Positions 1 to 64,000 of a stretch of 64,000 nucleotides of DNA are shown here, one piece after another. Source of the stretch: an uncultured archaeon. Lineage in GTDB: Archaea > Asgardarchaeota > Thorarchaeia > Thorarchaeales > Thorarchaeaceae. The stretch lies in NCBI GenBank assembly GCA_964610875.1, contig CAZSWP010000018.1, positions 1-64,000 of the forward strand, in the 5' to 3' direction. A program made the position numbers and the translations under genes. The notes beneath the pieces were generated by a model. That model saw only the letters and a list, made by a program, of their open reading frames with translations. It was not told the DNA's origin and did not search any database. How positions within the stretch are numbered: position 1 is the stretch's first letter; every line of letters starts with the position of its first letter.

Positions 1-411
1 CTTGAGTGGAACGTATGCAGAGCTCTTCGTTGCGCCAATGCCGGGATTACCATGCTTAACTGTTCGCGTCGTGATAGCAAACTCGCCTAATACATGTCCA
101 ATCATCTGCGGTAATATTTTGAAACGTTGGAAGTCTTTGCCGTTGTGGACGGCGACAGTGAGGTCAACCATCTCAGGAAGGATCACCATGTCGCGGCAGT
201 GAGTCTTCACGACGACATCCTTGTTACCCTTTCGCTGAGCCTTACGGGCAGCTCTCATTTTCATGAGGAGTTTCTTCTGCCGTGGAGGAAGTCCTCTCTT
301 GAGGGTTCTTCTTCTACGAGTTGGCAGGAGTTCTATGAGAGAGTCCATGTTCATCTTGGCCAGCTCTGTGAGTGGGATGCCACGATATGTTGGTTCGCCT
401 TTCTGCGACAT
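1..411 (-). CDS. rps19: 30S ribosomal protein uS19, archaeal type (stop codon just outside window)
   Basis: Manual minus-strand translation gives [11 protein letters not shown]...[37 protein letters not shown], the archaeal/eukaryotic S19/S15 C-terminal signature. Not in the ORF track. Confidence 0.95.
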
Positions 412-496
412 TTAATCACCTGATTCAATAGACGGGGATGGTTGTGCCCGTCAGAATTGCGCTTCCTCATCGGAAAGTGAATATAAAACTATCTTT

Positions 497-1048
497 CTAG
501 CCGCTTCCGTCCTCTGATTTTTGCGGCACATTTCCCTCGTCCTGAAGCAAACCCGCCTTGCGCATTGCGACTCTGACCCATCCCATGGAGCCCTCTAGAC
601 CGGGGTCTCTTGTAAGGGCAAGACGTGCCAAATCGATGGCATCTTCATAGTTTTCTAGTTCGTAGTTGATCTCTGCTTTGTGCAGAATTGCGAGTGGATT
701 TCTCTCTTCAATCTCTAGAACTTGGTCAAATGCAGCAAGTGCATCTTGGAGCATACCAAGATTGCGTAAGACCACTGCTTTATTGAAGATGGGGACCGGG
801 TTCTCGGGATTAAGTTCCTGAGCTCTGTCAAATAACTCGAAGGCTTCAATTATGAGAGGGTCGTCCTTCTTAATTGAATCATGAACTTGACTCAATGCCA
901 CACCGAGGGAAATAATGGCATTCTCATGATTCGGTTGCTTTGAGATAATCTCTCTCAATAACACTGCTGCTTCGTCTATATTTCCATCTGCTAACAAACG
1001 TGCAGCTTTCTCATATTTCTTGTCTTTCTTACGACCAAAGAGTGGCAT
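497..1048 (-). CDS. TPR-repeat protein
   Basis: TPR-like helical repeats (NKAVVLRNLGMLQDALAAFDQVLEIE). The start at MPLFG is likely. Confidence 0.8.
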   Translation of the reverse strand: MPLFGRKKDKKYEKAARLLADGNIDEAAVLLREIISKQPNHENAIISLGVALSQVHDSIKKDDPLIIEAFELFDRAQELNPENPVPIFNKAVVLRNLGMLQDALAAFDQVLEIEERNPLAILHKAEINYELENYEDAIDLARLALTRDPGLEGSMGWVRVAMRKAGLLQDEGNVPQKSEDGSG

Positions 1049-1105
1049 TGCAATTCCTTTGCGCCGCACCCTCTTCAGTACTTAAACTATGGGAAATCAT
1101 CATGA

Positions 1106-2032
1106 ATGAATAGTCAAAGTGAGATGATTCTTCAGAAGCTTTATACCAGAAACCAATTCTGTTTTGACCTGGCGATGATACTAGTTCTGCTCTTGTTGAT
1201 TCTTCTTGCTATCTCTTTTCTCATACTGCTCTATCTATTTTTGATGATGAATAAGCGTCCATCGAACAGTCCCAGAGCATTTCTCAAAAAAAAGAATCTA
1301 GAAGATGAAGGCAAGCAAGTCATTGTTTTTCTAGGAGACAGTCTTACACATGGTCGTATTGGAGTGAACTATGTCGATATTCTAGCAGAAAGGATGGATT
1401 TGGAAAAATTCGAAGTGATAAACGCCGGTGTGAATGGCGACTATGTATGGAATCTCCTACAGAGAAGTGATGAAATGATTGCTTGCAAACCGGAGATTGT
1501 ATCGATTCTCATAGGTGCCAACGATGTCCGTGGGAGTTACCATCCGGGCGAAGGAAAGAGGGCCAAGCTGATGAAAGGTATCCCTCAGGAACCTGATCAT
1601 GAATTCTTTGAGAGCAATTTGAGAGCACTAGTTAAACGCTTGAAATCGGAAACTAGCACGAAAATCCTGCTTTGTTCACTCCCAACTCAGGAAGAGAATC
1701 CCTCACATCCAGCATTCCAGAGAACCATTGAATATAGTGAAACTGTAAGAAAGATTGCTGAGGAATGGAATTGTGTATATGCTCCAATAAACGAACGCAT
1801 GATTCAATATCAGAACTCTCATCCGGCTAAGCAGAATTTCAGCCATGAGAAAATTCTCTGGGAAATGATGAAAGCTCTATTCAAGCACTATATACTGAGA
1901 AAGAATTGGGACGATATTGCAGACCAAAACGGGTTGACCCTTCACATTGACCTCTTACATCTCAATACGGATGGAGCTTTACTCATTGCGAATACGTTGG
2001 AAGAATATTTGGAAAAAGTGTATGAAGATTGA
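1106..2032 (+). CDS. SGNH/GDSL hydrolase with N-terminal membrane anchor
   Basis: Motif blocks FLGDSLT, NAGVNG, IGAND and DLLHLN. Confidence 0.9.
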   Translation: MNSQSEMILQKLYTRNQFCFDLAMILVLLLLILLAISFLILLYLFLMMNKRPSNSPRAFLKKKNLEDEGKQVIVFLGDSLTHGRIGVNYVDILAERMDLEKFEVINAGVNGDYVWNLLQRSDEMIACKPEIVSILIGANDVRGSYHPGEGKRAKLMKGIPQEPDHEFFESNLRALVKRLKSETSTKILLCSLPTQEENPSHPAFQRTIEYSETVRKIAEEWNCVYAPINERMIQYQNSHPAKQNFSHEKILWEMMKALFKHYILRKNWDDIADQNGLTLHIDLLHLNTDGALLIANTLEEYLEKVYED

Positions 2033-2131
2033 TCATCAGATTGCACAACTATTTGAATTATAGAATACAGTTCTGCTATCAGAACGTTTTACCTCTAAAT
2101 TGATAAGTCAGATGATTTTCAAGTCATATGG

Positions 2132-3499
2132 TTGAGAACGATGGGCAAGCTCTTTGGTACGAATGGTGTACGTGGAACCATAAACGATTCGTTGACAGTA
2201 GATATGATTATCAACATCGCTAAGGCAGTTGGGACTGTAATCGGCCCGGGTACAATTGCCATATCCCGTGACTCAAGGATGGGTGGTGAGATGTTCCAAC
2301 AAGCCGCCATTGCTGGTCTATTATCTACAGGTTGTTCAGTTGTTGATGTAGGTCTCATGCCAACCCCTGGATTGCAATACATGACAAAGAAACTTGAATG
2401 CGATGCGGGTGCCATAATTACGGCATCCCACAACCCTCCACAATTCAATGGTATCAAAGTGATGGGATCAAATGGAATTGAAATAACTCGCGAACTTGAA
2501 AATGAGATCGAGAATGTCTATTTCAATAAATCATTCCGGGCTGCAATGTGGGATTCCATTGGTAGAATAACAACATATGGAAACGGAGTTAGAGATTACA
2601 TCAATGCTATCAAGAAACATGTGGATGTAGATGCAATCAGTTCAAAGCGTTTTAGAGTGGTAATTGATGGTGCAAACAGTGTTGGGTCTCTTGTCACACC
2701 AATCCTTCTCAGAGAGCTAGGATGTAAAGTGGTTTCCATCAATTCCCAACTTGATGGAATGTTTCCAGGTAGAGATCCAGAACCTCTTCCAAAAAATCTG
2801 GAGAATCTCAGTAAGATCGTTAAATCTGTTGGTGCTGATGTGGGGGTTGCACATGATGGAGATGCAGATCGGGCTACGTTTGTGGATACTTCAGGAAGGA
2901 TTCTCTGGGGTGACCAGTCATTTGCAATTATTGCGAAACATATTCTTCAAAGGAAAAAAGGTTCTACATTGGTCACACCTGTCAGTAGCGGGAGATTGAT
3001 TGAGGATATTGCAAAACATGCTGGGGCAAAAATTGAATGGACCGAAGTAGGTAGTGTTGTAGTTTCACATAAGCTAGTTGAGATTGATGCAGAACTTGGT
3101 GGTGAGGAAAATGGTGGGGTCTTTTATCCACCACATCTTGCAGTGAGAGATGGTGCGATGACTGCAGCTCAACTTCTTGAAATAATGGCTCTTCGTGACT
3201 TACCTCTCGACAAACTTGTGGAAGAACTACCACAATACTATAGCACCAAGAAGAAAGTTCCCGTTCCTCCTGAGAAGAAAGAGTCTATTCTAGATGCTCT
3301 TCTTGAGTTAACAAAAGATGAAAACCGGATAACTCTGGACGGTGTGAAACTAGAATATGATGAAGGTTGGATTCTTATCAGGCCATCAGGAACAGAACCA
3401 CTCTATCGCGCATTTAGTGAAAGCACCACTCAGCAGAAAGCCGATGAACTATGTCAACGCGGCATTGAGCTGATTGAGAAAACAATTGAGAAAGTATGA
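2132..3499 (+). CDS. glmM: Phosphoglucosamine mutase / phosphomannomutase family protein
   Basis: Motifs LFGTNGVRG, TASHNP, DGDADR, GEENGG and IRPSGTEP. Confidence 0.9.
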   Translation: MRTMGKLFGTNGVRGTINDSLTVDMIINIAKAVGTVIGPGTIAISRDSRMGGEMFQQAAIAGLLSTGCSVVDVGLMPTPGLQYMTKKLECDAGAIITASHNPPQFNGIKVMGSNGIEITRELENEIENVYFNKSFRAAMWDSIGRITTYGNGVRDYINAIKKHVDVDAISSKRFRVVIDGANSVGSLVTPILLRELGCKVVSINSQLDGMFPGRDPEPLPKNLENLSKIVKSVGADVGVAHDGDADRATFVDTSGRILWGDQSFAIIAKHILQRKKGSTLVTPVSSGRLIEDIAKHAGAKIEWTEVGSVVVSHKLVEIDAELGGEENGGVFYPPHLAVRDGAMTAAQLLEIMALRDLPLDKLVEELPQYYSTKKKVPVPPEKKESILDALLELTKDENRITLDGVKLEYDEGWILIRPSGTEPLYRAFSESTTQQKADELCQRGIELIEKTIEKV

Positions 3500-3571
3500 T
3501 ATTCAATCATGGAAGAATGATTATAGAATCACTTCACAGAATTATAAAACTTGATAAAATTAGGATATAGT

Positions 3572-3593
3572 GAGAGGGCATTACCGCCCTCTC
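3572..3593. terminator. Stem-loop between convergent genes
   Basis: Perfect 8-bp inverted repeat GAGAGGGC-attacc-GCCCTCTC. Confidence 0.5.
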
Positions 3594-3627
3594 TACCTGA
3601 TATACTGAATTGTTGAATGTGTGCGAT

Positions 3628-3942
3628 TTAGTCTTCGCTCTCCGCTTCAGGTTCAATCTTCTCTTCATCGAAGTCAAAGTCTTCTAGCGGTTCAGGTGCT
3701 GGAGTTGTAATCATTGTCCAGCCAATCCACATTGCAATCACCATGATAAGTACTGCTGCCAACCAGATAGGTAGAATAACTAACCATTTCCAGTCTGGCG
3801 CGAAAAGCCACTCCCAACCAACAGGGGCTAGGTTTGCAAGATCTGGAAATATCTGAATGATTAGCAGTCCCCATGTATAATAAATCATGACAAGAAGCGC
3901 AATGATGAAAATCAGCGCTCCGATTATCTTCTCTTTGCCCAT
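3628..3942 (-). CDS. Small 2-TM membrane protein, DPM2/PIG-P-like pattern
   Basis: Two TM helices with IYYTW and WIGWTMITTP motifs, and an acidic tail. Confidence 0.65.
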   Translation of the reverse strand: MGKEKIIGALIFIIALLVMIYYTWGLLIIQIFPDLANLAPVGWEWLFAPDWKWLVILPIWLAAVLIMVIAMWIGWTMITTPAPEPLEDFDFDEEKIEPEAESED

Positions 3943-4279
3943 TTTATGACTACCTCAGAAAGTGGTATCAATCTAACCTGTTATCCTCTGTCCCTTAGAT
4001 AAAAGGATTGCGTAAGATAGTTTTGAGTCCATATCTGGGAAACTAGAAGAGCATATCGAACAAAATATACACTATGAAAAACGTCATTATACCCAAGACC
4101 ATTGAAGCAGCCAGTAGTATTTTTCAGCACCTCATATTTTTCACTGTGAATCTTCTCTAATTCAGTAGTGAATAGTGTCCTCAGCAGAGTAAGCTCTGTA
4201 TGAAACGCTTATCTGAAAGCTTTTTCATGTTCCAATTCCTCGTGCGTATTCCTTATAATGGAGAACTGCGGCCCTGCCA

Positions 4280-5113
4280 ATGTATCACAGCATGATAGTG
4301 GTGGTGTCACACCCGATGAAGATTATAGTACCAGTGAAGCAAGTTCCAGAGGTTGCTGAGGTAAAAGTCAACCCGGAAACGGGAACGCTCATTCGAGATG
4401 GTGTTCCCAGTATTCTGAATCCCTTTGATGAACTGGCTGTCGAAGAAGCCATTAAAATCAAAGAAGCGCATGGTGGGGAAGATAGTGAAGTTGTGATAAT
4501 CACAATGGGTCCTCCTCAAGCAAAAGATGCACTCTATAAGGCACTCGCTATGGGTGGAGACCGTGCAGTGCATCTGACAGACAGAGCGTTTGCAGGCGCG
4601 GATACGTGGGTTACCGCACTGACTCTGGCAAAACAGATTGAGAAGATGGAATATGATCTAATAATCTGCGGAAAACAAGCTATTGATGGCGATACTGCTC
4701 AGGTCGGTCCTGAGATTGCAGAACTTCTTGGCATTCCTCAGATTTGTTATGTCAGAAAAGTCGAGTTATCAGAAGATGGAAAGCAGATTACTTGCCACAG
4801 AGAGACTGATGAAGGGTATGCAGTCGTCAAAGCAAAACTCCCTGTTCTCATTACAGCTACAAAAGGGTTGAATGAACCACGTCTTCCGAATATCATGGGA
4901 ATCATGAAGGCAAAGAAGAAACCACTAGATGTGGTGGATGCCGAAACACTAGGTGCACCTGTGGAAGATCTTGGTTTACAAGGGTCTCCTACACAGGTTA
5001 GAAAGGTATTCCCACCTGAACAGAGGTCTGGTGGAATTAAACTTGAGGATGTTGATCCAAAGGAAGCTGCCAAGCAGTTAGTTGAATTCCTTGCTAAGAA
5101 GGGGGCGATCTAA
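4280..5113 (+). CDS. etfB: Electron transfer flavoprotein beta subunit
   Basis: Motifs VKQVP, NPFD, MGP, GKQAIDGDTAQVGP and NEPRLP. The true start is probably 4316. Confidence 0.95.
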   Translation: MYHSMIVVVSHPMKIIVPVKQVPEVAEVKVNPETGTLIRDGVPSILNPFDELAVEEAIKIKEAHGGEDSEVVIITMGPPQAKDALYKALAMGGDRAVHLTDRAFAGADTWVTALTLAKQIEKMEYDLIICGKQAIDGDTAQVGPEIAELLGIPQICYVRKVELSEDGKQITCHRETDEGYAVVKAKLPVLITATKGLNEPRLPNIMGIMKAKKKPLDVVDAETLGAPVEDLGLQGSPTQVRKVFPPEQRSGGIKLEDVDPKEAAKQLVEFLAKKGAI

Positions 5114-5116
5114 TAG

Positions 5117-6316
5117 ATGACACTCAAGTATGATATAGACAAGTGTACTGGTTGCATGCTCTGTCCGAAAGTCTGCAATTTCGGAGCCATTGAGAAAGAC
5201 GGTGACAAAGTGAAATTCGACATGACCAAGTGTGTCCTTTGTGGTTCGTGTGAAGAGGTCTGTCCCGTTGATGCTATTGTGATTGAACGAAGAGCAGTAG
5301 ATCAAGCTGTAATTGCAGATTACAAGGATGTCTGGGCATTCTGTGAAACACACGAAGGACGTCTTCGTAGTGTTGGTCTCGAACTCCTAGCAAAGGGACG
5401 TGAGCTTGCCGACAAACTCGATGAAAAACTCGTTGCTGTTGTCATTGGTAAGGATGTAGAGAAGCATGCTGAGAAGCTCTTCTATCATGGTGCTGACAAA
5501 GTTATTCTCGTGGATGGAGAGGTCTTTGAACAGTATACAACTGATGCTTATACCATCGCTATGACTTCTCTCATCGCACCTCGTAAACCTGCTGTTGTAA
5601 TCTATGGTGCTACCAGTAATGGGAGAGACCTTGCTCCCCGTGTTGCAGCAAGAATGGCTCTAGGATTAACTGCAGATTGCACTGGTTTAGATATTGATGA
5701 AGAACGTCAGTTGGTTCAGACCCGTCCTGCGTTCGGTGGAAATATCATGGCAGAGATTCTATGTCCCTATACACGTCCCCAGATGGCCACTGTAAGGCCC
5801 AATGTATTCAAACCACTGGAACCTGATACTTCCCGAACTGGTGAAGTTGAGAAGGTTGACATTGAGGTCAGCCCCGTTCAGGTACGTACTCGTGTTCTTG
5901 AAACCGTCAGTGAGATGGTTGAGGGGATGAAGTCGGTTGAAGAGGCTGACGTTGTAGTCTGCAGCGGCCGTGGAATTAAAGATCCATCAAATCTTGAACT
6001 GCCTCAGAAACTCGCTAAGGTATTAGATGCTGCTGTTGCTGGGTCTCGTCCTATCGTAGATCTTGGTTGGCTTCCACCTACTCAACAAGTGGGCCAATCA
6101 GGAAGGACCATCTCTCCCAAGCTTTACTTCGCGTTGGGAATATCAGGAGCAATCCAACATTGCGCTGGAATGTCATCCAGTGAAATTATAATTGCAGTCA
6201 ACAAAGACCCAGAAGCTCCAATCTTTGAGCTTGCTGACTTTGGTATTGTGGGTGATATCTTTGACATTCTCCCACATGTGATTGAAGAGATCAAACGAGT
6301 GCAATCTGAAAGATAG
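5117..6316 (+). CDS. etfA: Electron transfer flavoprotein alpha subunit with N-terminal 2x[4Fe-4S] ferredoxin
   Basis: Two CxxCxxCxxxC motifs, then RPAFGG, QVGQSG and GISGAIQH. Confidence 0.95.
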   Translation: MTLKYDIDKCTGCMLCPKVCNFGAIEKDGDKVKFDMTKCVLCGSCEEVCPVDAIVIERRAVDQAVIADYKDVWAFCETHEGRLRSVGLELLAKGRELADKLDEKLVAVVIGKDVEKHAEKLFYHGADKVILVDGEVFEQYTTDAYTIAMTSLIAPRKPAVVIYGATSNGRDLAPRVAARMALGLTADCTGLDIDEERQLVQTRPAFGGNIMAEILCPYTRPQMATVRPNVFKPLEPDTSRTGEVEKVDIEVSPVQVRTRVLETVSEMVEGMKSVEEADVVVCSGRGIKDPSNLELPQKLAKVLDAAVAGSRPIVDLGWLPPTQQVGQSGRTISPKLYFALGISGAIQHCAGMSSSEIIIAVNKDPEAPIFELADFGIVGDIFDILPHVIEEIKRVQSER

Positions 6317-6326
6317 ATATTTTGAG

Positions 6327-6351
6327 AATAGTGGGTTTTCCACCCACTATT
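6327..6351 (+). terminator. Stem-loop after etfA
   Basis: AATAGTGGGT-tttcc-ACCCACTATT followed by T residues. Confidence 0.55.
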
Positions 6352-6459
6352 TTCTACTATCTAAGAATGAATGTTTTCTTTTGAATCCAACAAAATCTAG
6401 CTGAAAGTTACGTACATCGAACCTCTTTTACTATATCAGATTTCTTAGATGAAGAAAAA

Positions 6460-6921
6460 ATGAATGCTGTTAGAGAGTTTTTACAGGACGGCGGTGCATA
6501 TTTTGGAATCGATGGTGGTGCTTCTTATGCTACATCTTGGAGAACTAACATGTTTAACGGTACATTGTACGCTGATGCTGAAGGAACTGGAAAACACCTG
6601 TTATAAGTTGACGTAAATCATAACCTCTCCAGTCTTGATCTCTCCTCTGAACCGATGAACTACACACTGTTCTCTTAGGCCTCTGGCTATTTCATGGCCG
6701 ATGACATATCAGACATACTGACAATCTGCACATATCAAGAATCAGGATTACCGTGTATGGTTGTGTTTGAATAGGGGGAGGGACGCCTCTTATTTTCAGG
6801 TCCTCATCCTGAACTAGAAGAGACGAGTCTGAGGGATAATTTTGAAGACTGGGACAGCGTACAATACCCCTCCTCTGAATGGAACCTGATGCTTAATTTC
6901 AGTGAATGGCTTCTGGAATGA
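6460..6921 (+). pseudogene. BPL_N / class I glutamine-amidotransferase-like pseudogene
   Basis: A single frame reads FLQDGGAYFGIDGGASYA...GEGRLLFSGPHPE, with in-frame stops at 6604, 6676 and 6772. Confidence 0.7.
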
Positions 6922-6960
6922 AATATGCATACATTGGTGCAAGTGCTGATTAACATCGGT

Positions 6961-7434
6961 TCATTCTAGTTCCTGTGCAAACCGTTGACCAAAGGCTTGC
7001 CCCTTCTCGAGTTCAGCCTCATTGAGTGGTCCCTGCATTCCTTCAACCAGTGATGCAAGACCAGGTGACACTATTTTCGCATTTGGAGCTTTCTTTTTGA
7101 ATAGATTCTCAATCTGGCGAAGTGCTTTACCTTCATGCCCCTCAGCAAGATAGGTTTCAAACGCAGCAAGGGTCCTTCCATCAAGTCCCTTCTTAGCAAC
7201 TTTCTTTATTGCACCTTTAATCCCTCGCGTTGCCATGAATGCATGAATTGGACAGCCAAACAAGAATCCGTCATAGAAGGAGATATCCTGATCTTCAATC
7301 TCCTTAATGCCAACGACTTTTGAGGCCGCTAGCCCCGTTCCATCAATACCAGATGCAATCTGCCTTGCCAGTTGTTCTGTATTTCCATAAGTTGAGTCAT
7401 ATACAATCAGTACATTCTTCATCAGAATAACCAC
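6961..7434 (-). CDS. Flavodoxin-like protein
   Basis: IVYDSTYGNTEQLA FMN-binding loop and FGCPIH. Confidence 0.85.
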   Translation of the reverse strand: MVILMKNVLIVYDSTYGNTEQLARQIASGIDGTGLAASKVVGIKEIEDQDISFYDGFLFGCPIHAFMATRGIKGAIKKVAKKGLDGRTLAAFETYLAEGHEGKALRQIENLFKKKAPNAKIVSPGLASLVEGMQGPLNEAELEKGQAFGQRFAQELE

Positions 7435-7471
7435 GCTTGCAATACTTAGGTCAACAATTCTTTTTACTTCT

Positions 7472-7861
7472 TTGATGGATATTTCGGATATGAAAGATTA
7501 TGAGAAATACTCTATTGATACTGAAATCAAGTATGAACCGTTGACGCTTATGGACTTGGACAAGATTCAGAAGGACTGCAAAAAGGAGTGGCAGAATTTG
7601 AGTCTCTGTAGGATCAATGATTGTGTCGTCAGACTTGGCGTTATTCATGGAGAATTCCATTGGCACAAACACGACAATGAGGATGAGTTCTTCTATGTCA
7701 TTGAAGGTCGGTTATTGATAGATCTTGAAGACAGAACAGAAGAACTCCATCCCAAACAGAGCTTCATGATACCTCGTGAAGTTCTGCATCGAACTCGGGC
7801 TCCAGAGCGAACAGTAATTCTGATGGTTGAAGGGAGTGGAGTAGTTCCTACTGGGGATTAG
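7472..7861 (+). CDS. Cupin domain protein
   Basis: Motifs GEFHWHKHDNEDEFF and IPREVLHR. Confidence 0.9.
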   Translation: MMDISDMKDYEKYSIDTEIKYEPLTLMDLDKIQKDCKKEWQNLSLCRINDCVVRLGVIHGEFHWHKHDNEDEFFYVIEGRLLIDLEDRTEELHPKQSFMIPREVLHRTRAPERTVILMVEGSGVVPTGD

Positions 7862-7871
7862 TACTGGACAA

Positions 7872-8570
7872 GTGGGAGTCAAATTTCATAAGAAGAAAAG
7901 CACATCTATAGGTTGGGTCTCCGATTTGCGAGTAAGACAAACATTTGTTCTTGTTGCCATTATTATTCCGACCATTTGTACTCCAGTTGCCGCTCATAAT
8001 CAAAGTCTTACCTGGGGATATGTTGAAGGTACTCATTACAATTACAAAGAATCGTATTATAGTGTGTACAACGAAACAAGTTCTTTTGTGAATGAAATGG
8101 AGTTTTATATTCTTGGACCTGCATATCCTAACATCAAAGATCCTATTTCTATTAACGATCCATTTCCTTTTGTCAGAAGTCATGAGTATTATCCAAATGG
8201 CACGTTGATTAGTTCTTATGAATCGATTCTAGCTGTACCAACTGGAAACTGGAGCTTGCTCTCCACATTAGCAATTAGTTTCAAAACGAGTGAAGTCCAA
8301 GTGAATATTGTGGAATCTTCTGATATTTGGAGCTTCACTCTACATCAGGAGGACTTCATTTATTCTTGGATACAGACTGTTGAATTCTCTAAGAATGACG
8401 GTGTACTACTTAGGAATCACATTGAGAGTAGTACATCCCGTTCCATTTTGATTTATGATAGAGAGCGAATCATTCCTGGATTGACTTCACTTGAAGTCGC
8501 TTTGACATTGGCTGCTGGAATATCTGTAGCTATTGTACTTGCACTCTATCATCGAAAAATGCGCAGATAG
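7872..8570 (+). CDS. Secreted/membrane-anchored hypothetical protein (paralog family)
   Basis: Signal-like N-terminus, C-terminal TM helix, and motifs PTGNWS and SKNDGVL shared with the neighbouring gene. Confidence 0.7.
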   Translation: MGVKFHKKKSTSIGWVSDLRVRQTFVLVAIIIPTICTPVAAHNQSLTWGYVEGTHYNYKESYYSVYNETSSFVNEMEFYILGPAYPNIKDPISINDPFPFVRSHEYYPNGTLISSYESILAVPTGNWSLLSTLAISFKTSEVQVNIVESSDIWSFTLHQEDFIYSWIQTVEFSKNDGVLLRNHIESSTSRSILIYDRERIIPGLTSLEVALTLAAGISVAIVLALYHRKMRR

Positions 8571-8626
8571 TCTGAGTATTAAAACACCTGATTGACTATT
8601 TTCAAACATGAAAGGGTGTTTTTGAA

Positions 8627-9481
8627 ATGAAAAGGGGGTTATTAACAGCTGCCAAACACCTGAACAATCCTAGACATTTTTGGTGGGAGATTAGATACTT
8701 CAGAACGGAATAAATTCATAGGTCACCTGACACCTGTGTGCTGACCCCACGGAGTAACGTTCTAGTGCCGTCCCTGGAAGGACAAGACTCCGGTGTCCAG
8801 ATCTGTCCATCTTACAATGAACGGTTTGTAATCCTATTACTAATACTATCTATGGTTAATTCCACTTCTGCCACACATAGTCAAGGTCTTGAGTGGAAAT
8901 ACGAAGAAGGTGCGCAGTATGACTTTAGAGAAGTATATTATCGCTCTTAAAATGAGTCAACAACACTCGTAGAGGATATGGTATACTATGCAATTGCTCC
9001 AGAGTATACTGAACTAGTCGACCCACTAAATGAAAGTAGCATGATACCAATTCGTCGTGCGCCTACTTACTGGTCAAACGGAACAGAAATGAACCTATTA
9101 CCAATTCGTTTTGCTGTGCCTGTAGGCAATTGGTCTCTATTTAGTGAAATAGTTATGAGTCGCTCCGATGATAATAATGGTTACAATATAATTGACACGA
9201 TTGATGTATGGGGATACGAAGCGGAATACCAAGCCGGTATTGACCAAGTCTATCATTCAATGGAATATTCGAAAAACGATGGTGTGTTAGTTCGTTTGGT
9301 TTTTGAATTCACCATTCTAAGTACTACACATTTGACAATAGTAGAGAGGGTGGGTTTAGGACCAAGTATCCTTCAAATTGGCATAACTCTTGTTGCAGCG
9401 ATTGCAGTTGTAGTCGTCTTGGTTATGTACAATCGTTACAAAAAAAAAAATGAAATCTCTTTAAACAAAAAAAGATGGTGA
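8627..9481 (+). pseudogene. Paralog of 7872-8570, disrupted by a mini-element and a nonsense codon
   Basis: Removing 8639-8824 gives MKRGFVILLLILSMVNSTSATHSQGLEW... The in-frame TAA at 8948-8950 aligns with Tyr in the paralog, and the frame continues into ORF 8978-9481. Confidence 0.8.
8639..8824 (+). mobile_element. 186-bp non-autonomous (MITE-like) derivative of the IS607-like element
   Basis: The left end GGG|TT..ACAGCT..CCTAGACATT and the right end TGCCGT..TTACAATGAACGG|TT match the ends of the large element. Excision restores the host frame. Confidence 0.85.
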
Positions 9482-9548
9482 AAAAGAAATGCCATGAGGG
9501 GGCAGCAGCTTGAGCCGCCGCCTCCTTTCCGGTTATATCACATAAAGT

Positions 9549-9746
9549 CTACAAGTCGTATGCTTTGAGGGTCTTTCTCTTATTCTCCTTGCAACGCGTG
9601 GCTGCTGTCATGAGCATCTCGCCAATTCTCTCGTTGATAGCATCGTATGAATCGGACCCTACCATCATGTCATGTGACTTCGCGAATTCCTTTATTGCAC
9701 TCTTCACAACGAATTGTGGGAGCTTTGGTGCTTTTTTCTTAGCCAT
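9549..9746 (-). CDS. Histone-fold protein (short, truncated-alpha3 type)
   Basis: 65 aa with VVKSAIKE...MVGSD...AATRCKENKRKTLKAYDL. A GC-rich hairpin lies downstream at 9501-9522. Confidence 0.8.
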   Translation of the reverse strand: MAKKKAPKLPQFVVKSAIKEFAKSHDMMVGSDSYDAINERIGEMLMTAATRCKENKRKTLKAYDL

Positions 9747-9964
9747 TTTATGTTTTCACATCCCTCGGTTTTCGAGGGTAAAACATTGTGTATGTCATTA
9801 ATAAGGGTATCCTGCCTGAAATGGCTTCTGAGGCTATTTTCTGCCAGTTCCAGACGATTCCGAACATAAAATTAACAATAGTTAGCATATTTATGCATAA
9901 AAACTGCTCTACTTGTAGACTCTTAAGGATGATTGTTTACAATTGAGAAGACAGGTGGAATAAT

Positions 9965-10327
9965 ATGCCGGATTATAGAAGAATAGCCATTGCTACAAGT
10001 ATGGGTGCAATTCTAGGCGTACTCTGCATCATTGGAGTTGGTGGCAGAATCCCTGGTGGATATATTGACAACATTGTATTCCTGATTGGAATGTGGTATA
10101 ACAGAGTGATAATGGGTATGCTCATAGGGTTTGCTGGTGGTATGATCATTATTAAGAGTGATAAAGAGAAGAATCTTGGTAACGCACTAGTCAGAGGACT
10201 ACTCTTTGGGTTCTTGGTTTCATCAGCAATATTCCTCTCCACTGAGTTCAGAGACCTCATGGGTTGGTTCGCAGGACTAGCTTATGGTCCAATCATTGAC
10301 ATTATTGCGACCTATAGTGAGAAATAG
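9965..10327 (+). CDS. Small 4-TM membrane protein
   Basis: Hydrophobic helices and a WYNRVIMG motif. Confidence 0.7.
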   Translation: MPDYRRIAIATSMGAILGVLCIIGVGGRIPGGYIDNIVFLIGMWYNRVIMGMLIGFAGGMIIIKSDKEKNLGNALVRGLLFGFLVSSAIFLSTEFRDLMGWFAGLAYGPIIDIIATYSEK

Positions 10328-10452
10328 TTACAGAGAGCAGTGCTATAACTAGGCCAACAACAAAATGGCATCAATTGATGCATAAAGAACATTAACTGTA
10401 ATATTACCGAATAGAGAAAATTTATATATTAAATGTACAATATTACAGTTAA

Positions 10453-11379
10453 GTGATAACAACAATGTTCGATAATTTCGATGATGAATTTGAAGACGAC
10501 TTTGAGGACTTCGATTCAGAAGATGATGAAGAACTCGAAGATTTTGTAGATGAGATGGTTGATAGAAAGGACGAGATTCGAGACAGAATAGACGAAGTTC
10601 GTGATAACGTGGATGAACTAGGTGATTTACAGCAACAGATTGAAGATGTAAAGAGAATGCGTGAAGACATAGTTCGTATGCAGAAAGATATGTCTCATCA
10701 GATGGAAGAGCTACAGAGATTGAAATCTGAACGTAGACGAACCTCTCGACCTCCAAGACCTCCCCGAGCTCCAAGATATTCTCGGTCTGCTATGATTGAT
10801 TTATCTCCCCTGACAGAGAGTCTTGATGATATGATGTCCACCCTTGGTGAAGAGATTGAACACTCATTGGAGGGCATCGGTGATATCAAGATACCAAAGA
10901 TTCGACTCTCATCTGGTTCTAAGAGGAAACGCAGACGTAGCAAAACGAGAACGGAAAACATACCTCCTGAGCGTGTGGCTCGTATAGTTGCACCATTGGG
11001 TAGTGAGGAACGTCTGAAAATCTTGGAGTATCTAAAGTCTGGACCAAAGAGCTTCAATGAACTAGAATCATATACGGGAAAGACCGGTAGTTCACTTACT
11101 CATCACCTGAATCCCTTACTTGATGTGGGATTCGTTATCAAAGGCGAGGTACGTGGCACATACTACATAACAGTTGAAGGTAATCTTGCTTACCGTCTTG
11201 CTCAATGGCTCACAGGTCGTCTTGAGCAGGAAATCAGCTATCGGACGAAGAAAAAGGAGAAGACCGATGAATATGGAGCTTCTAATGATTCCATGGATAG
11301 CGATGGACCTGTAGCTATTGTGATAGAAGATGAAGATGCAGATGAAACTGCACTAGACAATGATATGGAGGAATTCTAA
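10453..11379 (+). CDS. ArsR-family wHTH regulator with acidic/coiled-coil N-terminus
   Basis: wHTH segment LGSEERLKIL...SFNEL...SSLTHHLNPL...GTYYIT, and a very acidic N-terminus. Confidence 0.8.
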   Translation: MITTMFDNFDDEFEDDFEDFDSEDDEELEDFVDEMVDRKDEIRDRIDEVRDNVDELGDLQQQIEDVKRMREDIVRMQKDMSHQMEELQRLKSERRRTSRPPRPPRAPRYSRSAMIDLSPLTESLDDMMSTLGEEIEHSLEGIGDIKIPKIRLSSGSKRKRRRSKTRTENIPPERVARIVAPLGSEERLKILEYLKSGPKSFNELESYTGKTGSSLTHHLNPLLDVGFVIKGEVRGTYYITVEGNLAYRLAQWLTGRLEQEISYRTKKKEKTDEYGASNDSMDSDGPVAIVIEDEDADETALDNDMEEF

Positions 11380-12177
11380 TTGAGACTGACTGTAGACAAG
11401 AGTATAAAGCTCGTAGAAAACGAAACGAAAATTATGGACACCAAGAAAGCTCTGGTCACTTTGAAAGCCGGTTGTATATGGTCCTATCTAAAACAGAATG
11501 GTGACAATGTAGGAATCGCTTTCCGAGGTCAATCTCACTTTGCTGTTGATGCTATCGTGCACACCAAACGAGGTGCTGTAGGTGATTCATTCAGTGGTGA
11601 ATTAGGAGGTATTCAACTATTTCTTGGAGAAACCAGCCTTGAGAACCAATCTAGAGATGCAACACAAGGTGATCTTGCTCCTCTCGGATTCTCAAGTGGT
11701 GATGCATTTACCCAACAGGTGGATGAGAAGATCAAAAGCAAGAATGGTGATGTTAGATCGAAGGGCAAGATAGGGAAGGATGAAGGACAGATTCTCATTG
11801 GTGCCAATAAGCAGGATACAGGTATTGTTCTCATAGTCGGTGATGATGATAATCTTGTAGTGACATATGGCAAGAAAGTCCATGTTTCAGGAGATAGAGG
11901 TCACGTTGTTGTGGATAAAGGTGGAGTTAGTATAGCCGGTGACCGTGAAACCATAATAATCGACCGTGATGGAATTCATGGAATTGAGATTCCTGAGATT
12001 GAAATTCCTGATATTGGGAAAGTTGTTGGGCGTGCAGTATCAGAATCCATGAGAGGACTCAAAGGCTTGAAAGGTTTGAAAGGCTTGAAGCGAATGCGTG
12101 GCTTCTCACATGCTGCCCGAGATGCTACTCATGCATGGGATGATGTTGACGACTTCGACTGGGATGACGACGAATAG
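11380..12177 (+). CDS. Hypothetical protein, probably co-transcribed with the ArsR-like gene
   Basis: Directly abuts the upstream stop codon. Beta-rich, with a GLK repeat near the C-terminus. Confidence 0.65.
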   Translation: MRLTVDKSIKLVENETKIMDTKKALVTLKAGCIWSYLKQNGDNVGIAFRGQSHFAVDAIVHTKRGAVGDSFSGELGGIQLFLGETSLENQSRDATQGDLAPLGFSSGDAFTQQVDEKIKSKNGDVRSKGKIGKDEGQILIGANKQDTGIVLIVGDDDNLVVTYGKKVHVSGDRGHVVVDKGGVSIAGDRETIIIDRDGIHGIEIPEIEIPDIGKVVGRAVSESMRGLKGLKGLKGLKRMRGFSHAARDATHAWDDVDDFDWDDDE

Positions 12178-12201
12178 GACCCTTCTTCATGAAAAAAAAT
12201 C

Positions 12202-12227
12202 AACTCTCGTCCAATGGGGCGAGAGTT
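12202..12227. terminator. Stem-loop between convergent genes
   Basis: AACTCTCGTCC-aatg-GGGCGAGAGTT with an adjacent A8 tract (a U tract on the minus strand). Confidence 0.5.
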
Positions 12228-12228
12228 C

Positions 12229-14199
12229 TCATTTTTCTTGAGCTGTTGCTGATTGATGCATCGCTCTCGGTTTGATTTGCAACTCATAGAGTGAGTAGTA
12301 TTTTCCTTTCTTTGCCATCAGTTCGCCATGACGTCCTGATTCTACAATTTTACCATCTTCGAGAACTAGAATTCTATCTGCATTCACAATTGTCGAGAGT
12401 CTGTGTGCAATCACGATGGATGTTCGGTCTTTTAGTAGAGCTTTCATTCCTTTCTGAATTGCATACTCAGTATAGATGTCGATAGAACTCGTTGCCTCAT
12501 CAAGCACAAGGATCTTTGGATTTGCTAATAAAGCTCTAGCGAAGCTTACAAGCTGTCTCTCTCCCTCTGAGAGATTACTTCCTCTCTCACCAACTTCAGT
12601 GTCAAATCCGTTCTCTAAACTTTCAAGCACTCTTCTTGCTCCGATAGCATCTATTGCTTTCAGCATCTCTTCATCAGATGCTCCAGGTCTTCCATATCTA
12701 ATGTTCTCCCTGACAGTTCCCATGAACAGGAATGGGTCCTGCAGGACTAGACCTATACTGGCTCGCAGTGACTCCTGCGTAACACTACGAATATCAATGT
12801 CATCAATCTTGATTGCTCCTCGTGGGTGCACCTTCAGTTTCTCCCCATCAATCATGACATGGTCGTCTTCAACTGTATATTCCTCGCCCTCGATTACAAC
12901 AGAATTGGCGATTATATCATAGGTTCTTCCATTGTATTTTACAAATACATCACGTTGTACATCATAGAATCTATTCAGCAGGCTTACAACAGTAGTCTTC
13001 CCTGCTCCTGTATCACCAACAAGAGCGATTGATTCACCTGGCTTTATTTCTAGGTTGAAATGTTCGAGAACAGGTTTCCCTTCTACGTAACCAAAAGTGA
13101 CATTATCAAAGGTAATCCTTCCTTGTATCTCAGGCATTTCAATGGCTGTAGGGCTATCCATTATTGTCGGCATCTCATCAAGAACACTAAATACTCTCTC
13201 TGCTCCAGCAAATGCACTTTGTACACTTGTGTAGAAGTTTGATATTATTAGGATTGGTCGGAAGAACATCTGGCTGAACTGAATGAAGAGAACCACAGTT
13301 CCTAGAGTCACAGTACCTTCAATAAGACGAAATCCTCCAAAGAGCAAGATCAAGAAAATCCCGGCAGCACCAATGAATCTGATTGTGGGGAAAAATGTCG
13401 ATTGTGCCTTACCAGCATCAATATTTGCTCGATAATCTGCTTTGTTGATTTCATCAAAAATCTCTACACTCACATCTTCACGGGCAAAGCTCTTTGTAAC
13501 TTTTGCTCCTGATATGGTTTCAGCGAAATTGGATGTGACACCAGATATAGTCTTTCGAGTACTACGATATGCTTCTCTTAATTTTCTTCGGAAGTAGATT
13601 GTTGAGATTAATAGGATTGGAATGACACTCAAAGAAACAAGCGATAGTTGGACATCCACTGTGAAGATAGTATATCCTATCGCAATCACAATGAAGGCTT
13701 GGGCAAATGCATCAATTAGCCCTCCACTGAGTAACTCACTCATTCTATCGATATCATTTGTGATTCTGCTGATTATTCTTCCAGAGGATGATTTATCATA
13801 GAAATCTTGAGACATGTCTTGTAAGTGTTGATACAAATCTTGTCTGATGTCATATACTGCTTGTTGCCCCATTGAGGAAACAGTGTATTCAGATCCATAT
13901 GCGACAAGCCAAGCGATTATCTGTAGCACCACGTAATAGATTGCTGTATTGAGAAGGGCGGCAATGTCTCCAGAAACAAAGTCGACATCTATTGCTTGTC
14001 TAATAACAAAAGGCTGGATTATTGAAACGATGATGCCTGCAATTGTAAAAATAACTACTGCAAGGAAATGCTTACGGTATGCTAGAAGATAGTTGACCAT
14101 TCTCATGAGAAGGGTCGAATCAGAATAGATGTATGCCCTAGCGTCCGGGTCGTCTTGAATATTCAGACCACTACTCAGCTGATACCCCTCCTTGTTCAA
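12229..14199 (-). CDS. ABC exporter, fused permease/ATPase (heterodimer subunit)
   Basis: TMD plus GDTGAGKT, non-canonical signature LSEGERQ, LDEATS and IAHRL. Confidence 0.95.
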   Translation of the reverse strand: MNKEGYQLSSGLNIQDDPDARAYIYSDSTLLMRMVNYLLAYRKHFLAVVIFTIAGIIVSIIQPFVIRQAIDVDFVSGDIAALLNTAIYYVVLQIIAWLVAYGSEYTVSSMGQQAVYDIRQDLYQHLQDMSQDFYDKSSSGRIISRITNDIDRMSELLSGGLIDAFAQAFIVIAIGYTIFTVDVQLSLVSLSVIPILLISTIYFRRKLREAYRSTRKTISGVTSNFAETISGAKVTKSFAREDVSVEIFDEINKADYRANIDAGKAQSTFFPTIRFIGAAGIFLILLFGGFRLIEGTVTLGTVVLFIQFSQMFFRPILIISNFYTSVQSAFAGAERVFSVLDEMPTIMDSPTAIEMPEIQGRITFDNVTFGYVEGKPVLEHFNLEIKPGESIALVGDTGAGKTTVVSLLNRFYDVQRDVFVKYNGRTYDIIANSVVIEGEEYTVEDDHVMIDGEKLKVHPRGAIKIDDIDIRSVTQESLRASIGLVLQDPFLFMGTVRENIRYGRPGASDEEMLKAIDAIGARRVLESLENGFDTEVGERGSNLSEGERQLVSFARALLANPKILVLDEATSSIDIYTEYAIQKGMKALLKDRTSIVIAHRLSTIVNADRILVLEDGKIVESGRHGELMAKKGKYYSLYELQIKPRAMHQSATAQEK

Positions 14200-16069
14200 T
14201 AGATGCTGCCAGTTCCATCTGAGTAAGAGTTTCTACAATACTTGCATACAACCCACCACGATTTAGTAACTCTTGATGGGAGCCTTTCTCTACAATTCTG
14301 CCTTTTTCCATCATAACAACAGTATCCGCATTTCTCACGGTGCTGAGTCTGTGGGTGATGATGAAAGTGGTACGTCCCACCATAAGGTTCTCAAGCGCTT
14401 GTTGGATCATCATCTCTGTCTTGGCATCAACTGAGCTTGTTGAATCGTCAAGAATGAGTATTTTCGGATTGGCAAGTAAAGCACGAGCTATTGCAATCCT
14501 CTGTTTCTGACCACCACTAAGCGTAACACCTCTCTCTCCAACAACGCTATCGTATCCCTCATCTAATTGCATAATAAAATCGTGAATCATTGCAGCCTTA
14601 GCAGCATTTTGAACTTCTTCCATTGATGCATTTGGCCTAGCAAATGCGATATTCTCACCGATTGTGGATGAGAAGAGAAATGGGTCCTGATGGACCATAC
14701 CTACGCGCTCTCTCAAATTATCTAAGCCGTACTCGCGAACATCATATCTGTCAATCATGAGTATTCCTGGTGTCTGAACTTCGATTGTTCTCCCGTCAAT
14801 CTCCACCTTATCAGATTCTACAAGATATTCCTTCTCTCCAATACTGATTTTTCCGTCCTGCACTTTGTATGTTTTACCATCATATTCGATGTAGGGATCG
14901 CTATCAGCATCATAAAAACGAGGTATTAGATTGACTAGGCTGGTCTTACCTGAACCTGTACCACCGAGAAGTGCAACAACTTGTCCTGCAGGAACATCAA
15001 GAGTGAGGTCCTTGAGAATATGTCTTCCACCAGGATAGCTAAAGAATACATGGTCGAAGGTAACTCTCCCTTCAATCTCCTTGTCAACAGGAACCTCTGG
15101 GTCCGTCACTTCATCCTTATGGTCTAAGATATAGAAAGTTCTCTCCGCGGATGCTGATGCTCTTTGGTACATTCCAACTCCCCAGCTCAGGAAGCGTGCA
15201 GGTAGCATCAACATTCCCACAAGTGTGATGAATGCTACAAATATACCATAGGAGAGTGGGCCATTGCCAGCATCAAATGATATACCACCTAGGTATAGAA
15301 GTAAACCTGTCACAACACCAAACATTGTTGGAAGAAGTGGCCTATAAAAGGCGAATAATCTGAAGGCTTCAACTCTGAGGTCTAAGAATTTCCTATTCTC
15401 TTTCTCAACACGTTCTCTTTCCCTTTCTCCTGCCGCAAATGACTGTACGAGCTTTATGCCCACAATATTTTCTGCCAGTACTGAACTTAGTTCACCGTAT
15501 TGTTCCCTTGCTGCGTAGAATACTGGACGAACACGTTTTGCGAAAGAGTAGATGAAGACAATAATGATAGGGATTAAGAGAAACATATAGAGGGTCAGGC
15601 TGACATCAAGAATGAACATGACTACATAAACACCGAAAAGGGTAGCTGCTCCGATGAAGATGACCCGATATCCCCAGAACAGGAACTCTCTCATTTGTGT
15701 TACGTCTGTTGTGACTCGAGAGAGTAACTGTCCAGTTTCTTCTTTATCATAAAATGATAGGTCCTTTTCCATAAGTGCGTGATAAAGATCTGTACGTAAA
15801 TCATAGATCACATTCTGTGACAGAACTGCTGCACCATACCGTCCTATGATGTCAAATATCATGTACAATGCAGAAAGGAGGGCATAGAGTGCTACACTTG
15901 GAATCAGTTGGTCGTATTGTTCACCATAAATTACAGAATCGATAATATCTGCAAGCACCACTGGCGTCAAGACATTGAATATGGTTCCAACTCCTGCAGC
16001 TGTTAAGAAACCAAAGAATAGCATCTTATGCTTAAGTGCATATTCTGTAAGACGCCTTATGTATCCCAT
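14171..16069 (-). CDS. ABC exporter, fused permease/ATPase (heterodimer subunit)
   Basis: TMD plus GGTGSGKT, LSGGQKQ and a degenerate Walker B (LDDSTS). Confidence 0.95.
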   Translation of the reverse strand: MGYIRRLTEYALKHKMLFFGFLTAAGVGTIFNVLTPVVLADIIDSVIYGEQYDQLIPSVALYALLSALYMIFDIIGRYGAAVLSQNVIYDLRTDLYHALMEKDLSFYDKEETGQLLSRVTTDVTQMREFLFWGYRVIFIGAATLFGVYVVMFILDVSLTLYMFLLIPIIIVFIYSFAKRVRPVFYAAREQYGELSSVLAENIVGIKLVQSFAAGERERERVEKENRKFLDLRVEAFRLFAFYRPLLPTMFGVVTGLLLYLGGISFDAGNGPLSYGIFVAFITLVGMLMLPARFLSWGVGMYQRASASAERTFYILDHKDEVTDPEVPVDKEIEGRVTFDHVFFSYPGGRHILKDLTLDVPAGQVVALLGGTGSGKTSLVNLIPRFYDADSDPYIEYDGKTYKVQDGKISIGEKEYLVESDKVEIDGRTIEVQTPGILMIDRYDVREYGLDNLRERVGMVHQDPFLFSSTIGENIAFARPNASMEEVQNAAKAAMIHDFIMQLDEGYDSVVGERGVTLSGGQKQRIAIARALLANPKILILDDSTSSVDAKTEMMIQQALENLMVGRTTFIITHRLSTVRNADTVVMMEKGRIVEKGSHQELLNRGGLYASIVETLTQMELAASIEQGGVSAE

Positions 16070-16168
16070 TTCTCTGTCCTCTGGGCTATTTCTCTCCTTT
16101 ATGATAAGGCTTGTGTCATTGACATAGAATTAGCACGAGTCTGCAAGGGTTTGATAACAGCTACATGA

Positions 16169-16189
16169 AACCCAGACAAACCTAGACAT
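16169..16189 (+). repeat. Left subterminal repeat (two 10-bp units), inverted partner of 24697-24717
   Basis: AACCCAGACA-AACCTAGACA-T matches the reverse complement of 24697-24717 at 19/21 positions. Confidence 0.8.
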
Positions 16190-16217
16190 TGATTAGGTTA
16201 TAGTTTTACGAAAGACC

Positions 16218-16838
16218 ATGTTCTCAGTAGCACAAGCTGCTCTTCGCCTTGGTGTCTGTGTCAAGACCCTCCATCGATGGGACCATGTAGGCAAGCTCCA
16301 CTGCACGAGGACTCTGGGTGGGCATCGCAGGATCCCCCTCTCTGAAGTCAACCGTCTGCTGGGCATCTTCCATCGGAAGCTCCTCGACACTCCACCTCAA
16401 CGAAAGAGATGCGCCATCTATGCACGAGTATCAGGTCATCGACAGAAGACTGATGGAGACCTTGACAGACAACTTCACACGCTCACACAGGAATGTAAGA
16501 ACCTATTCAGGACCAGCCCCATCGTCCTCTCAGACATCGGTTCCGGACTGAACATGCGACGCAGATGCCTCAAACGGTTATTGAAACTAGCTAGACAAGG
16601 TGTGATCCATGCAGTGCTCCTCACTCATAGGGACAGGCTAGCACGATTTGGAGTGGAACTTATTGAACGCATCCTAGAAGAGTATGGAGTCAAAGTTATT
16701 GTGCTCTATGAGGAGACCCATCAGACCCCACAAGAGGAACTGGTCACTGACATGATGGCCCTGCTAGCCTCCTTCTCAGGGAGGGTCTATGGGCTTCGGG
16801 CCCGACAACACAGCAAGTCTACCACTCTCCAAACCTGA
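16218..16838 (+). CDS. tnpA: IS607-family serine recombinase/transposase TnpA
   Basis: MerR-like HTH (LGVCVKTLHRWD..GGHRR), then YARVS (catalytic Ser), DIGSGLN, RDRLARFG and ELVTD...SFSGRVYGLR. Confidence 0.95.
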   Translation: MFSVAQAALRLGVCVKTLHRWDHVGKLHCTRTLGGHRRIPLSEVNRLLGIFHRKLLDTPPQRKRCAIYARVSGHRQKTDGDLDRQLHTLTQECKNLFRTSPIVLSDIGSGLNMRRRCLKRLLKLARQGVIHAVLLTHRDRLARFGVELIERILEEYGVKVIVLYEETHQTPQEELVTDMMALLASFSGRVYGLRARQHSKSTTLQT

Positions 16839-19800
16839 ATCCTACCTTCTTCATCAGCTGAATCACATCTTCTTCAATAGCTCCGTGTTCTCTGTCTGCA
16901 ATACCATAGCTCTCCAGTGCACTAGTAATATCACTACTGACCGTGACTGGGGAGATGAGGTCTCCTGTGGGAGGTGAGAATGGTGGAATAACTCGGACTC
17001 CCACAACATCTCCAGTAGTGGTTTCAAAGACCGCTTCGATATACCGCATCTTGGTCGTACGGTCAGTACAGAGCTGCACCTCTCTATAGTGTACATCCTC
17101 TCTTGAAAGGACATCTTCTTCAGCAGCAGAGTCCTCCCTGCTTTCTCGTTCTGTTTTATAAAGCTCGGAGATTCCTGCAAGTCGTTCTGTCAGTTCTGTT
17201 TCATTCAACAAAAGGTACTGCCCGATCTCACTCCCCTCCTCCTCCATAGCTTCAATGAGTGCTTCACAGTCCGTTTCCGTGAAGGAATGACAATAGATTT
17301 TGACCTCTGTCCCATCCTCTTCCCATCTCCTGATGGTGAGGGTGTAGTCACCTGCACTTCCAGAAATTTCTCCAATGCATTGGGGTGGGGTCTCACTCCA
17401 TCCGCGACAAATCAGGTCCTCCCGGAGAGAACCAAACACCGTTTCTACGTTTTCAAGGTGAAGGATATCCACCACACTGGAGACGACCTCTTGGAATTCT
17501 GCTAGGATGCTCTCAAGGTCACGAGTCGGGTCCAATTGGAACGAATATAGATTGTTCATCCAGATCTTCCCTGTGGTGAGGGAAACCACATGCCAGTTGA
17601 TGGCAGTCTTGGAGAGAGAGACCTGTAGATTCCATGAGTTTCTGGTCCAGTCGAAATCATCTGGATGAACACTCCGCACTGACTCTTGCAACCTTGGATA
17701 CGACCGGAGGTGATAGTCCTCCACTCCGAGAAGCCCTCGTACATCCCATTTGACCTCATGGAACAGCTGATTCTTGGTATCGAAGAGTCTTGTTGTTTCC
17801 ACCAGGAGTCCTGCTTCAAAGAGGGAGAGGACCACCCCATCATAGGGGGCCAGAGATGAAGTTGAAGAGACTCCCGTTATAGATATTCTGACCTCATTGT
17901 ACCAGTCATCCACCGCATCAAGCTTCATGGTCACTGGAGCTACCTCTTGCATGGAGAGGAGTTCATGACAGGTCGTCGGATACTGGTAGAGGTCACGGAG
18001 GAACCAGCTCCGTTTCACCAGCGGGATGAGAAAGGTCAGTGATCCATCATAGGTGATGTCACTACGATGGTCCCAGCTCAGATAGCCGATAGTGGTTTCA
18101 TACCCCACACCACGACTGATTGGTCGTCTGAGAACAGACACCAGTTCATCTGTGTCAGTAATGCGTTCCTGTACATCCCCTTCTGTGGTCTCGAAGTCAA
18201 TGACATACTCCTCCCATTCCTCGTCAAGAGCAACCGTGAGGGTAACAGGAATGACCTCTTTCTTGAGTTGGACAAGTCGTAGTAGCTCGGTGTCTATCTG
18301 TTGAGATGAAGTCTTGCCAACTACTGGAAGATGGAGATTTTCAAGAGAGAGGGAGGGGACTACGAACGGATTGGAGAGCTTGATCCAGGGGACAATCCCA
18401 TGTTCTCTATTGAGCGTACTATGTTCGAACACATAGGGAGTCCATGTGTCTTCCTCCTCAAGATACAGCCAGAGAATCCTATGTTGTTCCACTTCAGTGA
18501 TTAGAACATCGGTACGTTGTGAAACACCAAGTGCTCCTTGTGCCATCTCATTGAGAACTGCTGGATCTGTTTCACACCGAGACCATCCCTCAGAGAGCCA
18601 TGGTCCTAAAAGTCCTGTTATGCATCCTGTGAGGTAACCATGGGATGTATGAGGGACTACTAGTATAGCTGCAGAGAGGTTGCCTTCCTCTAGCCAGATG
18701 ATATGTCCTGCTCGACTGCTGGTTCTAAGAGAATGCTCAATGTGCAGCTGCATCAGGATCCTTTTTCGCCATTCCAAGTCCCTATGAATGGCATAGAGGT
18801 CATACTTTGCCTCTATATTCTCAGTATCTGAACGCAGTCCCATCTGATAGAGTGTCCATCCTGTGACTGCCTCCCAGAGCGTTTCTCCAAGGGCACTCTG
18901 AAGATCATCATCATCCTCTTGCTGTATGACAGCACAGACCAGAAGAAAGAGATTGTTTCCGTATAGGAGAAAGAGGTCTGGATGCTTCTCCAACGTTCCC
19001 TCCAGTGCCTGTCTGTGGTCAGAGTTCAGAAGGTGAAAGAGCGCTTTCCGTTGTGGACGGAGTGTCTCCCAGAGAGGTACAAGAGTATCTTCAGAGAGGA
19101 TGATCTCTTGGATTTCATACAGTACTTGTAGTAATTGCTTTGAATCATGGCGTCCCGTTCCCTTTATCGAACTGAGTATGCTTTTACATAGAGAGACTAT
19201 CTTCTCACAGGTACTCTGAATCCCTTTTGGAAGCAGTCTTTCGAGAAGATACTGTGCTGCTGAGTAGATTCTCCTAATCTCCCACAGTCGGGAAGCGACC
19301 GTATCTAGAGAAAAATATAAACTGGAGGGAGTGCTTGGTGGTCGGCAGTGTGTCCATATTGTCCCATCCTCATTCTCAGTTAACACTTTTCTGGGGGTTC
19401 TCTCATAGAACCATCTCCGGGTAATCTTGTTGGCTGATGAATGTGTCTTGCTTGAGCGCGGCGATTCAGGAGGTGGTCTGTCAGAGCAGAATCGCACTCT
19501 TTGCATGAGGGTCTGAGATGATGATGCAACTACTTCATGGGAAACAAATGGTATCTTCTCTTCTATGGTTTCATCAAAGACCTCCTCTTCCGACCTTGGT
19601 CTTCCAAGACTGGGAATTAGGTCTTCAGTAGATGTTAACATCTCAACATGCCGTTCTCTGGTGAGTCGTTCAATGGAGCTCTGGATAGATATGAGTCTGG
19701 TTTCTCTTGCATACATGTTTCTCTGTGTGTGTACTTCTCTCCTCACATCTGCTTCAGTGATATGTCCGTCCCGCCGAGAGCTCCCTCTGAACCGTCGAGA

Positions 19801-22335
19801 GAAGTCAATGAGGTATGGCACATGAATCATGGTCTGCCAAGGTCGTGTCTTTGTTGGGATGTCCTGCACGATGATTCGCAGGTCCTCACGCCATGGGACC
19901 AGATTACCAAAGCAACGAGGATGGAGAGGGATGTTGTAGAGAATCTCATCGAGGTGATACCGTCGTGGTGAGTCAAAGGGAAGAGGCGAGATACCGTTCC
20001 GCTGGTAGTCTGCTGAGAATCGAGTATGCTGTACTCCCTCATCGATCCAGATGAGATTCGTATTCTTGGTAGGGAGTTGTTCAAGTAGTAGGAGTTCCAG
20101 CCGCTTGAGAAGATATCCCTCAGAAGAGGGAGCAACCTTCTTGAGTTCACTCCACCCATCAAGAATGATTATGTTTTGTTGTTCTTTGTCAATATGTTCT
20201 AGAATCTGCTCCAGTGTATTCTCTGTGTCTGCGAGCAGTTCATCCACTGGAGTTTCCGGAGAGATGAACACGATGTCCTTCAAGATGGCTTGAAGTTCAT
20301 GATATTCTTGCAGAGTCAATTTCTTTTCACCAAGGAGGAAGTCTAAGCCAAATCGACTCTGCACAAGCTGCTCAGAAGAGAAGTCACCAAGGAGGTCTAT
20401 CCAATAGACCTTGATAGGGTCTTCTTCTACCTCTCTGCATTCTCTAATGTGATGGAGGAGATGATAGTTCCGAGACCGATATGCAGCGGTCGTTCCTGAA
20501 GAGGTGGGTGCAGGAATTGATACATAGAGGGTGAAGAACCGTTCGTCTGCAACTCTGTCTTTGAAAGGATTTTCAACAGTTGGAATTGTTGGTTCAGCAA
20601 GGTCTTGTAGCAGATAAATGGGACCTCTTGAGGGCAGAGTGAGTAATGCAACACGTTCTTTGATAGTATAAGAAGATGGAGCATCTTCTGTGGGGCATTC
20701 TCCTACTTCTAGCTTCTTACTGATAGCTTCCAGAATCCTTTGGAAATCATCAAAGACATCCTCTGGTGACTGGTCCGTGTCCAGTATGATAATGCCTTTC
20801 CAGAGAAACATGGGTGGAGTCATGTCTGAATCCATTATGTCACCGTATTCATCTAGCAATAGGTTCTCATAGGCGCGGAGTTGGTCAATGTGCTCCTTAT
20901 CAGGTGGCGAGATTAGTAATGTGTCCCATTCCCCTTGTGTCAGTCCTCGCTTCCAGACATGGGACACTGGAACATAGTCGTCCTTGGTCTTACTCCCAAT
21001 CTTCTTACCAAAAATATTGAATTCAAACCCCGTCTTGGTCTTGACCTCTAAGACCATGACCGGAGTCCAGATGCACCTCTTGCCCACCTTTCGTCTGATG
21101 AAGAATGTTAGGTCTACCTGTCCCTGTCTGTTCTTGAGAGGGAGTTCTCCCACAACTAGGACGGATGAAGGTGTATCCATCATTTTATCTCCTGCAAAGA
21201 CGACCTGTTTCAGGGACTTGGGATGATGCAGGGCTGAGAGGAGGACACGATGCCAGCGAGTTCCCTCCTCTGAACTCAACTGGAGCATTTGCTTTGTGAG
21301 CTTCTCCACATCTCGATCATGGAGGATACCCTGATCTATCAGATTGAGAATATGGCAATGCTGTTTCTTCTGTTCCTCGTTATCAGAGTTCTCTAGACTT
21401 GCTTCTATGATACTCTTGAGATAGTCAAGCGAGTACTCCGGTTCATCATCAAGACTGGCAGTGATGGATCTCCTCTCTCCGATATGCCGCCCATAGAGTG
21501 CCCGTAACTCAAGAATGATGTCCCAAAGAATCTTACGGGCATCTTTGATAAAGTAGGGTTTTCCATCTTTGCCTTCCGTGTAGACCCAGTCAAGATAGGG
21601 TCGAAGCTTGAGAATGAGGCGTCTGATATAGCGATGAGCCTCCGTACGAGGGACATTGTGGATGAAGCACTGACGGCAAAGCTCGTACACGTGACACCTG
21701 ATCATATCAACAAAGTCAAGACTGGGAAGGGTGGGATGAGCGAGAAAGACCTGTGGTGTCGTGGAAGTGCCACTGTAGCCTGCTTTCCAGTAGACCTTGA
21801 CATTCTCATCCACACTTGGTTTTACGTGTTCATACTCTCCAGTCTGTTTCAGACTGTCGATGAGTTCCTTGGCATAGACCTTGTATGAACCGTCAGGATA
21901 CCTCCAGATTTGAAAGAACCGAGGTTCAGGAAAGGGATACCTGGTCATAGCGAGCTCTCGAAGCCGTGCCCCAGCGTAATTGAGCAATGCATTGAGAGGC
22001 CCTACTGTACCTTTTGCCCAATCATAGACCCTCTTTCGTTCCTTGTTTCCATAGGGGACTGTACTCATCCAGAGAAATTGAAGGAACGTTTTGCGGATAT
22101 TTGCTTCCTTCTTACTCAAAGGAAAATAGTCGGGCCTTATGCCTTCTTGTTCGTCTAGTGTGTGCCGAACTTCATTCCACATCTTGTAGATGGACTTTCT
22201 TATACTCCGATACTGATGTTTGGTTCGGGACTCGATTATCTTCACTAATCCCCGAATGCCCTTGTAGGACGCCCGTGTAAGGACCACATTTGGTCGGAAC
22301 GCTCGCGCTATTCTTCCCATTCTTATTCTGTACAA
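16819..22335 (-). CDS. Giant (1838 aa) element-encoded protein with PD-(D/E)XK nuclease motifs and a degenerate P-loop-like region
   Basis: Long uninterrupted ORF. It contains GELPL..GQVDL..VLEVKTK..QLRAY, then APTSSGTT / YWIDL / IIILDGW. A homolog lies at 61271-64000. The start may be the ATG at 22320. Confidence 0.8.
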   Translation of the reverse strand: MYRIRMGRIARAFRPNVVLTRASYKGIRGLVKIIESRTKHQYRSIRKSIYKMWNEVRHTLDEQEGIRPDYFPLSKKEANIRKTFLQFLWMSTVPYGNKERKRVYDWAKGTVGPLNALLNYAGARLRELAMTRYPFPEPRFFQIWRYPDGSYKVYAKELIDSLKQTGEYEHVKPSVDENVKVYWKAGYSGTSTTPQVFLAHPTLPSLDFVDMIRCHVYELCRQCFIHNVPRTEAHRYIRRLILKLRPYLDWVYTEGKDGKPYFIKDARKILWDIILELRALYGRHIGERRSITASLDDEPEYSLDYLKSIIEASLENSDNEEQKKQHCHILNLIDQGILHDRDVEKLTKQMLQLSSEEGTRWHRVLLSALHHPKSLKQVVFAGDKMMDTPSSVLVVGELPLKNRQGQVDLTFFIRRKVGKRCIWTPVMVLEVKTKTGFEFNIFGKKIGSKTKDDYVPVSHVWKRGLTQGEWDTLLISPPDKEHIDQLRAYENLLLDEYGDIMDSDMTPPMFLWKGIIILDTDQSPEDVFDDFQRILEAISKKLEVGECPTEDAPSSYTIKERVALLTLPSRGPIYLLQDLAEPTIPTVENPFKDRVADERFFTLYVSIPAPTSSGTTAAYRSRNYHLLHHIRECREVEEDPIKVYWIDLLGDFSSEQLVQSRFGLDFLLGEKKLTLQEYHELQAILKDIVFISPETPVDELLADTENTLEQILEHIDKEQQNIIILDGWSELKKVAPSSEGYLLKRLELLLLEQLPTKNTNLIWIDEGVQHTRFSADYQRNGISPLPFDSPRRYHLDEILYNIPLHPRCFGNLVPWREDLRIIVQDIPTKTRPWQTMIHVPYLIDFSRRFRGSSRRDGHITEADVRREVHTQRNMYARETRLISIQSSIERLTRERHVEMLTSTEDLIPSLGRPRSEEEVFDETIEEKIPFVSHEVVASSSQTLMQRVRFCSDRPPPESPRSSKTHSSANKITRRWFYERTPRKVLTENEDGTIWTHCRPPSTPSSLYFSLDTVASRLWEIRRIYSAAQYLLERLLPKGIQSTCEKIVSLCKSILSSIKGTGRHDSKQLLQVLYEIQEIILSEDTLVPLWETLRPQRKALFHLLNSDHRQALEGTLEKHPDLFLLYGNNLFLLVCAVIQQEDDDDLQSALGETLWEAVTGWTLYQMGLRSDTENIEAKYDLYAIHRDLEWRKRILMQLHIEHSLRTSSRAGHIIWLEEGNLSAAILVVPHTSHGYLTGCITGLLGPWLSEGWSRCETDPAVLNEMAQGALGVSQRTDVLITEVEQHRILWLYLEEEDTWTPYVFEHSTLNREHGIVPWIKLSNPFVVPSLSLENLHLPVVGKTSSQQIDTELLRLVQLKKEVIPVTLTVALDEEWEEYVIDFETTEGDVQERITDTDELVSVLRRPISRGVGYETTIGYLSWDHRSDITYDGSLTFLIPLVKRSWFLRDLYQYPTTCHELLSMQEVAPVTMKLDAVDDWYNEVRISITGVSSTSSLAPYDGVVLSLFEAGLLVETTRLFDTKNQLFHEVKWDVRGLLGVEDYHLRSYPRLQESVRSVHPDDFDWTRNSWNLQVSLSKTAINWHVVSLTTGKIWMNNLYSFQLDPTRDLESILAEFQEVVSSVVDILHLENVETVFGSLREDLICRGWSETPPQCIGEISGSAGDYTLTIRRWEEDGTEVKIYCHSFTETDCEALIEAMEEEGSEIGQYLLLNETELTERLAGISELYKTERESREDSAAEEDVLSREDVHYREVQLCTDRTTKMRYIEAVFETTTGDVVGVRVIPPFSPPTGDLISPVTVSSDITSALESYGIADREHGAIEEDVIQLMKKVGFRFGEW

Positions 22336-22508
22336 TACCTTGTTCTTATTTACTTATAAGTAATAGTACTTTTATTAAGAAACCATAATATAGAGTTTAA
22401 AACATTATAATCACTCAAAATCAAAAAATAAGTTCTCATAATATTCTAATCTTGATAACTTTATAACTAAATATGACAATATAACCCCTGCTATAGAATA
22501 GAGAGTGG
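22336..22508. promoter_or_regulatory. AT-rich divergent promoter region (cargo / tnpB)
   Basis: Very AT-rich spacer inside a GC-richer element, with TATA-like CTTATAAG (~22353) and TTTATAA (~22460). Confidence 0.55.
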
Positions 22509-24704
22509 ATGACGATGAAGCAAGACTCACCCCGGTGTCATCTCCGGGTGCAGAAGGAGGAATCTCCGAAGCAGAAGACAATAGATGACAACTTTATAAC
22601 TGATTCATCGACGTCCGAAGAGAACAGACCACTGAAGACCGGGTTGAAATACCTTGTAGAGTCCTTCACACTCTGTTCTATTGATCGTGAAGTGAACAAG
22701 AAGGGGAAGATAAAGCGACCTGGTCCTCGCTTTCGTCGAAAGACAAGAGCTCATGACATCCAGACTCCTTTCGAGCAAGCTACTGGGAGAAAAGTCCAGA
22801 ACCCCGACCTATCCCTATTAGGTTCTTACTTTGAGAAGTATGTTGAGTTAGTGAATCTTGTCCTTGAGCGAGTGTATTCTCATCAGGGAAGGATTGATGC
22901 TCTAGGGGAGGAGCTGCATTCCTATCGTGGTCAGGGGTATGTCCTGTTGAAGAAAGAGGAATACCTCACCTATAGCCGCAATGAAGAGGTCAAGGCCCAG
23001 TGCTTTGAACGCATGTATCGCAATGTCTTGGAACAGGCTGCGAGGGTCATTCATTCGAACTGGATGCGAAGACAGTTGATGCTCAGTGCTATTACTTCTA
23101 TCAAAGAGGATAGAGACATCGTGCTGTCTTTCTTGAAGAACAAGTACATCCCAGCTAAGTTGGCAAAGGTGGTGCGTGAGAGTTGCGAGTGTGTCAAGAA
23201 CAATGGTTCAGGATATTACTACTCCCTGTCTGTATTGAAGCAGCTCAGGAAAAGGATAGATGAACACATCCTCTCAGAGCGAGGAGAACCCCTTGGCTCT
23301 CGAAAGTCCCAGCGAAGACGAGTGAGTGGCTATCTCAGAGATACTACTGAAGGTGCTGGTGTTCTTGCCAGTGTTGATGCCCTCTTACAGGAGTTTATTG
23401 AGAGTGGATATTCCTTTGAAACGCCAAGGATGTTCTCCTATACCGGGGATTTCTCAGCTTCCACAGAGAACAGTCCCGGACAGGGCTACTGGTACTCACG
23501 GGACCCTGAGAAGGAGCATGAGATATTCTTCTTCCTCAAACTCCCCGAACCCCTTGAAGGTACAGAACAAATGGGTTCACCCTATAGAACAAACACACTT
23601 CCTTTCCGATTTCTCAATTGGTTACCACGAGCTGCAAAGAGGGACAGAGAGAAGGCAAAATTAGCTGATAAAGAAGGGAAATCACTTCGAGCCAGGAAGC
23701 TCAGGTTTCGAGCACGAAGGTTCGAGGACATGCAGCAACAGCTTATCAACACCATTGAGCTCCAACATGCGACCTATCAACTTGCACGGTTGCAGTCCAG
23801 ACGAGTGAAGGACACTGAAAAGATCAAGATACTACAGGAGAAGATAGACGGACTTCGAGAAGCACGGACCTGTGGCCCGCCAAGACTTCTTCTTCGTGGA
23901 CACCGAGTAGAACTCCAGATTCCTTTCTTACCACCAACCAGAGAGATGCTGGATGATGAACTTGGGACAACCCGGACCTATCACAGGCGAGCAGGTGCAG
24001 ACCGGGGTGTCCGAGTCCCCATTGTCCTCTCTGTACGGAATGGCGAGGGGGAGTTTGTGGATGAGCTTGTGGCTTGTGATGAACTACTCCAGAAACGGGA
24101 CCTCCTCAGGGAGCAGACCAAAGCCCTGAGCTCACAAGTCAAACGGATGCGGAACAACTGGGACCGCAAGTACCCTGACCATTCTCGTTCCTATCCCGAC
24201 CACCTGTTGAAGAAGGAACGACACCTTACAGCAATCTGGAGAAAGATTCGCAGACTCGATAGAGAGATAGCTCGTCAGGTGGCAAGTCAGACGGTCTGGT
24301 TCTGTGAGATGCACGGAGTGAAGATGCTGTACTTCGAGAACCTCAAGAACTACACACCTGCCGCCGGGTATGGAAATCTGTCATGGCGATTGAGCTCAAA
24401 CCTCTGGTCAAAGGTTCTGGATACGGTCAGGTACATGCGCCAGTCCCTCGGACACAAGTATGGAGGGATATGGACCGTGAGTCCGGCATGGACCTCTCAG
24501 AAGTGTCATGTCTGCGGAGAGCGAGGCATTCGCGTAGAAAAACCGGATGCCACAGATGAATACAGAGGAGGAGAGTTCTTCCATTGTGAAAATTGTGGAT
24601 GCAGAATCCATGCGGATGTCAATGCCGCACGAAACATCATTGATGTGAAGTTCAAGACACCCAGTGCCGTTTCTGGGCAGACAACACTAGACCCCCATGT
24701 CTAG
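22509..24704 (+). CDS. tnpB: Large TnpB/Cas12-like RuvC RNA-guided nuclease (731 aa)
   Basis: RuvC-I GADRG, RuvC-II YFENL, Zn finger TSQKCHVCG..CENCG and RuvC-III HADVNAARNI. It lies at the right end of an IS607-like element. Confidence 0.9.
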   Translation: MTMKQDSPRCHLRVQKEESPKQKTIDDNFITDSSTSEENRPLKTGLKYLVESFTLCSIDREVNKKGKIKRPGPRFRRKTRAHDIQTPFEQATGRKVQNPDLSLLGSYFEKYVELVNLVLERVYSHQGRIDALGEELHSYRGQGYVLLKKEEYLTYSRNEEVKAQCFERMYRNVLEQAARVIHSNWMRRQLMLSAITSIKEDRDIVLSFLKNKYIPAKLAKVVRESCECVKNNGSGYYYSLSVLKQLRKRIDEHILSERGEPLGSRKSQRRRVSGYLRDTTEGAGVLASVDALLQEFIESGYSFETPRMFSYTGDFSASTENSPGQGYWYSRDPEKEHEIFFFLKLPEPLEGTEQMGSPYRTNTLPFRFLNWLPRAAKRDREKAKLADKEGKSLRARKLRFRARRFEDMQQQLINTIELQHATYQLARLQSRRVKDTEKIKILQEKIDGLREARTCGPPRLLLRGHRVELQIPFLPPTREMLDDELGTTRTYHRRAGADRGVRVPIVLSVRNGEGEFVDELVACDELLQKRDLLREQTKALSSQVKRMRNNWDRKYPDHSRSYPDHLLKKERHLTAIWRKIRRLDREIARQVASQTVWFCEMHGVKMLYFENLKNYTPAAGYGNLSWRLSSNLWSKVLDTVRYMRQSLGHKYGGIWTVSPAWTSQKCHVCGERGIRVEKPDATDEYRGGEFFHCENCGCRIHADVNAARNIIDVKFKTPSAVSGQTTLDPHV

Positions 24705-25125
24705 CTTTGTCTAGGTTACAATCAACGGTTCTACCTAACTCTCTACACTTCTCAAGCATCTCTTCATTAGGATAATCTTTTACCTTAACCGGCTGTCCGT
24801 CAATGAGTAAAGCATCTACATTCTGAAGCGCATCAGCAATCTCATCGGGAGCTTCTCCACTCCACCCATATGAACCAAATGCTGCAGCTCTAATACCTTT
24901 TAGTGATGTCATCTTCGATAATATTTGTTTAATCTTTGGAAGAGGTCTCTTCATCCGCGTTGAACTTCCCATAGCAATAGCGCATGCATCATCGAGGTCT
25001 GTATAGTCTTTTGCCTCTATAAGAACACATTCCTTCCCAGATGCAGTTACTCCTTCGCACACTGCTTCAGCCATTGTCTTTGTTCTACCTCGTGTTGACT
25101 CATAGATCACATTTACCTTTGACAT
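24652..25125 (-). CDS. Flavodoxin-like (FprA C-terminal-like) protein, 3' end interrupted by the element
   Basis: Motifs VIYESTRGRT, AFGSYGWSGEA and EKCRELGR. Its native last codons lie at 16130-16149, and the current tail is element-derived. Confidence 0.85.
   Translation of the reverse strand: MSKVNVIYESTRGRTKTMAEAVCEGVTASGKECVLIEAKDYTDLDDACAIAMGSSTRMKRPLPKIKQILSKMTSLKGIRAAAFGSYGWSGEAPDEIADALQNVDALLIDGQPVKVKDYPNEEMLEKCRELGRTVDCNLDKARHGGLVLSAQKRHWVS
24660..24748 (+). ncRNA. Predicted omegaRNA 3' scaffold (to 24728) plus flank-derived guide; 5' extent unknown
   Basis: Hairpin CCCAG/CTGGG whose loop CCGTT is complementary to the terminal AACGG (pseudoknot). A second hairpin is AGACAA-ca-CTAGAC/GTCTAG-ct-TTGTCT. 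Two other copies show compensatory changes. Confidence 0.65.
24697..24717 (-). repeat. Right subterminal repeat (two 10-bp units)
   Basis: A-TGTCTAGCTT-TGTCTAGGTT, inverted relative to 16169-16189. Confidence 0.8.
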
Positions 25126-25174
25126 AATCTGTAGATGATTATGCATGTAACTAAAGATTTCTGAATGGAATTTT

Positions 25175-25873
25175 TTGTACAATTGTGTGAAAATGTCAGG
25201 CGATATTGACCTTCTCAAAAAGAAAGCTGGTATTGTATGTGAACTTCTCATTGATAATTATGGTGATAAAATAGTAGAGCGAAAACTACCTCCTATTGAT
25301 GAACTCATTCTCACAATACTGAGTCAGAATACTAACGATGTCAATATGTTCCGTGCTTTTAAATCTCTCAAGGAAAAATATGTTGACTGGAATGAAGTAC
25401 TCAATGCACCTGAGGAAGAGATTGGACAAGCCATAGTTTCATCGGGGTTTTTCAGAGTGAAGGCAAAACGAATCAAGGCAACTCTACAAGAGATTATGAA
25501 GCGGAGAGGATCATTAGACATCGCATTTCTAGAAGACATGCCTGTTGAAGAAGCTACTGAATGGCTTACTTCTCTCCATGGAGTTGGTCCAAAGACTGCG
25601 GCAATAGTCCTACTATTTTGTTTTGAAAAGTCTACTTTACCAGTAGATACACATGTGTGGCGATTGAGTAAGAGATTGGGCTTAGTACCAAAGAGAACTA
25701 GTAGGGAGAAAACTCAGACACTACTTGAGAGTCTTATTCCTCCCAAGTGTATCTTCTCACTTAATCATAATCTTATCAAACATGGACGAACAATCTGCAA
25801 AGCACGAACCCCTCTATGTGAAGATTGTTTTCTTCAGAGTTTATGTAGGTATTACAGTGAAAAGAGCAGATAA
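25175..25873 (+). CDS. nth: Endonuclease III (HhH-GPD glycosylase)
   Basis: Motifs ILSQNT, LHGVGPKTA, PVDTHV and the FeS motif CKARTPLCEDCFLQSLC. Confidence 0.9.
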   Translation: MYNCVKMSGDIDLLKKKAGIVCELLIDNYGDKIVERKLPPIDELILTILSQNTNDVNMFRAFKSLKEKYVDWNEVLNAPEEEIGQAIVSSGFFRVKAKRIKATLQEIMKRRGSLDIAFLEDMPVEEATEWLTSLHGVGPKTAAIVLLFCFEKSTLPVDTHVWRLSKRLGLVPKRTSREKTQTLLESLIPPKCIFSLNHNLIKHGRTICKARTPLCEDCFLQSLCRYYSEKSR

Positions 25874-25893
25874 AACAATTCTGAAATGTTCAA

Positions 25894-27285
25894 ATGAAGG
25901 ATAAAGAAGTCTGTGACATCAACACCTTCAAATGCAGCATTACTCAGATTGTTATCTATAGTAAATACTCCGGAGGCCGAAAGCATTTGCTAGGACCACT
26001 TTTTCTGATTGGTGCGGCATTAGTCTTCTCCTTTATTGGTGCGGTTGTAATGAAGCGTCTTGGGATACCACAGATTTTGGGTTTCATGCTCGCAGGAATT
26101 TTTCTTGGACTATTCGGGGTGTTTACTGATGAAACATGGTCCAATCTCTTTCCCCTTGTAGATCTAGCTCTTGGCCTTATTGGATACAATATCGGTTTGG
26201 AAATAAGAAAAGATGTCTTTAGTGGTAAAATTCGTCAGATGAGTACCATCCTAATTCTAGAATCCATCATGACTTTTATCATAGTAACACTCCTAGCAAA
26301 TTGGATTCTTGGACAATGGCATCTGGCAATTGTATTTGGGGCACTAGCTTCGGCGACTGATCCTGCATCAACCGTGATGGTGATTTGGGAGCGCCACTGC
26401 AAAGGAGACCTCACCGATACACTGATGTTTGTGCTTGCACTTGACGATGTTGTAGCAATAGTTTTGGCCAATATTTCTATCTCTCTAGCTATAATGTACT
26501 ATGCTGCACCAGGTACCGTAGTACTGTTGGATATAGGATTATTCATTTTCTATGATATTGGAGTTTCAGCTTTAATTGGTGGTATCCTAGGAGTCGCCAT
26601 GGTCGTATTCATCAATAGAGAAAATGACAGAAGTCGACTTCTTGAGCTCGAACTTGGTATGATTGTTCTCCTTGTTGGAATCATGGTTTGGTTGGAGATC
26701 AGTTCAATTCTAGCTTGTATGGTATTTGGTTTCGTTGTTGGTAATTATGTGAAACCAGAAAAGGACCCGATCAACCACACACTGAAGACAGTGATGTCTC
26801 CTATTGTTATGTTCTTCTTTGTATATGTTGGTGCTTCGATTGACCTCACTTATATTGTGGGTGGAGTAGTCATCATTCTCGTCATTGTATATGTCTTGGG
26901 GCGGAGTACAGCAAAATATGCAGGAGCCTATATTGGAGGTCATATTACAAATACACCTTTTTTGACCAAGAAATATCTAGGATCGTGTCTAATGTCTCAA
27001 GCAGGCGTTGCCGTTGGTCTGGCCCTTGTTATTGAAGGCTATTTTTCTGAGTTGGGATCTGAAGCGGTAGCTGCAGGAGCTCTCATTCTGAATGTGGTTG
27101 CTTTGACCACTATGATTCTTCAGGTCTTTGGACCTTTATTTGCCAGTATTGGATTGCGGAGAGCAGGAGAATATCCAGACGATCTTGATGTTGATTTATC
27201 TGATTGTGTGGAAACAACACTTCCCGAAGATGCAAAAAATGTTGGAAGTAAATCTTATTCTGAAATAGATGATTTTGAAGTTTAA
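25894..27285 (+). CDS. Cation:proton antiporter (CPA2/Kef-like)
   Basis: About 12 TM helices, with ATDPAST, ALDD, FFVYVG and QAGVAVGL. Confidence 0.85.
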   Translation: MKDKEVCDINTFKCSITQIVIYSKYSGGRKHLLGPLFLIGAALVFSFIGAVVMKRLGIPQILGFMLAGIFLGLFGVFTDETWSNLFPLVDLALGLIGYNIGLEIRKDVFSGKIRQMSTILILESIMTFIIVTLLANWILGQWHLAIVFGALASATDPASTVMVIWERHCKGDLTDTLMFVLALDDVVAIVLANISISLAIMYYAAPGTVVLLDIGLFIFYDIGVSALIGGILGVAMVVFINRENDRSRLLELELGMIVLLVGIMVWLEISSILACMVFGFVVGNYVKPEKDPINHTLKTVMSPIVMFFFVYVGASIDLTYIVGGVVIILVIVYVLGRSTAKYAGAYIGGHITNTPFLTKKYLGSCLMSQAGVAVGLALVIEGYFSELGSEAVAAGALILNVVALTTMILQVFGPLFASIGLRRAGEYPDDLDVDLSDCVETTLPEDAKNVGSKSYSEIDDFEV

Positions 27286-27326
27286 GCCGTTCATTTTATG
27301 ATACATTCAAATCATATCTAAGAATC

Positions 27327-27620
27327 ATGCCAGAAATAACCTGTATCAGAGAGAAACCATGGGATATTCAGTGTCGTGTAATAAAACAGGATGGAACATG
27401 TGCCATAGGACATAATATTGGTGATGAAGTCGTCTTCACCTCTGTTTCAATTAATGGAAAGATATGCATACATGCACTTTATTCGATGATGCCTAAAGTG
27501 GTAGCTATGATGCATAATGCGATATTCCCATGGCTAGAAGACCAGTGCAAAGTAACCCATGCATGTCCTGACGGATTCAATCCAGTCATATTTGAGTTGA
27601 AACGTATAGAACCAGAATGA
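27327..27620 (+). CDS. TIGR04076-like small Cys protein
   Basis: Pattern GTCAIGH..GD..GKICIHAL..ACPD...VIFEL. Confidence 0.75.
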   Translation: MPEITCIREKPWDIQCRVIKQDGTCAIGHNIGDEVVFTSVSINGKICIHALYSMMPKVVAMMHNAIFPWLEDQCKVTHACPDGFNPVIFELKRIEPE

Positions 27621-27632
27621 GTAGGGCTAGGT

Positions 27633-27962
27633 TTACTCGTCGCTTTCTGTGAGCGTGGGAAAAGTGTCCTGTAAATCGTCCAGAACAGCTTTATCCTGCG
27701 GCCGATTTGACATGACCATGAGTGAGCGTCCATACCAACCACAATCGATACAATAGTATGCAGGATGAAAACTACCAATATATCCGAGGTCATAGAAAGA
27801 TGTCAGTCTCACAAGACGTGCACTCTTACATAATGGGCAAATAGGAATATCAGCATCAATGCCCTTTCGTTTGAGCTCATCGAGTGCTTCTCGAACTGCC
27901 TTCAGTCTTCTTAGATGCTGCAACTCTTTTTTGCTGAGCTGGCCTGATATCGACAATGCCAT
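27633..27962 (-). CDS. Zn-ribbon hypothetical protein
   Basis: Motif CPLCKS...YCIDCGWYG. Confidence 0.7.
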   Translation of the reverse strand: MALSISGQLSKKELQHLRRLKAVREALDELKRKGIDADIPICPLCKSARLVRLTSFYDLGYIGSFHPAYYCIDCGWYGRSLMVMSNRPQDKAVLDDLQDTFPTLTESDE

Positions 27963-28031
27963 ACATCTTCACCAATGGTACAAAATCACTTTGTATAGTT
28001 ATACAGTTTTTGCCATGGTTGAAGGGATGTA

Positions 28032-28442
28032 TCAACCAGTAACAATTAGAATGAACCAATACATACCTAATATGAATGATGCTGTCCAGATGAATAATGT
28101 CGCAAACATGAATGGTCTTGTCTTCTTCAAGAGTTTCAAAGGCATATCTCGTCGTATTAGGTAAATCACAGAGATAATGATACCAAGAGCAATTCCTATG
28201 AAACCTAGGATGTCATGTACAATTTTATACCAGTTCGCTATGGGATCACTCATAATCAGAGGGAGTTGCCCAATAGCGTTTGGAATCATCCACAGACTTA
28301 CTGTTATCGTATGAATGAAAACTGAAGGATATACCAATCTATGATGTAACTTGAAATCCATCCTTCTGGCACCATATAACCACCCTACTAGTGTAGCCAC
28401 AAGTAGAACTGATTCAACAACCATTACAATCTCAGATATCAT
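28032..28442 (-). CDS. 4-TM membrane protein (DUF420/cytochrome b-like His pattern)
   Basis: TM helices carrying conserved-looking His residues. Confidence 0.55.
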   Translation of the reverse strand: MISEIVMVVESVLLVATLVGWLYGARRMDFKLHHRLVYPSVFIHTITVSLWMIPNAIGQLPLIMSDPIANWYKIVHDILGFIGIALGIIISVIYLIRRDMPLKLLKKTRPFMFATLFIWTASFILGMYWFILIVTG

Positions 28443-28457
28443 CTAATCTCGCTCCCA

Positions 28458-29186
28458 TTATTTTGCTTCAATCTCACTGACACTTCCTCTTGTTGTGAAC
28501 ACACTATCTTTGAGTGTGGCTTCTCGCCCCTCATGACCTGCTACTATCGCTGATGCAATCATTCCCCACGGACAGAATCTGACCTTCAAGTTTGTATAAG
28601 CTTCAGAGTCATGGATTCTGGAGAAAGCACATTTGTTTGTGGCTACTGTAATCAATCCATCATCAACCTTGACTCTGGCATATTCTACAAACTCATGCTG
28701 TTTGATATACGATGCATACGCTTCCAATTTATCCTCCAAGCTTCTTGATGGATCCATGAGTTCATCGGGTAAATATGCTAAAAGAATGTCCGCCATTCTG
28801 GAAAACACATAGTCTTTGATTGCTGCAATACCAAGAATGTCTATGAAAACACTCTCATAACCAAAGATTGCTGCTCTGAGCTTCCAAATCTCTTCCATAG
28901 TAAATGATTCAATATCATCTGACATTAGTGCTGAATGAACTCGTTCTTTGAAGTTCTCAAGAAATTCTCTTAGTTCAGACACCAATTTCTCCTGATCCGA
29001 AACTGATGTAAATACTTCTGGAAGAAATTCATGGACATAGTACACCATCCTTGGTAAGACATGTTCTGTAAGTACATCTGAACCAATCAATTCAGTTCCC
29101 ACCGCTTCATAAGCATCAAGTATTCCCATATACAAAAAGACTGCACCGATCTCAGAACTCTGAGATGAAGTAGAACTGTCCTCCAT
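28458..29186 (-). CDS. Hypothetical protein with a V4R/HNOX-like C-terminal Cys pattern
   Basis: C-terminal NKCAF...FCPWG. The internal repeat (LGILDAYE / AAIFGYE) suggests duplicated helical units. Confidence 0.5.
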   Translation of the reverse strand: MEDSSTSSQSSEIGAVFLYMGILDAYEAVGTELIGSDVLTEHVLPRMVYYVHEFLPEVFTSVSDQEKLVSELREFLENFKERVHSALMSDDIESFTMEEIWKLRAAIFGYESVFIDILGIAAIKDYVFSRMADILLAYLPDELMDPSRSLEDKLEAYASYIKQHEFVEYARVKVDDGLITVATNKCAFSRIHDSEAYTNLKVRFCPWGMIASAIVAGHEGREATLKDSVFTTRGSVSEIEAK

Positions 29187-29307
29187 TCAAATTCCTCATT
29201 GTATAATACATCAGTAATTTTAACATAAAACGTCACTAAAATGAGTTACGATAATCCCCAGATAATTGATAAATACGAATCATTCACCTAAGACATAGGA
29301 GGATTAC

Positions 29308-29889
29308 ATGATGTGTCCAGAAACGACTGAGCCAAGTTCAAAGAAGCAGCGTGAAGATACCCTTGATATCGGTTCACTATTCAGGGGGACTGCTACTGTG
29401 ACTTTTGTTGCTGAAATCATAACTGCAATTATGATGCTTGGTTCTGGCCTAGCATATGTAATTTCCAGGTCTGAACTAGCTACAGCAATAGACTTCGATA
29501 TGGCTCTATTTTTGCTATTGATTGGAGCCATGATTACACTCTTCTTCTTTCTTGCCACAATCGGTTTCTTTGTTCGTGTTAATCGTCGTATAGGGCAGAG
29601 TGTGTTCTGGCAACCTGTCGGTCAGATTGATCTCAATAAACCCCGTGTCAAGACGGTAGTGATGATTTACGGACTAGCAATCGGTTTAATCCTCATCATG
29701 GGAATGTACGGGTATTGGTTGCTCTGGAAATACTACTTTGAAGTTTCCGCTGCAGAATCTCTTAGTGTATTTGGCTTTGCTATCTCTCTGGGAGGCTTTG
29801 TACTTGCACTCCTTGTTCAGATAGTAGTCACAGCAATTGGCCGAACTGCTTCCGGTGTCGTAAAGACTGTTCTTGCAGAAGAAGCTTAG
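29308..29889 (+). CDS. 4-TM membrane protein
   Basis: Hydrophobic segments. Confidence 0.7.
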   Translation: MMCPETTEPSSKKQREDTLDIGSLFRGTATVTFVAEIITAIMMLGSGLAYVISRSELATAIDFDMALFLLLIGAMITLFFFLATIGFFVRVNRRIGQSVFWQPVGQIDLNKPRVKTVVMIYGLAIGLILIMGMYGYWLLWKYYFEVSAAESLSVFGFAISLGGFVLALLVQIVVTAIGRTASGVVKTVLAEEA

Positions 29890-29975
29890 TCCTCAAACTG
29901 AGAGACTTAATTCATCAATAAAGCAATCACCATGGTTTCACAATTCATCATTCTTTTGGAAGAGTCATTAAGTAA

Positions 29976-31004
29976 CTAGATTCGCTCAAAGATTTTCACG
30001 CTTGAGCTTTTGTCATCTTTATTATATTGAATAGTCATCATTGATGCTACGGGTCTTGAGGTTGTTACTTCAAACTTCTCGAATTTTCTTCTATTGATTG
30101 AACGAAAGAATCCATCAATATTATTTATCAATGTAGAAATTACAATTCGACTGATAGTAGGTAACTGTTCTCCACTCTCATGTTTTATAACTCCATTTTC
30201 AAACAATATTAAATGGGATTTTAGTTTCACGTCTGGAGCACCTTCTTCCAATTTTCCACTGCCAGTTTCGTAGCATACTTCTCTAGCAGCTGTTTCCACA
30301 TAAATGGCTGGTGTTCTCAATGCTCCACTTGTGACCGCATATACCTGTCCTCCTCTGCATGCTGATACTGCATAGTCTCCTGATTCAATCAATAACGAAT
30401 CATATCCAGATGAAATGCCTAGTTTTGATAACACATTCAACAATGTAGAATGTAATAGTAAGAATTCTCTAACTTGATTCTCTTTGAACAAAGGTTTGGG
30501 GCGCGCAAAGTGTGCAATACTTTTTTTTTCCTTTACATCAACAATGAACCCAAGTGGAATATCTGTACGTGCTGACAATACTGATTCCATGTTCTGACTC
30601 AAGTTGTCTTTGCCAAATAGCTGTTTTGCTATGATGACCACTTGCTGTCTGAGGAGTAATGTTTTCTTCTTATCTAGCATTTTTCCGTCTTCGGGAATAA
30701 GGTCCTCCTCTTCAAATATGGCGCCTATTTTTGCAAGCGCTTCCTTTGCGGCATTACTCGGTGCTTTTCTATCAAACACGCCAACAATTATGCTCGTTCC
30801 AGAACAGCAGGACATAAATTCAAAGTATTCCTTCTCAGTTGAGAAAGATTCAAGGGCATCTGATCTAGCATGCACACTATAATCTCTGATTGCACTAAAG
30901 AGACCTGATGATAGGATTGCTTGGTCAATTTCGGTTGAATCGCTTTCACCACCATAGTAGAAAACAAGTATTCCCTCACTAATCACAAAGACCTCTTTTA
31001 GCAT
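29976..31004 (-). CDS. Longin-like domain protein (Asgard-type)
   Basis: The N-terminus EVFVISEGILVFYY...ILSSGLFSAIRDYS...LESFST fits the Asgard longin pattern. Confidence 0.65.
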   Translation of the reverse strand: MLKEVFVISEGILVFYYGGESDSTEIDQAILSSGLFSAIRDYSVHARSDALESFSTEKEYFEFMSCCSGTSIIVGVFDRKAPSNAAKEALAKIGAIFEEEDLIPEDGKMLDKKKTLLLRQQVVIIAKQLFGKDNLSQNMESVLSARTDIPLGFIVDVKEKKSIAHFARPKPLFKENQVREFLLLHSTLLNVLSKLGISSGYDSLLIESGDYAVSACRGGQVYAVTSGALRTPAIYVETAAREVCYETGSGKLEEGAPDVKLKSHLILFENGVIKHESGEQLPTISRIVISTLINNIDGFFRSINRRKFEKFEVTTSRPVASMMTIQYNKDDKSSSVKIFERI

Positions 31005-31140
31005 AATTCAAACCCGTCTTGATTTTTTGACATATACCTGACTAATTCCTTATTGCTACATGATGCAAATGGGCTGGCGTGTTTTATCCTTTATTGCTAT
31101 AGCTAGATAGATAACTTAATCACATGCAACCTATCCATAA

Positions 31141-31677
31141 TTGGATTATCCGAGTTTGAGATGTGTGTGCTTCCGAATGCCTATATATACACTCCTTAAA
31201 ACCCTCGCAGATGTAACCAGAAAATGGCGAGATAATATCGTAGAGTGCCTTAAGGACGCGAGTTGCAGAGATTTAGGCTATCGGCCTAGTACTTTCATGT
31301 CTTCTTTTGGATGGATAATCGGGCATCAAGCTACAGCTTACGATTTTACCTTGAATGTCCTAATACTAGGAACAAAGCCCCGGGACCCCGAGTTGTTCGA
31401 AAAATACAGACCTGGAACTTCTGGTGACTGGGATGGAACTCCCATGGAAATCCTTCGAAATTATTATGATCAAGGGGAACGGAGATTTCTCGAATGGGCA
31501 ATGAGCTCGACGAACGCAGACCTAGATAAAATAATCAAAAGGAAGGGAATTCCAGCATTCTTTAATGGAATGACGGTCCGAGAGATTATTGTTAATCTGT
31601 TCTGTCATCTTAATCATCATAATGGACATTTAGAAGTCATTCGACAAGACTGGGAAAAGCACCACCAAATTCAGTAA
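31141..31677 (+). CDS. DinB/YfiT family protein
   Basis: Motifs SFGWIIGH and HLNHHNGHL. Confidence 0.8.
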   Translation: MDYPSLRCVCFRMPIYTLLKTLADVTRKWRDNIVECLKDASCRDLGYRPSTFMSSFGWIIGHQATAYDFTLNVLILGTKPRDPELFEKYRPGTSGDWDGTPMEILRNYYDQGERRFLEWAMSSTNADLDKIIKRKGIPAFFNGMTVREIIVNLFCHLNHHNGHLEVIRQDWEKHHQIQ

Positions 31678-31767
31678 TTATAATCCGTAATGATGCGGAG
31701 GCACAAGACCTGAACAAGTCGCAAAGAAACATGGGTGGAGTAGATATCGTAATTGCTTTGGTATCTA

Positions 31768-32433
31768 TCATCGTCCTTTGTTTTGCGGTATGGATTGAGC
31801 TTCCAACCCTCTTGAACTCAGAAATGCTGTTATCAGTGTACTAATTTCTTTACAGAGTGTGTCAAGCTCATTTTCCATGTGTGAAGTTGTTATCTCGTGG
31901 CTTCTGACCAATTCAATTCGATGGAGATGCTGAAGGTCCTCGTTATAATGAGTTATCCGTGAATAGATCTCCCATAGTTCTCTCCGAGCTGTGTCTGAAA
32001 GGTATTCTGCTTTTCCTGAGCGAATACCAAGAATCCAAAAACCCTTACGAAGAGGAATTCCAGTGCCAATAATCTCTCTGTTGACTTTTAGTTCTTCGAT
32101 AAGGTCTGAATATAGAGTATTACCTGCTTTCTGGTTATTACGTATTTTGAAGAGCTCTCCAAGAGCCGTGCCTGCAAGAACTCCTAGCAGGATTGAAAGA
32201 AGCCGGTATCCATTTTGTAAGGTGTAGACTACTCCAGTCGGGAATACTGTTCCTTCAGGTATTAGCAGATTAATGAAAATGATAATGAATCCTATAGTCA
32301 CCACTATGACAAACACCAAAAACCAAAGTCTAGACTCGTTCATACGCAACCACCTTGTTTGATTATTCTCTTTTATACTATCAAATCTTATTATTCTAGC
32401 CAAATCTGTTTCTGTATTTCTTAAAATGTTCAT
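31768..32433 (-). CDS. Membrane protein, hypothetical
   Basis: Two TM helices followed by a helical domain. Confidence 0.6.
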   Translation of the reverse strand: MNILRNTETDLARIIRFDSIKENNQTRWLRMNESRLWFLVFVIVVTIGFIIIFINLLIPEGTVFPTGVVYTLQNGYRLLSILLGVLAGTALGELFKIRNNQKAGNTLYSDLIEELKVNREIIGTGIPLRKGFWILGIRSGKAEYLSDTARRELWEIYSRITHYNEDLQHLHRIELVRSHEITTSHMENELDTLCKEISTLITAFLSSRGLEAQSIPQNKGR

Positions 32434-32473
32434 AACCTATCTAATCACCGAAACAATAATCTGTGTTTGAAAA

Positions 32474-33529
32474 GTGGATTTGTGTCAAGGAGAGGTTGAT
32501 TTGCCGCGCACGCCAAATGCAATTATATTATCAACACTTTTGCTTTTGCTGTTTATACCAATCAGTAGAAGCATTTTTAGCTCTGAACAAAACCCGCAAT
32601 CCTTCCCTGCACAGTGGGAGGGAGGTTTGATTGTTGATCACTCATGTATCGATTATGAGAGTATCCCAAGTGAATGGATAGAATCTGCACAAGATGATGT
32701 TCGAATCCACTATGCTCACACAAGCCATGGGGGTCAAATCACTACGGGTCTTGAACGGATTGAAGCTAGCGATTCTACATTCAGTGTTGCAAGAGGTTAT
32801 GGTACGCTACCTGATGAAGATGGAGCTCTTTGTATCCTTGATGGAAATCCTCCCGAGTCTTACATCACTCCGGATTTGTACTGGGAATCTGAAAATGGAA
32901 TTGCCCTGACACAGGGAACACTTGATGATAATCCCTCAATTACCGTTTCTCTATGGTCATGGTGCACTCAATTGAATTATTACAGCGAATCCCAGGTTCA
33001 AGACTATCTTGATACCATGTCGGATTTCGAAACTGCAAATCCTGATGTGACATTTGTCTATATGACCTGTAATGCACAAGCTAGTGGTAGCGATGGGTAC
33101 AATCGCTGGCAGAACAATGAACTGATCCGTGAGTATTGCAGAAACAATGACAAGATTCTCTTTGACTTTGCTGACCTTGACTCTTGGAGTGGTGCTGAAC
33201 AGAACACATACGAATATGTTGATGGTGATGAAACCTACAGCATACCTCTTGAGCATGATGACTTCAACGGGAATGAAGCTGGACATACAACCTATACGAG
33301 CTGTGAACAGAAAGGCAAAGCTTTCTGGTGGCTTGCTGCATCACTAGCTGGCTGGAATGCACCTGAAGAAACAACTACTTCTACTTCAACAGATACTACT
33401 AGTTCGACTACAACTTCATCTAGTACAACGACTACTACTGACACAAGTACTAGCGATATACTGTTTACAGGTGCAGTAATCCTGGGATTGGTAGTGCTCT
33501 CTGTGGCATATAGTCGCTACTTGAGATGA
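32474..33529 (+). CDS. Surface protein (SGNH-like fold suspected) with Thr/Ser linker and C-terminal anchor
   Basis: Signal peptide, [18 protein letters not shown], a poly-T/S linker and a TM tail. Confidence 0.7.
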
Positions 33530-33585
33530 TTAAACTCAAGTAATTGCATAACACCAATAAGTAAAACGCTAAAGACAACAATCGT

Positions 33586-34326
33586 TTGATAATTGAGAGT
33601 GCACAAATGAGAGACAAGAAAGAAAATGACGATAATCCTATAGGTTTGATAATTCCTATTGTAGTTCTATTATTAGTCTTAATCTTTACTCAGGTAGTAT
33701 GGATTCTGATACCAATCATCATTCTTCTTGTAGTATTCATCGACGGAGTAGCCAAGAGTCGTCAGATAAAGTCCCAAGAAGAAACAATGAAGCCAATCAG
33801 TGTGGATGAAAGTGGGTCTTATACATCTGGGAAAGTACCTTTGAGAGAAGAAGATACAAAACCAATCTATGATAAGAAAAAGCAAAAGGAAGATGAAATC
33901 ACCTGTGGGACATTTATACCCATTCTAATTGTTCTATGGCTGTTTTTCAGTTCTTTATCCTGGATATTTCTCATACCGTTATTCTTTTTGTTAGTTTCCC
34001 TCTTCCAAACTATTCTGAATCGTATTCGTGGTCGTGAAGAGGTCAAGGAAGCAATCACACGTGGTGATGCAGGAACAATTCAAGATATTGCAGATTCAAC
34101 AGGATATCCTGAAGAACGAGTAAGAAGGCACATTGTTCGCGAGAAACGGAGTGGTACAACAGACGTCTGGTTTGACCCGAATACGGGCACCATGGCATCC
34201 CGTCCAGTCGCCTCACCAGAAGTAACTAGTACAAAGAAAGGATGCGTCTATTGCGGCTTTGCTTTGAAAGACGATGACCGTTTCTGTCCCTATTGTGGTG
34301 CACCAATAATGGTCAAAGACTATTGA
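33586..34326 (+). CDS. Membrane protein with C-terminal zinc ribbon
   Basis: Duplicated TM hairpins and CVYCG...FCPYCG. Confidence 0.7.
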   Translation: MIIESAQMRDKKENDDNPIGLIIPIVVLLLVLIFTQVVWILIPIIILLVVFIDGVAKSRQIKSQEETMKPISVDESGSYTSGKVPLREEDTKPIYDKKKQKEDEITCGTFIPILIVLWLFFSSLSWIFLIPLFFLLVSLFQTILNRIRGREEVKEAITRGDAGTIQDIADSTGYPEERVRRHIVREKRSGTTDVWFDPNTGTMASRPVASPEVTSTKKGCVYCGFALKDDDRFCPYCGAPIMVKDY

Positions 34327-34437
34327 AAGATTTCTGGCGAGGTCTATCCTAATACCTCACCTATTCTTTTTTGGATAAATACCAATTTTTGAGCTTGAGC
34401 GACAATTTTATTAACTATATTTAATATCAATCTCAAT

Positions 34438-35247
34438 ATGACTTCTACAATTAATCCAAAGGTTCTACAGATTCTGAACCTTGTGGCAGTATTAGGGACT
34501 GTCGTTTTCAATGCTCTGGTAAACATCATTCCACTAAACGGTGTTTCAACTGGGGCTGTGTCAGATTCCTATCCAAATCTGTTCACACCTCCGGGCTATG
34601 TATTCGCGATTTGGGGAGTGATCTACGTTCTGATTATCACGTTTGCATTCTACCAAGTACGCGCCAGTCAACGAGAGGAACAATATCTACAAGATATAGG
34701 CCTCTTGTATGTCTTTGGTGCCATAGCAAATATAGTGTGGTTGATTCTCTTCCACTACTCATATGGTGCTCCAGAGATACTTCTATTGACGCCCATACCT
34801 ATCATATTATTACTGGTCATACTGCTCTACACCTATGTAAGGCTTGGAATTGGTGTTAAGCCAGTACCAAGGAACCAGAAGCTAGCAGTTCATCTACCAA
34901 TCAGTGTCTATGCTGGTTGGATATCACTAGCTACGATTGCCAACATTGCTTCGTTCCTCAACGTTGTTGTACCTGGAATTCCATATGCGACTCAGGAGCT
35001 CTGGACTTCAGCAGTTATTTTGATTGCATTATTGATCACATTGTTAATGATTGTGCTACGACGTGACTTTGCTTTTCCATTGGTGGTCATCTGGGCTGCT
35101 ATTGGGATTGCAACAAAGCAAGCTGCATCAGCTCTGATTTTTTGGACCGCAATTGCATCAGTCATTGGTATCGTCGTGGCTCTTCTCATTGTTCCTTTGT
35201 TGGTCAAGGAGACTCATGTTCGATACTACGCTGGCACATCTGACTAA
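34438..35247 (+). CDS. TspO/MBR-like tryptophan-rich membrane protein
   Basis: Motifs FTPPGYVFAIWGVIY and SVYAGWISLATIAN. Confidence 0.8.
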   Translation: MTSTINPKVLQILNLVAVLGTVVFNALVNIIPLNGVSTGAVSDSYPNLFTPPGYVFAIWGVIYVLIITFAFYQVRASQREEQYLQDIGLLYVFGAIANIVWLILFHYSYGAPEILLLTPIPIILLLVILLYTYVRLGIGVKPVPRNQKLAVHLPISVYAGWISLATIANIASFLNVVVPGIPYATQELWTSAVILIALLITLLMIVLRRDFAFPLVVIWAAIGIATKQAASALIFWTAIASVIGIVVALLIVPLLVKETHVRYYAGTSD

Positions 35248-35277
35248 TACTGGGAGGTTTCTCCTCCCACTTTTTCT

Positions 35278-36063
35278 TTATTCATATTCAAAAGCAGCGA
35301 CTAGAGGGCCATCTAGAAACTCCCAGGTTCCTGTTATATTATTCATGCGTGCTACTACATCCAAGTGAAGCATTGCTATTCCACAATCAAGACGTGAATA
35401 AACACCAAATTTCTTAGCATTCATTGAGTCATGTATTATGAATTTGTTATCACTTATTTCAAACCGCCAGGGTTGCCGATTGACGGTTGAAGGTGCTAGC
35501 CTTGCAGCTTCAGCAGCTTGTTTCTGCCAATCAGTAAAGTTATCGTGATTTCCGATTACGATTTCTTCTAATGACTTTCGTTTAGGGGATTTTATTATTC
35601 CAGACATCAATCTCTCTGATATTACTTTGTTTTCCGTTGCATATCCTATAGGAGTAATGGCTACTATGTGTTCGTCATCCCTCAGGGCCTTTATTTTCTC
35701 AGCCTTTTCTGGATTGAAGAGTGCACCAACCCAACAAGTGTTCGATCCAAGCGATGTAGCTTCAAGAATAACTCCTTCTCCCATAAAACCAATTTTCTCC
35801 TGTATATTGTAGTTTTTCCCATCACCAATGAATGCAATAAGATGTCGTGCTCCACTTACCTTCCCATAACTTCCAATGACACCTGCATAAATGTCCTCAG
35901 ACGCCTCCCACACAAGTACTGCCCTTACACCATCAAAAGGATTGAAGGATTTGCAGAAGTCCACCAAATACAAAAGAATGTCATTATCTATCTTGTGACC
36001 ACTATATCATCTTCTTGAGTGACGTTTGAATATGGCGTCATACCATCTCTCTGCAGGGATCAT
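35278..36063 (-). pseudogene. Nitroreductase-family gene with an in-frame TGA at codon 19
   Basis: Reads MIPAERWYDAIFKRHSRR*YSG..., then ARLAPSTVNRQPWRF and DCGIAMLH. Confidence 0.7.
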
Positions 36064-36175
36064 CCTCTATCATCCTAGTACCAATCTTTCAAGATATTAT
36101 TACGTTGTTGATATAAACGCCGAAAAAGTCCTAAAGGAATGTACCATTGTATCTCTCCACGGAGTTAGCAAGCAT

Positions 36176-36424
36176 ATGGAAAATCCCGAACAATTCCTAT
36201 CCACTAATATCGCTCTTTATACGGTACTAGGAGTATTTCTCAGGTTTGTAATCTATGGTGCTCCAAGCCTTGCAGGTGTTGGTCTGTTTCTAGGATTGTC
36301 ATTCTTAGTTGGAGTTGGAGGAGGTCTCTTAGCGCTTGGTTTGAGAATTAATCGAAGAAATTGGGTTATCATTGGCGTTCTACTGACAATTATTGGACTA
36401 CTCCCAATTCACTACCTCATCTGA
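36176..36424 (+). CDS. Small membrane protein
   Basis: Three hydrophobic segments starting from MENPEQF. Confidence 0.5.
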   Translation: MENPEQFLSTNIALYTVLGVFLRFVIYGAPSLAGVGLFLGLSFLVGVGGGLLALGLRINRRNWVIIGVLLTIIGLLPIHYLI

Positions 36425-36483
36425 TAGTTCTTATGCTACCAATACCATCATTCTTCTCTCCAAAATGTGGAGAGCGTGAGATT

Positions 36484-36867
36484 ATGTCGACTGATGAACA
36501 GATGCTTGAAGAGTTGCGAGAAATTAGGAAACTTCTAACACCAAAAGAACCAAAACCACCATCCGAGGGGTTCATCAATGAATTCTGGGACTTCTTATCA
36601 AAATACAAAGTTCTTGGTCTTGCTGTAGCCTTCATTCTAGGTATATATCTTGGTGCGCTTGTAAAATCGCTTGTAGATAATATGGTAATGCCAATTGTTG
36701 AGATTGCTTTGATTGCATTGGGAGGAGGAGAGGCCATTAATTGGGAAGAAATTACATTCTTCTTCTTCCGTGTGGGACCTTTCATGGCTGATTTGCTGAC
36801 ATTTATTATTGTAGCATTCGTAATCTTCTTGATTGTCAAGTTAGCAAACCGTGTTGGTGTCGAATAA
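36484..36867 (+). CDS. mscL: Large-conductance mechanosensitive channel MscL family
   Basis: Motif EFWDFL..YKVLGLAVAFILG...LVKSLVDNMVMP...FIIVAFVIF. Confidence 0.85.
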   Translation: MSTDEQMLEELREIRKLLTPKEPKPPSEGFINEFWDFLSKYKVLGLAVAFILGIYLGALVKSLVDNMVMPIVEIALIALGGGEAINWEEITFFFFRVGPFMADLLTFIIVAFVIFLIVKLANRVGVE

Positions 36868-37084
36868 GCAATTCAATAATTTGGAATCTATAGAGTTTCT
36901 GGAATCATCCAGAAACCTTCCTTCTTTTTGGTATCAACATTGGTACGGAATTATGGAAACTGATGATATAATCAGAATTACAAGTAGGACTGCACCAATC
37001 TCTTTATCGCAAGATATTCGCCTAATTTCTGTTATCATTTTGATATGCTACAAAGTGGAATATAAGAAGGCTGAACGGAGCAAG

Positions 37085-38164
37085 TCAGCCTTCCTTCTTC
37101 AGTATGAATATTGAAAGTACAATAATTACTAATACTTGGAATGCTATACCAACCATCAAGTACAGCATGATGTCAATTGGAATGTACGAGAATTGCAATA
37201 TCAAGTCACTAACCGTGACAACAAGTGTAAGTCCCACAAAACCGAGAATGAACTTCCAGAGCTTGTTCGTATGGGTTGAATCTGTTTCCTGATGCAATTC
37301 AATTACCCAGTCATTATCAGTATTCTCTTTGAACCTGTCATATTCCCGCTTTATGATAATGAGACCAATAGGAATGAATGCTAGGTATAGCAGACCAATG
37401 ACAGCCGCAATTTCCAGCGGGCCAATGACTGCAGCAAAGGATAGACCATTGGTAATGGCATGCATGATTATTGGAAAAATGATATTCCGGGTTGTAACAT
37501 AGAGAAGCCCCATTGTAGCTCCTAGAATGAAAGTTGACCAAAAGTGGACAATTGCGCCCGCAACATTACCATTTAGTATATCCAATGGTACATGGACCAC
37601 AGCAAATGCAATTGAAGTTGAGAGTACTGCATCTCTGGGAGATAGTCCTACTCTTTCGAGGAGCGGTATTGCGGTTCTTCTAAATAGTAACTCTTCAAAT
37701 ACTGGTGCACCAAGGCTTCCAACTGCAAAGAATATGATGATATTCATTGGATTGTCAAGATGATGTGGTTCAAGTAATAATGCACCTTCGTAGCCTGTTT
37801 CTGGTACAACTCCCATTGCTGCAAATATGATTAGAAGTATAAAACCACCTAATGTGACTATTCCAACTGCAGCAATATACCAAAGGAGTGTGCGTTTCAG
37901 TCCCTCCGGAGTTGGACTTGAATATTCAACATCTTTGACCCCTGTTTTCGGAATAAAGAATATAATCACTGCAAAAGCTGCTATCATCTGTCCAAAAAAT
38001 GCAGCATAGAGATTTGCAATTATGCCGTCCTCAAATAATGAACAGCTCATACCGAGGACAATCATCACCAATTGAGATGCAAGCATCACTGCTGCTCCTG
38101 CTACTATCACAAGAACTGGTGTGACTGTACTCCTCTTTTGATCAGGTACATCTTCCTCCATCAT
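37085..38164 (-). CDS. CPBP (CAAX protease-like) intramembrane metalloprotease
   Basis: Motifs EELLFR, FAVVH and HAITN. Confidence 0.9.
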   Translation of the reverse strand: MMEEDVPDQKRSTVTPVLVIVAGAAVMLASQLVMIVLGMSCSLFEDGIIANLYAAFFGQMIAAFAVIIFFIPKTGVKDVEYSSPTPEGLKRTLLWYIAAVGIVTLGGFILLIIFAAMGVVPETGYEGALLLEPHHLDNPMNIIIFFAVGSLGAPVFEELLFRRTAIPLLERVGLSPRDAVLSTSIAFAVVHVPLDILNGNVAGAIVHFWSTFILGATMGLLYVTTRNIIFPIIMHAITNGLSFAAVIGPLEIAAVIGLLYLAFIPIGLIIIKREYDRFKENTDNDWVIELHQETDSTHTNKLWKFILGFVGLTLVVTVSDLILQFSYIPIDIMLYLMVGIAFQVLVIIVLSIFILKKEG

Positions 38165-38322
38165 AATGACTCCTCAAATAACAATCTATTGGGTTCGTAG
38201 GGATGTCATTTCCTTTTTTAGTTTTAAGACCACTGTAAGCTTGCTCTGTAATCCATAGTTCTTATATCATGTCTTGTGTATTCCATCATCATTGAACTCA
38301 TACTTTGACGGAGTAGATTTGT

Positions 38323-38787
38323 ATGGTTGATTCAGAGGAATTAAAGGAACTGTTACAAACAGTTCTAGATGATGAAGATGAGCTGTCTAAATTTGCTCTG
38401 GAGTATCATGTTGGACATACAGAAATGCATGATAGAATTAAACTGGTGGTAACACAACCAATGGTGGTGTGCACAACAATCCCAAAAGGCACACCAGTTG
38501 AGATGGGGGAAGAGGAGTCAACTGCTCAAGTCAAGAATATACCTTTGACAGCAAAGATTCTCCGAAAATTCATTGAAAGAATTCTAGAAAATGAAATCTG
38601 GAAGATAGAAAATTGCAGTGAGACAGCAGATCCTGATACAGCACGTATTGAGATATCTGTGAAGAAGAAGGGCGAATCCAAATTCCATGCAGAGGTATGG
38701 GAGAGCTGTAAGAAAGGTGATGAAAGACTCAGTGCGCTCATAGATGCTCTTGAGGAGCTGTGTCCTGAGGAATCTCTTGAGATATAG
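38323..38787 (+). CDS. Hypothetical acidic protein
   Basis: ORF with a plausible start and composition. Confidence 0.55.
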   Translation: MVDSEELKELLQTVLDDEDELSKFALEYHVGHTEMHDRIKLVVTQPMVVCTTIPKGTPVEMGEEESTAQVKNIPLTAKILRKFIERILENEIWKIENCSETADPDTARIEISVKKKGESKFHAEVWESCKKGDERLSALIDALEELCPEESLEI

Positions 38788-39592
38788 AAGAAACCATATT
38801 TCTACTACGAACGCGCATCAGTAATTTCGGATAGAATCCGTCCTTTGAGAGGCATGTTGTCATTAACATGATTATCCATATAGATATGAGAAGTACTGGT
38901 GACGAGAGTGAAACAGTTGTTTCAAAGAGACTCCACGCTGCAAACAATACGATGACATGAAAGCCCCAATCATGGCCTCTTAGAAATCCAACTGCCGCGA
39001 TGAGATTTACAATACCGAGTATGATTACAATTGGGATATCTGGTATCTCCATAAACCATCCATACTGAAGGTCTGGTTCACCAAATGTATAGATAATCCA
39101 AGATCCTTGAAAGAGAAATATGCTCTTGATTATCTGGGCGAGAACAACGATCTGGAAAACTCGTAGTTGTAATAATCCAGCTTTTCTTGTGTCTGCAGGG
39201 TCGAATTTCGACAGCTCTTCAAAGCTGAAATAACCATCCTTTCTTACGATTGCCAGGAACAGTAATTCTGCAGTACAGAGAATTGCAATTAGGGCAAACC
39301 CTGTCATTGAAACTGCTGCTAGTGGCAGAACTATGTGGAATAGTGTGAATCCAGCTGCTATGCCCCATGCTTCAAATTTCATAGTCCAGAACCAGTAAGC
39401 GATGAATATTTCCAAGCTAGCAATTATGATTAGTATTGGACTCGTTGAAATGAATCCACCAATTGCGAAGAGAACAAGAGCTCTTAGAATATGTAGAATT
39501 GGAACAGCTAGAATTGAATTTGATTTTGGTCTTGTATACGCACTGTCGATTTGGACATGACATCCCAGTCTAATCAACTCCTTAGTTTTCAA
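38738..39592 (-). CDS. Multi-pass membrane protein with internal duplication
   Basis: Two similar TM halves (..EAWG.. and ..HDWG..). Confidence 0.6.
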   Translation of the reverse strand: MKTKELIRLGCHVQIDSAYTRPKSNSILAVPILHILRALVLFAIGGFISTSPILIIIASLEIFIAYWFWTMKFEAWGIAAGFTLFHIVLPLAAVSMTGFALIAILCTAELLFLAIVRKDGYFSFEELSKFDPADTRKAGLLQLRVFQIVVLAQIIKSIFLFQGSWIIYTFGEPDLQYGWFMEIPDIPIVIILGIVNLIAAVGFLRGHDWGFHVIVLFAAWSLFETTVSLSSPVLLISIWIIMLMTTCLSKDGFYPKLLMRVRSRNMVSSISQEIPQDTAPQEHL

Positions 39593-39926
39593 AAAAGCTA
39601 TGACAAAATCAAATAAGAAATCAATGGACTAAGCAGACATACTAAATACTTCGTGGAGTAAGCTTCCTAAAACAAAAGACAAGTGTGTGTATATGCATTC
39701 TCTATTTATGATTGAAGATGCCCAGTGAAAAAAGGATAATATGCAAATTCCACTTCCATTTCTTTTTTCCATAAGTGAATGTACTAATTTACCAAACTCA
39801 CTCCCATCAGGAAAACTATGTTCTCCACGCCCTCATCTTTCTGGGACTTCTAATATAAAACACACATAAGGGTTTTCTACAGAAATATGACAAGTGATAT
39901 AGACAAAATTCTGTGGTGGGAATTTT

Positions 39927-40564
39927 ATGATGCGTAAAAAATTGCTTCAGCATCTATCATTTCAGTTGCAGTTGTTATAGTAATTCTGATTGGATTAGGT
40001 GTTTCCTCCGAGGCGAATCTATCATGGAACATTGAAGATGGAGATGAACTCATTTATCGTATTAAAGGATCATATTCCTATGAACAACTGGATGAAGAGC
40101 CGATTTCTGTGACAGTTATAGAATTGCCATCAATACCAATAGTTATTTCTTCTTGGATCTTTGAGTCCTCTATTATTGCGTTCGAAAAGACATCTGTTTT
40201 GTTTGAGAATGGTTCAGATATTGGTCAGTATCAATATTTACCAAACACAATTATCTCAAGTTCACTACTACCGATTGGAGATTGGGAGTTAATTGAAAAT
40301 ATGTATCCAAATCCTGGGAACATATCTTACTCTGATTTCGGAACTAGAAATACATTTGCATCAAAGTATTATGATAATCACTTTATCCTAGAGTTTTATG
40401 GTTTTAGTGCCGACTCGTCCAACGGATGGAGTGCAAATATTTCACTGGATACAGGTGTCCCAAATCGCATTCAATTTTGGCAATACAAGATATTTTCTGA
40501 CAATGTGACGATAGTACAACCAGAGTATCATATTGTACTAGAATTAATCTTAGAATTGGAATAA
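39927..40564 (+). pseudogene. Secreted-type protein, frameshifted in an A6 run (pseudogene or read error)
   Basis: Adding one A at 39936-39941 joins MMRKK to IASASIISVAVVIVILIGLG... and ORF 40109-40564. LPIGDW resembles the 7872 family. Confidence 0.55.
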
Positions 40565-40755
40565 TCTATTCTTTATATGAAAGAAATTTTCGTTTAACAT
40601 GTCCGTATGATATAAGTATGGAAATTCAATCATGCCTTATGAGATTGTTTCTTTATGATGAATTATACCTACATTATGCGTTCATAGGACAACTAGATTT
40701 GACATACCCGTGAGATTCTTTACATCCTTGTTTTCATATGTCTATGTGAATTGCA

Positions 40756-41544
40756 ATGCCCTTTATTGATTTAGATGAATTCAAAATGCATTACCGAATA
40801 GTTGGTTCAGGTGACCCGTTGCTGCTTGTGCATGGGTTAGGTGGTGATAGTACATCGTGGGAATTTGTTGAACCACACTTGTCGAAAAACTACATGTTGC
40901 TGATTCCCGAGCTGCGTTGTCATGGGCTGTCAGGTTGTCCAGAAGGAATGCACACACCGGAGAATTTTGCGGAAGACATTCACAAGTTTGTAGAAGCCCT
41001 CGAGATTGAAAAACCACCAGTCATGGGAACATCGCTAGGAGGTATGGTTGTTCAACAATTAATACTCGATTATCCTGATACATTCTCCGCTGCAATACTA
41101 ATGGATACAACGCCTCAAGTAGATGAGCATCTAGTTGATCTTGTCTACGCTTGGAGGGAAGCACAAATTGAGGGTGGCGAGGAAGCTTACTGGTGGACTG
41201 CAACACAAGACACAGTTTCACCTGAGTATATCAAGAATAATCCTGAACGAATGGAATACCTGAAGACAAAGTTTCTCTCCAATGAGAATGAAACTGATGT
41301 GCTCTCAGTTCTGGGTTTCGCAACATTTGATGTGTTAGAGAGATTACCTAGCATAGAGATTCCTGTCTTTATAATTCATGGTGAGCTCGATAGGCTAATG
41401 CCTCCGGAGAGAGGAAAACTCATTCATCAGAGAGTTCCTAACTCAAAGTTCGAGATGGTCCATGGTTGTGCACACAGTCCAGACCTAGAAACGCCTGAAC
41501 TCCTTGCCACACTAGTCAGTGATTTTCTATCTGATGTTCTCTGA
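40756..41544 (+). CDS. Alpha/beta hydrolase
   Basis: Motifs LVHGLGG, GTSLGG, HGELD and AH. Confidence 0.9.
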   Translation: MPFIDLDEFKMHYRIVGSGDPLLLVHGLGGDSTSWEFVEPHLSKNYMLLIPELRCHGLSGCPEGMHTPENFAEDIHKFVEALEIEKPPVMGTSLGGMVVQQLILDYPDTFSAAILMDTTPQVDEHLVDLVYAWREAQIEGGEEAYWWTATQDTVSPEYIKNNPERMEYLKTKFLSNENETDVLSVLGFATFDVLERLPSIEIPVFIIHGELDRLMPPERGKLIHQRVPNSKFEMVHGCAHSPDLETPELLATLVSDFLSDVL

Positions 41545-41632
41545 TTTACGATTCCATTGTTGTTTGTTGCGCAAGTAGTAGTCATTTATAGTAAGTATGG
41601 GTTTAGAATAACTACTAGTATTTCAGAGTGAT

Positions 41633-42487
41633 GTGGAGGTCTTCTGTCTGAAGATTCGGACGATGAACCGTGATGAGGTTCAGTATGCTGTAAAATTGGC
41701 TTTAAACGAAGGATGGACAGTATCTACATACGATTTCAAAGAACTCATTCTTCATCATCCAGAAGGTTGTTTCATAGGAGAACTCGGTGGACGAAAGATC
41801 GCGATGGTGTTTGCTGTCCCATATTCTGATTTTGGTTTCATTGGCAATCTCATAGTTGAGGTGCCATACCGTGGAAAAGGTATTGGAATGGAATTAATGC
41901 GCCATAGCCTAAATCATCTTGAAAATCTGGGCATCAATTCAGTGATGCTTGATGCAGTCACTGCAGCAATCCCTCTTTACAAACGTCTTGGATTCAAACC
42001 GATTTGCAAATCTTTCAGGTTGGTATGTAATAGTGATGGTTACGTATCCCATAATGTTGTTCAGATAGATGAAGAAATCTTGAAAGAAGTAATATTATTG
42101 GACACCGAAATTTTTGGGGGCGACCGCACCGTATTCTTGGAATCGAGATACACAACATCTCCTCATTTGTGTCGCTTATTGCTAAATGAGGGAAAAATCG
42201 CTGCATATGTATTTGGAGCGCATACAAAAGATAGTATCAGACTCGGCCCCCTCGTTATCGTAGACAATTCAGTTTCTCCTCAAGAATTGGTCTACGACTT
42301 CTTCACACAGACGAATGACAAAGAAGTCTGGTTGGGATCTCTTGAAAATAACCATTATGCACTTAGTTTGCTCTCCAAAATTGGATTCATAACTCGTTCA
42401 TTTAGTTGCAGAATGCTATACGGGCCAACGACAACTGCAACCTTCTCTAAGAAACTTATAGCGATTGGTCATCCTGGTAGTGGATAG
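41633..42487 (+). CDS. GNAT acetyltransferase (YitH-like)
   Basis: Motifs YRGKGIG, AIPLYKRLGF, FGGDR and RLGP. Confidence 0.85.
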   Translation: MEVFCLKIRTMNRDEVQYAVKLALNEGWTVSTYDFKELILHHPEGCFIGELGGRKIAMVFAVPYSDFGFIGNLIVEVPYRGKGIGMELMRHSLNHLENLGINSVMLDAVTAAIPLYKRLGFKPICKSFRLVCNSDGYVSHNVVQIDEEILKEVILLDTEIFGGDRTVFLESRYTTSPHLCRLLLNEGKIAAYVFGAHTKDSIRLGPLVIVDNSVSPQELVYDFFTQTNDKEVWLGSLENNHYALSLLSKIGFITRSFSCRMLYGPTTTATFSKKLIAIGHPGSG

Positions 42488-42543
42488 ACTCTATGATATT
42501 CTTCACATAACTTGATAATGCCCTCAATTTTGGTTTATCCAGA

Positions 42544-42786
42544 ATGATCCGTATAATCTATCTTAGAAGTGGAGTTATTCTCTTATCGAAGAAAGCCTAT
42601 GCCGATTGGCTTAAAATCCAAGATGAATATACTGACTACATGACATCTTTGGGTCCATGGTCTCTCGAAGGTGTTCTAGACTTCTTTGAACAGGAATATG
42701 GTATGGATGATTCAAAGTGGGTATTTGCTCGTGAGCAGATAGAGTTCTTCTCAGAATCCAAAGATATGATACTAACTTCTGATTGA
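42544..42786 (+). CDS. Hypothetical protein
   Basis: Short ORF with plausible composition. Confidence 0.45.
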   Translation: MIRIIYLRSGVILLSKKAYADWLKIQDEYTDYMTSLGPWSLEGVLDFFEQEYGMDDSKWVFAREQIEFFSESKDMILTSD

Positions 42787-42820
42787 AAAAAAGATAGGGA
42801 GGGGTTTCCCCCTCTGTAAT

Positions 42821-44674
42821 TTAGAGAGTGAAACCTTCTCCAGTGTTTCCATCAAACTCCTGAGGAGTGTCTCCGCCACCGTGTGGATATGCAGATAATG
42901 CATAATCGAAGCAGGACTCCATCAGAGTGCCAGGATTACTTCCGAAGTGGTTGACGAGACCATATTCCAAGAAGTAGTAGGTCCACGCACCATTGTTGTG
43001 AGATGGATCATCATATCCATAACCATTTTCGGTGCAGGTTGTCGTCATGTAGACTTTCCCACTAATACCTAGGGCTTGAATCTCTGGAATCATTCCGCCA
43101 CTGTAACAATGGTCTATGAAGATGAAGATATCAGAAGCTTCACAGGGTGAGAAAATATTCGCAAGCTCTGTGTCATACAGATTTCCATCTTCTCCAGAAT
43201 CTCCACTATTGCTATCCCACATACATAGATAGGATGACCCATAGCCATTTCCAGAGCCATGACCTGAGGTGAGGAATGCAACTTGATCATCTGCATCTGC
43301 ACCAGATATCATCCAATTGAGTGATGATTTTACATTATATTCTGTTGCTTTGGCATAATAGGAAGGATAGTTGGATGTATGACCATCTCCTAATATTCGG
43401 ATGTTATCATAGTCCATCACATTGGTCAGGTAATTATACCAATCAGTAGCATCCTCATCACAATAGGAGAGGTCACTGATTGCTTCATAGTCACTTATAC
43501 CAACAATTACTGCCCACTTGGTGACAATACCGTCTCCATCACCGCCGCCGCCACCATCATAGGTGATAGTTACAGTGAGGTCGTAGGAACCTGAGCCACT
43601 ATAGGAACGGACCATGAAATACCATGTTCCTGCTCCTGGATTGTTAAACGTGACTTCTTCTCCGCCGCTTGTATATCCTCTCCAGTCGTATACACTGGTC
43701 GTTGGTTCTGCACCAAGTCGACCATAGAGGTCAAAGTCTGCTGAACCGCAAGTGAGTACAGAATACATGCTCAATGCATCAGGCTCTACCTCCATCGACC
43801 ACATCTCTGTTTCACCGGTTCCTGAGAGTGAGCTCGTTGAAGTAACACCATCTTCAAGTACGTTATCACCGCCACCACCACTATCATAGTCGATGGTCAC
43901 GGTTAGGTCATAGGGTCCAGAACCACTGTAAGAGCGTACCATGATATACCATGTACCAGCACCGGGATTATTGTAGGTGACTTCCTCTCCACCACTAGTA
44001 TAACCACGCCAATCATATGTACTCGTTGTAGGTTCCGCTCCAAGTCGACCATAGAGGTCAAAGTCTGCAGACCCACAGGTGAGTATCGACTCCATACTTA
44101 GAGCATCTGGACCAACTTCCATGGTCCACATCTCTGTAGCGCCAGTCGCTGACAAAGAGCTTGTAGCTGTGACTCCATTTTCAAGAACATTGTCACCGCC
44201 ACCACCGCCATCTCCTTCATATTCGATTTGGTCAATGGCGAAACCCCATTTTGTCACTGAATAGTCGGTATCCAGTCTAACTTTAATGGTGTCTCCATAA
44301 CTCCATGCAGTCCACCCACCGGATGAATATGTTCCTGTGAGTTTGTGTAATTGGCTGTTTGCATAATCATACACATAGAGGTAATCGTAATTATTCTCTA
44401 CCTCTATCTGTGTGAAATGCACTCTAATCTGACTTGCACCTGATTTTGTTATAGTCCAAGTATAATCAAAAGAATTGCTATACGGATGGTCTGACTCAAG
44501 CGAATATGACTCGACAGTCCGCACATCTCTTGTGTTTGAATCTTGGGTTAATCCTCTCTCTCTCGAATCAGTTGCCACTGGTGCAGCACTTCCTAGAACT
44601 GGAAGCATAGCTACACATAGCACTGTCAAAAAGAGCATCGACAAGATTGTCGCTTTTTTCATCTTTTGCACCAC
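42821..44674 (-). CDS. Secreted clan CD (caspase-like) peptidase with CUB and two PPC domains
   Basis: Signal peptide, CUB-like segment (EVENNYDYLYVYD..TDYSVTKWGF), two PPC repeats (DFDLYGR..GTWY), and the SGHG / DHCYSGG catalytic dyad. Confidence 0.85.
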   Translation of the reverse strand: MVQKMKKATILSMLFLTVLCVAMLPVLGSAAPVATDSRERGLTQDSNTRDVRTVESYSLESDHPYSNSFDYTWTITKSGASQIRVHFTQIEVENNYDYLYVYDYANSQLHKLTGTYSSGGWTAWSYGDTIKVRLDTDYSVTKWGFAIDQIEYEGDGGGGGDNVLENGVTATSSLSATGATEMWTMEVGPDALSMESILTCGSADFDLYGRLGAEPTTSTYDWRGYTSGGEEVTYNNPGAGTWYIMVRSYSGSGPYDLTVTIDYDSGGGGDNVLEDGVTSTSSLSGTGETEMWSMEVEPDALSMYSVLTCGSADFDLYGRLGAEPTTSVYDWRGYTSGGEEVTFNNPGAGTWYFMVRSYSGSGSYDLTVTITYDGGGGGDGDGIVTKWAVIVGISDYEAISDLSYCDEDATDWYNYLTNVMDYDNIRILGDGHTSNYPSYYAKATEYNVKSSLNWMISGADADDQVAFLTSGHGSGNGYGSSYLCMWDSNSGDSGEDGNLYDTELANIFSPCEASDIFIFIDHCYSGGMIPEIQALGISGKVYMTTTCTENGYGYDDPSHNNGAWTYYFLEYGLVNHFGSNPGTLMESCFDYALSAYPHGGGDTPQEFDGNTGEGFTL

Positions 44675-44816
44675 GCGAACTGGTCTAAAATTCTAAACCA
44701 GATAGCGCACGTTTTGCAATCCTATTTATATATATTACTGGTCAATTTTGCAGGCTGTAAAAACGCTTCGATTCCCATGAAATCTGCGTGACTATCACAT
44801 AAATTAGCATTTATTT

Positions 44817-45131
44817 TTAGAATTCCCGAATATCTTCTTCCAAACTTGATCTCAGGTCGGAAGCAAAACTGAACAATGTATCTTTGTCATTCTCACTGAA
44901 TCTACCAATCACTGTCTGGTTGGTAGTGATCAACACCTTTCCATTTTTGACAAATAGAGTGACTGTCTGGTCAATATATGTTCCCTCAACAACTGATTTT
45001 ATTGCTGGAAAAAGCGGATTGTTTTCCGATCCTCCGAATATATTCTCTTCATTCATTGTGGTGATGATACTGGAAGTGAAAGCAATGGGGAGAAAGAGTC
45101 TAGCTTGCGACGATCTTACAGTTTGCATCAT
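44817..45131 (-). CDS. Hypothetical protein
   Basis: Short ORF only. Confidence 0.35.
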   Translation of the reverse strand: MMQTVRSSQARLFLPIAFTSSIITTMNEENIFGGSENNPLFPAIKSVVEGTYIDQTVTLFVKNGKVLITTNQTVIGRFSENDKDTLFSFASDLRSSLEEDIREF

Positions 45132-45382
45132 TATCTCTCCAGTAATTTATGACCCAAAAGACACAGCCAGATGAAATGAAGATGATATATCTTTACCATT
45201 CAATGCCTCCTACCAAGTTGTGAAAAGTACAATATCAACTCGTCTTACTATGTTGTCCCTTCCTGAGAGTTTTCTACCTGTAGTAAGCATTCCCTCTGAC
45301 TTTATATGAAATTCGAGTGATTCTTAATTTTGAGAATCTAGTGTAGTCTTTATGAAGTTCCAATAGTTCGCTTCAATCGCGT

Positions 45383-46102
45383 TCAGTACCCCGTTACTGA
45401 TGAGAATATCCAAATCATTATGATAACTACAATACCTGCAGCAAGTGTTTTTAATCCATAGACTATCACATTCGTTCTTGATACCCGTCCTAAAAAGAGT
45501 CCAAGTCCAAATAGAATGACCATTCCAAATACCACTGATAATGTGAATGCAAATTCAATAGCCAGCCCAAAGAATACAAAATACAGTGGGATGGCAGTAG
45601 CGAGAGCTGCAAGAAATGGGGAAAGTCCATTGACCAATGATACCACCCAGGTTGTGGTCTTGGTTGCTTTCACAATAAGTGTGCCATCAAGACTAGCTAA
45701 CATTGACCTTTCAAGTTCCTCAATATCACGTTTTTGTTCAGCACCTTCAGTGAGGAATGAAGAAGTTAAACCTGAAACTAACATAGCGAAACTGGTAGCA
45801 AAGATAGCTAGAATTGACGTTTCAAATATCACAATAGGTTCTTTAAATGCTAGCGATACAAGTCCTCCCATAATGATTCCCAGTACAGGTAGTACCCCGT
45901 CGAATGCATTCATGGCAAGGTACCGTCGGGCTATTTCGATACCATGTGTGATGGCAAGTTGTGCTCTTACACGATCTAAGAAACCACATGTTTCATCTAG
46001 AGTAAGTGGGTCACATGGCTCATCATCAGACACTAATACTATCTCCATTTCTTCTAGGTCTATTCCGTAATAGAGTCTATCGCCACAGGCAATTAATTTC
46101 AA
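45383..46102 (-). CDS. VIT1/CCC1-like membrane protein
   Basis: Motif ARRYLAMNAFDGVL..G..TEGAE..LERSML. Confidence 0.8.
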   Translation of the reverse strand: MKLIACGDRLYYGIDLEEMEIVLVSDDEPCDPLTLDETCGFLDRVRAQLAITHGIEIARRYLAMNAFDGVLPVLGIIMGGLVSLAFKEPIVIFETSILAIFATSFAMLVSGLTSSFLTEGAEQKRDIEELERSMLASLDGTLIVKATKTTTWVVSLVNGLSPFLAALATAIPLYFVFFGLAIEFAFTLSVVFGMVILFGLGLFLGRVSRTNVIVYGLKTLAAGIVVIIMIWIFSSVTGY

Positions 46103-46192
46103 TTACTCTATTTCTCATATCTATATGGTTTTGCATCTATGACAGAGAACTGATAAGCTCATTCTCCTACACTCATACAACCGTTTGAAAGA

Positions 46193-46423
46193 TTGGAAGA
46201 ACAGACTATGACATGTTATTTCAGACACATGAAGGATGTATTCACTGATGTCGATATCGAAATTACAGCTGAGAACAAACGCGATGTTGATAGAGTAATT
46301 CACCAATTAGTAGGAGTAGAATATAAGAAATGTCCTGAAGCATGGAGAGCTGTCAAGGTTAAGCTTGCAGAGGATCGTGATGGGTTCATAAAGAGCCTTA
46401 AGACTGCTCTTGCTATGATCTGA
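46193..46423 (+). CDS. Small conserved hypothetical protein
   Basis: Pattern MTCYFRHMKD...VEYKKCPEAWRAVK. Confidence 0.6.
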   Translation: MEEQTMTCYFRHMKDVFTDVDIEITAENKRDVDRVIHQLVGVEYKKCPEAWRAVKVKLAEDRDGFIKSLKTALAMI

Positions 46424-46428
46424 CTCCA

Positions 46429-47718
46429 TTATGCATTTTTGAGATACTCACGAATTGAAATGGCTGCAGATGCACCTTCTCCTGCGGCAGCAATGGCTTG
46501 ATTTGTAGCACCAGCTCTACAATCACCTGCTGCAAATATACCACTAATGCTTGTGGTGTGAGCCGAATCAGTGATAATGAAGCCTCTCTCATCGAGTTCT
46601 ATCAACTCTCCAAGAAATGAGGTGTTTGGTTGCATTCCAATGAACACAAACACACCATCTGGTGCATACTCTTTTACTTTGTCATTTTCTTTATGTCGAA
46701 CGACTGCTGCTTCAAGATGATCCTTACCTTTTAACTCAATAATCTCTGAGTTCGTCCATATCTCAATACCTTCTCTATCCATGATCTTCTCTTGGTACAG
46801 AGGAGTTGCTCTAGCTTCTTCACTACGAATGATTATTGTGACATGTTCTGCAAATTTCTCCTTGAGATAGAGTGACTCTTCAAAAGCAGAATTACCTCCA
46901 CCTACAACAAACAGTTTTTTCCCTTTGTAAAATGCTCCATCACACGTTGCACAATAATGGACATTGATGCCGAGTAACTCTTGGGCACCTGGAACTGTAA
47001 GTTCTCGATACTTGCTTCCTGTGGCTATCAGAATTGCCTTACAATGAATCTCCGTTCCGTCAGATGTCTTGATTTTCTTATGTTGACATTTTGCAAATGA
47101 CCCCCCTTGTTCTGGACTATGACAAGGTCCAATCTCAACCACATAATATGGAACAAGAATCTCCACTCCAAATCGTTCGACTTGCTTTCTAAGATTCTCT
47201 GCAAATTGTTCGCCCGTTATACCCTCTGGAAATCCAGGATAGTTATCAAGTCGGTTCGTTACGAATGCCTGTCCACCTATTGTTGAGCTCTCAATGACTA
47301 AAACTTCGTAGCCATCCCGTTCAAGATAAAGGGCTGCGGTAAGACCTGCTGGACCTCCCCCTATGATGACGACATCATAGAAGTCAGTGGTGGCTTCTCT
47401 TGCAGTGCCCAGCACCATTGCCAGCTCAACGTTTGATGGTTCGATGAGTACTTTCTTCTCACCTTGGTTAATTATTTCTACCACTGGTATCTTTCTTTTA
47501 GCGACTCCAAAGACCTCTCTATTCTTTCTCAACACGTACCCATATGCCGCTCGAGCTGCAGGTGACTCTCCCTCAATGTTCCTCCACTCATAGTGTATTC
47601 TTTGTTCACCCAAGTATTTCTTTGTTCGACGGCAGTCTGAACACCAGTTAGCTCCATAGATAATTATCCTTGGATTGCTCATTGTCATATTGACACCTGT
47701 ATTGTTCCGCTTTCTCAT
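46429..47718 (-). CDS. trxB: Glutaredoxin-like domain fused to thioredoxin reductase
   Basis: N-terminal WCSDC, then GGGPAG, CATCDG, GGGNSA and FAAGD. Confidence 0.9.
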   Translation of the reverse strand: MRKRNNTGVNMTMSNPRIIIYGANWCSDCRRTKKYLGEQRIHYEWRNIEGESPAARAAYGYVLRKNREVFGVAKRKIPVVEIINQGEKKVLIEPSNVELAMVLGTAREATTDFYDVVIIGGGPAGLTAALYLERDGYEVLVIESSTIGGQAFVTNRLDNYPGFPEGITGEQFAENLRKQVERFGVEILVPYYVVEIGPCHSPEQGGSFAKCQHKKIKTSDGTEIHCKAILIATGSKYRELTVPGAQELLGINVHYCATCDGAFYKGKKLFVVGGGNSAFEESLYLKEKFAEHVTIIIRSEEARATPLYQEKIMDREGIEIWTNSEIIELKGKDHLEAAVVRHKENDKVKEYAPDGVFVFIGMQPNTSFLGELIELDERGFIITDSAHTTSISGIFAAGDCRAGATNQAIAAAGEGASAAISIREYLKNA

Positions 47719-47814
47719 CAGGGAAAAGTATTGTCATCATGACCTTTCCCACTTAATTTCGATGAGCGCACATCTCTTCTAAGAGATGAATCCATCCTTA
47801 GGTTTGTAATTAGA

Positions 47815-48276
47815 ATGGCAAAGCTCGAACAATCTGGTGTCTTTCTGTTATCCGATAGTTTTGAGTCAACCACTCAATTCTATGAAAATATACTATCCCC
47901 GGTGCCGTTGCTGGGCTGACAACATTGGACTACCATGTCTAGGTTACAATCAACGGTTGAGTTTGGTTCATTTGGCTTCTGAATATATAGCTCGACCAAG
48001 TAAATATGCCTGAACCTTGGTTCAAGGAAAAAGTGTCTGAGAATTACTTGAACTACTTAGAGAAAGGTGTTATTGATTCACTACCGTTATGCTCCCAATG
48101 TGATAATCCCTTTTCAAACGGATGATATTCAGGAAATACACAAGCAAATCTTTGAGAGAAAACCTAAACCCGAATTCATCACGGATATCCTGCGAGTCAC
48201 TTTCAGCATTCCTTACTCGTTCTTCGAATTCGCCAACCCAGAAGGAAACATGGTAGAGGTTTTTCAATTCACCTGA
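47815..48276 (+). pseudogene. VOC/glyoxalase-family pseudogene containing an element remnant
   Basis: The N-terminus ...STTQFYENIL and the C-terminus FEFANPEGNMVEV are separated by an element end, stops and frameshifts. Confidence 0.6.
47898..47956 (+). mobile_element. Solo right end of the IS607-like element
   Basis: CCCGGTGCCGTTGCTGGGCTGACAACATTGGAC..CATGTCTAGGTTACAATCAACGG aligns with 24660-24728, lacking one 10-bp unit. Confidence 0.85.
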
Positions 48277-48310
48277 TGTGCTCTTTCAAATACTTGAATG
48301 ACATACAACT

Positions 48311-48595
48311 TCATGCCATTTTGAAAAATGTTCTAGGCTGGTCGTGTATCCGTTTGTAGTCTATATGAAGTTCAGTTAATCTATCTTTATTTGCATGGTA
48401 GAGTGGTTTTCTCATATCCTGCAGATTAGGAATCTTCTTACACAATTTATATGCCAAAAGTTGCTTTAGTGCGAAAGAAACGGTTCTCTCAGGTATTTCC
48501 GATCTCTCTCTAATTTGTTTTGGAGTTAATGGTCCTTCAGCAACCAACCTGCTCAATATTTGTATGGAGCTATTTGCTAACGCTTCAACCTTCAT
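48311..48595 (-). CDS. Winged-helix DNA-binding protein
   Basis: Motif GPLTPKQI...PERTVSFALKQL...PNLQDMR. Confidence 0.8.
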   Translation of the reverse strand: MKVEALANSSIQILSRLVAEGPLTPKQIRERSEIPERTVSFALKQLLAYKLCKKIPNLQDMRKPLYHANKDRLTELHIDYKRIHDQPRTFFKMA

Positions 48596-48690
48596 TTTGA
48601 TTTCAACTCTAAGCTACTCCTCTACAACTCAACGTTCTCTCACTTTTTACACTATTATTATGTAAAAAATCGTAATAAATCTTCTGTTTA

Positions 48691-48713
48691 TGTTACACGT
48701 AATTAGTGTAACA
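48691..48713. promoter_or_regulatory. Palindromic operator candidate between divergent regulators
   Basis: Perfect 8-bp inverted repeat TGTTACAC-N7-GTGTAACA. Confidence 0.55.
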
Positions 48714-48745
48714 AAGTTTTTATTCATTGGGAGTACTGTTTCTGC

Positions 48746-49582
48746 ATGAGTCAAGAAAAAGGGGAAATACTACAAATCCTCATTGATGATGTTGGTTTGA
48801 CACCATATGAAGCTCGAGCTTATGTAGCCATTCTTCACAATGGTCCACTTTCACCAACTGGTGTAAATCAAAAATCAGGCATACCACGACCTAGGACATA
48901 CGATGCTCTAAACAGCCTTGTAGGAAAAGGATTACTTGTAGAGCAACCTGGCAAGCCTTCCAAATATCTCGCAGTTGATCCTCAGATTGGATTGATGAAA
49001 CTAATGGAGGGTTTTGAGAAAGAGATCTCTCGACAACTTGAGAAACAGAGAGACGCAGTGAAATCTCTTGTATCAGTTCTCTCAGAGTCTTATGCGAATG
49101 TTGGTGATAAGAAATTGGATGATGATATAGTCTGGGTCACAAGGAAAGATAGTGCATTGGTGGCAAAATATAGTGAGGCAATTAGAAATTTGAAAGATGA
49201 GCTCATCATGGTTACAGCTCTCGAAACTCCTCCAGACAAAGAAATACTGCGGGCTGTCAAAGACGCCTTGAAACGAAAAATAACCTCCCGAGTTATCCGT
49301 CCTATCACATCTGGCTGGTCTTTGAAGGACATCAAGCAGTATCTTGAGCTAATCACATTGGGAGATGACATAAGACAATTAGATTATGACGGGCTTAGCT
49401 TTGCCATTTTTGATCGGAAGGAAATTGTTCTATGGCTCCCGCCACATCCATCAAGAGCAACAATTTGGATTCGACTTCCTCTATTGGCTGAAGTATTACT
49501 GGATCATTTTGACTCTCTCTGGGAAAAAGGTGAACCAGCGCAACCAATGCTTGAAAAACTGGCTGCTGCAAAAAAGGAATGA
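48746..49582 (+). CDS. TrmB-family transcriptional regulator
   Basis: Motif GLTPYEARAY...SGIPRPRTYDALNSL..KGL. Confidence 0.9.
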   Translation: MSQEKGEILQILIDDVGLTPYEARAYVAILHNGPLSPTGVNQKSGIPRPRTYDALNSLVGKGLLVEQPGKPSKYLAVDPQIGLMKLMEGFEKEISRQLEKQRDAVKSLVSVLSESYANVGDKKLDDDIVWVTRKDSALVAKYSEAIRNLKDELIMVTALETPPDKEILRAVKDALKRKITSRVIRPITSGWSLKDIKQYLELITLGDDIRQLDYDGLSFAIFDRKEIVLWLPPHPSRATIWIRLPLLAEVLLDHFDSLWEKGEPAQPMLEKLAAAKKE

Positions 49583-49612
49583 AGTTTTCGAGGCATCAGA
49601 GTGAACAAATAA

Positions 49613-50386
49613 TCAGCAGATTAGATTCAATGCACTTAGGGCGACATCTGCTTGGGACTTACATGTTCTTTTGTAATCATCATCCATATAGGAGATTGAC
49701 CAACCTTTTGTTAGATCGATATACGGCTGCAAGAGAATGCCAATTTTCTTTCCTGTTTGCTGAGCCAGAGCATACAGTGAGATGGCTTCTCCATTATCCA
49801 TTGATAGGCATCCTGATTCTCGAAATGTGTCAAGCATCTCATTGTTTATACGATAAAATGCTTCACATGAACCTACACCTCCCACACTGTATTCTATACC
49901 TATGTCAGTCATCGTTTCAGAGAGAGCTCTAAATGCAAATGGTTCACTATTGACACGACCTCGCTTGTTTCCATAATGTATCGAAGTTCCATCAATGCCA
50001 GTACTGAATGATGGGAGATGTATCTCTCCTTTTTTCAAATATCCCTCACCTAAACTCCATGAAGCGCAGAGGAGTAGAATGACCTCCGTTCCAAAGTGAA
50101 TTAATTCTTCACACAGTGCTATCAAAGGAGATGCTCCCATGGGTGGGACCAAAAGCCCAATTCCATTATTATCATATTCACCTATCCATGCATGGTTGGG
50201 AATGGAATAAGGCGCATATTTCCAACCAACCCATTTCCAGTCTGCCATTTGGCATCTTTGTCTTATCTCTTCACTAATGTGGGTACTGAATGTGAGGACA
50301 ATAGTTTCAGGAGTTTCAAATTCTGATTCAGAAACACCCCCTTTTTGCATCTCCATCTTCATTTGCTCTGGATCTATCAGAAACAT
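49613..50386 (-). CDS. Nucleoside phosphorylase-like (PNP/UDP) protein
   Basis: Motifs MGASP..CEEL, DGTSIHY, EAFYR and SMDNGE. Confidence 0.75.
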   Translation of the reverse strand: MFLIDPEQMKMEMQKGGVSESEFETPETIVLTFSTHISEEIRQRCQMADWKWVGWKYAPYSIPNHAWIGEYDNNGIGLLVPPMGASPLIALCEELIHFGTEVILLLCASWSLGEGYLKKGEIHLPSFSTGIDGTSIHYGNKRGRVNSEPFAFRALSETMTDIGIEYSVGGVGSCEAFYRINNEMLDTFRESGCLSMDNGEAISLYALAQQTGKKIGILLQPYIDLTKGWSISYMDDDYKRTCKSQADVALSALNLIC

Positions 50387-50673
50387 CCTATCTCCCCAAA
50401 GTTACCTTCATATTCCTAAGCTCAGATTATTGATTATAATGAAATTCAATTCATTTTCCGTCCAATGATTTACAAGTGTGATTCGTTGCTATTTTACTTG
50501 AGTTAGATCATGTTGTATTATTAGTGAGTTTGATAATCAACGGAACCATTACAGCAAATTATTGACGATTTATCGAAAGAATGAATAAAATTAATATTTG
50601 ATAAACACTGTATTTGATGGAATGATATAATCATCTTTTTCAGTCCAGAATGATAGTTCAAAAATGATAAGAA

Positions 50674-51315
50674 ATGAAAGGCAATGGACATAGAATGGCA
50701 ATAATCCGGATTTGGCCAGAGAAGATTAAATTTCCTAAGCAATGTCCAGTATGCATGTCTCAAGCGGATACACAATCTACTATCAGCATAAGTCCAAGTT
50801 CACTAGGATACGATCATCTAACTTCAAAATCATTGCATCCAAGAGGAATATCTTCGAATCTTCCTGCGCGGGGATTTCAAACGATAAAAGGTGCAAAGCA
50901 AGTAAGAAGTGGAGATACGATACTGCTCAAAGTTCCCACATGTGATGACCACAAAACAGAGGACATGTCCAGTCGTAGGCGTGTTTCTCTGTATTTCTTG
51001 ATGCTTATCTCCCTAATTCCCACCATCTTTGTATTCTATCAATTTACCAATTCTCTGTTTATGAGTATGGAGTTTTTTGGTTCACTTACTCTGTTTTTTG
51101 TCCTTCTTGGAATTATGACAGTATCTGGGTATCTACTCTATTGGCCTAGTGAACTACAGAGAAATATTGAGATTCTGGGAATTTCACCTAAGTCTTGGGA
51201 GATATACCTACAGCTAGAGAAGCCCGATTATTATGCGGCATTTCTCAGTTTGAATGAGATGAATGTTACATTGGTTGACTATGCTGAGATGCGTCGTGAG
51301 ATGAAAGTCTTGTAG
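50674..51315 (+). CDS. Membrane protein with Cys/His motif
   Basis: FPKQCPVC...VPTCDDH followed by two TM helices. Confidence 0.6.
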   Translation: MKGNGHRMAIIRIWPEKIKFPKQCPVCMSQADTQSTISISPSSLGYDHLTSKSLHPRGISSNLPARGFQTIKGAKQVRSGDTILLKVPTCDDHKTEDMSSRRRVSLYFLMLISLIPTIFVFYQFTNSLFMSMEFFGSLTLFFVLLGIMTVSGYLLYWPSELQRNIEILGISPKSWEIYLQLEKPDYYAAFLSLNEMNVTLVDYAEMRREMKVL

Positions 51316-51609
51316 TATTTTTCATCTACTCATCAAATAATCTATTTTTCTGCATCCATCTTACTTTGAAATCAACTATTTGCTTCATTGATAGAAGTCT
51401 TGATTCTGCTTGTCCAATATTAGAAGGACTATATCCTATTTCTTCCTCTCATTAATGCTGTCTGTATTGTCGCCTCATCGATCATATTCGTGATCTTGCA
51501 ATCTTTGTATACATCCTACGACTATCTTATACCATCAAAAAGAATGAAGATAGCTGGAACGAACCTGTTTTTGACGACGAGTAAGCAAACCATATGACGA
51601 CTGCAATTA

Positions 51610-51691
51610 TACTATGCAACGCATAGTACTTGATATAATAAAAAAATTTATAACATAACAGTATGCATAAAATAGTATACAATACATAGTA
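51610..51691. promoter_or_regulatory. Three 19-bp boxes upstream of padR (probable autoregulatory operators)
   Basis: Perfect palindrome TACTATGC-aac-GCATAGTA (51610-51628), with degenerate copies at 51659-51677 and 51673-51691. Confidence 0.6.
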
Positions 51692-51705
51692 TATGGTGTT
51701 ACACA

Positions 51706-52071
51706 ATGACAGACAATGCACACCAAAAAGAATTCGAGCGCTGGTCGCGAGAGGTCAAGAAAGGTGCAGCCTCTCTTGCAATTCTTGCGGTTCTCGAGCG
51801 TGGCGAAAGTTATGGTTACGATATTGTAAAGAAGTTAGAGCAATGGGATGTCACCTTTCTTGCATTTGAGCAGGGTACCGTCTATCCCCTTCTGAAGCGT
51901 CTGGAGAAACGAAAGCTCCTCACTTCAGACTGGCGACAGATGGAGACTGACAAGCCTAAGAAATTCTACACGATTACTGAGGAAGGACGAGCTGCACTGG
52001 ATTTGATGACCACTGCTTGGGCTCGCATCTCCGAAGAGATGCAAATGATAATTGGAGGTGATTTAGAATGA
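51706..52071 (+). CDS. PadR-family transcriptional regulator
   Basis: Motif SYGYDI...GTVYPLLKRLE...KFYTITEEG. Confidence 0.92.
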   Translation: MTDNAHQKEFERWSREVKKGAASLAILAVLERGESYGYDIVKKLEQWDVTFLAFEQGTVYPLLKRLEKRKLLTSDWRQMETDKPKKFYTITEEGRAALDLMTTAWARISEEMQMIIGGDLE

Positions 52072-53168
52072 CAAAAGATCCAATCAGTCTTATTGAAGAC
52101 TTTCTCGACCGAGTTAAAGTCTATCTTCCTATGGGTAGTGAAGACACGTTACTTGAGATACGTACACATCTGATAGAAGAAGCAGAACGTATCGGCGAGG
52201 GCTCCATAACTGAGGGTTCAGTCACACTTGCCATTGAACATCTTGGCGAACCAAAACGCGTTGCGAGTGAATATGCTGATACTGGTGAAACATTTGGTCC
52301 CATCCCAAAGGAGTACGTGCCACCTATCATTAGAGTCCTGATAACGCTAGTAGCGGTCACAACAGCTCTTATCGTTGCAGGATACGCTGCGACAATCTCG
52401 TTTCCTGAGCTTTTCAGTGGATGGGTGTTATTCAGTGATATAGCAATATTGATTGCAACAGTTGTATTCAATGCAGGTCTCCTGATTCTAATCTTTGGCT
52501 TAATCTTCTATTATGAATCTACTCAGAAGAGGATCACTGAGAAGACAATCTTTGAGAGCATTCTGGGACTTGGACAAGAAGGATTAGATCCAAAGAAGAG
52601 GACTGATTCGGTAGCTGAGATGTTCTTTGGCACAGTGTTTGGTATTATTCTGTTGCTACCAGCCGTTCAAGGAACTGTAGTACCCACTTTTGCTCCTCTA
52701 CTGAATACGATTGCTATTCTTCTACTATTAAGTGCAGTCAAAGGCTTGCTGTTCTTCCTCTATGGCGAGAACAATCTAAATCTCATCTATGAAGCAATAC
52801 TCTCAGTTGGTTTCATTATCTTGGTGTTCTACCTTGTGAACTACTCATGGCCCTTTGAATACATTTGGACATTCAGTGATGGCACATGGCAGTTGATCTC
52901 CCTGGAGGAATTACGTGAAGTTGCAGGCACTGATTTTGTCCTGATGCCCTTCGCCATCGGTTGGACCATATTCATCTTCTTACTGATGGCGGATAACACT
53001 TGGAAGTTACTCATATCGGGTTTCAAGATTTCCTTCTATCTCCGTCAGGGAAAAGGAATCTGGTGGAAAGGAGGCTGGGGTACTAGCTATCGCAGATCCT
53101 TCTTCGAACGTGTGTTTGGCAGGAAGTCCAGTAGAGAACTGACCAATGGTCCTAGTCACGATCAATAG
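52068..53168 (+). CDS. PadR-associated membrane protein (HAAS-like N-terminus)
   Basis: EIRTHL...LGEPKRVASEY followed by multiple TM helices. Overlaps the padR stop (ATGA). Confidence 0.75.
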   Translation: MTKDPISLIEDFLDRVKVYLPMGSEDTLLEIRTHLIEEAERIGEGSITEGSVTLAIEHLGEPKRVASEYADTGETFGPIPKEYVPPIIRVLITLVAVTTALIVAGYAATISFPELFSGWVLFSDIAILIATVVFNAGLLILIFGLIFYYESTQKRITEKTIFESILGLGQEGLDPKKRTDSVAEMFFGTVFGIILLLPAVQGTVVPTFAPLLNTIAILLLLSAVKGLLFFLYGENNLNLIYEAILSVGFIILVFYLVNYSWPFEYIWTFSDGTWQLISLEELREVAGTDFVLMPFAIGWTIFIFLLMADNTWKLLISGFKISFYLRQGKGIWWKGGWGTSYRRSFFERVFGRKSSRELTNGPSHDQ

Positions 53169-53268
53169 TAATAGACAATTGGGTGTTAGTCTTCCTAGCA
53201 CCCCTCTTTCTTTTTCTGATTTGTTTGCATATACAAAATACAAAAGGTTTCATGATTAAATTATAAAC

Positions 53269-53739
53269 ATGACCACCATCAAGACGATGAAATTGCAGTG
53301 TACTTCTTGTTCTGGTAGATTTTACGCAAACTTAGTGGGCTCTTTTGGATTTAGAGGTACTGATGATAATCTATGTAGAAAATATTGGGGTTTCAATCCA
53401 ATGCTAGTTTTCTATGCTATGTGTCCCCATTGCAAGGAAATCAAGTTTGCATCTGATTTTATCGAGATTGAAGATGAACCAGAAGAAGAGCTTCCATCTT
53501 CTCCTGAAACCTGCGAAAAATTTGACTTGCTAGCAGAGCAGGAGATTGAGGGAGATAATAACCCATTGACTCTTGCTTACTTGTACCATCAGTCTGCTTG
53601 CTGTAGGAAGATACAACAGGAGGAATATGTTGACCAACTGCAGAAGGCAAAAAAGTATTTCAAATTGGCAAAGCAAGCTGGTACTAACGAGTTCTTGAAC
53701 AAGTCAATCGATACATGGATTGATGCTACTTTAGCCTAA
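53269..53739 (+). CDS. Zn-binding hypothetical protein (DUF2225-like)
   Basis: Pattern CTSC...NPM..CPHC. Confidence 0.6.
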
Positions 53740-54137
53740 TCATCATCAGCTGGTTCGAAATCTAATACTAGTGAGTTTATGCAGTACCGTTTTCCTGTAG
53801 GTCTAGGTCCATCATTAAAGACATGTCCCAGATGTCCGCCGCATTTCTTACACACAACTTCTGTTCTGACCATCCCATGACTGCGGTCTTCCTTAAGTTC
53901 CACACTGTCTTCTGAGAGTTGTTCCCAGAAGCTTGGCCAACCACTCCCTGACTCGAATTTTGTTTCCGACGTGAATAATTCATTCCCGCATCCTGCGCAG
54001 GTGTATACTCCCTTCTCTTTATGTCGAACGTACTTTCCAGAGAATGGATGTTCAGTCCCGCATTGTCTTAGTATCTTGTATTGTTCTGGACTAAGTGTGA
54101 CTTTCCATTCGTCATTTGATTTCTCCATTTCCATCAC
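53736..54137 (-). CDS. msrB: Methionine-R-sulfoxide reductase
   Basis: Motifs [19 protein letters not shown] and [17 protein letters not shown]. Confidence 0.97.
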
Positions 54138-54202
54138 TTAATTAACAATTGAAAACTCGTATAATAATCTCTTCGATATGGCCACAAAATACACTCTAGG
54201 AA

Positions 54203-55444
54203 TTATTCGTCGATAATAGGTGGAGATTCCAAATGTGTTCTAATGAACTCTGTCCAATTTCCTCCAGTAACTTCGTTAATAGATTCAATGAGGTCCTGCG
54301 TATTTACTCTTGACATTCTATTGCATTTTGCAGCAAAATTAGCAATGACTTCGCGTATCTTTTCCTGACCAATTCTATCTCTCAGTCTATCTAGAATAAT
54401 AGGACCGTACCCATAGAAGAGGAGCTGTGCTTTCGGATGCTTTCTGCTGATGGAGGCTATTGGGGGTAATTCTTCTTCTGAGCCAATTGCTTCCTTGATT
54501 CGCTCAAATTGTGCATTCATCAATTCATCCCCTACTAATTCTTCAACAGCTAATAGTGCAGTATATTCTGCGAATGCCTCATCTAACCAATTGTTGTAGT
54601 CCTCTACTGGAGCTTTGCAGAACCAGGAATGAGCTAGTTCATGAGTCCAGAATTTTAGAATACGCTCTTGTTTATCTCTGACATCTTTTTCTGTCATAGT
54701 GTCCTGCATGACGATAAGCCCACTCCGATTATATCCTCCTCCTGAAGTCCTTGAAATTAGAACAAATTTCAGTTCTATGGAAGAGGGGGTGCCTAACCAG
54801 TTGTATAACAGTTCTCTGTATGCTAGAAATTCATCCTCTAGTTTTTTGTAGATCTCAAAATTTTTTCGAGAACCCCAAAAGAAGGAGCTCTCATCGGGTT
54901 TTATGGAATCCTCAATTGGTATTCCTAACAAGACCAAATCTATCCGGTCATCTTTTGTTTCCCACAACAACTCATCAGCTGAAACCCTTGGTGCATTCAT
55001 TATCCATCTCCAATCTTCTGATCCATCCAATTTGACTCTGAAAGTTGGCCGATCACTGAAATTGACAAGAGGATACCATAGAGCATAGATTGCCAATTCA
55101 ACATAGTTGCTTGAGATATGTGTTGTATTGAATAGATACCTGAATATTCTTCCCCTGTATTGAACATGAATCTGCAATTGATCTCTATTCTTTAACTCAT
55201 CAGGAAGGTCAAACTCCCAATAGCTGCCCCGTATGAAGAAATCCTCTGGAGCTATTCTTTCCTGAGGTATCAGTTCGATCTCACTATCATCCTCAAGAAC
55301 CCTCACTGAATTCCACTCAAGACTAGGATTCAAGAGAAATAGGATTTTTTCTTCAACGTTAGTTATTGTAATAACTCCACCAACACTGATGTCAGAGGTT
55401 TCTGGGACTAGTTTCACGTCCAAATCCAAATGATATAGATTCAT
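54203..55444 (-). CDS. M1-family (gluzincin) aminopeptidase-like protein
   Basis: Motif HELAHSWF...WLDEAFAEY. Confidence 0.85.
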   Translation of the reverse strand: MNLYHLDLDVKLVPETSDISVGGVITITNVEEKILFLLNPSLEWNSVRVLEDDSEIELIPQERIAPEDFFIRGSYWEFDLPDELKNRDQLQIHVQYRGRIFRYLFNTTHISSNYVELAIYALWYPLVNFSDRPTFRVKLDGSEDWRWIMNAPRVSADELLWETKDDRIDLVLLGIPIEDSIKPDESSFFWGSRKNFEIYKKLEDEFLAYRELLYNWLGTPSSIELKFVLISRTSGGGYNRSGLIVMQDTMTEKDVRDKQERILKFWTHELAHSWFCKAPVEDYNNWLDEAFAEYTALLAVEELVGDELMNAQFERIKEAIGSEEELPPIASISRKHPKAQLLFYGYGPIILDRLRDRIGQEKIREVIANFAAKCNRMSRVNTQDLIESINEVTGGNWTEFIRTHLESPPIIDE

Positions 55445-55618
55445 AGAGAGTTACTTCCCATGCGTTTTTTCAAAAACATGGATTATATTTTGTCCGATGT
55501 AGTCATTTACGATGTATTTGTACCCGATGTTTCAATGGAAATCTTTGTTGTTGCTTTGGCATGAAATCCCTTGCACTATATTGCTAAATGAAGTAGTGAA
55601 ACGTACTTAAGGAACGGA

Positions 55619-56431
55619 TTGATTCCGCCCTCTGAACAGGGTACAACAATGATAGTCATCAAACTTGGTGGCAGCGTAATCACTCAGAAGGATAAACCAT
55701 TCACACCTGATTTAAACGTGCTTTATGAAATTGCGAAGGTATTTGGTAAGTTCTGTAAGGAGAATCCTGAGCAAACTGTCTCTCTTGTTCATGGTGGTGG
55801 AAGCTTTGCTCATGTTGTTGCCAGCCAATATTCTGATAGGTCTGAACTTACCACAAAGACAAAGCGGGGTGTTGCACTTATTGCTTGGTCAGCTCGAAAG
55901 TTGAATGACCGTGTCATTGAGAGTCTAGTTGACCATGATGTTCCTGTCTTTCCGTTACAGACTTCTTCTGTATTTCATCTCACCAAATCCGGGCCAAAAA
56001 TGAACCGTGACATCTTCGCCAATACTATCAATAACGGTTGGGTCCCAGTTCTATATGGTGATATCATCTTAGGTGATGGTGTTGTCAAAATTCTTCCAGG
56101 AGAGGAGATTGTACAAGGGATATGCTCAGAATTTCAGGTTCAGAAAGTAATAATGTGCACAAATGTGCCGGGTGTGATGCGTGATATTAATAATCCCGCT
56201 GCTGGAATCTTTGACAAAATCAACTCGGGTAATCTTACTGAAGTGCTTTCCACAATAGAAGAGTCATATGGAATTGATGTCACAGGTGGAATGAAACAAA
56301 AGGTGATGGAGATGCATGAACTTGCTAAAGAGAAGGATGTGAGCACACTCATCATAGATGGCACAGATTCTGCTGTCCTTTTAGAAAGCCTTCGTGGAGA
56401 TGATTCATTGGGGACACTTATCGGGAAATGA
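55619..56431 (+). CDS. ipk: Isopentenyl phosphate kinase
   Basis: Motifs IKLGGSVIT.K, HGGGSFAH, PVLYGD and DVTGGM..K. Confidence 0.85.
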   Translation: MIPPSEQGTTMIVIKLGGSVITQKDKPFTPDLNVLYEIAKVFGKFCKENPEQTVSLVHGGGSFAHVVASQYSDRSELTTKTKRGVALIAWSARKLNDRVIESLVDHDVPVFPLQTSSVFHLTKSGPKMNRDIFANTINNGWVPVLYGDIILGDGVVKILPGEEIVQGICSEFQVQKVIMCTNVPGVMRDINNPAAGIFDKINSGNLTEVLSTIEESYGIDVTGGMKQKVMEMHELAKEKDVSTLIIDGTDSAVLLESLRGDDSLGTLIGK

Positions 56432-56449
56432 CTCTGGAGGAAATAGATA

Positions 56450-56899
56450 TTGACAAGGATTGATGGAAAAGCCAATGTTTTGGACGCATTATTTGATATG
56501 ATTAAGTCAGCGAAAGGAGAGGTCAATATTGTTATTCGCTACTGGGGTAACATGTGGGGAGATGAAAAACTGCTCAGAGAAGTTCTGCTCCCTGACTTCG
56601 AGAAAGCAGTTACTGCTGCAATAAAATCAGGAGCTGAAGTCAAGATTCTTGGGGACATAAATACTGATTCTAAAAATGTTGCTTCGAAACTGAAACAGCT
56701 TGGTGCAGAAGTTCGGAATCTGGAGGGCGGTAATGTCAGATTTGCTGTTGTGGATAATACATCATGCTTGTTTGCTGTGAGTGAACCTTATACTGAGGTC
56801 GCACATTATTATCATGCAATTAAATCAGAAGCAAAAGAACTTGTAGAGTTCTTTGCTGATCATTTTGAAGCATTATGGCCATCTTGCAAGAAAATTTGA
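56450..56899 (+). CDS. TrmB effector-domain/PLD-like protein
   Basis: Pattern MIKSAKGEV...RFAVVD...FADHFEALW. Confidence 0.6.
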   Translation: MTRIDGKANVLDALFDMIKSAKGEVNIVIRYWGNMWGDEKLLREVLLPDFEKAVTAAIKSGAEVKILGDINTDSKNVASKLKQLGAEVRNLEGGNVRFAVVDNTSCLFAVSEPYTEVAHYYHAIKSEAKELVEFFADHFEALWPSCKKI

Positions 56900-56953
56900 G
56901 ATAGCATCACCACTAGGATATTCCTAGAGCTGATTTTCTTGCTAGAGGGTATG

Positions 56954-57574
56954 CTATTCGTTTTGTTTTTCTTTCGCTTCAGCTATCCAACTCTTCACCA
57001 TATCGAGGGTGAACGTGTATCCTTGAGGAATCTTCACGTGGTCCAGTCTTACTGAGGTTTCAATCTCTTTCAGTAATTCTTCGGCATTTGCAATTGCAAG
57101 TTCGTCCATACCCATTATGCCTCCACCATATACTATAGCTTCAGCATCCTCCTCAGAAACTGATTCAAGCCAGCAGAATTTACCCATTCCTATCCAACGC
57201 TGTGCAATTCCATCTCCAACACCACAAATCTTTGCTACTTCAATAGCAGGAGTCACTACAAGTTTTGCAACAGTGTCTATACCCTTTGCTCTTAATTTCT
57301 CGCCATACTTTGGACCAATACCCTCCAAAGTTTCAATGGGGAGTTCTTCTAGCTCAGCTCGTGGCTCTTCTACTTGTGGAACATATGTTTCTGCAAGATC
57401 CTCTTTTTTACCACGACTACAGATGCTTCCAATTGCCAATCCTGAAATTAGCAGTATGGCCAACTCCATCTTTTGTCCTATTACTAGAAAAAGAAGGATT
57501 CCAAACACAGCCGCTATCTCAAATTTATGTTCTCTAATTTTCTCCATGGGATGTTTCTCCCTCTCAACTAACAC
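56954..57574 (-). CDS. Membrane-anchored HhH protein (DUF4332-like)
   Basis: Motif LEGIGPKYGEKLRAKGI, with N-terminal TM helices. Confidence 0.7.
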   Translation of the reverse strand: MLVEREKHPMEKIREHKFEIAAVFGILLFLVIGQKMELAILLISGLAIGSICSRGKKEDLAETYVPQVEEPRAELEELPIETLEGIGPKYGEKLRAKGIDTVAKLVVTPAIEVAKICGVGDGIAQRWIGMGKFCWLESVSEEDAEAIVYGGGIMGMDELAIANAEELLKEIETSVRLDHVKIPQGYTFTLDMVKSWIAEAKEKQNE

Positions 57575-57696
57575 TACAAATGAATACAGGAAGCTGTAAT
57601 GAATCTTATCAGAACGAATCTAATGATATCTAATGACCCCATCGGAAACTATGTAAAAGCTAGAGATGCTCGTCCGAACAACATTGAGGTCTTGAA

Positions 57697-58170
57697 ATGA
57701 AACGAGAATACATCCAAGATTCTTGGCCGCATGAAGGAACCTTTTGTTGGGGATGCGGGAAAAACAACGAACACGGTCTTCAGCTCAAGAGCTATTGGGA
57801 AGATGAGATTGCAATAGCAAGATGGCAACCAAAAGAACACCATCTTGCGTTTCCGGGTGTACTAAATGGTGGTATCATCTCAACCCTCATAGATTGTCAT
57901 TCTACTGGTACTGCGAATGCTGCTGGACACAAGATGTTTGGAAAAGATAACAATGACTTCATGTATGTCACTGCATCAATCTCAGTAAACCTTCTCCAAC
58001 CGACTCCTCTCCATACTCCTGTTACACTCAGAGCTTGGGTCAAAGAGGCCATAGAGAAACGAATCTCGGTCTCATGCGAATTGTATTCTGATGATGTGAA
58101 ATGCGCAACAGGTGAGGTTGTTTGCATTCATGTTGATACAAAGAGATTTCTCAAAGCAAACAGCCAATGA
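57697..58170 (+). CDS. PaaI-family thioesterase
   Basis: Motif CWGCG..N..GL..GVLNGGIISTLIDCH. Confidence 0.85.
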   Translation: MKREYIQDSWPHEGTFCWGCGKNNEHGLQLKSYWEDEIAIARWQPKEHHLAFPGVLNGGIISTLIDCHSTGTANAAGHKMFGKDNNDFMYVTASISVNLLQPTPLHTPVTLRAWVKEAIEKRISVSCELYSDDVKCATGEVVCIHVDTKRFLKANSQ

Positions 58171-58186
58171 TAATAACAAAAAAGTG

Positions 58187-59020
58187 CTATTTGCTTGGAG
58201 GACTAAATTGTATCTCGAAGGAATCAAGAGATTCCCCTAGAACCTCTGGGTCTAGAGTTCCTAACCCATACTTAGTAGCTTCTCTAAGATGTTCTATTCT
58301 ACTTGGGTCAAATCCCATCATTCTCGTCACTGTGGCATCAACTGAAACAGGTTGATGTCCAATGACGAACGAATCTAGCTTATGCGTGACCGGCCCATTC
58401 CAGCCTTCAACGCCTACCCTCGCATCTGTTATGCAGAGTTTTGGTTTTACTATTCTTGTCAGATCGACAATGATGCCTGTGATATTGGAGTGAAGTGATG
58501 CCTTTCCCTTCTCTTGTACAAGACCGAACTGGTTCTTCACTGCTCCAGTTAAGAATGTCAGATAGTGAGTCTTTGCTATGGCTTGTGAAATGTAATAATG
58601 GGGTTCAACAATCTCTTCTGGCAATTCTGGATTATTGTAGTATATTCCATCATAGTCAATGGGCATTGTTTCCGAATGAGTCAGATTTACTGTTAAGACA
58701 TCTTTTCCTGAATCAGTCATTCTATCAACAAGGTTCTGATAACCAAAAATCTTGAACGTATCATCAGCAAATTTATTCATACTATCCGTTTCAACTATCT
58801 TGATTGTTAGATCGGGTTTCTCTTCAAGCAGGAGTTCAATAATTGCCTCAGTCACTTTTACATCAGATACTGAATGACCAGTACCATCCTTAGAAGTGCA
58901 AATATTGGGTTTAATTAGCACCGGAGACATAAGACTGCCAAATCCTCCAATGAGGTCCATTCCAACCTTAATGCTCTCCTTTGGGTCATTTCTATCTTTG
59001 ACAATTGCAACTGAACTCAT
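58187..59020 (-). CDS. DUF362 family protein
   Basis: Motifs VLIKPN, KTH...TGAVKNQFG and PVSVDA. Confidence 0.85.
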   Translation of the reverse strand: MSSVAIVKDRNDPKESIKVGMDLIGGFGSLMSPVLIKPNICTSKDGTGHSVSDVKVTEAIIELLLEEKPDLTIKIVETDSMNKFADDTFKIFGYQNLVDRMTDSGKDVLTVNLTHSETMPIDYDGIYYNNPELPEEIVEPHYYISQAIAKTHYLTFLTGAVKNQFGLVQEKGKASLHSNITGIIVDLTRIVKPKLCITDARVGVEGWNGPVTHKLDSFVIGHQPVSVDATVTRMMGFDPSRIEHLREATKYGLGTLDPEVLGESLDSFEIQFSPPSK

Positions 59021-59172
59021 AGAAGACTCAACGTCCTAGTAGTGGGTTTTCTTGCTTCTAACGATTAAGTTTTCGTATAGAGCGTAGATATTAGATAACT
59101 CACTCAATGGCTTTGAGAAATAGAAATACATTGAGGTCTCACAAGGTATGAGATATGCAGGTGAAATAAGAA

Positions 59173-59718
59173 ATGGAACTTGATGCTGCTATTCGTGGAA
59201 GAAGAAGTATCCGACGTTTTCTGGAAAAGGAAGTTCCTGAAAATCTCATTAGAGATCTCATAGAAGCTGCAAGGTGGGCTCCATCGGCAAAGAATGGTCA
59301 GCAATGGCGCTATTCAGTTCTGATTATGGATGCCAAAAACGACCTGCTTACAGTCTTTAGAAGTGCTCTAGAAAAGATTGCAGAAAAACGTGGTATGCAT
59401 GCAATAGGCTCAGCATTGCACTCCTGTGATATCATGATCTCTGCACCTGTCTTGATTGTGGTATGGAATGCTGGTCAGAATGATTGGTTGACTGAATGGC
59501 ATAGTGTTGCTGCTGCTGTTGAGAATTTACTGTTGAAGGCACATGATCTGGGTCTGGGTGGACTCTGGATTGGTGATGTCTTCTACAAACCAGAAGTGTT
59601 CAATGAACACTTGAACAAGGAATGGAAACTCTTCGGAGCGGTGTCCATTGGTTGGCCTGATGAAGATCCTGGTCCTAGGCCAAGGATGTCAGTAGATGAA
59701 ATCACTGAGTTTCTATAG
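59173..59718 (+). CDS. Nitroreductase family protein
   Basis: Motifs RRSIRRF, APSAKNGQQW and ENLLLKAHDLGLG. Confidence 0.9.
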   Translation: MELDAAIRGRRSIRRFLEKEVPENLIRDLIEAARWAPSAKNGQQWRYSVLIMDAKNDLLTVFRSALEKIAEKRGMHAIGSALHSCDIMISAPVLIVVWNAGQNDWLTEWHSVAAAVENLLLKAHDLGLGGLWIGDVFYKPEVFNEHLNKEWKLFGAVSIGWPDEDPGPRPRMSVDEITEFL

Positions 59719-60196
59719 TAGTTCTGGGACCCATATCTGTTATGTCCTTCTTTCCAGGAATGAATAATGACCCTAGAACCAAGAATATTGAGAGCATAAT
59801 TGATGCCACACCCATATTATAGAGTGGGCTACCCTCAATATCTAATCGCACAAAGACTTGCCCAGCGATAAATGCAATTAGTGCTCCAATCAATGTTACT
59901 CTAAAAGCGAATGATCTGAGACTGAACTTTTCATCCTTTTCTTCAATATCATCTGCAATTGCTTCCTTTGGCATTCTTGTATCTGTTTTATAGAATCTCT
60001 CACCATCTTCAGTGATTTTTCCTTTGACCTTCCCCTTCTCAATCATTTGCTGCAATGTATCATGGACTATTTCTTGCTCTATCTCCAAATATTCGCTCAT
60101 AATAGAGAGCGCACTAATGTTTGAGTTGATCAATCCCAAAATTTGCTGTTCGGTATTTTCAGAGTTTTGAATGATTGCTTCACTAGTCATTTTCAT
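59702..60196 (-). CDS. PCI/wHTH-like membrane-anchored protein
   Basis: wHTH-like segment (MIEKGKVKGKI) followed by two TM helices. Confidence 0.5.
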   Translation of the reverse strand: MKMTSEAIIQNSENTEQQILGLINSNISALSIMSEYLEIEQEIVHDTLQQMIEKGKVKGKITEDGERFYKTDTRMPKEAIADDIEEKDEKFSLRSFAFRVTLIGALIAFIAGQVFVRLDIEGSPLYNMGVASIMLSIFLVLGSLFIPGKKDITDMGPRTTIETQ

Positions 60197-60668
60197 TCAC
60201 CAGGTTTTATGTTGTCATTTTTTGATATTGAAATATCATGCCAAAATGATAGTTTGTTACAATGATTTTCCGTACACAAGTCAATATCTACTATTTGTTG
60301 CGCGCATTTCCAATAACGGGAAAAAATGTACGAAATTGTGCCCAATTATTACACAAGGCAGAGAAAATCGGCAAATTGGGGTGTTTCATTACCAGAAACG
60401 AATTCTTCAGACTTTTAGGGTTCATTCTTAGTGTACACGCGATTACTCTCATCTACTAAATGCGATTCTTCCTCATCTGGTTGGTGATTCGGAGAATCAC
60501 GACTAATTGCTAACTAAAGAATGTCTTTGTAACAATCAGTGGGATAGAAATTATCCTCATCCTTCTCGTGATTTGTATACCATACTTGAGCGAAGAACGG
60601 GTTGCCGACAGCTAGTAAAAATCAAGATAAACCTAGACATTGATTAGAAGTCTCTTTGAAGGAACGGT

Positions 60669-61283
60669 ATGTTCTCAGTATCACAAGCAGCTCTCAGGTT
60701 GGGAGTATGTATCAAGACCATCCATCGATGGGACAAGGCTGGCAAGCTCCACTGTCATCGTACCATCGGTGGACACCGCCGCATCTCCCTTGCAGAGGTC
60801 AACCGCATCCTTGGGCTCTTTCATCGGGACCTCATCGATCATCCTGATAGGAAACGATGTGCCATCTATGCCAGGGTGTCCAGTCACCGACAGAAGCGTG
60901 ATGGGGACCTTGACCGACAACTCCAGACCCTTACCAAGGAGTGCAGGAAACGATTCAAGTCACGTCCTCTGGTCTTCTCAGATGTTGGCTCCGGGCTGAA
61001 CATGAAACGGAGGGGGCTCGCCAAGCTCTTCTCCCTCGCAAAGTCAGGAGCTATCCACACCCTCCTCATCACTCACAAAGATAGATTAGCTCGGTTCGGA
61101 GTCGAGCTCCTTGAGCGGATCCTCACTGACTACGGCATCAGACTCCTTGTCCTCTACCATCCAGAAGACCAGTCACCACAACAAGAGCTCGTCACCGACC
61201 TCATGTCCCTCATCGCCTCCTTTTCGGGTCGCGTCTATGGACTCCGTTCTCATCAGTCCAAGATTGTCCCTCAGTCCTCATAG
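60669..61283 (+). CDS. tnpA: IS607-family serine recombinase TnpA (copy 2)
   Basis: Same motifs as 16218-16838 (YARVS, DVGSGLN, KDRLARFG, SFSGRVYGLR). Confidence 0.95.
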   Translation: MFSVSQAALRLGVCIKTIHRWDKAGKLHCHRTIGGHRRISLAEVNRILGLFHRDLIDHPDRKRCAIYARVSSHRQKRDGDLDRQLQTLTKECRKRFKSRPLVFSDVGSGLNMKRRGLAKLFSLAKSGAIHTLLITHKDRLARFGVELLERILTDYGIRLLVLYHPEDQSPQQELVTDLMSLIASFSGRVYGLRSHQSKIVPQSS

Positions 61284-64000
61284 AACACGACTCCCTCCTT
61301 GACCAGTACCTCTTCCACAATATCAAAGACATCACTGAGGATAGCGCTAGCAACTTCTAGTCCTTGAAGGTTACCCTGTATCTCCCCTCTTACCATCTCA
61401 CGCGATTCTCCTCCAGTGTTGCGAGAAACTTCGCATAACTTGCCCACATATCCAATGACCGTGAACTCATCCTCGCCTCCAGCAGCATATTCGATCGTGA
61501 TGATGACCTGGTCATCCCGCACTACCGCATCTACTACCTTCAAGACCTCTAGCCCTTGGGTGGTCCCTTCACTTTCTACCTTCTTCTGTGGTAGGTCTTG
61601 CTCCTCGAAATCGAGTTCGACATATCTGTCCTCCTCTCTTACCTGTTCTTCAGACCATCCTCGTTCTAGCAGAGCCTCTCGGAACTCGGCAAGCTTCTCC
61701 TCGATTCCATTCACCTGATTCAGCGCCACCACCTCTGACACCTTCTCCCGGAAGTGGTCAAGTGCCTCATCTACTGATACATCCTCAAGGAACAGGTGCG
61801 AGAAGGTCTTGTTCCGCCAGGTTCTCCTTTTCTGTGGAGAATAGATGGACCATGAGACCTCGCGATGATAGCACAGGTGTGCGCTGAACTTCCACGTTCC
61901 ATCGTTCGACCAATCGAACTCGCTCTCGTCAGCTGAGTCCAGCGCTTCTCGCATTCGGGGGTATCTTTGGAGGTGCCAGAACTGCTCGTCCATGATGGCT
62001 GTCATATCCATCTTCACGGGATGCAGGGTACTCGTCTTGGGGTCGTACAGCTCGGTGCATTCAGCCAGCAGGCATAGCTGTGACTTCGACAACTCCACCT
62101 GTTCCAGCTCTCGAAGCAGCGAGGTCTGAGGCATACCAATCATCTTTACCCGATAGGAGTTCCGCTCCTGTTGTACCGGTTTCAGGGTGATATCCTCCCC
62201 GGTCGATGCGGCAAGGAGGTGCTTGCAAGTGGGGGGGTAGTGGTACTCGTCCGGAAAGAACCAGCTCCGATGCACCAATGGCTTGAGGAACGAGAACCCT
62301 GTCCCGTACTCGATATTCTCGCGATGGTCCCAGGTGATGAACTTTCGTTGGGTACGATATCCAGTAGCGGACCAGACAGGGGTACGGAGGAACTGCACGA
62401 GGTCATCGGTCCGGGAGAATTCTCTTTGCTCTGATAGTGACTCTGTGCTGATGTGCACCACATAGACCTCAAGGTCCTTGTCCGCAGACACAAGTAGTTT
62501 GGCTTGCTGCATCTCATACTTGATCTGGGTCATGGATGCAAGGACATCCAACGCGGAGTCAGGAAAATCCGGTTCTGTACCAAGGTCGAACACCATTGAC
62601 AGGTCCTCAAGGATGAGCCACGGGATGACATGATGTCTTCCTGCAGGTCTCCCGTGCTTGACGAGGAACGATACCCAGATGCGTTCATCCGCTTCGTTCA
62701 AAGCTGGAAGATGGAGGATATCATTTCCTTCAAAAGTGCTCATGATGACTGTGGTGAATGATTTCGAGATGAGGGCGTTATCAGCAAAGTCCTTGAGTGC
62801 TAGCCCATCTGTCGTCACAGCATGGTATTTGGGAGGGAGCCAGGTGTCTTGTAAGTTCTTGATGATGCCGGAAAGATAGGTCCCATCCTCTTGCGGAAGG
62901 AGAAAGAGGGCATCAAAGACCATGTCGTTCTCCTCCCAGTAGATGACACCAACTCGTTGCTGATGCACTGCAGGAGCCTTTGGGAGGGGAATCTCTGCCA
63001 ACCTTCTCGCTCGTGTCCGAAGCTTGGTGAAAATGGACACGAAACTGTACACAGTACGAACGGCCTCATCCTGCAAGGACAGTCCGATTTGATAGAAGGT
63101 CCATTCTGCGATGCTTCTCCAGAGCACCTCGATATGAGCTCGTTCTAGTCTATCGTTGACAGCGAGCAAGGCAAGGAAGAGGTTGTTCCCATATAGCAAG
63201 AAGAGGTCTTGGTTCTGTCCCAACACGTCCTCTAGGGACTCCCTGTTCTCCGACTTCAATAGGTCCTTCAGTCCTTCCCTGTAGGGAGTAAGGAACTCCC
63301 AGAGCTCCCTTCGATCCTTGTCCTGCAGGATGATCCGTTGTACTTCCTTTAGTGCTCCAAGGAAGAACGTGGAAGTCCGTACCTGTGGCTGGTCCTTGAG
63401 GAGGGCGAACTGTCTCTTGCAATGGTCTTCGACCTTCTTGCAGCAGGTCCGTACTCTCTTTGGAACGAACTCCTTGGTCCATAAATAATGTGCAGCGTTC
63501 AGTAGTCGCCTGAGTTCCTTCTCTCTATCCTCCATGGTATCGATCTGTGAAGGAACAAGGGTTGTTCCCTGTGGCGGATAGGTAACCGTCAATGGACCTT
63601 CAGGGTCTTCCGGGAACTGTCGTGGGGTCTGCTCGTATCTCCACGGGCGAGTGATCTGTGAAGATGTCTTCTGGGAGAGGGTATCGATGAACCTGTTCGA
63701 CCCCTTCGGGGTTGGCGGTGGTCTAGTGACATCCACCTGCACGCGGTCACGGAACACTGTCCCTCCGCTAGCTTGCACAGGTGCGATACGTGATTGCCAT
63801 CTCTGTGCACCCTCTTCATTTTGGATTGGACTTTTTCCTTCTGAGACTGCCCGTTCTCGAAGGACACTGGGAATCAGGGTAAGGGCATCATCTATCACTC
63901 GTTCATCAACATCGTCCATGGGAACTGAGATGGACGTTAATCGCACTCCCTTCCCATGCATAGGGGTCAATCTGAATTGCTCCTGCTGGATCACCTCATA
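61271..64000 (-). CDS. C-terminal part of the giant cargo protein homolog (5' truncated by window edge)
   Basis: Shares LFLLYGNNLFL, WDHR, PLV.RSWF, YP.TC..LL, YPR and FDW with the 1838-aa protein. The frame stays open to 64000. Confidence 0.85.
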   Translation of the reverse strand, partial: YEVIQQEQFRLTPMHGKGVRLTSISVPMDDVDERVIDDALTLIPSVLRERAVSEGKSPIQNEEGAQRWQSRIAPVQASGGTVFRDRVQVDVTRPPPTPKGSNRFIDTLSQKTSSQITRPWRYEQTPRQFPEDPEGPLTVTYPPQGTTLVPSQIDTMEDREKELRRLLNAAHYLWTKEFVPKRVRTCCKKVEDHCKRQFALLKDQPQVRTSTFFLGALKEVQRIILQDKDRRELWEFLTPYREGLKDLLKSENRESLEDVLGQNQDLFLLYGNNLFLALLAVNDRLERAHIEVLWRSIAEWTFYQIGLSLQDEAVRTVYSFVSIFTKLRTRARRLAEIPLPKAPAVHQQRVGVIYWEENDMVFDALFLLPQEDGTYLSGIIKNLQDTWLPPKYHAVTTDGLALKDFADNALISKSFTTVIMSTFEGNDILHLPALNEADERIWVSFLVKHGRPAGRHHVIPWLILEDLSMVFDLGTEPDFPDSALDVLASMTQIKYEMQQAKLLVSADKDLEVYVVHISTESLSEQREFSRTDDLVQFLRTPVWSATGYRTQRKFITWDHRENIEYGTGFSFLKPLVHRSWFFPDEYHYPPTCKHLLAASTGEDITLKPVQQERNSYRVKMIGMPQTSLLRELEQVELSKSQLCLLAECTELYDPKTSTLHPVKMDMTAIMDEQFWHLQRYPRMREALDSADESEFDWSNDGTWKFSAHLCYHREVSWSIYSPQKRRTWRNKTFSHLFLEDVSVDEALDHFREKVSEVVALNQVNGIEEKLAEFREALLERGWSEEQVREEDRYVELDFEEQDLPQKKVESEGTTQGLEVLKVVDAVVRDDQVIITIEYAAGGEDEFTVIGYVGKLCEVSRNTGGESREMVRGEIQGNLQGLEVASAILSDVFDIVEEVLVKEGVVFYED

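Follow-up and report, generated by a model that had tools for sequence, protein, structure and literature searches.

An IS607-type transposon of Thorarchaeota with a giant Cas1-like gene between tnpA and tnpB

Cas12 descends from TnpB, and Cas1 acts as the integrase of CRISPR systems. The Cas1 homologues behind the Asgard Cas1-like (aCas1) groups reportedly come from Makarova et al. 2020. An association of aCas1 with TnpB in Asgard archaea has been described computationally, with the aCas1 groups Cas1H-Asgard-1 and -2 (Altae-Tran et al. 2023, PMC10691335); aCas1 is described there as taking the place of the Y1 or serine transposase, and a hypervariable stretch precedes a repeat-like GTTCACTCA, the motif being diagnostic in those loci. 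IS607 elements have a strict GG core and a 5'-TGGG target that doubles as the TAM, with neither inverted repeats nor duplications (bioRxiv 10.1101/2023.11.20.567912). The aloposons of Heimdallarchaeia, Asgard mobile elements that likewise encode giant proteins, have genes of 3,000-6,000 aa in tandem and a ParA-like operon, and integrate at tRNA sites (Wu et al. 2022, PMC8813620); they were rejected as the identity of the present element, being unrelated, without tnpA or tnpB, and with giant genes in tandem at tRNA sites.

The window (the whole stretch of DNA analysed, 64,000 nucleotides at positions 1 to 64,000 of contig CAZSWP010000018.1, from an uncultured member of the Thorarchaeota) contains an element in which tnpA (+) is followed by a convergent ORF of 1,838 aa (-), then by a divergent, AT-rich spacer and by a gene for a 731-aa TnpB (+). 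It is likely to be an autonomous transposon of the IS607 family, from a lineage specific to Thorarchaeota, in which the published aCas1 giant is a fixed third component between tnpA and tnpB. The pairing of giant and TnpB is already published, and the new detail is that an IS607 recombinase that looks functional, precisely defined ends and numerous mini-copies accompany it. The features of the element are as follows.

16150..24728, + strand: whole element, 8,579 bp (empty-site reconstruction, synteny without the insert in genera G001, G014 and G016, G+C step)
16150..16217, + strand: left end (preceding flank ends in GGG; recurs at 60602-60647 and in other genomes)
16218..16838, + strand: tnpA, IS607-type serine recombinase (Pfam, NCBIfam)
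16819..22335, - strand: giant gene, 1,838 aa from TTG or 1,833 aa from ATG at 22320 (aCas1 family member)
22336..22508, no strand: AT-rich divergent spacer of 173 bp between giant and tnpB, presumed promoters (sequence)
22509..24704, + strand: tnpB, 731 aa, 'long' clade (PF07282; RuvC and zinc finger residues)
24480..24728, + strand: presumed scaffold of the omega RNA, overlapping the 3' end of tnpB, together with the right end (conservation, compensatory changes, fold z-score)
24729..24750, + strand: flank, presumed TnpB guide and target (analogy with IS607 TnpB only)

The insertion point lies between the 3' end of a flavodoxin gene and the promoter of an ABC transporter, and deletion of 16150-24728 in silico rebuilds a 180-aa flavodoxin ORF. 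The order endoIII-flavodoxin-ABC1-ABC2 is kept without the insert in three related genera (G001, G014 and G016), with a flavodoxin-ABC1 gap of only ~94-115 bp, and the insertion and its boundaries are therefore taken to be real; their placement can shift by the shared GG. The original prediction of an exactly bounded IS607-type element is thus upheld by the empty-site reconstruction and by synteny in the three genera, and the claimed layout of the three ORFs was confirmed to the nucleotide. G+C content is ~0.48 within the element against ~0.40 outside; the ORF list holds no gene within it other than tnpA, giant and tnpB, and no repeat array was found there. In contigs of 4-5x from two DNA runs of one microbial-mat study, the occupied left junction was bridged by one contig and no empty-site or circle joint was seen; no RNA run with the stretch was listed.

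The left end has the sequence TT..ACAGCT.. and, behind it, two CYAGACA repeats (core AACCTAGACATTGATTAG at 16179, 39 nt ahead of tnpA), and matching left ends are found at 60602-60647 and in loci L032, L073, L077, L079 and L086-L090, with GG or GGG preceding each of the 10. The right end features a hairpin, CCCAG..CTGGG, at 24660-24677, two GTCTAG repeats and the terminal ACAATCAACGG; nine long-clade copies are conserved exactly up to AACGG or AACGA and not beyond. The element ends show neither terminal inverted repeats nor a target duplication, and the right end adjoins unique flank, as in ordinary IS607. These ends, with GG or GGG at the left flank of 10 independent copies and AACGG closing the right end of 9, are conserved in other metagenome genomes and match the GG core and target features shown for IS607. 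Further likenesses to IS607 elements and IStrons are an HTH-first serine recombinase, the GGG-type target, a tnpB that runs into the right end, and derivatives without tnpA; the differences are a size of 8.6 kb rather than ~2 kb, a Cas1-like gene of 5.5 kb lying between tnpA and tnpB, a TnpB nearly twice the usual length, and an archaeal host. A 21-nt stretch of the right flank is 81% complementary to tnpB, a similarity put down to chance.

The tnpA product carries a MerR-like HTH (PF12728/MerR) at residues 1-48, ahead of a catalytic resolvase domain (PF00239) at 66-197 with a YARVS motif, and scores 175 bits against NCBIfam NF033518 (cut-off 110), an assignment to the IS607-family transposases. 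In TnpB, the RuvC residues D498, E610 and D703 are intact and conserved in the long clade; a CxxC...CxxC zinc finger is likewise intact, and tnpB stops 24 nt short of the right end. The region overlapping the tnpB 3' end may encode the guide RNA scaffold: the right-end RNA hairpin is conserved, with some compensatory pairs and a fold z-score of -2.7, and an Rfam search gave no match for the presumed omega RNA.

By analogy with characterised IS607 elements, TnpA would excise and integrate the element via a GG crossover beside an NGGG target without duplication, and could move ~190-bp mini-elements in trans by the same GG route. The TnpB guide RNA would cover the 3' end of tnpB as well as the right end and read into the flank, where 24729..24750 would serve as both guide and target (bioRxiv 10.1101/2023.11.20.567912); guided TnpB may then cut emptied donor sites, with homologous recombination restoring the element.

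A second, diverged copy begins in the window:

60602..64000, + strand: second copy, with left end, tnpA at 60669-61283 (+) and giant from 61271 (-) running beyond the window

Its giant (1,764 aa, C18:61271-66565(-)) and its tnpB (C18:66744-67782(+), cut by the contig end, with the right end not visible) extend past the window, so that the layout predicted for this copy from tnpA and giant now includes tnpB. The two tnpA genes, the only ones in the genome and both on this contig, are intact and 70% identical; across the proteins, identity between the copies is only 39-70%, and they are therefore not recent duplicates. In addition, at least 19 mini-elements of ~190 bp occupy unique sites in the genome, retaining only the ends of the element, with IS607-type junctions as in the full copies and with pairs that are 99.5-100% identical.

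In the product of the giant gene, which overlaps the end of tnpA by 20 nt, the Cas1-like catalytic domain is followed by a RecB/Cas4-type motif set, by a RecA fold in which the Walker lysine is mostly missing, and by ~900 residues without assigned function. Its parts are given below.

21526..22314, - strand: Cas1-like alpha-helical catalytic domain, aa 8-270 (VIA-align, hhalign, conservation counts)
20776..21168, - strand: RecB/Cas4-type PD-(D/E)xK nuclease motif set, aa ~390-520 (motif conservation; beta-sheet core in model)
19807..20547, - strand: RecA/Rad51/KaiC-like fold with degenerate Walker A, aa 597-843 (Foldseek, VIA-align, atlas search)
18781..19332, - strand: possible second, degenerate Cas1-like helical domain, aa ~1002-1185 (VIA-align, weak)

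Residues 7-271 of the model (pLDDT 86) match nine Cas1 or casposase chains at VIA-align Z 13.1-9.7, with 164-196 residues aligned at an rmsd of ~4 A, values that chance may produce for helical domains. The domain contains E77, a K101/R102...N115ALLN119 motif, H200, D207, D210 and R213, with E77, H200, D207 and D210 invariant or nearly so across homologues. Sequence-level homology to Cas1 is statistically weak (hhalign P ~0.03): the E, NALL and LD..D..R motifs align at only 1-2% probability, E77, D207 and D210 falling on Cas1 motifs, whereas the Cas1 histidine is not aligned with H200 and corresponds in motif spacing only. PF01867 (Cas1) matched neither the giant nor 41 homologues, even at E 10, and among 1.84 billion proteins a profile search recovered the giant family alone. 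The Cas1 N-terminal beta-sandwich is absent, the helical domain beginning at residue 8 of the model. ORFs of 1,323-1,363 aa with a genuine PF01867 domain, from another Asgard family, have no similarity to the giant.

The nuclease-like character claimed for the giant is supported by a motif set (E397, D408, E430, K432, Q485, Y489) that is invariant or conservatively substituted in 41/41 homologues, comprising D, E-x-K and QxxxY motifs with D408, K432, Q485 and Y489 present in all 41 and position 430 either E or D; the PD-(D/E)xK assignment follows from this set, and a beta-sheet core is predicted in the model, while the lists of fold matches were taken up by the other domains. The NTPase-like module fared less well: a RecA-like fold is present (Foldseek E 1e-4; VIA-align Z ~11; RecA-like rows only in a protein-atlas fold search), but the Walker A lysine at position 615 is T in the window's giant, is missing in 32/41 homologues and is K in only 9/41. 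At residues ~1002-1185, Cas1 or casposase chains fill the first seven places among the VIA-align matches, but their Z lies only between 5.6 and 6.8. For the giant there were no matches in Pfam, NCBIfam or PADLOC, nor in a profile search against PDB sequences, a protein-atlas feature search gave nothing usable, and Foldseek gave no match below E 0.006 for the C-terminal half; DnaB-intein matches at E 0.04 were disregarded.

Casposons and Cas4-Cas1 modules share with the giant a Cas1-type catalytic fold with conserved, putatively catalytic E, H and D and a RecB/Cas4-type motif set. In contrast to them, the giant lacks the Cas1 N-terminal domain, a PF01867 match, Cas2 (no such ORF lies within the element) and a polymerase, and its order is Cas1 then nuclease within one 1,800-aa protein; unlike casposons, the element has neither terminal inverted repeats nor target duplication. 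The architecture, originally thought unrecognised, is known in part, as the N-terminus of the giant is Cas1-like and the giant-TnpB pair is the published aCas1-associated TnpB (PMC10691335). The element and the published loci share an Asgard host and a Cas1-homologue gene adjoining tnpB, and relatives of the giant carry GTTCACTCA 3' of tnpB; the window's copies differ in belonging to the long-TnpB clade without GTTCACTCA, and in adding an IS607 serine recombinase and IS607-type ends.

Across Thorarchaeota, the giant family comprises ~130 clusters and is found head-to-head with TnpB in almost every locus. A divergent tnpB lies no more than 1.5 kb upstream in 40/51 loci with a long giant ORF, and a colinear tnpB is present in three more; 40/44 such pairs in other genomes have spacers of 137-314 bp, and a Rad51-like gene is present in a colinear variant of the locus. 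Either of two TnpB clades is paired with closely related giants, the clade label changing at least five times on the giant tree. Giant and tnpB are under purifying selection (dN/dS 0.11-0.33). The original view that the giant is a core component and not chance cargo is upheld, and the second copy bears the same three genes. Linkage of giant homologues holds for tnpB at nearly all loci, but for tnpA in only a minority, belonging to the long-TnpB clade or with tnpB cut or off the contig: tnpA or its remnants adjoin long-clade tnpB in L028, L032, L077 and L079, and occur in L048, L073, L075 and L090, where tnpB is cut or off contig.

The giant would most likely act as a DNA-end processing and joining partner of TnpB, working on the break or on element DNA, a role proposed with low certainty. 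A more novel but unlikely reading is that a Cas1-like/Cas4-like protein was recruited by a serine-recombinase transposon and works with TnpB, in break processing for homing or in guide writing, and not as a transposase; if so, the element would be a living intermediate on the path from TnpB transposons to type V CRISPR-Cas adaptation. An element that retains TnpB and a Cas1-like protein beside a conventional transposase makes it possible to ask separately what moves the element and what the Cas1-like protein does, the two being merged in the published description.

Altae-Tran et al. proposed that aCas1 is itself the transposase of aCas1-TnpB loci (PMC10691335), as in casposons, which would make the IS607 tnpA a hitch-hiker or a redundant second mobility system. 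The majority of giant-TnpB copies, the whole short clade included, have neither tnpA nor the window's ends, and because of this the giant may itself mobilise DNA there; short-clade copies with 4-19% nonsynonymous divergence (dS 0.13-1.37) stand in unrelated flanks, and the putative Cas1 catalytic residues are invariant. For the window's clade, however, the ends, the GG target and the missing duplication are IS607-type, the recently multiplied mini-elements retain IS607-type ends alone, and tnpA is intact in both copies here, whereas L028 and L079 retain it only as decaying remnants, which fits a once-functional transposase. In this clade the giant is probably not the principal transposase, and its standing as the true transposase is considered unlikely; were it merely a second transposase, the element would be a modest extension of a catalogued family.

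It is distinctly improbable that giant and TnpB form an array-less CRISPR-like defence or addiction module for which the IS607 element is simply the carrier: the pair persists under purifying selection without tnpA and unites a Cas12-like nuclease with Cas1-like and Cas4-like domains, but the giant has no PADLOC match, the element has no repeat array, and the pair sits within transposon ends in multiple copies that are diverged within genomes, in the manner of a selfish element. Renewal or installation of a TnpB guide by the giant, which would serve a single guide slot with a Cas1-Cas4 activity resembling adaptation and stand midway from TnpB transposons to type V CRISPR, is very improbable, for although the giant combines Cas1-like and Cas4-like parts and short-clade relatives confirm the GTTCACTCA that follows the published hypervariable stretch (PMC10691335; ~100 nt downstream of tnpB in 24/30), the motif is found in 0/9 long-clade copies, is absent near the window's tnpB and occurs elsewhere in the window only at chance level, the right end abuts unique flank like that of ordinary IS607, and Cas2 is missing.

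For the proposed IS607-family transposon with a fixed Cas1-like component, the exact ends, the two tnpA-bearing copies and the ~190-bp mini-elements are ready substrates for assays of TnpA mobility, of the TnpB guide and TAM, and of any integrase or nuclease activity that the giant may have. Right-end cores number 25 in this genome, compared with 0-8 in each of 40 relatives, and a solo right-end fragment also lies in the window:

47898..47956, + strand: solo 59-nt right-end fragment (hairpin and GTCTAGGTTACAATCAACGG), intergenic

The element at 16150–24728 carries three ORFs in the layout of the original prediction, with which the ORF map agrees:

16218–16838, plus strand, tnpA
16819–22335, minus strand, giant ORF of 1,838 aa
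22509–24704, plus strand, tnpB ORF of 731 aa

Public databases list the giant as a 1,833-aa protein, which corresponds to a start at an ATG six codons into its ORF; the spacer separating the gene from the divergent tnpB is 173 bp and AT-rich, as had been noted, and element G+C is ∼0.48 versus ∼0.40 outside. In TnpA a MerR-type HTH precedes the resolvase domain, and the protein scores above the NCBIfam cut-off for IS607 transposase. The product of the 731-aa tnpB ORF is a divergent member of the TnpB family (PF07282; Cas12f and TnpB models match weakly), and its clade as a whole keeps its two CxxC pairs along with the RuvC residues D498, E610 and D703. The left flank finishes in ..CAAGGG and the right terminus is ..ACAATCAACGG; joining the flanks without the element restores a 180-aa flavodoxin ORF, and at the flavodoxin 3′ end (window 24729–25251) the last 6 codons are exchanged for 25 element-derived codons, the gene being otherwise open. 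Three related genera share the order endoIII–flavodoxin–ABC1–ABC2 with a flavodoxin–ABC1 gap of ∼100 bp, so the 8,579-bp insertion is real; the restored ORF and these insert-free loci bear out the boundaries claimed from sequence, which are exact to within the shared GG.

The giant protein belongs to the Asgard Cas1-like (aCas1) family, and an AlphaFold model of residues 1–880 is of high confidence, with a pLDDT of 86 and a pTM of 0.84. A structure search independent of Foldseek returned Cas1 catalytic domains and a casposase as top matches to residues 7–271 (Z 13.1, 12.5, 12.2, 12.1, 10.9 and more); since values of this size can arise by chance in helical domains, motifs were also examined. 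In a statistically weak profile–profile alignment with 29 canonical Asgard Cas1 proteins (P 0.03–0.04), three Cas1 features line up at once: the catalytic Glu with E77, the RR..P.NALLS motif with K101/R102...GPLNALLNY, and the LD..E.FR motif with LD207FVD210MIR213; H200 is not placed on the Cas1 histidine by this alignment, and is its likely equivalent by spacing alone, six residues ahead of D207. Among 41 homologs, E77, H200, D207 and D210 vary little or not at all. A domain search of the giant gave no PF01867 match, and both the Cas1 N-terminal domain and a Cas2 partner are absent. Residues ∼390–520 hold an invariant RecB/Cas4-type motif set (D408, E/D430, K432, Q485, Y489), followed by a predicted RecA/Rad51/KaiC fold at 597–843, whose Walker A lysine position is T, only 9 of the 41 homologs having K there. 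The C-terminal half is modelled at pLDDT 87.5, yet has no clear structural match; its helical domain at residues ∼1002–1185 (window 18781–19332) best, if weakly, matches Cas1 and casposase chains (Z 5.6–6.8), and could be another, degenerate Cas1-like unit that imitates the Cas1 dimer. Another Asgard family, of 1,323–1,363 aa with a genuine PF01867 Cas1 domain, is unrelated in sequence and was ruled out as a relative:

L135, 8035–12126
L136, 7766–11776
L137, 4970–8941

Full-length giant homologs form 76 clusters among public proteins, all named ones being from Thorarchaeota or Promethearchaeia, and an N-terminal domain profile run against 1.84 billion proteins gave 130 clusters at 50% identity, every one a giant or giant fragment. 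Across 72 surveyed loci from species-representative genomes, 51 have a long giant ORF; 40 of these have a divergent tnpB ≤1.5 kb upstream (spacer usually 137–314 bp) and 3 more a colinear one, with giant and tnpB both under purifying selection (dN/dS 0.11–0.33). The TnpB partners split into a long (714–731 aa) and a short (∼550–610 aa) clade, ∼82% different from one another. On the giant tree (L022–L081), the partner's clade switches five or more times along branches with good support, and close relatives among the giants carry different clades (for example L027 and L031; L026, L033, L028 and L079); by this phylogenetic evidence, partners have been swapped at least five times. That closely related giants pair with either clade argues for functional pairing rather than mere co-inheritance.

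The architecture had not been recognised from described elements; the giant–TnpB pair is, however, already published, aCas1 ('Asgard Cas1')-associated TnpBs having been described in two Asgard groups with a conserved GTTCACTCA past a variable stretch downstream of tnpB (Altae-Tran et al. 2023, PMC10691335). The exact 9-mer occurs on the tnpB strand in 24/30 short-clade loci at a fixed position, ∼100 nt after the tnpB stop or within an extended ORF, which identifies the pairing as the published one; a conserved scaffold (..GGTGGTGACACTGGCA..GGAACACAGAAGTTTC..) and a short variable stretch precede it (for example in L036, 7956–8067, and L033, 2414–2522). It is found in 0/9 long-clade loci and is absent from the window's element; locus L081 has two copies 115 nt apart. 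Aloposons were rejected as unrelated. On sequence grounds the kind of element is thus known, and what is new is a tnpA-bearing form with defined ends and active-looking derivatives.

The predicted recurrence of tnpA plus giant at 60602 holds: this diverged copy, extending beyond the window on the same contig, has tnpA (70% identity), a 1,764-aa giant (39%) and also a tnpB (41%), interrupted by the contig end. Seven giant paralogs occur in the genome, with a divergent tnpB upstream in 5/5 of those whose 5′ end is on a contig; its only two tnpA genes both lie on the window's contig. Elsewhere, tnpA or decayed fragments adjoin long-clade tnpB in L028, L032, L077 and L079, and occur in L048, L073, L075 and L090, where tnpB is cut or off contig. 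Nine long-clade right ends align through ..GTCYAG..TTACAAT(C/G)AACG(G/A), beyond which similarity drops off sharply; ten left ends share a GG(G) flank, TT..ACAGCT.. and two CYAGACA repeats, 39 nt before tnpA wherever it is present. These ends agree with experimentally characterised IS607, in its GG core, TGGG-type target (also the TAM) and absence of inverted repeats or duplications (bioRxiv 10.1101/2023.11.20.567912). In short-clade relatives, homology stops at the giant's stop codon.

A distant subfamily (∼1,420 aa) is colinear rather than divergent, with tnpA, giant, a Rad51/RadA-like gene (PF08423, E 5e-21), a 235-aa ORF and tnpB, terminating in the same right end:

L077, 9030–18300, all genes on one strand
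L075, 9839–17041, all genes on one strand
L076, 1398–8263, all genes on one strand

At least 19 complete MITE-like mini-elements of ∼190 bp, plus several partial ones, share both ends with the window's element in this genome, each at a unique site preceded by GGG; three pairs are 99.5–100% identical. Examples by contig are:

C3, 143840–144028
C9, 15590–15781
C9, 76070–76260
C22, 41460–41650
C27, 56590–56778
C39, 1545–1733

This genome has 25 copies of the right-end core, compared with 0–8 in each of 40 same-family genomes, which points to recent mobilisation in trans, and, as mini-elements retain only IS607-type ends, tnpA is the obvious candidate mobiliser.

Transposition and homing would proceed by analogy with characterised IS607, which every sequence feature tested fits. 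The giant may process or join DNA ends in a manner coupled to TnpB cleavage, a role proposed because of its constant TnpB pairing, its nuclease and integrase-like residues and a recombinase theme (its internal RecA fold and the Rad51-like neighbour); renewal of the TnpB guide and defence are both possible alternatives. aCas1 has been suggested as the transposase (Altae-Tran et al. 2023, PMC10691335), although the IS607 ends and mini-elements argue against the giant as primary transposase in the window's clade. The original prediction is confirmed as observation and borne out only in part as interpretation.

A conserved hairpin in the right-end region, with compensatory changes at synonymous sites of HADxNAA codons, is as expected of, and suggestive only of, a guide-RNA scaffold overlapping tnpB. 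Mini-elements retain this hairpin and may give guide-like RNAs; a 59-nt solo right end (hairpin plus GTCTAGGTTACAATCAACGG) lies intergenically at window 47898–47956, without tnpB upstream.

Follow-up and report, generated by a model that had tools for sequence, protein, structure and literature searches.

Among the archaea, the Asgard group stands nearest to the eukaryotes. CRISPR adaptation and the Cas12 effectors are both believed to have a transposon ancestry, through Cas1 integrases and TnpB nucleases respectively, and integrases of the Cas1 family are known to leave target duplications. In Tn7 and the CRISPR-associated transposons a TnsA nuclease is combined with TnsB, the TnsC ATPase and an RNA-guided module. 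The pairing of aCas1, a Cas1 homolog of Asgard archaea, with TnpB has already been catalogued by computational surveys and, to our knowledge, this class has never been studied biochemically. An 'Asgard Cas1 (aCas1)' associated with TnpB loci was reportedly described by Makarova et al. in 2020 (CRISPR J). The aCas1-TnpB groups Cas1H-Asgard-1 and Cas1H-Asgard-2 have been defined by Altae-Tran et al. 2023 (PMC10691335), where aCas1 is portrayed as a substitute for the serine recombinase and GTTCACTCA is located after a variable stretch downstream of tnpB. A target duplication of 13 bp is reported for a family 1 casposase (PMC8464041).

In the current analysis we have considered a stretch of 64,000 nucleotides from an uncultured archaeon of the Thorarchaeaceae, referred to as the window. 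It encodes on the reverse strand a giant gene (16819..22335), the frame of which was confirmed to run without a stop over 1838 codons, counted from a TTG. The true start is probably the ATG at 22320, giving a product of 1833 aa, because the database copy has this length and the N-termini of homologs align to Met6. The product is a single chain of about 200 kDa. It appears to correspond to the 'aCas1' partner of TnpB, an identity that rests on the GTTCACTCA motif and the description in PMC10691335. We consider it likely, with a probability of roughly 0.6, that this protein is an integrase/nuclease of the aCas1 family which together with TnpB forms the core of a transposon.

Domain organisation of the giant protein

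Residue conservation has been assessed over 38 diverged homologs that share 24-44% identity with the giant protein. The 270 residues at the N-terminus, overlooked in an earlier sequence-only reading of this DNA, are its best conserved region and contain an α-helical domain of the Cas1 catalytic type (residues 7-268; 21532..22317, reverse strand). The ten PDB matches over this region among the matches listed by VIA are all Cas1 or casposase chains (Z 13.5 to 9.9), no chain other than Cas1 types covering residues 7-268 among them. They include the Cas1 chains 8flj_A, 4n06_B, 4w8k_A and 7kft_D (Z 13.5, 12.8, 12.3 and 12.2) and the casposase 6opm_A (Z 11.1), with 163-194 residues aligned at an rmsd of about 4 (178 residues at 4.0 for the best match). 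Comparison with 20 Asgard Cas1 sequences by hhalign aligned the motifs at an E-value of 0.018, but with a low probability of 2.5%. In this alignment E77 falls on the catalytic Glu of Cas1, the segment GPLNALLNYAG (PLNALLNY being residues 113-120) pairs with the PxNAlLSYGY motif, LDFVDMIR with D207 and D210 pairs with the LDLxExFR motif, and the His of Cas1 is placed a few residues off H200. E77 is found in 37/37 homologs and N115, H200, D210 and R213 in 38/38, while position 207 is D in 37 and E in one; E77, H200, D207 and D210 are candidate active-site residues. The N-terminal β domain of Cas1 is absent. The aligned part begins with residue 7 in the giant protein and near residue 81-114 in the Cas1 chains, so that there is no space for such a domain upstream. 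The Cas1 family PF01867 gave no match to the giant protein by Pfam scan or in a six-frame search of the genome with E-values up to 10, a search that recovered the canonical Cas1 of the genome at 1.8e-81.

A nuclease domain of the PD-(D/E)XK type follows (residues 366-545; 20701..21240, reverse strand), interrupted by a β-hairpin insertion of 42 residues (~437-477). The RecB/Cas4-like pattern with QxxxY noted previously is borne out by the homologs, in which the motif E397/D408/(E/D)430-x-K432/Q485xxxY489 is invariant: E397 (near nucleotide 21147), D408, K432, K434, Q485 and Y489 (near 20870) occur without exception (38/38), and E is the residue at position 430 in 31 homologs against D in 7. 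The predicted strands (392-400, 405-417, 420-434), helix (480-500) and final strand (512-519) carry the motifs in the expected order, and this order fits an αβββαβ core. With the 42-residue insertion removed post hoc, hhalign aligned the D, ExK, QxxxY and β4 of Asgard Cas4 at an E-value of 0.0042 and a low probability of 8%. The nearest named clusters in a language-model comparison all belong to the PD-(D/E)XK clan, with scores below 0.9. The matches listed by Foldseek, VIA and BFVD for the 900-residue model were taken up by Cas1- and RecA-like chains and include no PD-(D/E)XK chain; PF01930 and PF12705 gave no match to the giant ORF. No cysteine that could bind an Fe-S cluster is conserved in the alignment of the nuclease domain.

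The third module (residues 597-890; 19666..20547, reverse strand) is an α/β domain resembling RecA, RadA, KaiC and DnaB. Matches by VIA range from Z 10 to 11.8 and include 2ekd_A (11.8, 171 residues aligned), 8faz_X (11.8) and the KaiC chain 8dba_A (11.3); RAD51 is matched by Foldseek at an E-value of 1.2e-4, and the BFVD matches for the model of the giant protein are RecA/DnaB-like only. The strings quoted for this region were found at their places, namely TLYVSIPAPTSSGTT at residues 601-615, VYWIDL at 643-648 and IIILDGW at 722-728. In the Walker A-like loop, S-P-T-S-S-G-x, S612 and G614 are present in 38/38 homologs, as are W645 and D647, and D726 in 35/38; Lys at position 615 occurs in 8/38. 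The suggestion of a degenerate P-loop on a RecA/KaiC-like fold is thus upheld, and the module looks inactive, the lysine that binds ATP being lost. The strings of the nuclease and P-loop regions are unlikely to be chance resemblances, since they are kept across homologs of such low identity.

The C-terminal half comprises a second helical domain (residues ~1003-1184; 18784..19329, reverse strand) with weak likeness to the helical domain of Cas1 (Z 6.7), and β-rich and α/β domains (residues ~1207-1740; 17116..18717, reverse strand) that are conserved in the family and modelled with pLDDT mostly of 85-95. This likeness has no support from sequence, hhalign of the second helical domain against Cas1 and against the N-terminal domain being empty in both cases. 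Foldseek against PDB, the wide VIA search and the ESM Atlas gave no convincing fold for this half. Its best matches are the Cas1-like helices already mentioned, small α/β domains (Z 5-6.7) and Atlas entries with TM below 0.31, in agreement with the earlier remark on a long C-terminus devoid of recognisable motifs: about 850 residues are without a fold match in PDB or Atlas. Scans of the protein or its domains against Pfam, NCBIfam, PADLOC and PHROGs gave no matches. An intein match in a sequence-profile search of PDB (E-value 0.03) is attributed to chance.

Family size and distribution

The label of an orphan given previously to this protein does not hold, as 76 clusters of full-length relatives exist at a level of 90% identity. 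At 50% identity 183 clusters were obtained when 1.84 billion representatives were searched exhaustively with a profile. That search returned family members only and no differently built relatives. The named relatives are all from Candidatus Thorarchaeota or Promethearchaeia/Promethearchaeati. This giant multidomain family is specific to the Asgard family of the window, being detected in 28/43 of its sampled genomes, with 1-7 matches in each, against 1/157 of other Asgard genomes. Within genera the presence is patchy, as exemplified by one genus with 10 of 15 genomes positive. Paralogs in one genome share 27-40% identity, at which synonymous sites are saturated, and such sequences point to old paralogs with no recent copies. 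Pseudogenised copies with internal stops, as well as fragments, also exist.

Association with TnpB

A shared upstream region of 173 bp (22336..22508) separates the giant gene from a divergent tnpB on the forward strand (22509..24704), which encodes a TnpB/Cas12f-like protein of 731 aa with the RuvC D/E/D residues and the CxxC..CxxC zinc finger kept. The proposed link between the two genes proved to be strict: tnpB lies divergent and just upstream of the giant gene in 27/27 testable loci, comprising 6/6 fetched loci, 19/19 in five other genomes and both copies of the window. The RuvC residues are retained in the TnpB partners, which are apparently active judging from these residues. The window belongs to a subgroup with long TnpB (617-731 aa), the only one in which an IS607 TnpA was found; besides the window, four related loci have this gene or a remnant of it. 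The relatives with short TnpB are devoid of TnpA, and GTTCACTCA occurs downstream of tnpB, with at most one mismatch, in 15/18 of these loci; it was not found at the tnpB end of the window. Inside the element end, a variable stretch separates the conserved RNA scaffold from a repeat-like motif that is likewise conserved. A hairpin around GTTCACTCA in this stretch, suggested by single-sequence folds, was rejected because fixed-register pairs numbered 75 against 73 and 70 in slid controls. Rfam gave no match across the element.

Elements with IS607-type ends

The 3' end of the giant gene overlaps by 20 nt a convergent gene on the forward strand (16218..16838) for a TnpA serine recombinase of the IS607 family (NF033518, E-value 8e-52; Pfam Resolvase and MerR HTH). 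The trio of tnpA, giant gene and tnpB is enclosed by IS607-type ends (~16150-24728). At the left end (16150..16200, forward strand) the sequence begins to resemble copy 2 and a mini-element of 186 bp directly after GGG|TT; the right end (24660..24728, forward strand), ..GTCTAGGTTACAATCAACGG|TT, is common to the mini-element and to a solo end near 47956. The whole element has the features of the IS607 type, in that it combines a tnpB with a TnpA bearing an N-terminal MerR-type HTH and shows no target duplication. It is apparently a clean and intact example with defined ends. Copy 2 (60602..64000) runs beyond the window; its tnpA is at 60669-61283 on the forward strand, and its giant gene on the reverse strand extends from 61271 past the window end to C18:66559. 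The giant proteins of the two copies are 40% identical overall, and the similarity noted earlier for the C-terminal part amounts to 32% over 793 residues. The IS607 TnpA probably moves the window copy, and this movement can be accounted for without the giant protein, since the ends are of the IS607 type without duplication.

Mobility of relatives devoid of TnpA

A segment of 9,299 bp in locus L085, comprising tnpB, the giant gene and two unrelated ORFs, is flanked on both sides by an exact direct repeat of 13 bp, and the same site is empty in two other genomes. This is the one clean pair of filled and empty sites, and it provides a concrete substrate for assays. Direct repeats also surround three other elements, of 12 bp in L096, of 17 bp in L099 and consisting of the 3' half of tRNA-Gly in L101; no exact repeat of at least 12 nt was found in 12 of the 16 TnpA-less loci. 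None of the four elements with direct repeats encodes another recombinase. No convincing terminal inverted repeats were seen in the four loci examined, except for inverted tRNA-His fragments around L011. Cas2-like genes or other common cargo were not found in related loci, and an ORF of 427 aa in the L085 element is not recurrent.

Proposed role and alternatives

The reading of the giant gene and tnpB as a transposon core is based on the observed domain folds, residue conservation, pairing with tnpB, insertion with duplication and IS607-type ends. The enzymatic activities and the division of labour are inferred throughout. The Cas1 domain would join the 3'-OH ends of the element to staggered target positions, giving the duplication of ~12-13 bp. 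The fused nuclease may cut or trim the DNA ends, like Cas4 for Cas1 and TnsA for Tn7, while the C-terminal region and the inactive RecA-like module may have a part in assembly or DNA binding. The target, or else the empty site, would be the substrate of TnpB with its guide RNA. The window pair itself lies within an IS607-type element with its own serine recombinase.

The giant protein could instead be a helper of homing driven by TnpB and no transposase, its nuclease resecting the ends once TnpB has cut the empty site and its RecA- and Cas1-like modules aiding the copying of the element back from a sister chromosome. The strict pairing with a TnpB that looks active, the QxxxY-containing motif of a RecB-clade nuclease beside a RecA-type fold, and IS607-like ends with a dedicated TnpA or its remnant in four related loci as well as the window are consistent with this; however, the Walker A lysine is missing in 30/38 members, homing alone leaves the invariant Cas1 active-site residues unexplained, and the TnpA-less elements show target duplications while encoding no other recombinase. 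We therefore regard a homing helper as unlikely.

The transposon-core reading can be extended to a single machine of giant protein and TnpB, performing RNA-guided Cas1 transposition or rewriting the guide segment beside the TnpB RNA scaffold. This is compatible with the obligate pairing, the catalytic residues kept in both proteins and the variable stretch at the element end, and we consider it rather improbable. RNA-guided insertion would make it a Cas1-based transposon analogous to the CRISPR-associated transposons, and guide rewriting a one-spacer forerunner of adaptation in type V CRISPR.

Slimmer still are the chances that the pairs are largely domesticated host genes with a non-mobile role such as RNA-guided regulation or repair. 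Such a history agrees with the absence of TnpA from many copies and with the ancient paralogs, which suggest several long-lived subfamilies over bursts of transposition, but not with the patchy presence in genera, the pseudogenised copies, the filled/empty polymorphism with target duplication and the recurrence of the element ends in the mini-element and solo end of the window. The role in restriction-like defence or as a toxin raised by the sequence-only reading, with the nuclease protecting the host or stabilising the element by post-segregational killing, draws on the conserved PD-(D/E)XK domain, the frequency of defence genes on mobile elements and the resemblance of TnpB/Cas12-like partners to CRISPR effectors, and is very improbable, as PADLOC and PHROG are empty for every domain, no antitoxin-like or other neighbour except tnpB is recurrent, the Cas1-type domain with its conserved catalytic residues is left unexplained, and the giant gene, unlike variable cargo, makes up the invariant core of an element whose insertion is discrete and marked by a target-site duplication.

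A Cas1-type domain and TnpB are locked together in one natural Asgard element. The function of the giant protein bears on Cas1-type integration in the absence of both Cas2 and the N-terminal domain of Cas1, on the role of the fused nuclease and on the cooperation of an RNA-guided nuclease with an integrase outside CRISPR.

Comparison with known systems

The Tn7 and CRISPR-associated transposons are similar by analogy only, in that a single transposon combines an integrase and a restriction-like nuclease with an RNA-guided protein and a P-loop-type module; the integrase here is of Cas1 type as against DDE, the P-loop module looks inactive and the nuclease residues of TnpB are kept. With Cas4-Cas1 fusions and Cas4/Cas1/Cas2 systems the giant protein shares a Cas1 catalytic domain and a nuclease of the RecB/Cas4 clade in one polypeptide, and its structure matches by VIA include the Cas4-Cas1 complexes 7mi4_A and 8d3p_A. 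It differs in the order of Cas1 followed by nuclease, in a nuclease devoid of conserved Fe-S cysteines and in a locus without Cas2 or a CRISPR array; canonical Cas1 and Cas4 genes are located elsewhere in the genome of the window.

Casposons resemble these elements in their probable reliance on a Cas1-family catalytic domain for integration, in a duplication of similar size (13 bp in L085) and in the location of some copies at the 3' ends of tRNA genes. The giant elements, in contrast, lack a PolB gene, detectable terminal inverted repeats and the Cas1 N-terminal domain, and their enzyme is a fusion of ~1,800 aa always paired with TnpB. The window element agrees with IS607 elements in its TnpA, TnpB and GG|TT-type junctions without duplication, but is 8.6 kb long with an antisense gene of 5.5 kb between tnpA and tnpB. 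The giant gene is no known component of IS607 and stays the partner of tnpB where tnpA is absent.

The aCas1-TnpB loci share with the present family the Asgard hosts, a Cas1 homolog adjoining tnpB, the flanking repeats and GTTCACTCA in most of the short-TnpB loci. The subgroup of the window is distinguished by its longer TnpB, by the lack of the GTTCACTCA motif and by the combination of an IS607 TnpA with a Cas1-like gene between IS607-type ends.

Family of giant genes and its distribution

The minus-strand open reading frame at 16819-22335 runs through 1838 codons without interruption. The database version of the giant protein comprises 1833 aa and begins five codons further in, and the N-termini of homologs line up with Met6; translation therefore probably begins with the ATG at 22320. 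The G+C content is 0.47-0.49 across this region against about 0.40-0.42 around it, and the end of the window, where a second copy lies, is likewise G+C-rich compared with its surroundings.

The strings quoted in the sequence-only reading have all been found in the frame where it placed them. Its observations are largely right and its interpretation partly so, the key domain, which is of Cas1 type, having been missed. The protein is also not the orphan it was taken for: a word-indexed search has identified 76 clusters of relatives (1,200-1,900 aa, 25-45% identity), the named ones all from Candidatus Thorarchaeota or Promethearchaeia/Promethearchaeati, and a profile search run exhaustively against 1.84 billion representatives gave 183 clusters, every one of the same giant family, with no relative of other architecture. 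Among 201 Asgard genomes the giant family turned up in 28 of 43 from the window's own family, with one to seven matches per genome, and in a single one from another family; a search of the remaining 150 did not find it. The window's genome (3.75 Mb, 124 contigs) encodes two further full paralogs, with 40% and 27% identity to the giant protein, and fragments. Two of its reading frames of about 810 aa (contig C104, 1496-3901; contig C47, 23414-25822), which match the giant protein only at residues about 717-854 and 1554-1725, appear to be shorter relatives that lack both the Cas1 and the nuclease domain.

Cas1-type domain

An AlphaFold2 model of residues 1-900, built from a 38-sequence alignment, is confident (pLDDT 84, pTM 0.83). 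In an exhaustive structural comparison the only matches to residues 7-268 are Cas1 and casposase chains: 8flj_A (Z 13.5, 178 residues, rmsd 4.0), 4n06_B (12.8), 4w8k_A (12.3), 7kft_D (12.2), 7mi4_A (11.2) and the casposase 6opm_A (11.1), all matched in the C-terminal catalytic helical domain. Since helical models can reach Z values of this size through chance arrangement, profiles were compared as well. A single hhalign comparison with 20 canonical Asgard Cas1 sequences gave an E-value of 0.018 at a low probability (2.5%) and placed E77 on the catalytic Glu in Cas1's 'LMGIEG', GPLNALLNYAG on 'PxNALLSYGY' and LDFVDMIR on 'LDLxExFR'. The residues E77 (37/37), N115, H200, D210 and R213 (38/38 each) and D207 (37 Asp and one Glu) are the best conserved of the giant protein. 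The Pfam model for Cas1 gives no match to this domain, and the N-terminal beta domain of Cas1 is absent from the protein. Canonical cas4-cas1 pairs are also encoded in the window's genome (contig C70, 7267-8599; contig C114, 19-840; PF01930 and PF01867, E 1e-44 to 1e-81), so the giant protein is additional to the normal CRISPR adaptation module.

Nuclease, RecA-like and C-terminal regions

Residues 366-545 carry the motifs E397, D408, (E/D)430-x-K432 and Q485xxxY489, invariant except for the E/D exchange at position 430, on predicted strands and a helix that follow one another as in the PD-(D/E)XK core. Comparison of the untrimmed profile with 24 Asgard Cas4 sequences was insignificant (E 0.23-0.32); on removal of a 42-residue hairpin insertion, a trimming made post hoc, the E-value became 0.0042 with the four motifs aligned. 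The language-model neighbours of this region, with scores that make them no more than a lead, are the PD-(D/E)XK families UL24, PDDEXK_9, PDDEXK_3, PDDEXK_1 and Cas4. No solved nuclease is among the structure matches listed, which are taken up by Cas1 and RecA matches.

Residues 597-890 adopt a RecA/RadA/KaiC/DnaB-type fold (Foldseek E 1.2e-4; Z 10-11.8) with matches to phage DnaB-like helicases. The Walker A lysine is retained in just 8 of the 38 members, in agreement with the degenerate P-loop proposed earlier. The model of residues 900-1838 is usable (pLDDT 78) and includes a helical domain at about 1003-1184 with a weak structural likeness to the Cas1 helical domain (Z 6.7), for which profile comparison gave no sequence support. 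Structure searches with the well-modelled beta-rich domains that follow returned no convincing match.

Association with TnpB and TnpA

The giant gene lies between a divergent gene for a 731-aa TnpB (22509-24704) and a convergent gene for an IS607-family TnpA (16218-16838; NF033518, E 8e-52), which it overlaps by 20 nt. A divergent TnpB-like gene (555-721 aa) is found directly upstream in all six related loci of other assemblies, and a TnpB gene stands upstream of 19/19 giant genes with that side assembled in five further genomes. The TnpB partners retain the zinc finger and the RuvC Asp/Glu/Asp residues. TnpA is confined to the long-TnpB subgroup, where the two window copies and locus L014 have it; at L013 (13498-14141), beside the giant gene of homolog P0071, it lies in two pieces in different frames and is probably frameshifted, and at L011 a 44-residue remnant directly follows the stop of the giant gene. 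Of 15 short-TnpB loci none has TnpA. A related genome (G108) has, on several contigs, at least six copies of the short tnpB together with its 3' flank that are 78-80% identical in DNA; they far outnumber its giant genes, which indicates that tnpB modules also spread alone.

Ends and insertion sites of the elements

At the left end of the window element (about 16150), copies 1 and 2 and a mini-element of 186 bp begin to be similar directly past GGG/TT, and at the right end (24728) copy 1 resembles the mini-element and a solo end as far as ..CAATCAACGG/TT. These ends fit IS607-type recombination without duplication. The mini-element (8639-8824) has the left- and right-end sequences of the 8.6-kb element and looks like a non-autonomous derivative; the solo right end (about 47898-47976, ..TGTCTAGGTTACAATCAACGG/TT) has no left end close by. 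Two tandem ABC transporter genes with fused membrane and ATPase domains (12229-16069) lie directly left of the element, and a flavodoxin gene (24652-25251) overlaps its right end.

Among the TnpA-less elements, L085 is a 9,299-bp segment comprising tnpB, the giant gene, a 42-aa and a 427-aa reading frame inside a conserved exosome gene cluster. Its flanks are contiguous in two other genomes, and both junctions of the filled site carry TTATCGTTTCTAT, an exact direct repeat of 13 bp. A 13-bp duplication is a signature left by Cas1-family integrases. One of 13 bp is reported for a family 1 casposase (PMC8464041). Flanking direct repeats are also found at L096 (12 bp, abutting the conserved terminus) and L099 (17 bp), and at L101 the repeat is the 3' half of tRNA-Gly, about 45 nt, with a diverged second copy just past the giant gene; none of the other twelve TnpA-less loci gave an exact repeat that reached 12 nt. 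Apart from the giant protein, these elements encode no plausible integrase.

tRNA genes lie directly beside several of the elements (L071, 670-744; L078, 255-329; L101; L011, 5458-5531). tRNA-Gly(TCC) is the neighbour in two different genomes, and L011 has tRNA-His on one side and a 46-nt inverted tRNA-His fragment on the other.

Possible role and relation to known systems

We consider the giant protein, with a probability of roughly 0.6, to be the core integrase and nuclease of a transposon linked to TnpB. Strand transfer would fall to the Cas1 domain, the Cas4/RecB-like domain may cut or trim the DNA ends, and the dead RecA-like domain and C-terminus could be structural or DNA-binding; all these enzymatic steps we infer. 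The window element is probably moved by its additional TnpA, which leaves the role of the giant protein in this trio less clear; its catalytic residues in the window are all intact.

A role as helper in TnpB-triggered homing appears unlikely; the 13-bp repeat marks an element devoid of TnpA. Domestication for a cellular function is still less probable for a family with patchy presence within genera and internal stops in some copies. Carriage as defence or toxin cargo, as the sequence-only reading had contemplated for the nuclease-bearing protein, is the least credible, and the related loci show no recurrent neighbours other than TnpB and TnpA.

Two Asgard-linked TnpB groups have been associated with 'Asgard Cas1' (aCas1, Makarova et al. 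2020), suggested as a transposase, with a variable region and then GTTCACTCA downstream of tnpB (Altae-Tran et al. 2023, PMC10691335). In 15 of the 18 short-TnpB loci adjoining members of the giant family, GTTCACTCA is present with at most one mismatch, and in the remaining three with two differing positions; by this motif and the published description the family is filed as aCas1. In L069-L084, L016 and L017, 3' of tnpB, a variable stretch of 10-17 nt separates the conserved scaffold end GGGTGGAACACAGAAGTT from GTTCACTCA; it pairs with bases past GTTCACTCA in single-sequence folds, the fixed-register pair count being no better than in slid controls. The terminus of L085 is just 22 nt past GTTCACTCA. 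The giant protein is a new member of a class known so far from computational cataloguing. Compared with the published aCas1-TnpB loci, the window subgroup has a longer TnpB, lacks GTTCACTCA, and keeps an IS607 TnpA alongside the Cas1-like gene instead of having it replaced by that gene.

What the first reader, a model, noticed from the sequence alone, without database searches (positions are those of the whole stretch)
24660..24748. omegaRNA scaffold supported by covariation across three right-end copies
Stem 1 is CCCAG/CTGGG here, CCCGG/CTGGG at 47898 (G-U) and TCTAG/CTGGA at ~8761 (compensatory change plus G-U). Its loop always contains GCCGT, complementary to the terminal ACGG (CCGTT/AACGG here, CCGTTG/CAACGG in the solo end). 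This is the pseudoknot-before-guide arrangement known for TnpB RNAs. The base of stem 2 is AGACA/TGTCT here and GGACA/TGTCC in the mini-element, and its inner CTAGAC/GTCTAG becomes TTGGAC/GTCTAG (G-U) in the solo end. Tolerance of G-U pairs points to RNA-level selection on the + strand. The guide would start at 24729.
Basis: partly seen in the sequence, partly recalled or inferred. Interest (0 to 1): 0.78.

Follow-up and report, generated by a model that had tools for sequence, protein, structure and literature searches.

The report
Guide-RNA scaffold of archaeal IS607 TnpB
The stretch is the folded "handle" of the guide RNA that a transposon-borne, RNA-guided DNA cutter (TnpB) of an Asgard archaeon uses to find the empty site its transposon left; it is a well-supported new example of a known device.

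Summary
Confirmed. Window 24660-24729 is the 3' domain of the omegaRNA (reRNA) scaffold of a 731-aa TnpB. It lies at the right end of an 8.6-kb IS607-type element (16147-24729) in a Thorarchaeota MAG.

The genome holds about 60 right-end copies, and a covariance model finds the motif in 43 of 61 genomes of the family.

Across 31 tnpB-linked copies from 29 genomes, three elements carry compensatory changes:
- stem 1;
- the base of stem 2;
- a 7-bp pseudoknot between the stem-1 loop and the last 7 nt.

- The invariant T at 24729 pairs in the pseudoknot. By analogy with ISXfa1 it is the last scaffold base, so the guide most likely starts at 24730.
- The solo end more likely keeps the stem-2 base than the inner stem.
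- The G-U argument is only moderately strong.

Joining 16146 to 24730 across GGGT restores a normal flavodoxin C-terminus, so the guide flank once abutted a GGG(T) motif. No RNA data exist. The scan has already reported this system on other DNA of this genome and in other Thorarchaeota. New here is a second, covarying scaffold-like module at the 5' end of tnpB.

The parts
22509..24704 (+). tnpB-like gene (731 aa), an RNA-guided nuclease candidate
   Evidence: Pfam Cas12f1-like_TNB scores 1.7e-13. NCBIfam guided_TnpB scores 2.8e-15, below its cut-off. D498, E610, D703 and four Cys are invariant in 15 homologs. More than 160 homologs of about 710 aa are named Thorarchaeota.
24617..24645 (+). Upstream stem 0 of the scaffold, inside the RuvC-III codons (24617-24624 pairs with 24638-24645)
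   Evidence: 84% of cells are paired in 31 tnpB-linked copies. One pair covaries strongly (CG 9, GC 9, UA 2). Support is weaker than for the other helices, and a 4-bp alternative exists.
24660..24677 (+). Stem 1 hairpin (24660-24664 with 24673-24677; loop 24665-24672)
   Evidence: Found in the minimum-energy fold. 92-94% of cells are paired, and 4-5 of 6 pairs show changes on both sides.
24666..24672 (+). 5' strand of the pseudoknot (loop positions 2-8)
   Evidence: It pairs with 24723-24729. 95-96% of cells are paired, and 4-5 of 7 pairs show changes on both sides. The pseudoknot was not part of the model that made alignment A4, and A5 is a plain MAFFT alignment.
24679..24712 (+). Stem 2 (outer 24679-24684 with 24707-24712; inner 24687-24692 with 24699-24704)
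   Evidence: Found in the minimum-energy fold. The outer base covaries, with GC, AU, UA and CG types. The inner stem varies in sequence and length and is 67-84% paired. The tnpB stop codon is 24702-24704.
24713..24722 (+). Conserved unpaired linker ending in ACAAT (24718-24722)
   Evidence: Invariant or nearly invariant columns in A1 and A3.
24723..24729 (+). 3' strand of the pseudoknot; contains the GG core (24727-24728) and the fixed right-flanking T (24729)
   Evidence: All flanks diverge after this T. The T pairs with loop G or A in nearly all rows.
24730..24749 (+). Predicted guide (length about 16-20 nt, inferred, not measured)
   Evidence: The flank is unique to this copy. In the reconstructed empty site it directly follows GGGT.
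16147..16224 (+). Left end of the same element, starting with GGGT (16147-16150), the candidate TAM and crossover core
   Evidence: The left-end profile hits here at 6.8e-12. GGGT is nearly invariant at 57 left junctions (56 or 57 of 57 at three positions, 55 at the third), and the 5' flank is not conserved.
16218..16838 (+). tnpA, an IS607-type serine recombinase
   Evidence: Pfam Resolvase 1.3e-20 plus MerR/HTH_17.
8636..8825 (+). Gene-less mini-element with the same scaffold (3' domain 8750-8825)
   Evidence: Left-end profile 3.8e-15. Covariance model 89.6 bits. A TATA-like box lies 135 nt before its end.
47887..47957 (+). Solo right end (no left end nearby)
   Evidence: Covariance model 50.1 bits. 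No left-end hit nearby.
22531..22589 (+). Second, scaffold-like module in codons 8-27 of tnpB (hairpin 22531-22548; ACAAT 22578-22582; 7-mer 22583-22589 complementary to loop 22537-22543)
   Evidence: Present in 22 homolog loci. 98 of 105 pseudoknot cells are paired, against 87.9 +/- 2.2 in shuffles (0 of 5000 as high).

Best explanation
Window 24660-24729, probably extended upstream to about 24617, encodes the scaffold of the omegaRNA (reRNA) of the 731-aa TnpB whose gene it overlaps. The element is an IS607-type transposon that a serine recombinase (TnpA) moves by crossover at a GG core.

Inferred mechanism:
- The RNA is read out of the right end into the flank, either from the tnpB mRNA or from a promoter of its own.
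- It folds into consecutive stem-loops. The loop of stem 1 pairs with the last 7 nt to form a pseudoknot.
- The roughly 16-20 flank nucleotides from 24730 act as the guide.
- When TnpA excises the element, the donor site is rejoined as left flank, GGG(T), guide-matching flank.
- TnpB with its omegaRNA should recognise GGG(T) as its TAM and cut this empty site, so that repair from a sister copy restores the element.
- The occupied site reads CGG(T) at the same place and should be spared.

Shown here: the structure and its covariation, the protein family with intact catalytic residues, the element's ends, and the empty-site junction.

Inferred only: transcription, processing, the TAM, cleavage and homing.
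For: 1. Position. The structure spans the last 15 codons of tnpB and ends at the boundary where about 60 copies in this genome stop being alike.

2. Protein. The ORF is of the TnpB family, and the RuvC residues D498, E610, D703 and four zinc-finger Cys are invariant in 15 homologs.

3. Covariation in tnpB-linked copies from 29 genomes:
- Alignment A4: 20 of 23 pairs changed on both sides, 89% of cells paired against 25-43% when slid, 0 of 500 shuffles.
- A5, a structure-blind MAFFT alignment: pseudoknot 96% paired, and its seventh pair reads GC 12, CG 10, UA 2, UG 2, AU 1.
- RNAalifold finds stem 1, the stem-2 base and stem 0 on its own.

4. The pairing is specific. In elements whose stem-2 base reads GCAC/GTGC, GTAC/GTAC or GTGC/GCAC, the TGGACA repeats of the left end and the nearby unpaired GTCC repeat stay unchanged.

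5. IS607 context. tnpA is a serine recombinase. Left junctions read GGGT and right junctions read CGGT. This is the same self/non-self difference at position -3 as CboIS607 (TGGG versus TCGG).

6. Empty site. Joining 16146, GGGT and 24730 gives a 138-aa flavodoxin ending in LGRTLADSC. Homologs are 137-139 aa and end the same way, for example LGKSLSDSC.

7. Mini-elements without any ORF keep the fold and carry a TATA-like box at a fixed -135.

8. A pseudoknot before the guide, and a fixed right-flanking base inside the scaffold, are published for IS607 TnpBs.
Against: - There is no expression evidence.
- In the mini-element alignments A1 and A3 the 3' strand of the pseudoknot is almost invariant, so there the knot rests on conserved complementarity alone.
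- In this window's copy the seventh pseudoknot pair is a U-C mismatch.
- G-U does not clearly outnumber A-C in this genome's own mini-elements (49 to 34).
- The 3' half of stem 2 coincides with repeats that look like TnpA binding sites, so DNA-level constraint is mixed in.
- The copies are related by descent, so shuffle counts overstate significance.
- The protein scores below NCBIfam's TnpB cut-offs, and its only PDB sequence match is weak (LaTranC, E = 0.002).
Confidence: 0.88

Rival explanations
1. The conserved right end is only a DNA site. It would hold binding sites and the crossover site for the serine recombinase TnpA, and the apparent stems would be inverted repeats bound by a dimeric HTH protein.
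For: The left-end profile matches the right end on the opposite strand, at the repeated CTAGACA / TGTCTAG motif. The GG core lies in the last bases. The single-sequence fold is as stable on the minus strand.
Against: - Serine recombinases act on double-stranded DNA, so a hairpin loop need not pair with the terminus. Yet that pairing covaries.
- Changes in the stem-2 base are confined to the two pairing partners, while the other repeats stay the same.
- The 5' module keeps stem 1 and the pseudoknot but none of the TGTCYAG repeats.
- Stem 1 is not a repeat found in the left end.
Confidence: 0.04
2. It is a structured 3' end of the tnpB mRNA, serving stability, termination or translational control, and has no guide function.
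For: It overlaps the stop codon. There are no RNA data to show a processed small RNA.
Against: - About 50 gene-less mini-elements keep the fold without any ORF and carry their own TATA-like box.
- The structure always ends exactly at the mobile element's boundary.
- The architecture matches experimentally tested IS607 guide RNAs.
Confidence: 0.04
3. The scaffold is of the omegaRNA type, but this particular copy, or the whole family in this genome, is no longer active and is an evolutionary relic.
For: - The seventh pseudoknot pair is mismatched here.
- This genome's mini-elements carry many A-C mismatches in the pseudoknot and the inner stem.
- Only one full-length tnpB of this family was found in the assembly.
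- The solo end at 47957 and the remnant at C4:79168 are decayed.
Against: - The ORF is intact with all catalytic residues.
- tnpA is intact.
- Near-identical mini-element copies (97-100%) indicate recent movement.
- Right ends at contig ends suggest further collapsed full-length copies.
Confidence: 0.1

Closest known systems
ISXfa1 (Xylella fastidiosa) IS607 TnpB reRNA (NAR 2023, PMC10711439)
   Same: - The RNA lies at the right end of a serine-recombinase transposon.
- It has three predicted stem-loops plus a pseudoknot that is needed for activity.
- Crossover is at a GG core, and the TAM is GGG.
- The fixed right-flanking nucleotide belongs to the scaffold, not the guide.
   Different: - This one is archaeal (Thorarchaeota).
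- TnpB is 731 aa.
- No Rfam family matches; no direct comparison with the ISXfa1 reRNA sequence was made.
- The element is 8.6 kb and carries a 1838-aa gene between tnpA and tnpB.
- Nothing has been tested experimentally here.
CboIStron IS607 TnpB omegaRNA (bioRxiv 10.1101/2023.11.20.567912)
   Same: - The TAM is TGGG and the scaffold ends in UCGG, so self and non-self differ at position -3. Here the corresponding motifs are GGG(T) and CGG(T).
- The pseudoknot between the first stem-loop and the scaffold's 3' end is essential and can be rescued by compensatory changes.
   Different: - No group I intron is present here (no Rfam hit in the window).
- There is no conserved T before GGG; the flank is only A-rich.
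ISDra2 TnpB omegaRNA (IS200/IS605)
   Same: The guide RNA overlaps the 3' end of tnpB, has a pseudoknot in its scaffold, and takes its guide from the flank.
   Different: - ISDra2 uses a Y1 transposase and single-stranded DNA hairpin ends.
- Its guide starts at the first flank base.
- Its TAM is TTGAT.
PATE-like gene-less elements that encode omegaRNAs (bioRxiv 10.1101/2023.03.14.532601)
   Same: They are mini-elements that keep both ends and a guide-RNA scaffold, and that must be served in trans by TnpA and TnpB.
   Different: The mini-elements here are of the IS607 type, are archaeal, number about 50 in one genome, and carry a conserved TATA-like box in front of the scaffold.

Membership tests
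IS607-family TnpB omegaRNA / reRNA | Encoded at the right end of the element, overlapping the 3' end of tnpB on the same strand | tested here: met
   The ORF ends at 24704 and the element at 24729. The same arrangement is seen in 31 homolog loci.
IS607-family TnpB omegaRNA / reRNA | Partner protein is a TnpB with a RuvC D-E-D triad and a zinc finger | tested here: met
   The scores lie below NCBIfam's family cut-offs, so this is a distant TnpB.
IS607-family TnpB omegaRNA / reRNA | The element is mobilised by a serine recombinase TnpA, with a GG core at both ends | tested here: met
   tnpA carries Resolvase plus MerR domains. Left ends read GGGT and right ends read CGGT. Reconstruction of the empty site supports the boundaries. 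Recombination itself was not tested.
IS607-family TnpB omegaRNA / reRNA | Consecutive stem-loops plus a pseudoknot between a hairpin and the scaffold's 3' end | tested here: met
   Covariation is shown.
IS607-family TnpB omegaRNA / reRNA | The RNA is made and extends about 16-20 nt into the flank | not testable with these tools
   No RNA run holds the stretch.
IS607-family TnpB omegaRNA / reRNA | TAM-dependent, RNA-guided cleavage of the donor joint | not testable with these tools
   This needs a bench assay.
Any curated Rfam family | Match at the gathering score | tested here: not met
   There are 0 matches in the window. The only hit at E up to 10 near the site is a chance snoRNA match at E = 5.7.

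The most novel reading that the evidence does not exclude
The scaffold's 3' domain exists twice in each element of this TnpB family. A second copy has the same parts: a hairpin, a variable stem, ACAAT, and a 7-mer that pairs with the hairpin loop. It sits in codons 8-27 of tnpB, just after the start codon (window 22531-22589). Its sequences differ from those of the right end, and they covary across 22 homolog loci.

The reading not excluded by the evidence is this: it is a pseudo-guide-RNA handle by which TnpB binds the 5' end of its own mRNA and limits its own translation. Alternatively it may yield a second RNA with a fixed guide. I found no such feature described for TnpB in the papers read.
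Probability: 0.3. Interest if true: 0.6.

Novelty: new member of a known kind. Interest (0 to 1): 0.4.

Why it matters
- It shows that the guide-RNA architecture worked out for bacterial IS607 TnpBs also holds for a large family of oversized TnpBs (about 710 aa) in Asgard archaea. The shared features are the stem-loops, the pseudoknot that includes the crossover core, and the fixed flanking base.
- It gives an exact scaffold, a likely guide start and a candidate TAM, GGG(T). These would let the nuclease be tested directly.
- Dozens of promoter-bearing mini-elements per genome amount to a dispersed set of guide RNAs served by one or a few nuclease genes.
- As biology it is expected rather than surprising.

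Tried and rejected
- RNA evidence: no RNA holder is listed for window 22300-25300; only DNA runs of one microbial-mat study hold it.
- Laying the contigs of those DNA runs on 8000-27900 gave fragmentary cover at about 5x. No empty-site joint appeared. Loose ends only confirmed where copies stop being alike, at about 8826 and 24659.
- The search for related loci with P0001 in genome contigs found nothing. The genome search did find relatives.
- Rfam gave nothing useful.
- PDB by sequence gave only a weak LaTranC match.
- I looked in this genome for a target of the sequence that follows the 5' module. Only chance matches with 2-3 mismatches turned up, and my search word started 3 nt late.
- I first considered IS200/IS605 single-stranded DNA hairpin ends as a rival. 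I dropped this once tnpA proved to be a serine recombinase.
- Two tnpB homologs in other genomes stand alone, without tnpA or the giant ORF. One of them keeps a left end and a tnpA remnant.
Full report
**What is at the site**

Window 22509-24704 (+) is a 731-aa ORF. It matches Pfam Cas12f1-like_TNB at 1.7e-13. It also matches NCBIfam guided_TnpB and Cas12f2, but below their cut-offs.

More than 160 proteins of about 710 aa are 46-70% identical to it. Those that carry names are from Thorarchaeota MAGs. In an alignment of 15 of them, D498, E610, D703 and four zinc-finger Cys are invariant.

The finding (24660-24748) covers three things: the last 15 codons, the stop codon (24702-24704) and 44 nt beyond it.

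**The observation**

The minimum-energy fold of 24655-24729 is exactly his stem 1 and two-part stem 2. Its energy is -21.8 kcal/mol with z = -2.2. The reverse strand folds as well, so thermodynamics alone decides nothing.

**More copies in the same genome**

The window is contig 18 of a 3.75-Mb assembly. A profile search finds 60 right ends in it.
- Most belong to gene-less mini-elements of 190-220 nt.
- These fall into several subfamilies, 70-80% alike between subfamilies and 97-100% within them.
- All copies stop being alike right after AACGG plus one T. That T is present in all but a few.

**Covariation in the mini-elements**

RNAalifold, run on 40 copies from this genome, finds three helices on its own: stem 1, the base of stem 2 and a further upstream stem 0. 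All three carry compensatory changes.

I then counted a full structure that includes the pseudoknot:
- 83% of cells are paired, against 30-47% when the partners are slid.
- 14 pairs changed on both sides.
- 0 of 500 shuffles reach three of the five measures (cells paired, cells changed on both sides, covariation score); 3 of 500 reach the count of such pairs, and 97 of 500 the count of further pair types.

A covariance model of the last 76 nt (R1) matches 43 of 61 genomes sampled from the family, in 13 of 16 genera, with up to 59 copies in one genome. One copy from each of 30 genomes gives the same picture. In these mini-element sets the pseudoknot is 88-96% complementary. Its 3' strand hardly varies, however, so covariation cannot prove the knot there.

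**Covariation in the tnpB-linked right ends**

I fetched the 3' ends of tnpB homologs from 29 genomes. Every locus with an alignable end has the motif at the end of the gene.

In alignment A4:
- 20 of 23 pairs changed on both sides.
- 5 of the 7 pseudoknot pairs are among them.
- The pseudoknot was not part of the model that made the alignment.

In A5, a plain MAFFT alignment:
- The pseudoknot is 96% paired.
- Its seventh pair is the last loop base with the C or G that precedes AACGG. It reads GC 12, CG 10, UA 2, UG 2, AU 1.

Stem 0 lies in the RuvC-III codons (24617-24624 with 24638-24645). It is 84% paired and has one strongly covarying pair. It is less secure than the other helices, and RNAalifold prefers a 4-bp alternative there.

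**RNA or DNA?**

The transposase is a serine recombinase. The ORFs at 16218-16838 and 60669-61283 each carry MerR-HTH plus Resolvase domains, and each follows a left-end motif. Such enzymes work on double-stranded DNA, so they give no reason for a hairpin loop to pair with the terminus.

The right end does carry, in inverted orientation, the CTAGACA repeats of the left end. These are probably TnpA sites, and they overlap the 3' half of stem 2. However, in elements whose stem-2 base has changed (GCAC/GTGC, GTAC/GTAC, GTGC/GCAC), the left-end repeats and the neighbouring unpaired repeat stay unchanged. The changes therefore follow the pairing and not the protein's specificity.

The G-U argument is only moderate. 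In the well-supported helices, G-U to A-C is:
- 39:8 in A3;
- 85:16 in A5;
- 49:34 in this genome's own mini-elements.

**Boundaries, TAM and guide**

At 57 left junctions GGGT is nearly invariant (56 or 57 of 57 at three positions, 55 at the third G). The 5' flank is merely A-rich. Right junctions read CGGT.

This mirrors CboIS607, where the TAM is TGGG, the scaffold ends in UCGG, and self is told from non-self at position -3.

In ISXfa1 the fixed right-flanking nucleotide was shown to belong to the scaffold. Here the T at 24729 pairs with loop G or A in nearly every row.

The window's only left ends are at 8636, 16148 and 60599. Joining 16146, GGGT and 24730 turns the flavodoxin-like ORF on the minus strand from 157 aa, with a foreign tail, into 138 aa ending in LGRTLADSC. 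Its homologs are 137-139 aa and end, for example, in LGKSLSDSC or LGRALAGSC.

It follows that 16147-24729 is one insertion of 8.6 kb, and that the guide-matching flank once directly followed GGG(T). That is what the homing model needs.

**The mini-elements**

A TATA-like box lies at a fixed -135 from the right end in 34 of about 40 complete mini-elements of this genome. Elements of other genomes carry one too, though not always at that distance. That puts a start site close to the 5' foot of stem 0. The idea that gene-less elements encode omegaRNAs served in trans is already published for IS605 PATEs.

**A second module**

The covariance model also gave weak hits inside the 5' ends of tnpB ORFs. 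All 22 homolog loci that could be scored, and the window itself (22531-22589), carry a hairpin, a variable stem, ACAAT and a 7-mer complementary to the hairpin loop. This module lies just after the start codon.

The loop and 7-mer sequences differ between loci and covary, for example GTCATCT:AGATGAC, GCCAGTC:GACTGGC and GTCGTCC:GGACGAC. In all, 98 of 105 cells are paired, against 87.9 +/- 2.2 in shuffles, and 0 of 5000 shuffles reach that.

The module lacks the TnpA-like repeats. It independently supports the pseudoknot fold, and it is itself unexplained.

**Verdict**

This is an archaeal member of the known IS607 TnpB guide-RNA kind. Earlier follow-ups of this scan reached the same reading on other DNA of this genome and in other Thorarchaeota. 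Expression and activity remain untested.

Noticed in passing
window 22531-22589 (and L085-L113, 5' ends of tnpB homologs): A second, scaffold-like RNA module lies in codons 8-27 of tnpB. It has a hairpin, a variable stem, ACAAT, and a 7-mer that pairs with the hairpin loop. The loop and 7-mer covary across 22 loci. It encodes the Arg-rich N-terminus (RRRPR). Its function is unknown; autoregulation by TnpB binding is my guess.
   Followed up: partly
window 16147-24729: The IS607-type element is 8.6 kb long. Between tnpA and tnpB, on the minus strand, it carries a 1838-aa ORF with no Pfam match (16819-22335). A second, diverged copy of the same three-gene layout starts at 60599; its giant ORF is 32% identical. 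Two tnpB homologs in other genomes lack tnpA and the giant ORF.
   Followed up: partly
window 24652-25251 (-): The insertion replaced the last 6 codons of a flavodoxin-like gene with 25 codons read from the transposon's right end. The empty-site join restores a tail like that of the homologs.
   Followed up: yes
mini-elements, e.g. window 8691-8697; own genome: A TATA-like box (TTATATA and variants) lies at a fixed 135 nt before the right end in 34 of about 40 mini-elements. It is placed so that transcription would start at the foot of stem 0.
   Followed up: partly
window 24687-24719 (-) and L085:12146-12179 (-): The left-end profile matches the right end in inverted orientation, at the repeated CTAGACA / TGTCTAG motif. 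These are probably TnpA binding sites, and they share sequence with the 3' half of stem 2.
   Followed up: partly
G000 contig ends C35:2-63, C35:38688-38742, C39:33341-33395, C86:1-57: Nearly identical right ends sit at contig ends. They suggest multi-copy full-length elements that broke the assembly.
   Followed up: no
G000:C4:79089-79168 (L002, L052): A right end with a remnant of the tnpB coding tail but no detectable tnpB ORF. Its stem-2 base is kept through a compensatory AGACG/CGTCT change.
   Followed up: partly
A5 columns 35 and 47 (window 24614 and 24626): The third positions of two Ala codons in the HADVNAA motif covary (GC 9, CG 5, UA 3 and others; 10 of 31 broken). This hints at a small alternative hairpin inside the coding tail.
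   Followed up: no
window 43538-44164: Two tandem 300-nt repeats, 76% identical, lie inside the 617-aa ORF on the minus strand (42821-44674).
   Followed up: no

Follow-up and report, generated by a model that had tools for sequence, protein, structure and literature searches.

We found that the last part of the window, a 64,000-nt stretch of contig C18 from a Thorarchaeota genome, holds the left portion of a second mobile element, copy 2, which is probably an intact and independently inserted member of an IS607-family lineage of Thorarchaeota. The giant protein that it encodes probably serves as a DNA-processing partner linked to TnpB, not as the transposase. From left to right, copy 2 would consist of a left end, tnpA on the plus strand, a giant Cas1-like/PD-(D/E)xK gene on the minus strand, tnpB on the plus strand, and an omegaRNA-type right end. 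According to the ORF listings, in which the 3' half of the copy 2 tnpB is unassembled, these three are the only genes of the element. We estimate that copy 2 runs from C18:60602 to the end of the contig, continues through ~1.1 kb of unassembled tnpB 3' half, and finishes with 53 nt on another contig (C86:1-53), for a total of 8.3-8.4 kb. The features are as follows.

60598..60601, plus strand: host side of the left junction of copy 2 (..GAACGGG|); only cuts within GGTT give back the host codons ..K-E-N-P-F-F..
60600-60603: GGTT core spanning the left junction, recurring at the right junction (C86:52-55)
60602..60668, plus strand: copy 2 left end (TTGCCGACAGCT..AACCTAGACATTGATTAG..), which stops at the start of tnpA and aligns with the left ends of copy 1 and the mini-element
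60669..61283, plus strand: tnpA2, IS607-family serine recombinase of 204 aa
61271..64000, minus strand: C-terminal 909 codons of giant2 from the ORF listing, running out of the window
C18:61271-66565, minus strand: whole giant2 gene, 1764 aa with no stop
C18:64886-66565, outside the window: N-terminal half of giant2, with the predicted Cas1-like domain and PD-(D/E)xK nuclease

The initial annotation described copy 2 as having the same left-end motif, the same TnpA start context and the same convergent overlap as copy 1. Alignment of both copies agrees: they have in common the left-end motif ..GG|(G/T)TTG..ACAGCT..(A/G)A(C/T)AAACCTAGACATTGATTAG and the tnpA start context ATGTTCTCAGTA, and the convergent tnpA2 and giant2 ORFs overlap by 13 nt. 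The left end of copy 2 is also that of L004, a relative. The annotation also predicted that the nuclease half of the giant ORF, a divergent long tnpB and a right end of AACGG|TT would lie beyond the window, and all three were located. The nuclease half is seen downstream on C18, followed by the first 346 codons of tnpB2, at which point the contig ends, and the right end was found on C86 through restoration of the interrupted host gene.

Copy 2 is inserted within the last 29 codons of a conserved host gene of 528 aa, the tail of which has been severed. When C18 up to position 60601 is joined to C86 from position 54, the host gene reads through in frame and regains its 29 conserved C-terminal residues, and therefore the right end of copy 2 is ..CAATCAACGG|TT. 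GGTT is found at both junctions and there is no target duplication, so the insertion is scarless, and the empty site before insertion is expected to read ..GAACGGGTTCTC.. With no scar and a conserved gene as reference, the junction defines both termini of copy 2 and its target core exactly. A candidate variant that lacks the giant would have its joint at C18:61231-66519. The right-end subfamily of copy 2 is multi-copy and broke the assembly. No contig of the assembly was found to overlap the C18 end, and the 3' half of tnpB2 is on no other contig, except for a 300-nt relic at C16:21323-21622. Logan contigs from two microbial-mat runs cover the stretch ~4-5x in short pieces, with no bridge to C86.

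TnpA2 has an N-terminal MerR/HTH_17 domain (residues 1-47, Pfam HTH_17 8.5e-10) followed by a resolvase catalytic domain with a YARVSS serine (residues 65-195, Pfam Resolvase 4e-21), and it scores 183.3 bits against the NCBIfam transpos_IS607 equivalog, for which the cut-off is 110. Copy 2 thus has two of the traits by which IS607 elements are recognized, a serine recombinase with a MerR-like HTH before the catalytic domain, and a short core common to the target and the ends without target duplication. An exact TnpA2 was not found in public assemblies. In complete relatives, tnpB lies beside the right end, which is an omegaRNA-type terminus. TnpB1 contains a Pfam Cas12f1-like_TNB domain (50.9 bits, cut-off 26.3). 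The N-terminal half of TnpB2, to which all TnpB2 comparisons refer as the RuvC residues and the omegaRNA region of copy 2 would fall in the unassembled part, is 79-84% identical to full-length or partial relatives. A metagenome scan with this half gave no match.

Copies 1 and 2 are alike in the order of their genes, in their end motifs, in the convergent overlap of tnpA and giant and in the divergent arrangement of giant and tnpB, but differ considerably in sequence, with identities of 70% over 197 aa for TnpA (two-thirds in the initial annotation), 41% for the N-terminal half of TnpB, and 39% over 1679 aa for the full-length giant (32% over 793 aa for the in-window part). The claim that the giant is far more diverged yet intact therefore stands only in its second part: the giant is intact, but TnpB is about equally diverged, and only TnpA stands out as conserved. 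The annotation was right that the family is old and diversified and has kept its giant. The giants form 88 clusters at 90% identity, nearly all from Thorarchaeota, no available pair exceeds 65% protein identity, and the best hit of giant2 is only 45-53% identical. In both the TnpB and giant trees, copy 2 groups with L002 and L004, and copy 1 belongs to another clade. Losses and swaps are also seen in these trees. The giant is also fast-evolving, as had been proposed: among pairs for which the TnpB and giant trees agree, it has changed more rapidly than either TnpB or TnpA, above all in the C-terminal half. Identities range from 19-40% for this half and 29-60% for the N-terminal part to 62-77% for TnpA, the most conserved of the three proteins. 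Four traces of the family are present in the window, as the annotation had counted: copies 1 (16150-24728) and 2, one mini-element of 186 nt (8639-8824) and one right end that stands alone (47898-47956). Its expectation of many copies genome-wide was borne out by a census of 55 exact right-end termini (0.03 expected by chance) and ~26 complete minis, which have the same ends and no gene; most copies are 186-nt minis.

The conserved core of the giant is a predicted Cas1-like integrase domain together with a predicted Cas4/MGME1-like nuclease. The Cas1 likeness rests on the predicted fold and on motifs. The predicted structure has the alpha-helical catalytic domain fold of Cas1, and fold matches of the Cas1-like and PD-(D/E)xK pair include 7mi4 and 8d3p. 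All 37 of 37 members have E74, H186, D193 and D196 as well as the NALLNY motif, with E/D exchange allowed, and giant residues are collinear with the E, N, H and D/E columns of Cas1, at a low hhalign probability of 4-20%. The N-terminal beta domain of Cas1 is absent, as the fold match starts at residue 1 of the giant against residues ~85-139 of Cas1 chains. The predicted nuclease has a Cas4/RecB/MGME1-like core fold and the E..D..(D/E)xK motif with conserved catalytic residues, D395 and K419 being putative members of its active site. For the in-window part of giant2, the model (pLDDT 78) predicts that a disordered linker at ~aa 855-988 precedes a helical domain at ~aa 999-1180, along with several alpha/beta domains; the latter show no clear known fold, with no Foldseek match and only weak VIA rows.

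The Pfam Cas_Cas1 model matches neither the giants here nor any of the 37 members and, in the whole genome, matches only C70 and C114. Searching the PDB by sequence profile with the giant returned chance rows only and no Cas1. Neither giant2, searched at full length and as fragments, nor the 37 members had a hit in Pfam, NCBIfam or PADLOC, and no PADLOC family reached E <= 0.01 for giant1, giant2 or the N-terminal half of TnpB2. When the profile of the giant's N-terminal part was run exhaustively with HMMER, 157 representatives were obtained at E <= 0.001, and the best 150 of 157 are giant-length proteins or shorter pieces. No Cas2-like gene is present in the ORF listings of copy 2.

We considered whether the giant could itself be the real, casposon-like transposase, with the IS607 TnpA a secondary passenger or a recent addition. 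The catalytic residues of Cas1 are conserved in the giant, and many loci contain giant and tnpB without tnpA. Casposases produce TIR-flanked insertions with duplications, whereas the ends of copies 1 and 2 are asymmetric and of IS607 type, the GG(TT) core is found at either side, and the target is not duplicated. The same ends are borne by the ~26 gene-less minis. Some tnpA-less loci keep that right end and remnants of the left one, as would be expected if tnpA had been lost. Of the proteins of the element, TnpA is also the most conserved. This role was proposed for aCas1, which replaces Y1/serine recombinases in published loci and was considered likely to be the transposase there (Altae-Tran 2023, PMC10691335). 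We regard it as quite unlikely here: the scarless junction of copy 2, which bears on that published guess, argues that the serine recombinase, and not the Cas1-like protein, inserted the element.

The initial annotation saw the giant as a conflict-related effector; in this reading it would be an arms-race nuclease that the transposon carries as conflict or defence cargo. The low conservation of its C-terminal half relative to its N-terminal part and to TnpA, the presence of a PD-(D/E)xK nuclease, and leads to Mrr-STAND proteins in a language-model feature search of the ESM Atlas (scores 0.79-0.82) would fit such a role, but these scores are sub-threshold and within the range reached by shuffled proteins, and fast change of one half is not evidence for conflict. 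PADLOC, Pfam and NCBIfam are without a match. Transposon cargo genes normally differ between copies, whereas the giant is constant between them; giant and tnpB form a divergent gene pair, with or without tnpA, that is fixed together in every clade, and ~100 residues are invariant over 37 aligned members. With a core resembling Cas1 and Cas4/MGME1, the giant is rather improbable as an effector, and that claim is not supported. A role in adaptation, with the Cas1- and Cas4-like parts renewing or installing TnpB guides as an analogue or forerunner of CRISPR spacer acquisition, was also weighed. The domain pair mirrors Cas4-Cas1 fusions (7mi4 and 8d3p, as above), aCas1-TnpB loci have a hypervariable stretch beside a CRISPR-repeat-like GTTCACTCA motif (PMC10691335), and this motif is present in L003, where a giant of the giant2 clade is paired with another TnpB type. 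IS607-type copies (copy 1 and the relatives of copy 2 among them), however, lack the motif, have no variable segment inside and stop immediately at ..CAATCAACGG; the flank itself serves as their guide, and neither Cas2 nor an array is nearby. We therefore consider this role very unlikely.

With the giant taken as a TnpB-linked partner, the element would work as follows. The serine recombinase TnpA would move the element, and in trans the ~186-nt minis, through a crossover within the GG(TT) core like that of other IS607 elements. TnpB would be directed by a guide RNA whose transcription runs through the right end and on into the flank; it would recut sites that the element has left, which leads to its being copied back. 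Such recutting with copy-back has been shown for IS605/IS607 TnpBs. The giant, in which a putative Cas1-type integrase/nuclease domain is fused to a putative end-processing nuclease of Cas4/MGME1 type, would not be a transposase; judging from its domains and its linkage, it most likely acts on DNA ends made by TnpB, either by resecting them or by integrating or repairing DNA to the benefit of the element. The variability of its C-terminal half would let it adjust to different partners or substrates. A reading in which the giant unites Cas1- and Cas4-type functions in a single chain and cooperates with TnpB to capture or integrate DNA at RNA-guided cuts is unlikely. If it were true, these Asgard transposons would offer a living case of a Cas12 ancestor coupled, both physically and in function, to a Cas1 integrase in the absence of any CRISPR array, and a second, TnpA-independent and RNA-guided insertion route would exist.

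Two lineages of the three-gene element in one genome show that selection has maintained the giant Cas1-like gene over a long period of divergence. Copies 1 and 2 also provide a natural pair for swaps, which could match each TnpA to the ends it acts on and each giant to its TnpB.

The element type is already known, and what copy 2 adds is detail and testability. TnpB loci associated with aCas1 in Asgard archaea are reportedly also treated by Makarova et al. 2020 in CRISPR J. The pairing of Cas1 with TnpB in Asgard archaea has been published as groups Cas1H-Asgard-1/-2 (Altae-Tran 2023, PMC10691335), and the giant family appears to be the aCas1 family of that study. Both have a Thorarchaeota host, a gene for a Cas1-like protein beside TnpB, and mobile-element behaviour, but here there are also an IS607 serine recombinase, IS607-type ends and scarless GGTT junctions, and the IS607-type copies are free of the GTTCACTCA motif. 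Like Cas4-Cas1 fusions and casposases, the giant has a predicted alpha-helical catalytic domain of Cas1 with E/H/D(E) motifs plus a PD-(D/E)xK nuclease. Unlike them, it is without the N-terminal beta domain, has a reversed domain order and contains ~1200 further residues, and the element has no Cas2 or CRISPR array, nor the terminal inverted repeats, target-site duplication and family-B polymerase by which casposons are recognized. The element also resembles IS607 itself (Kersulyte 2000, PMC110970) in its TnpA of N-terminal MerR-type HTH and resolvase domain, asymmetric ends, GG-containing core common to target and ends, lack of target duplication and, as seen in complete relatives, tnpB at the right end. 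Here, a 5.3-5.5-kb opposite-strand gene is wedged between tnpA and tnpB, TnpB is about double the usual size (~720-730 aa), and the element reaches 8.3-8.6 kb as compared with ~2 kb.

The IS607-type element that begins at 60602 (copy 2) has two defined ends, a GG(TT) core and the linked genes tnpA2, giant2 and tnpB2, and it is inserted scarlessly in a conserved gene. The window covers nt 1-64,000 of contig C18 (67,782 nt) of a Thorarchaeota genome (G000; 3.75 Mb, 124 contigs), and C18 extends 3,782 nt past it. The giant gene is an opposite-strand Cas1-like/nuclease gene between tnpA and tnpB. The features are as follows:

60602-60668, left end of copy 2, aligning with its counterparts in copy 1 (16150-) and a 186-nt mini-element (8639-)
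60669-61283, tnpA2, 204 aa, HTH_17/MerR domain, then a resolvase domain
C18:61271-66565, minus strand, giant2, stop at 61271, overlapping tnpA2 by 13 nt and leaving the window; complete, 1764 aa, 39% identical to giant1 across 1679 residues
C18:66744 to contig end, tnpB2, partial, divergent, starting 178 nt beyond giant2; 346 codons, open at the contig end
C18:60513-60601 plus C86:54-1552, minus strand, host gene interrupted by copy 2, encoding a conserved 528-aa protein

The motifs ACAGCT and AACCTAGACATTGATTAG are common to the left ends of copy 2, copy 1 (a related element at 16150-24728) and the mini-element, and copies 1 and 2 have the identical start context ATGTTCTCAGTA. TnpA2 scores above the NCBIfam IS607-transposase equivalog cut-off (183 bits vs 110) and is 70% identical to TnpA1, close to the two-thirds estimated by eye in the initial annotation. 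The shared motifs, start context and gene overlap on which a second, diverged copy had been proposed are all present. Over its 909 codons inside the window, giant2 shares 32% identity with the C-terminal half of giant1 (1838 aa), and the G+C content of copies 1 and 2 is 0.47-0.52, compared with ~0.40 in their surroundings. The predicted continuation of the giant gene and a divergent long tnpB are both found downstream, with TnpB2 matching the N-terminal half of TnpB1 (731 aa) at 41% identity. A search of the G000 assembly found no overlap with the C18 end and no sequence encoding the remainder of tnpB2. The nearest TnpB2 relatives in other Thorarchaeota share 79-84% identity, and the right end of one of them (L019) is ..CCCAGTACCGTTGCTGGGCGGACTGCCTAGACTCCATGTCCAGGTTTGTCCAGTTTACAATCAACGG followed by TA. 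A lone 300-nt relic of a copy-2-type tnpB lies at G000:C16:21323-21622, its DNA 79% identical to L019.

Stretches of 53 nt identical to the L019-type right end are located at the start of C86 (C86:1-53), the end of C39 and the end of C35, with TT next in each, and the start of C35 (C35:1-61) is a fourth terminal right end, 95% alike. In two related genomes, a gene of C86 adjoins the one that precedes copy 2 on C18, in the same relative orientation. A minus-strand frame on C86 stays open into the right end. Joining C18 up to 60601 with C86 from 54 yields a 528-aa ORF, whose tail (..PPPWDYDKMAKE, then NPFFAQVWYTNHEKDEDNFYPTDCYKDIL and stop) agrees with the C-terminal ends of five orthologues, each single-copy and 522-546 aa long. 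The conserved N-P-F-F codons are recovered only when the cuts fall inside GGTT, a sequence found at both junctions; the insertion is therefore scarless. The restored tail and the GGTT junctions thus place the end of copy 2 at ..CAATCAACGG before TT, in agreement with the anticipated AACGG before TT. The orthologues are uninterrupted, so copy 2 inserted here in this lineage only. The host protein belongs to no Pfam family and has a Cys-rich C-terminus (..HWCPEC..); its last 29 residues are lost to the insertion, and a single Arg and a stop take their place. The total length of copy 2 is estimated at 8.3-8.4 kb from the partial L019 TnpB (553 aa), aligned from residue 170.

Over the final 220 nt of C18, summed contig depth is 3-4x that of the rest. 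From this depth and the four terminal right ends, we attribute the assembly break to a multi-copy tnpB 3' half and right end of the copy-2 subfamily, which may have copies beyond those assembled. The expectation of many copies genome-wide is borne out by 55 exact right-end termini in G000 (0.03 expected; 54 followed by T) and ~26 complete minis (gene-less elements with the same ends); TnpA is encoded only by copies 1 and 2. Two runs of the same microbial-mat study contain a low-depth Logan contig that joins 61231 to C18:66519. The 5287 nt absent correspond almost exactly to the giant2 ORF, and TnpA2 would then end in ..SFSGR and a stop; this joint may come from a population variant of copy 2 that lacks giant, or from a chimeric unitig. 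Inside giant2, a G+C-rich stretch of 35 nt (C18:64098-64132) has 4-5x summed contig depth, with loose ends flanking it in each of the two runs, and is probably common to other organisms or repeats.

The giant family has no match in the Pfam, NCBIfam and PADLOC libraries, does not match Cas1 sequence models, and, as a profile of 37 members, gives nothing significant against the PDB. An exhaustive HMMER search returned 157 representatives among 1.84 billion, the best 150 of which are giant-length proteins or shorter pieces; named relatives are nearly all from Thorarchaeota. An AlphaFold2 model of giant2 residues 1-560, built from the family alignment, reaches an average pLDDT of 83, and Foldseek ranks Cas1 structures at the top, weakly (E 0.06, probability 0.98). 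E74, N112, N116, H186, D193 and D196 are kept in 37/37 aligned members, as are E384, D395, E/D417 and K419. Profile-profile alignment with 13 canonical Cas1 proteins from related genomes lines up the E, NALLNY and H..D..D blocks collinearly, with a low probability of 4-20%, best when a 52-residue insert is removed. The model, Foldseek ranking, invariant residues and ordered blocks together identify, in the modeled N-terminal third, a homologue of the Cas1 catalytic domain that lacks the N-terminal beta domain of Cas1 and, after it, a nuclease of the Cas4/RecB/MGME1 type. Activity is predicted for both.

Fourteen other elements were compared with copy 2 as reference. Identity is 62-77% for TnpA, 38-59% for the N-terminal half of TnpB, 29-60% for the N-terminal 560 aa of giant and 19-40% for its C-terminal half, and the order TnpA > TnpB > giant is the same throughout. 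In tree-concordant pairs, giant is more diverged than TnpB (58% vs 73%, 47% vs 67%, 53% vs 62%). The description of giant as fast-evolving but intact was right, chiefly for the half inside the window. Near the tips, the TnpB tree and the giant tree are concordant: copy 2 clusters with L002 and L004, and L026 with copy 1. Deeper in the trees they conflict, with one giant clade (L023, L028, L024, L034) paired with TnpBs of three clades. At L003 (GCA_016839605.1, JAEOTX010000057.1; locus 3539-11268), a giant2-clade giant, 47% identical to giant2, lies beside an unrelated 609-aa TnpB. Because of this conflict and the L003 pairing, we conclude that partners were swapped while the pairing was always kept. 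Elements bearing tnpA are present in every clade, and tnpA-less loci retain the right end and sometimes left-end remnants, a pattern that fits repeated loss of tnpA. Two loci with close long-TnpB relatives, L017 (G008:C1:298500-311500) and L025 (G023:C25:209400-219600), are organized like ordinary IS607 elements: a tnpA fragment immediately precedes tnpB on the same strand, and giant is absent. Five far more distant giant homologues (23-31% identical) occur on G000 contigs C78, C3, C37, C47 and C104; three adjoin an opposite-strand TnpB C-terminal match and none has tnpA.

By analogy with known IS607 elements, TnpA would mobilize both the element and the minis through recombination at the GG(TT) core, and TnpB with a right-end RNA may recut emptied sites, as expected of TnpB proteins. 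Giant would be a TnpB-coupled DNA-processing enzyme rather than the transposase of these copies. The Asgard Cas1-like protein aCas1 has been proposed as the transposase of its TnpB loci (PMC10691335). A giant of this type acting as transposase may hold for tnpA-less loci and fits poorly for the copies seen, whose ends are asymmetric and without duplication, and whose ends are also carried by gene-less minis. The initial annotation regarded giant as a conflict-related effector; such a defence-cargo role found no positive support, the PADLOC search being negative.

Domain logic makes an adaptation-like role attractive, but neither an internal variable segment nor the GTTCACTCA motif reported for aCas1-TnpB loci (Altae-Tran 2023, PMC10691335) is present in the IS607-type copies. 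We note that GTTCACTCA is found at L003, near the 3' end of the 609-aa tnpB gene. We favor the TnpB-coupled enzyme. The Cas1-TnpB association in Asgard archaea has already been published (PMC10691335; PMC8730458). New here are the reconstruction of copy 2 across contigs, which places its scarless target exactly within a conserved gene, the finding that a single genome holds two intact lineages that are deeply diverged, the gradient of rates along giant, and the evidence of TnpB-giant partner swapping.
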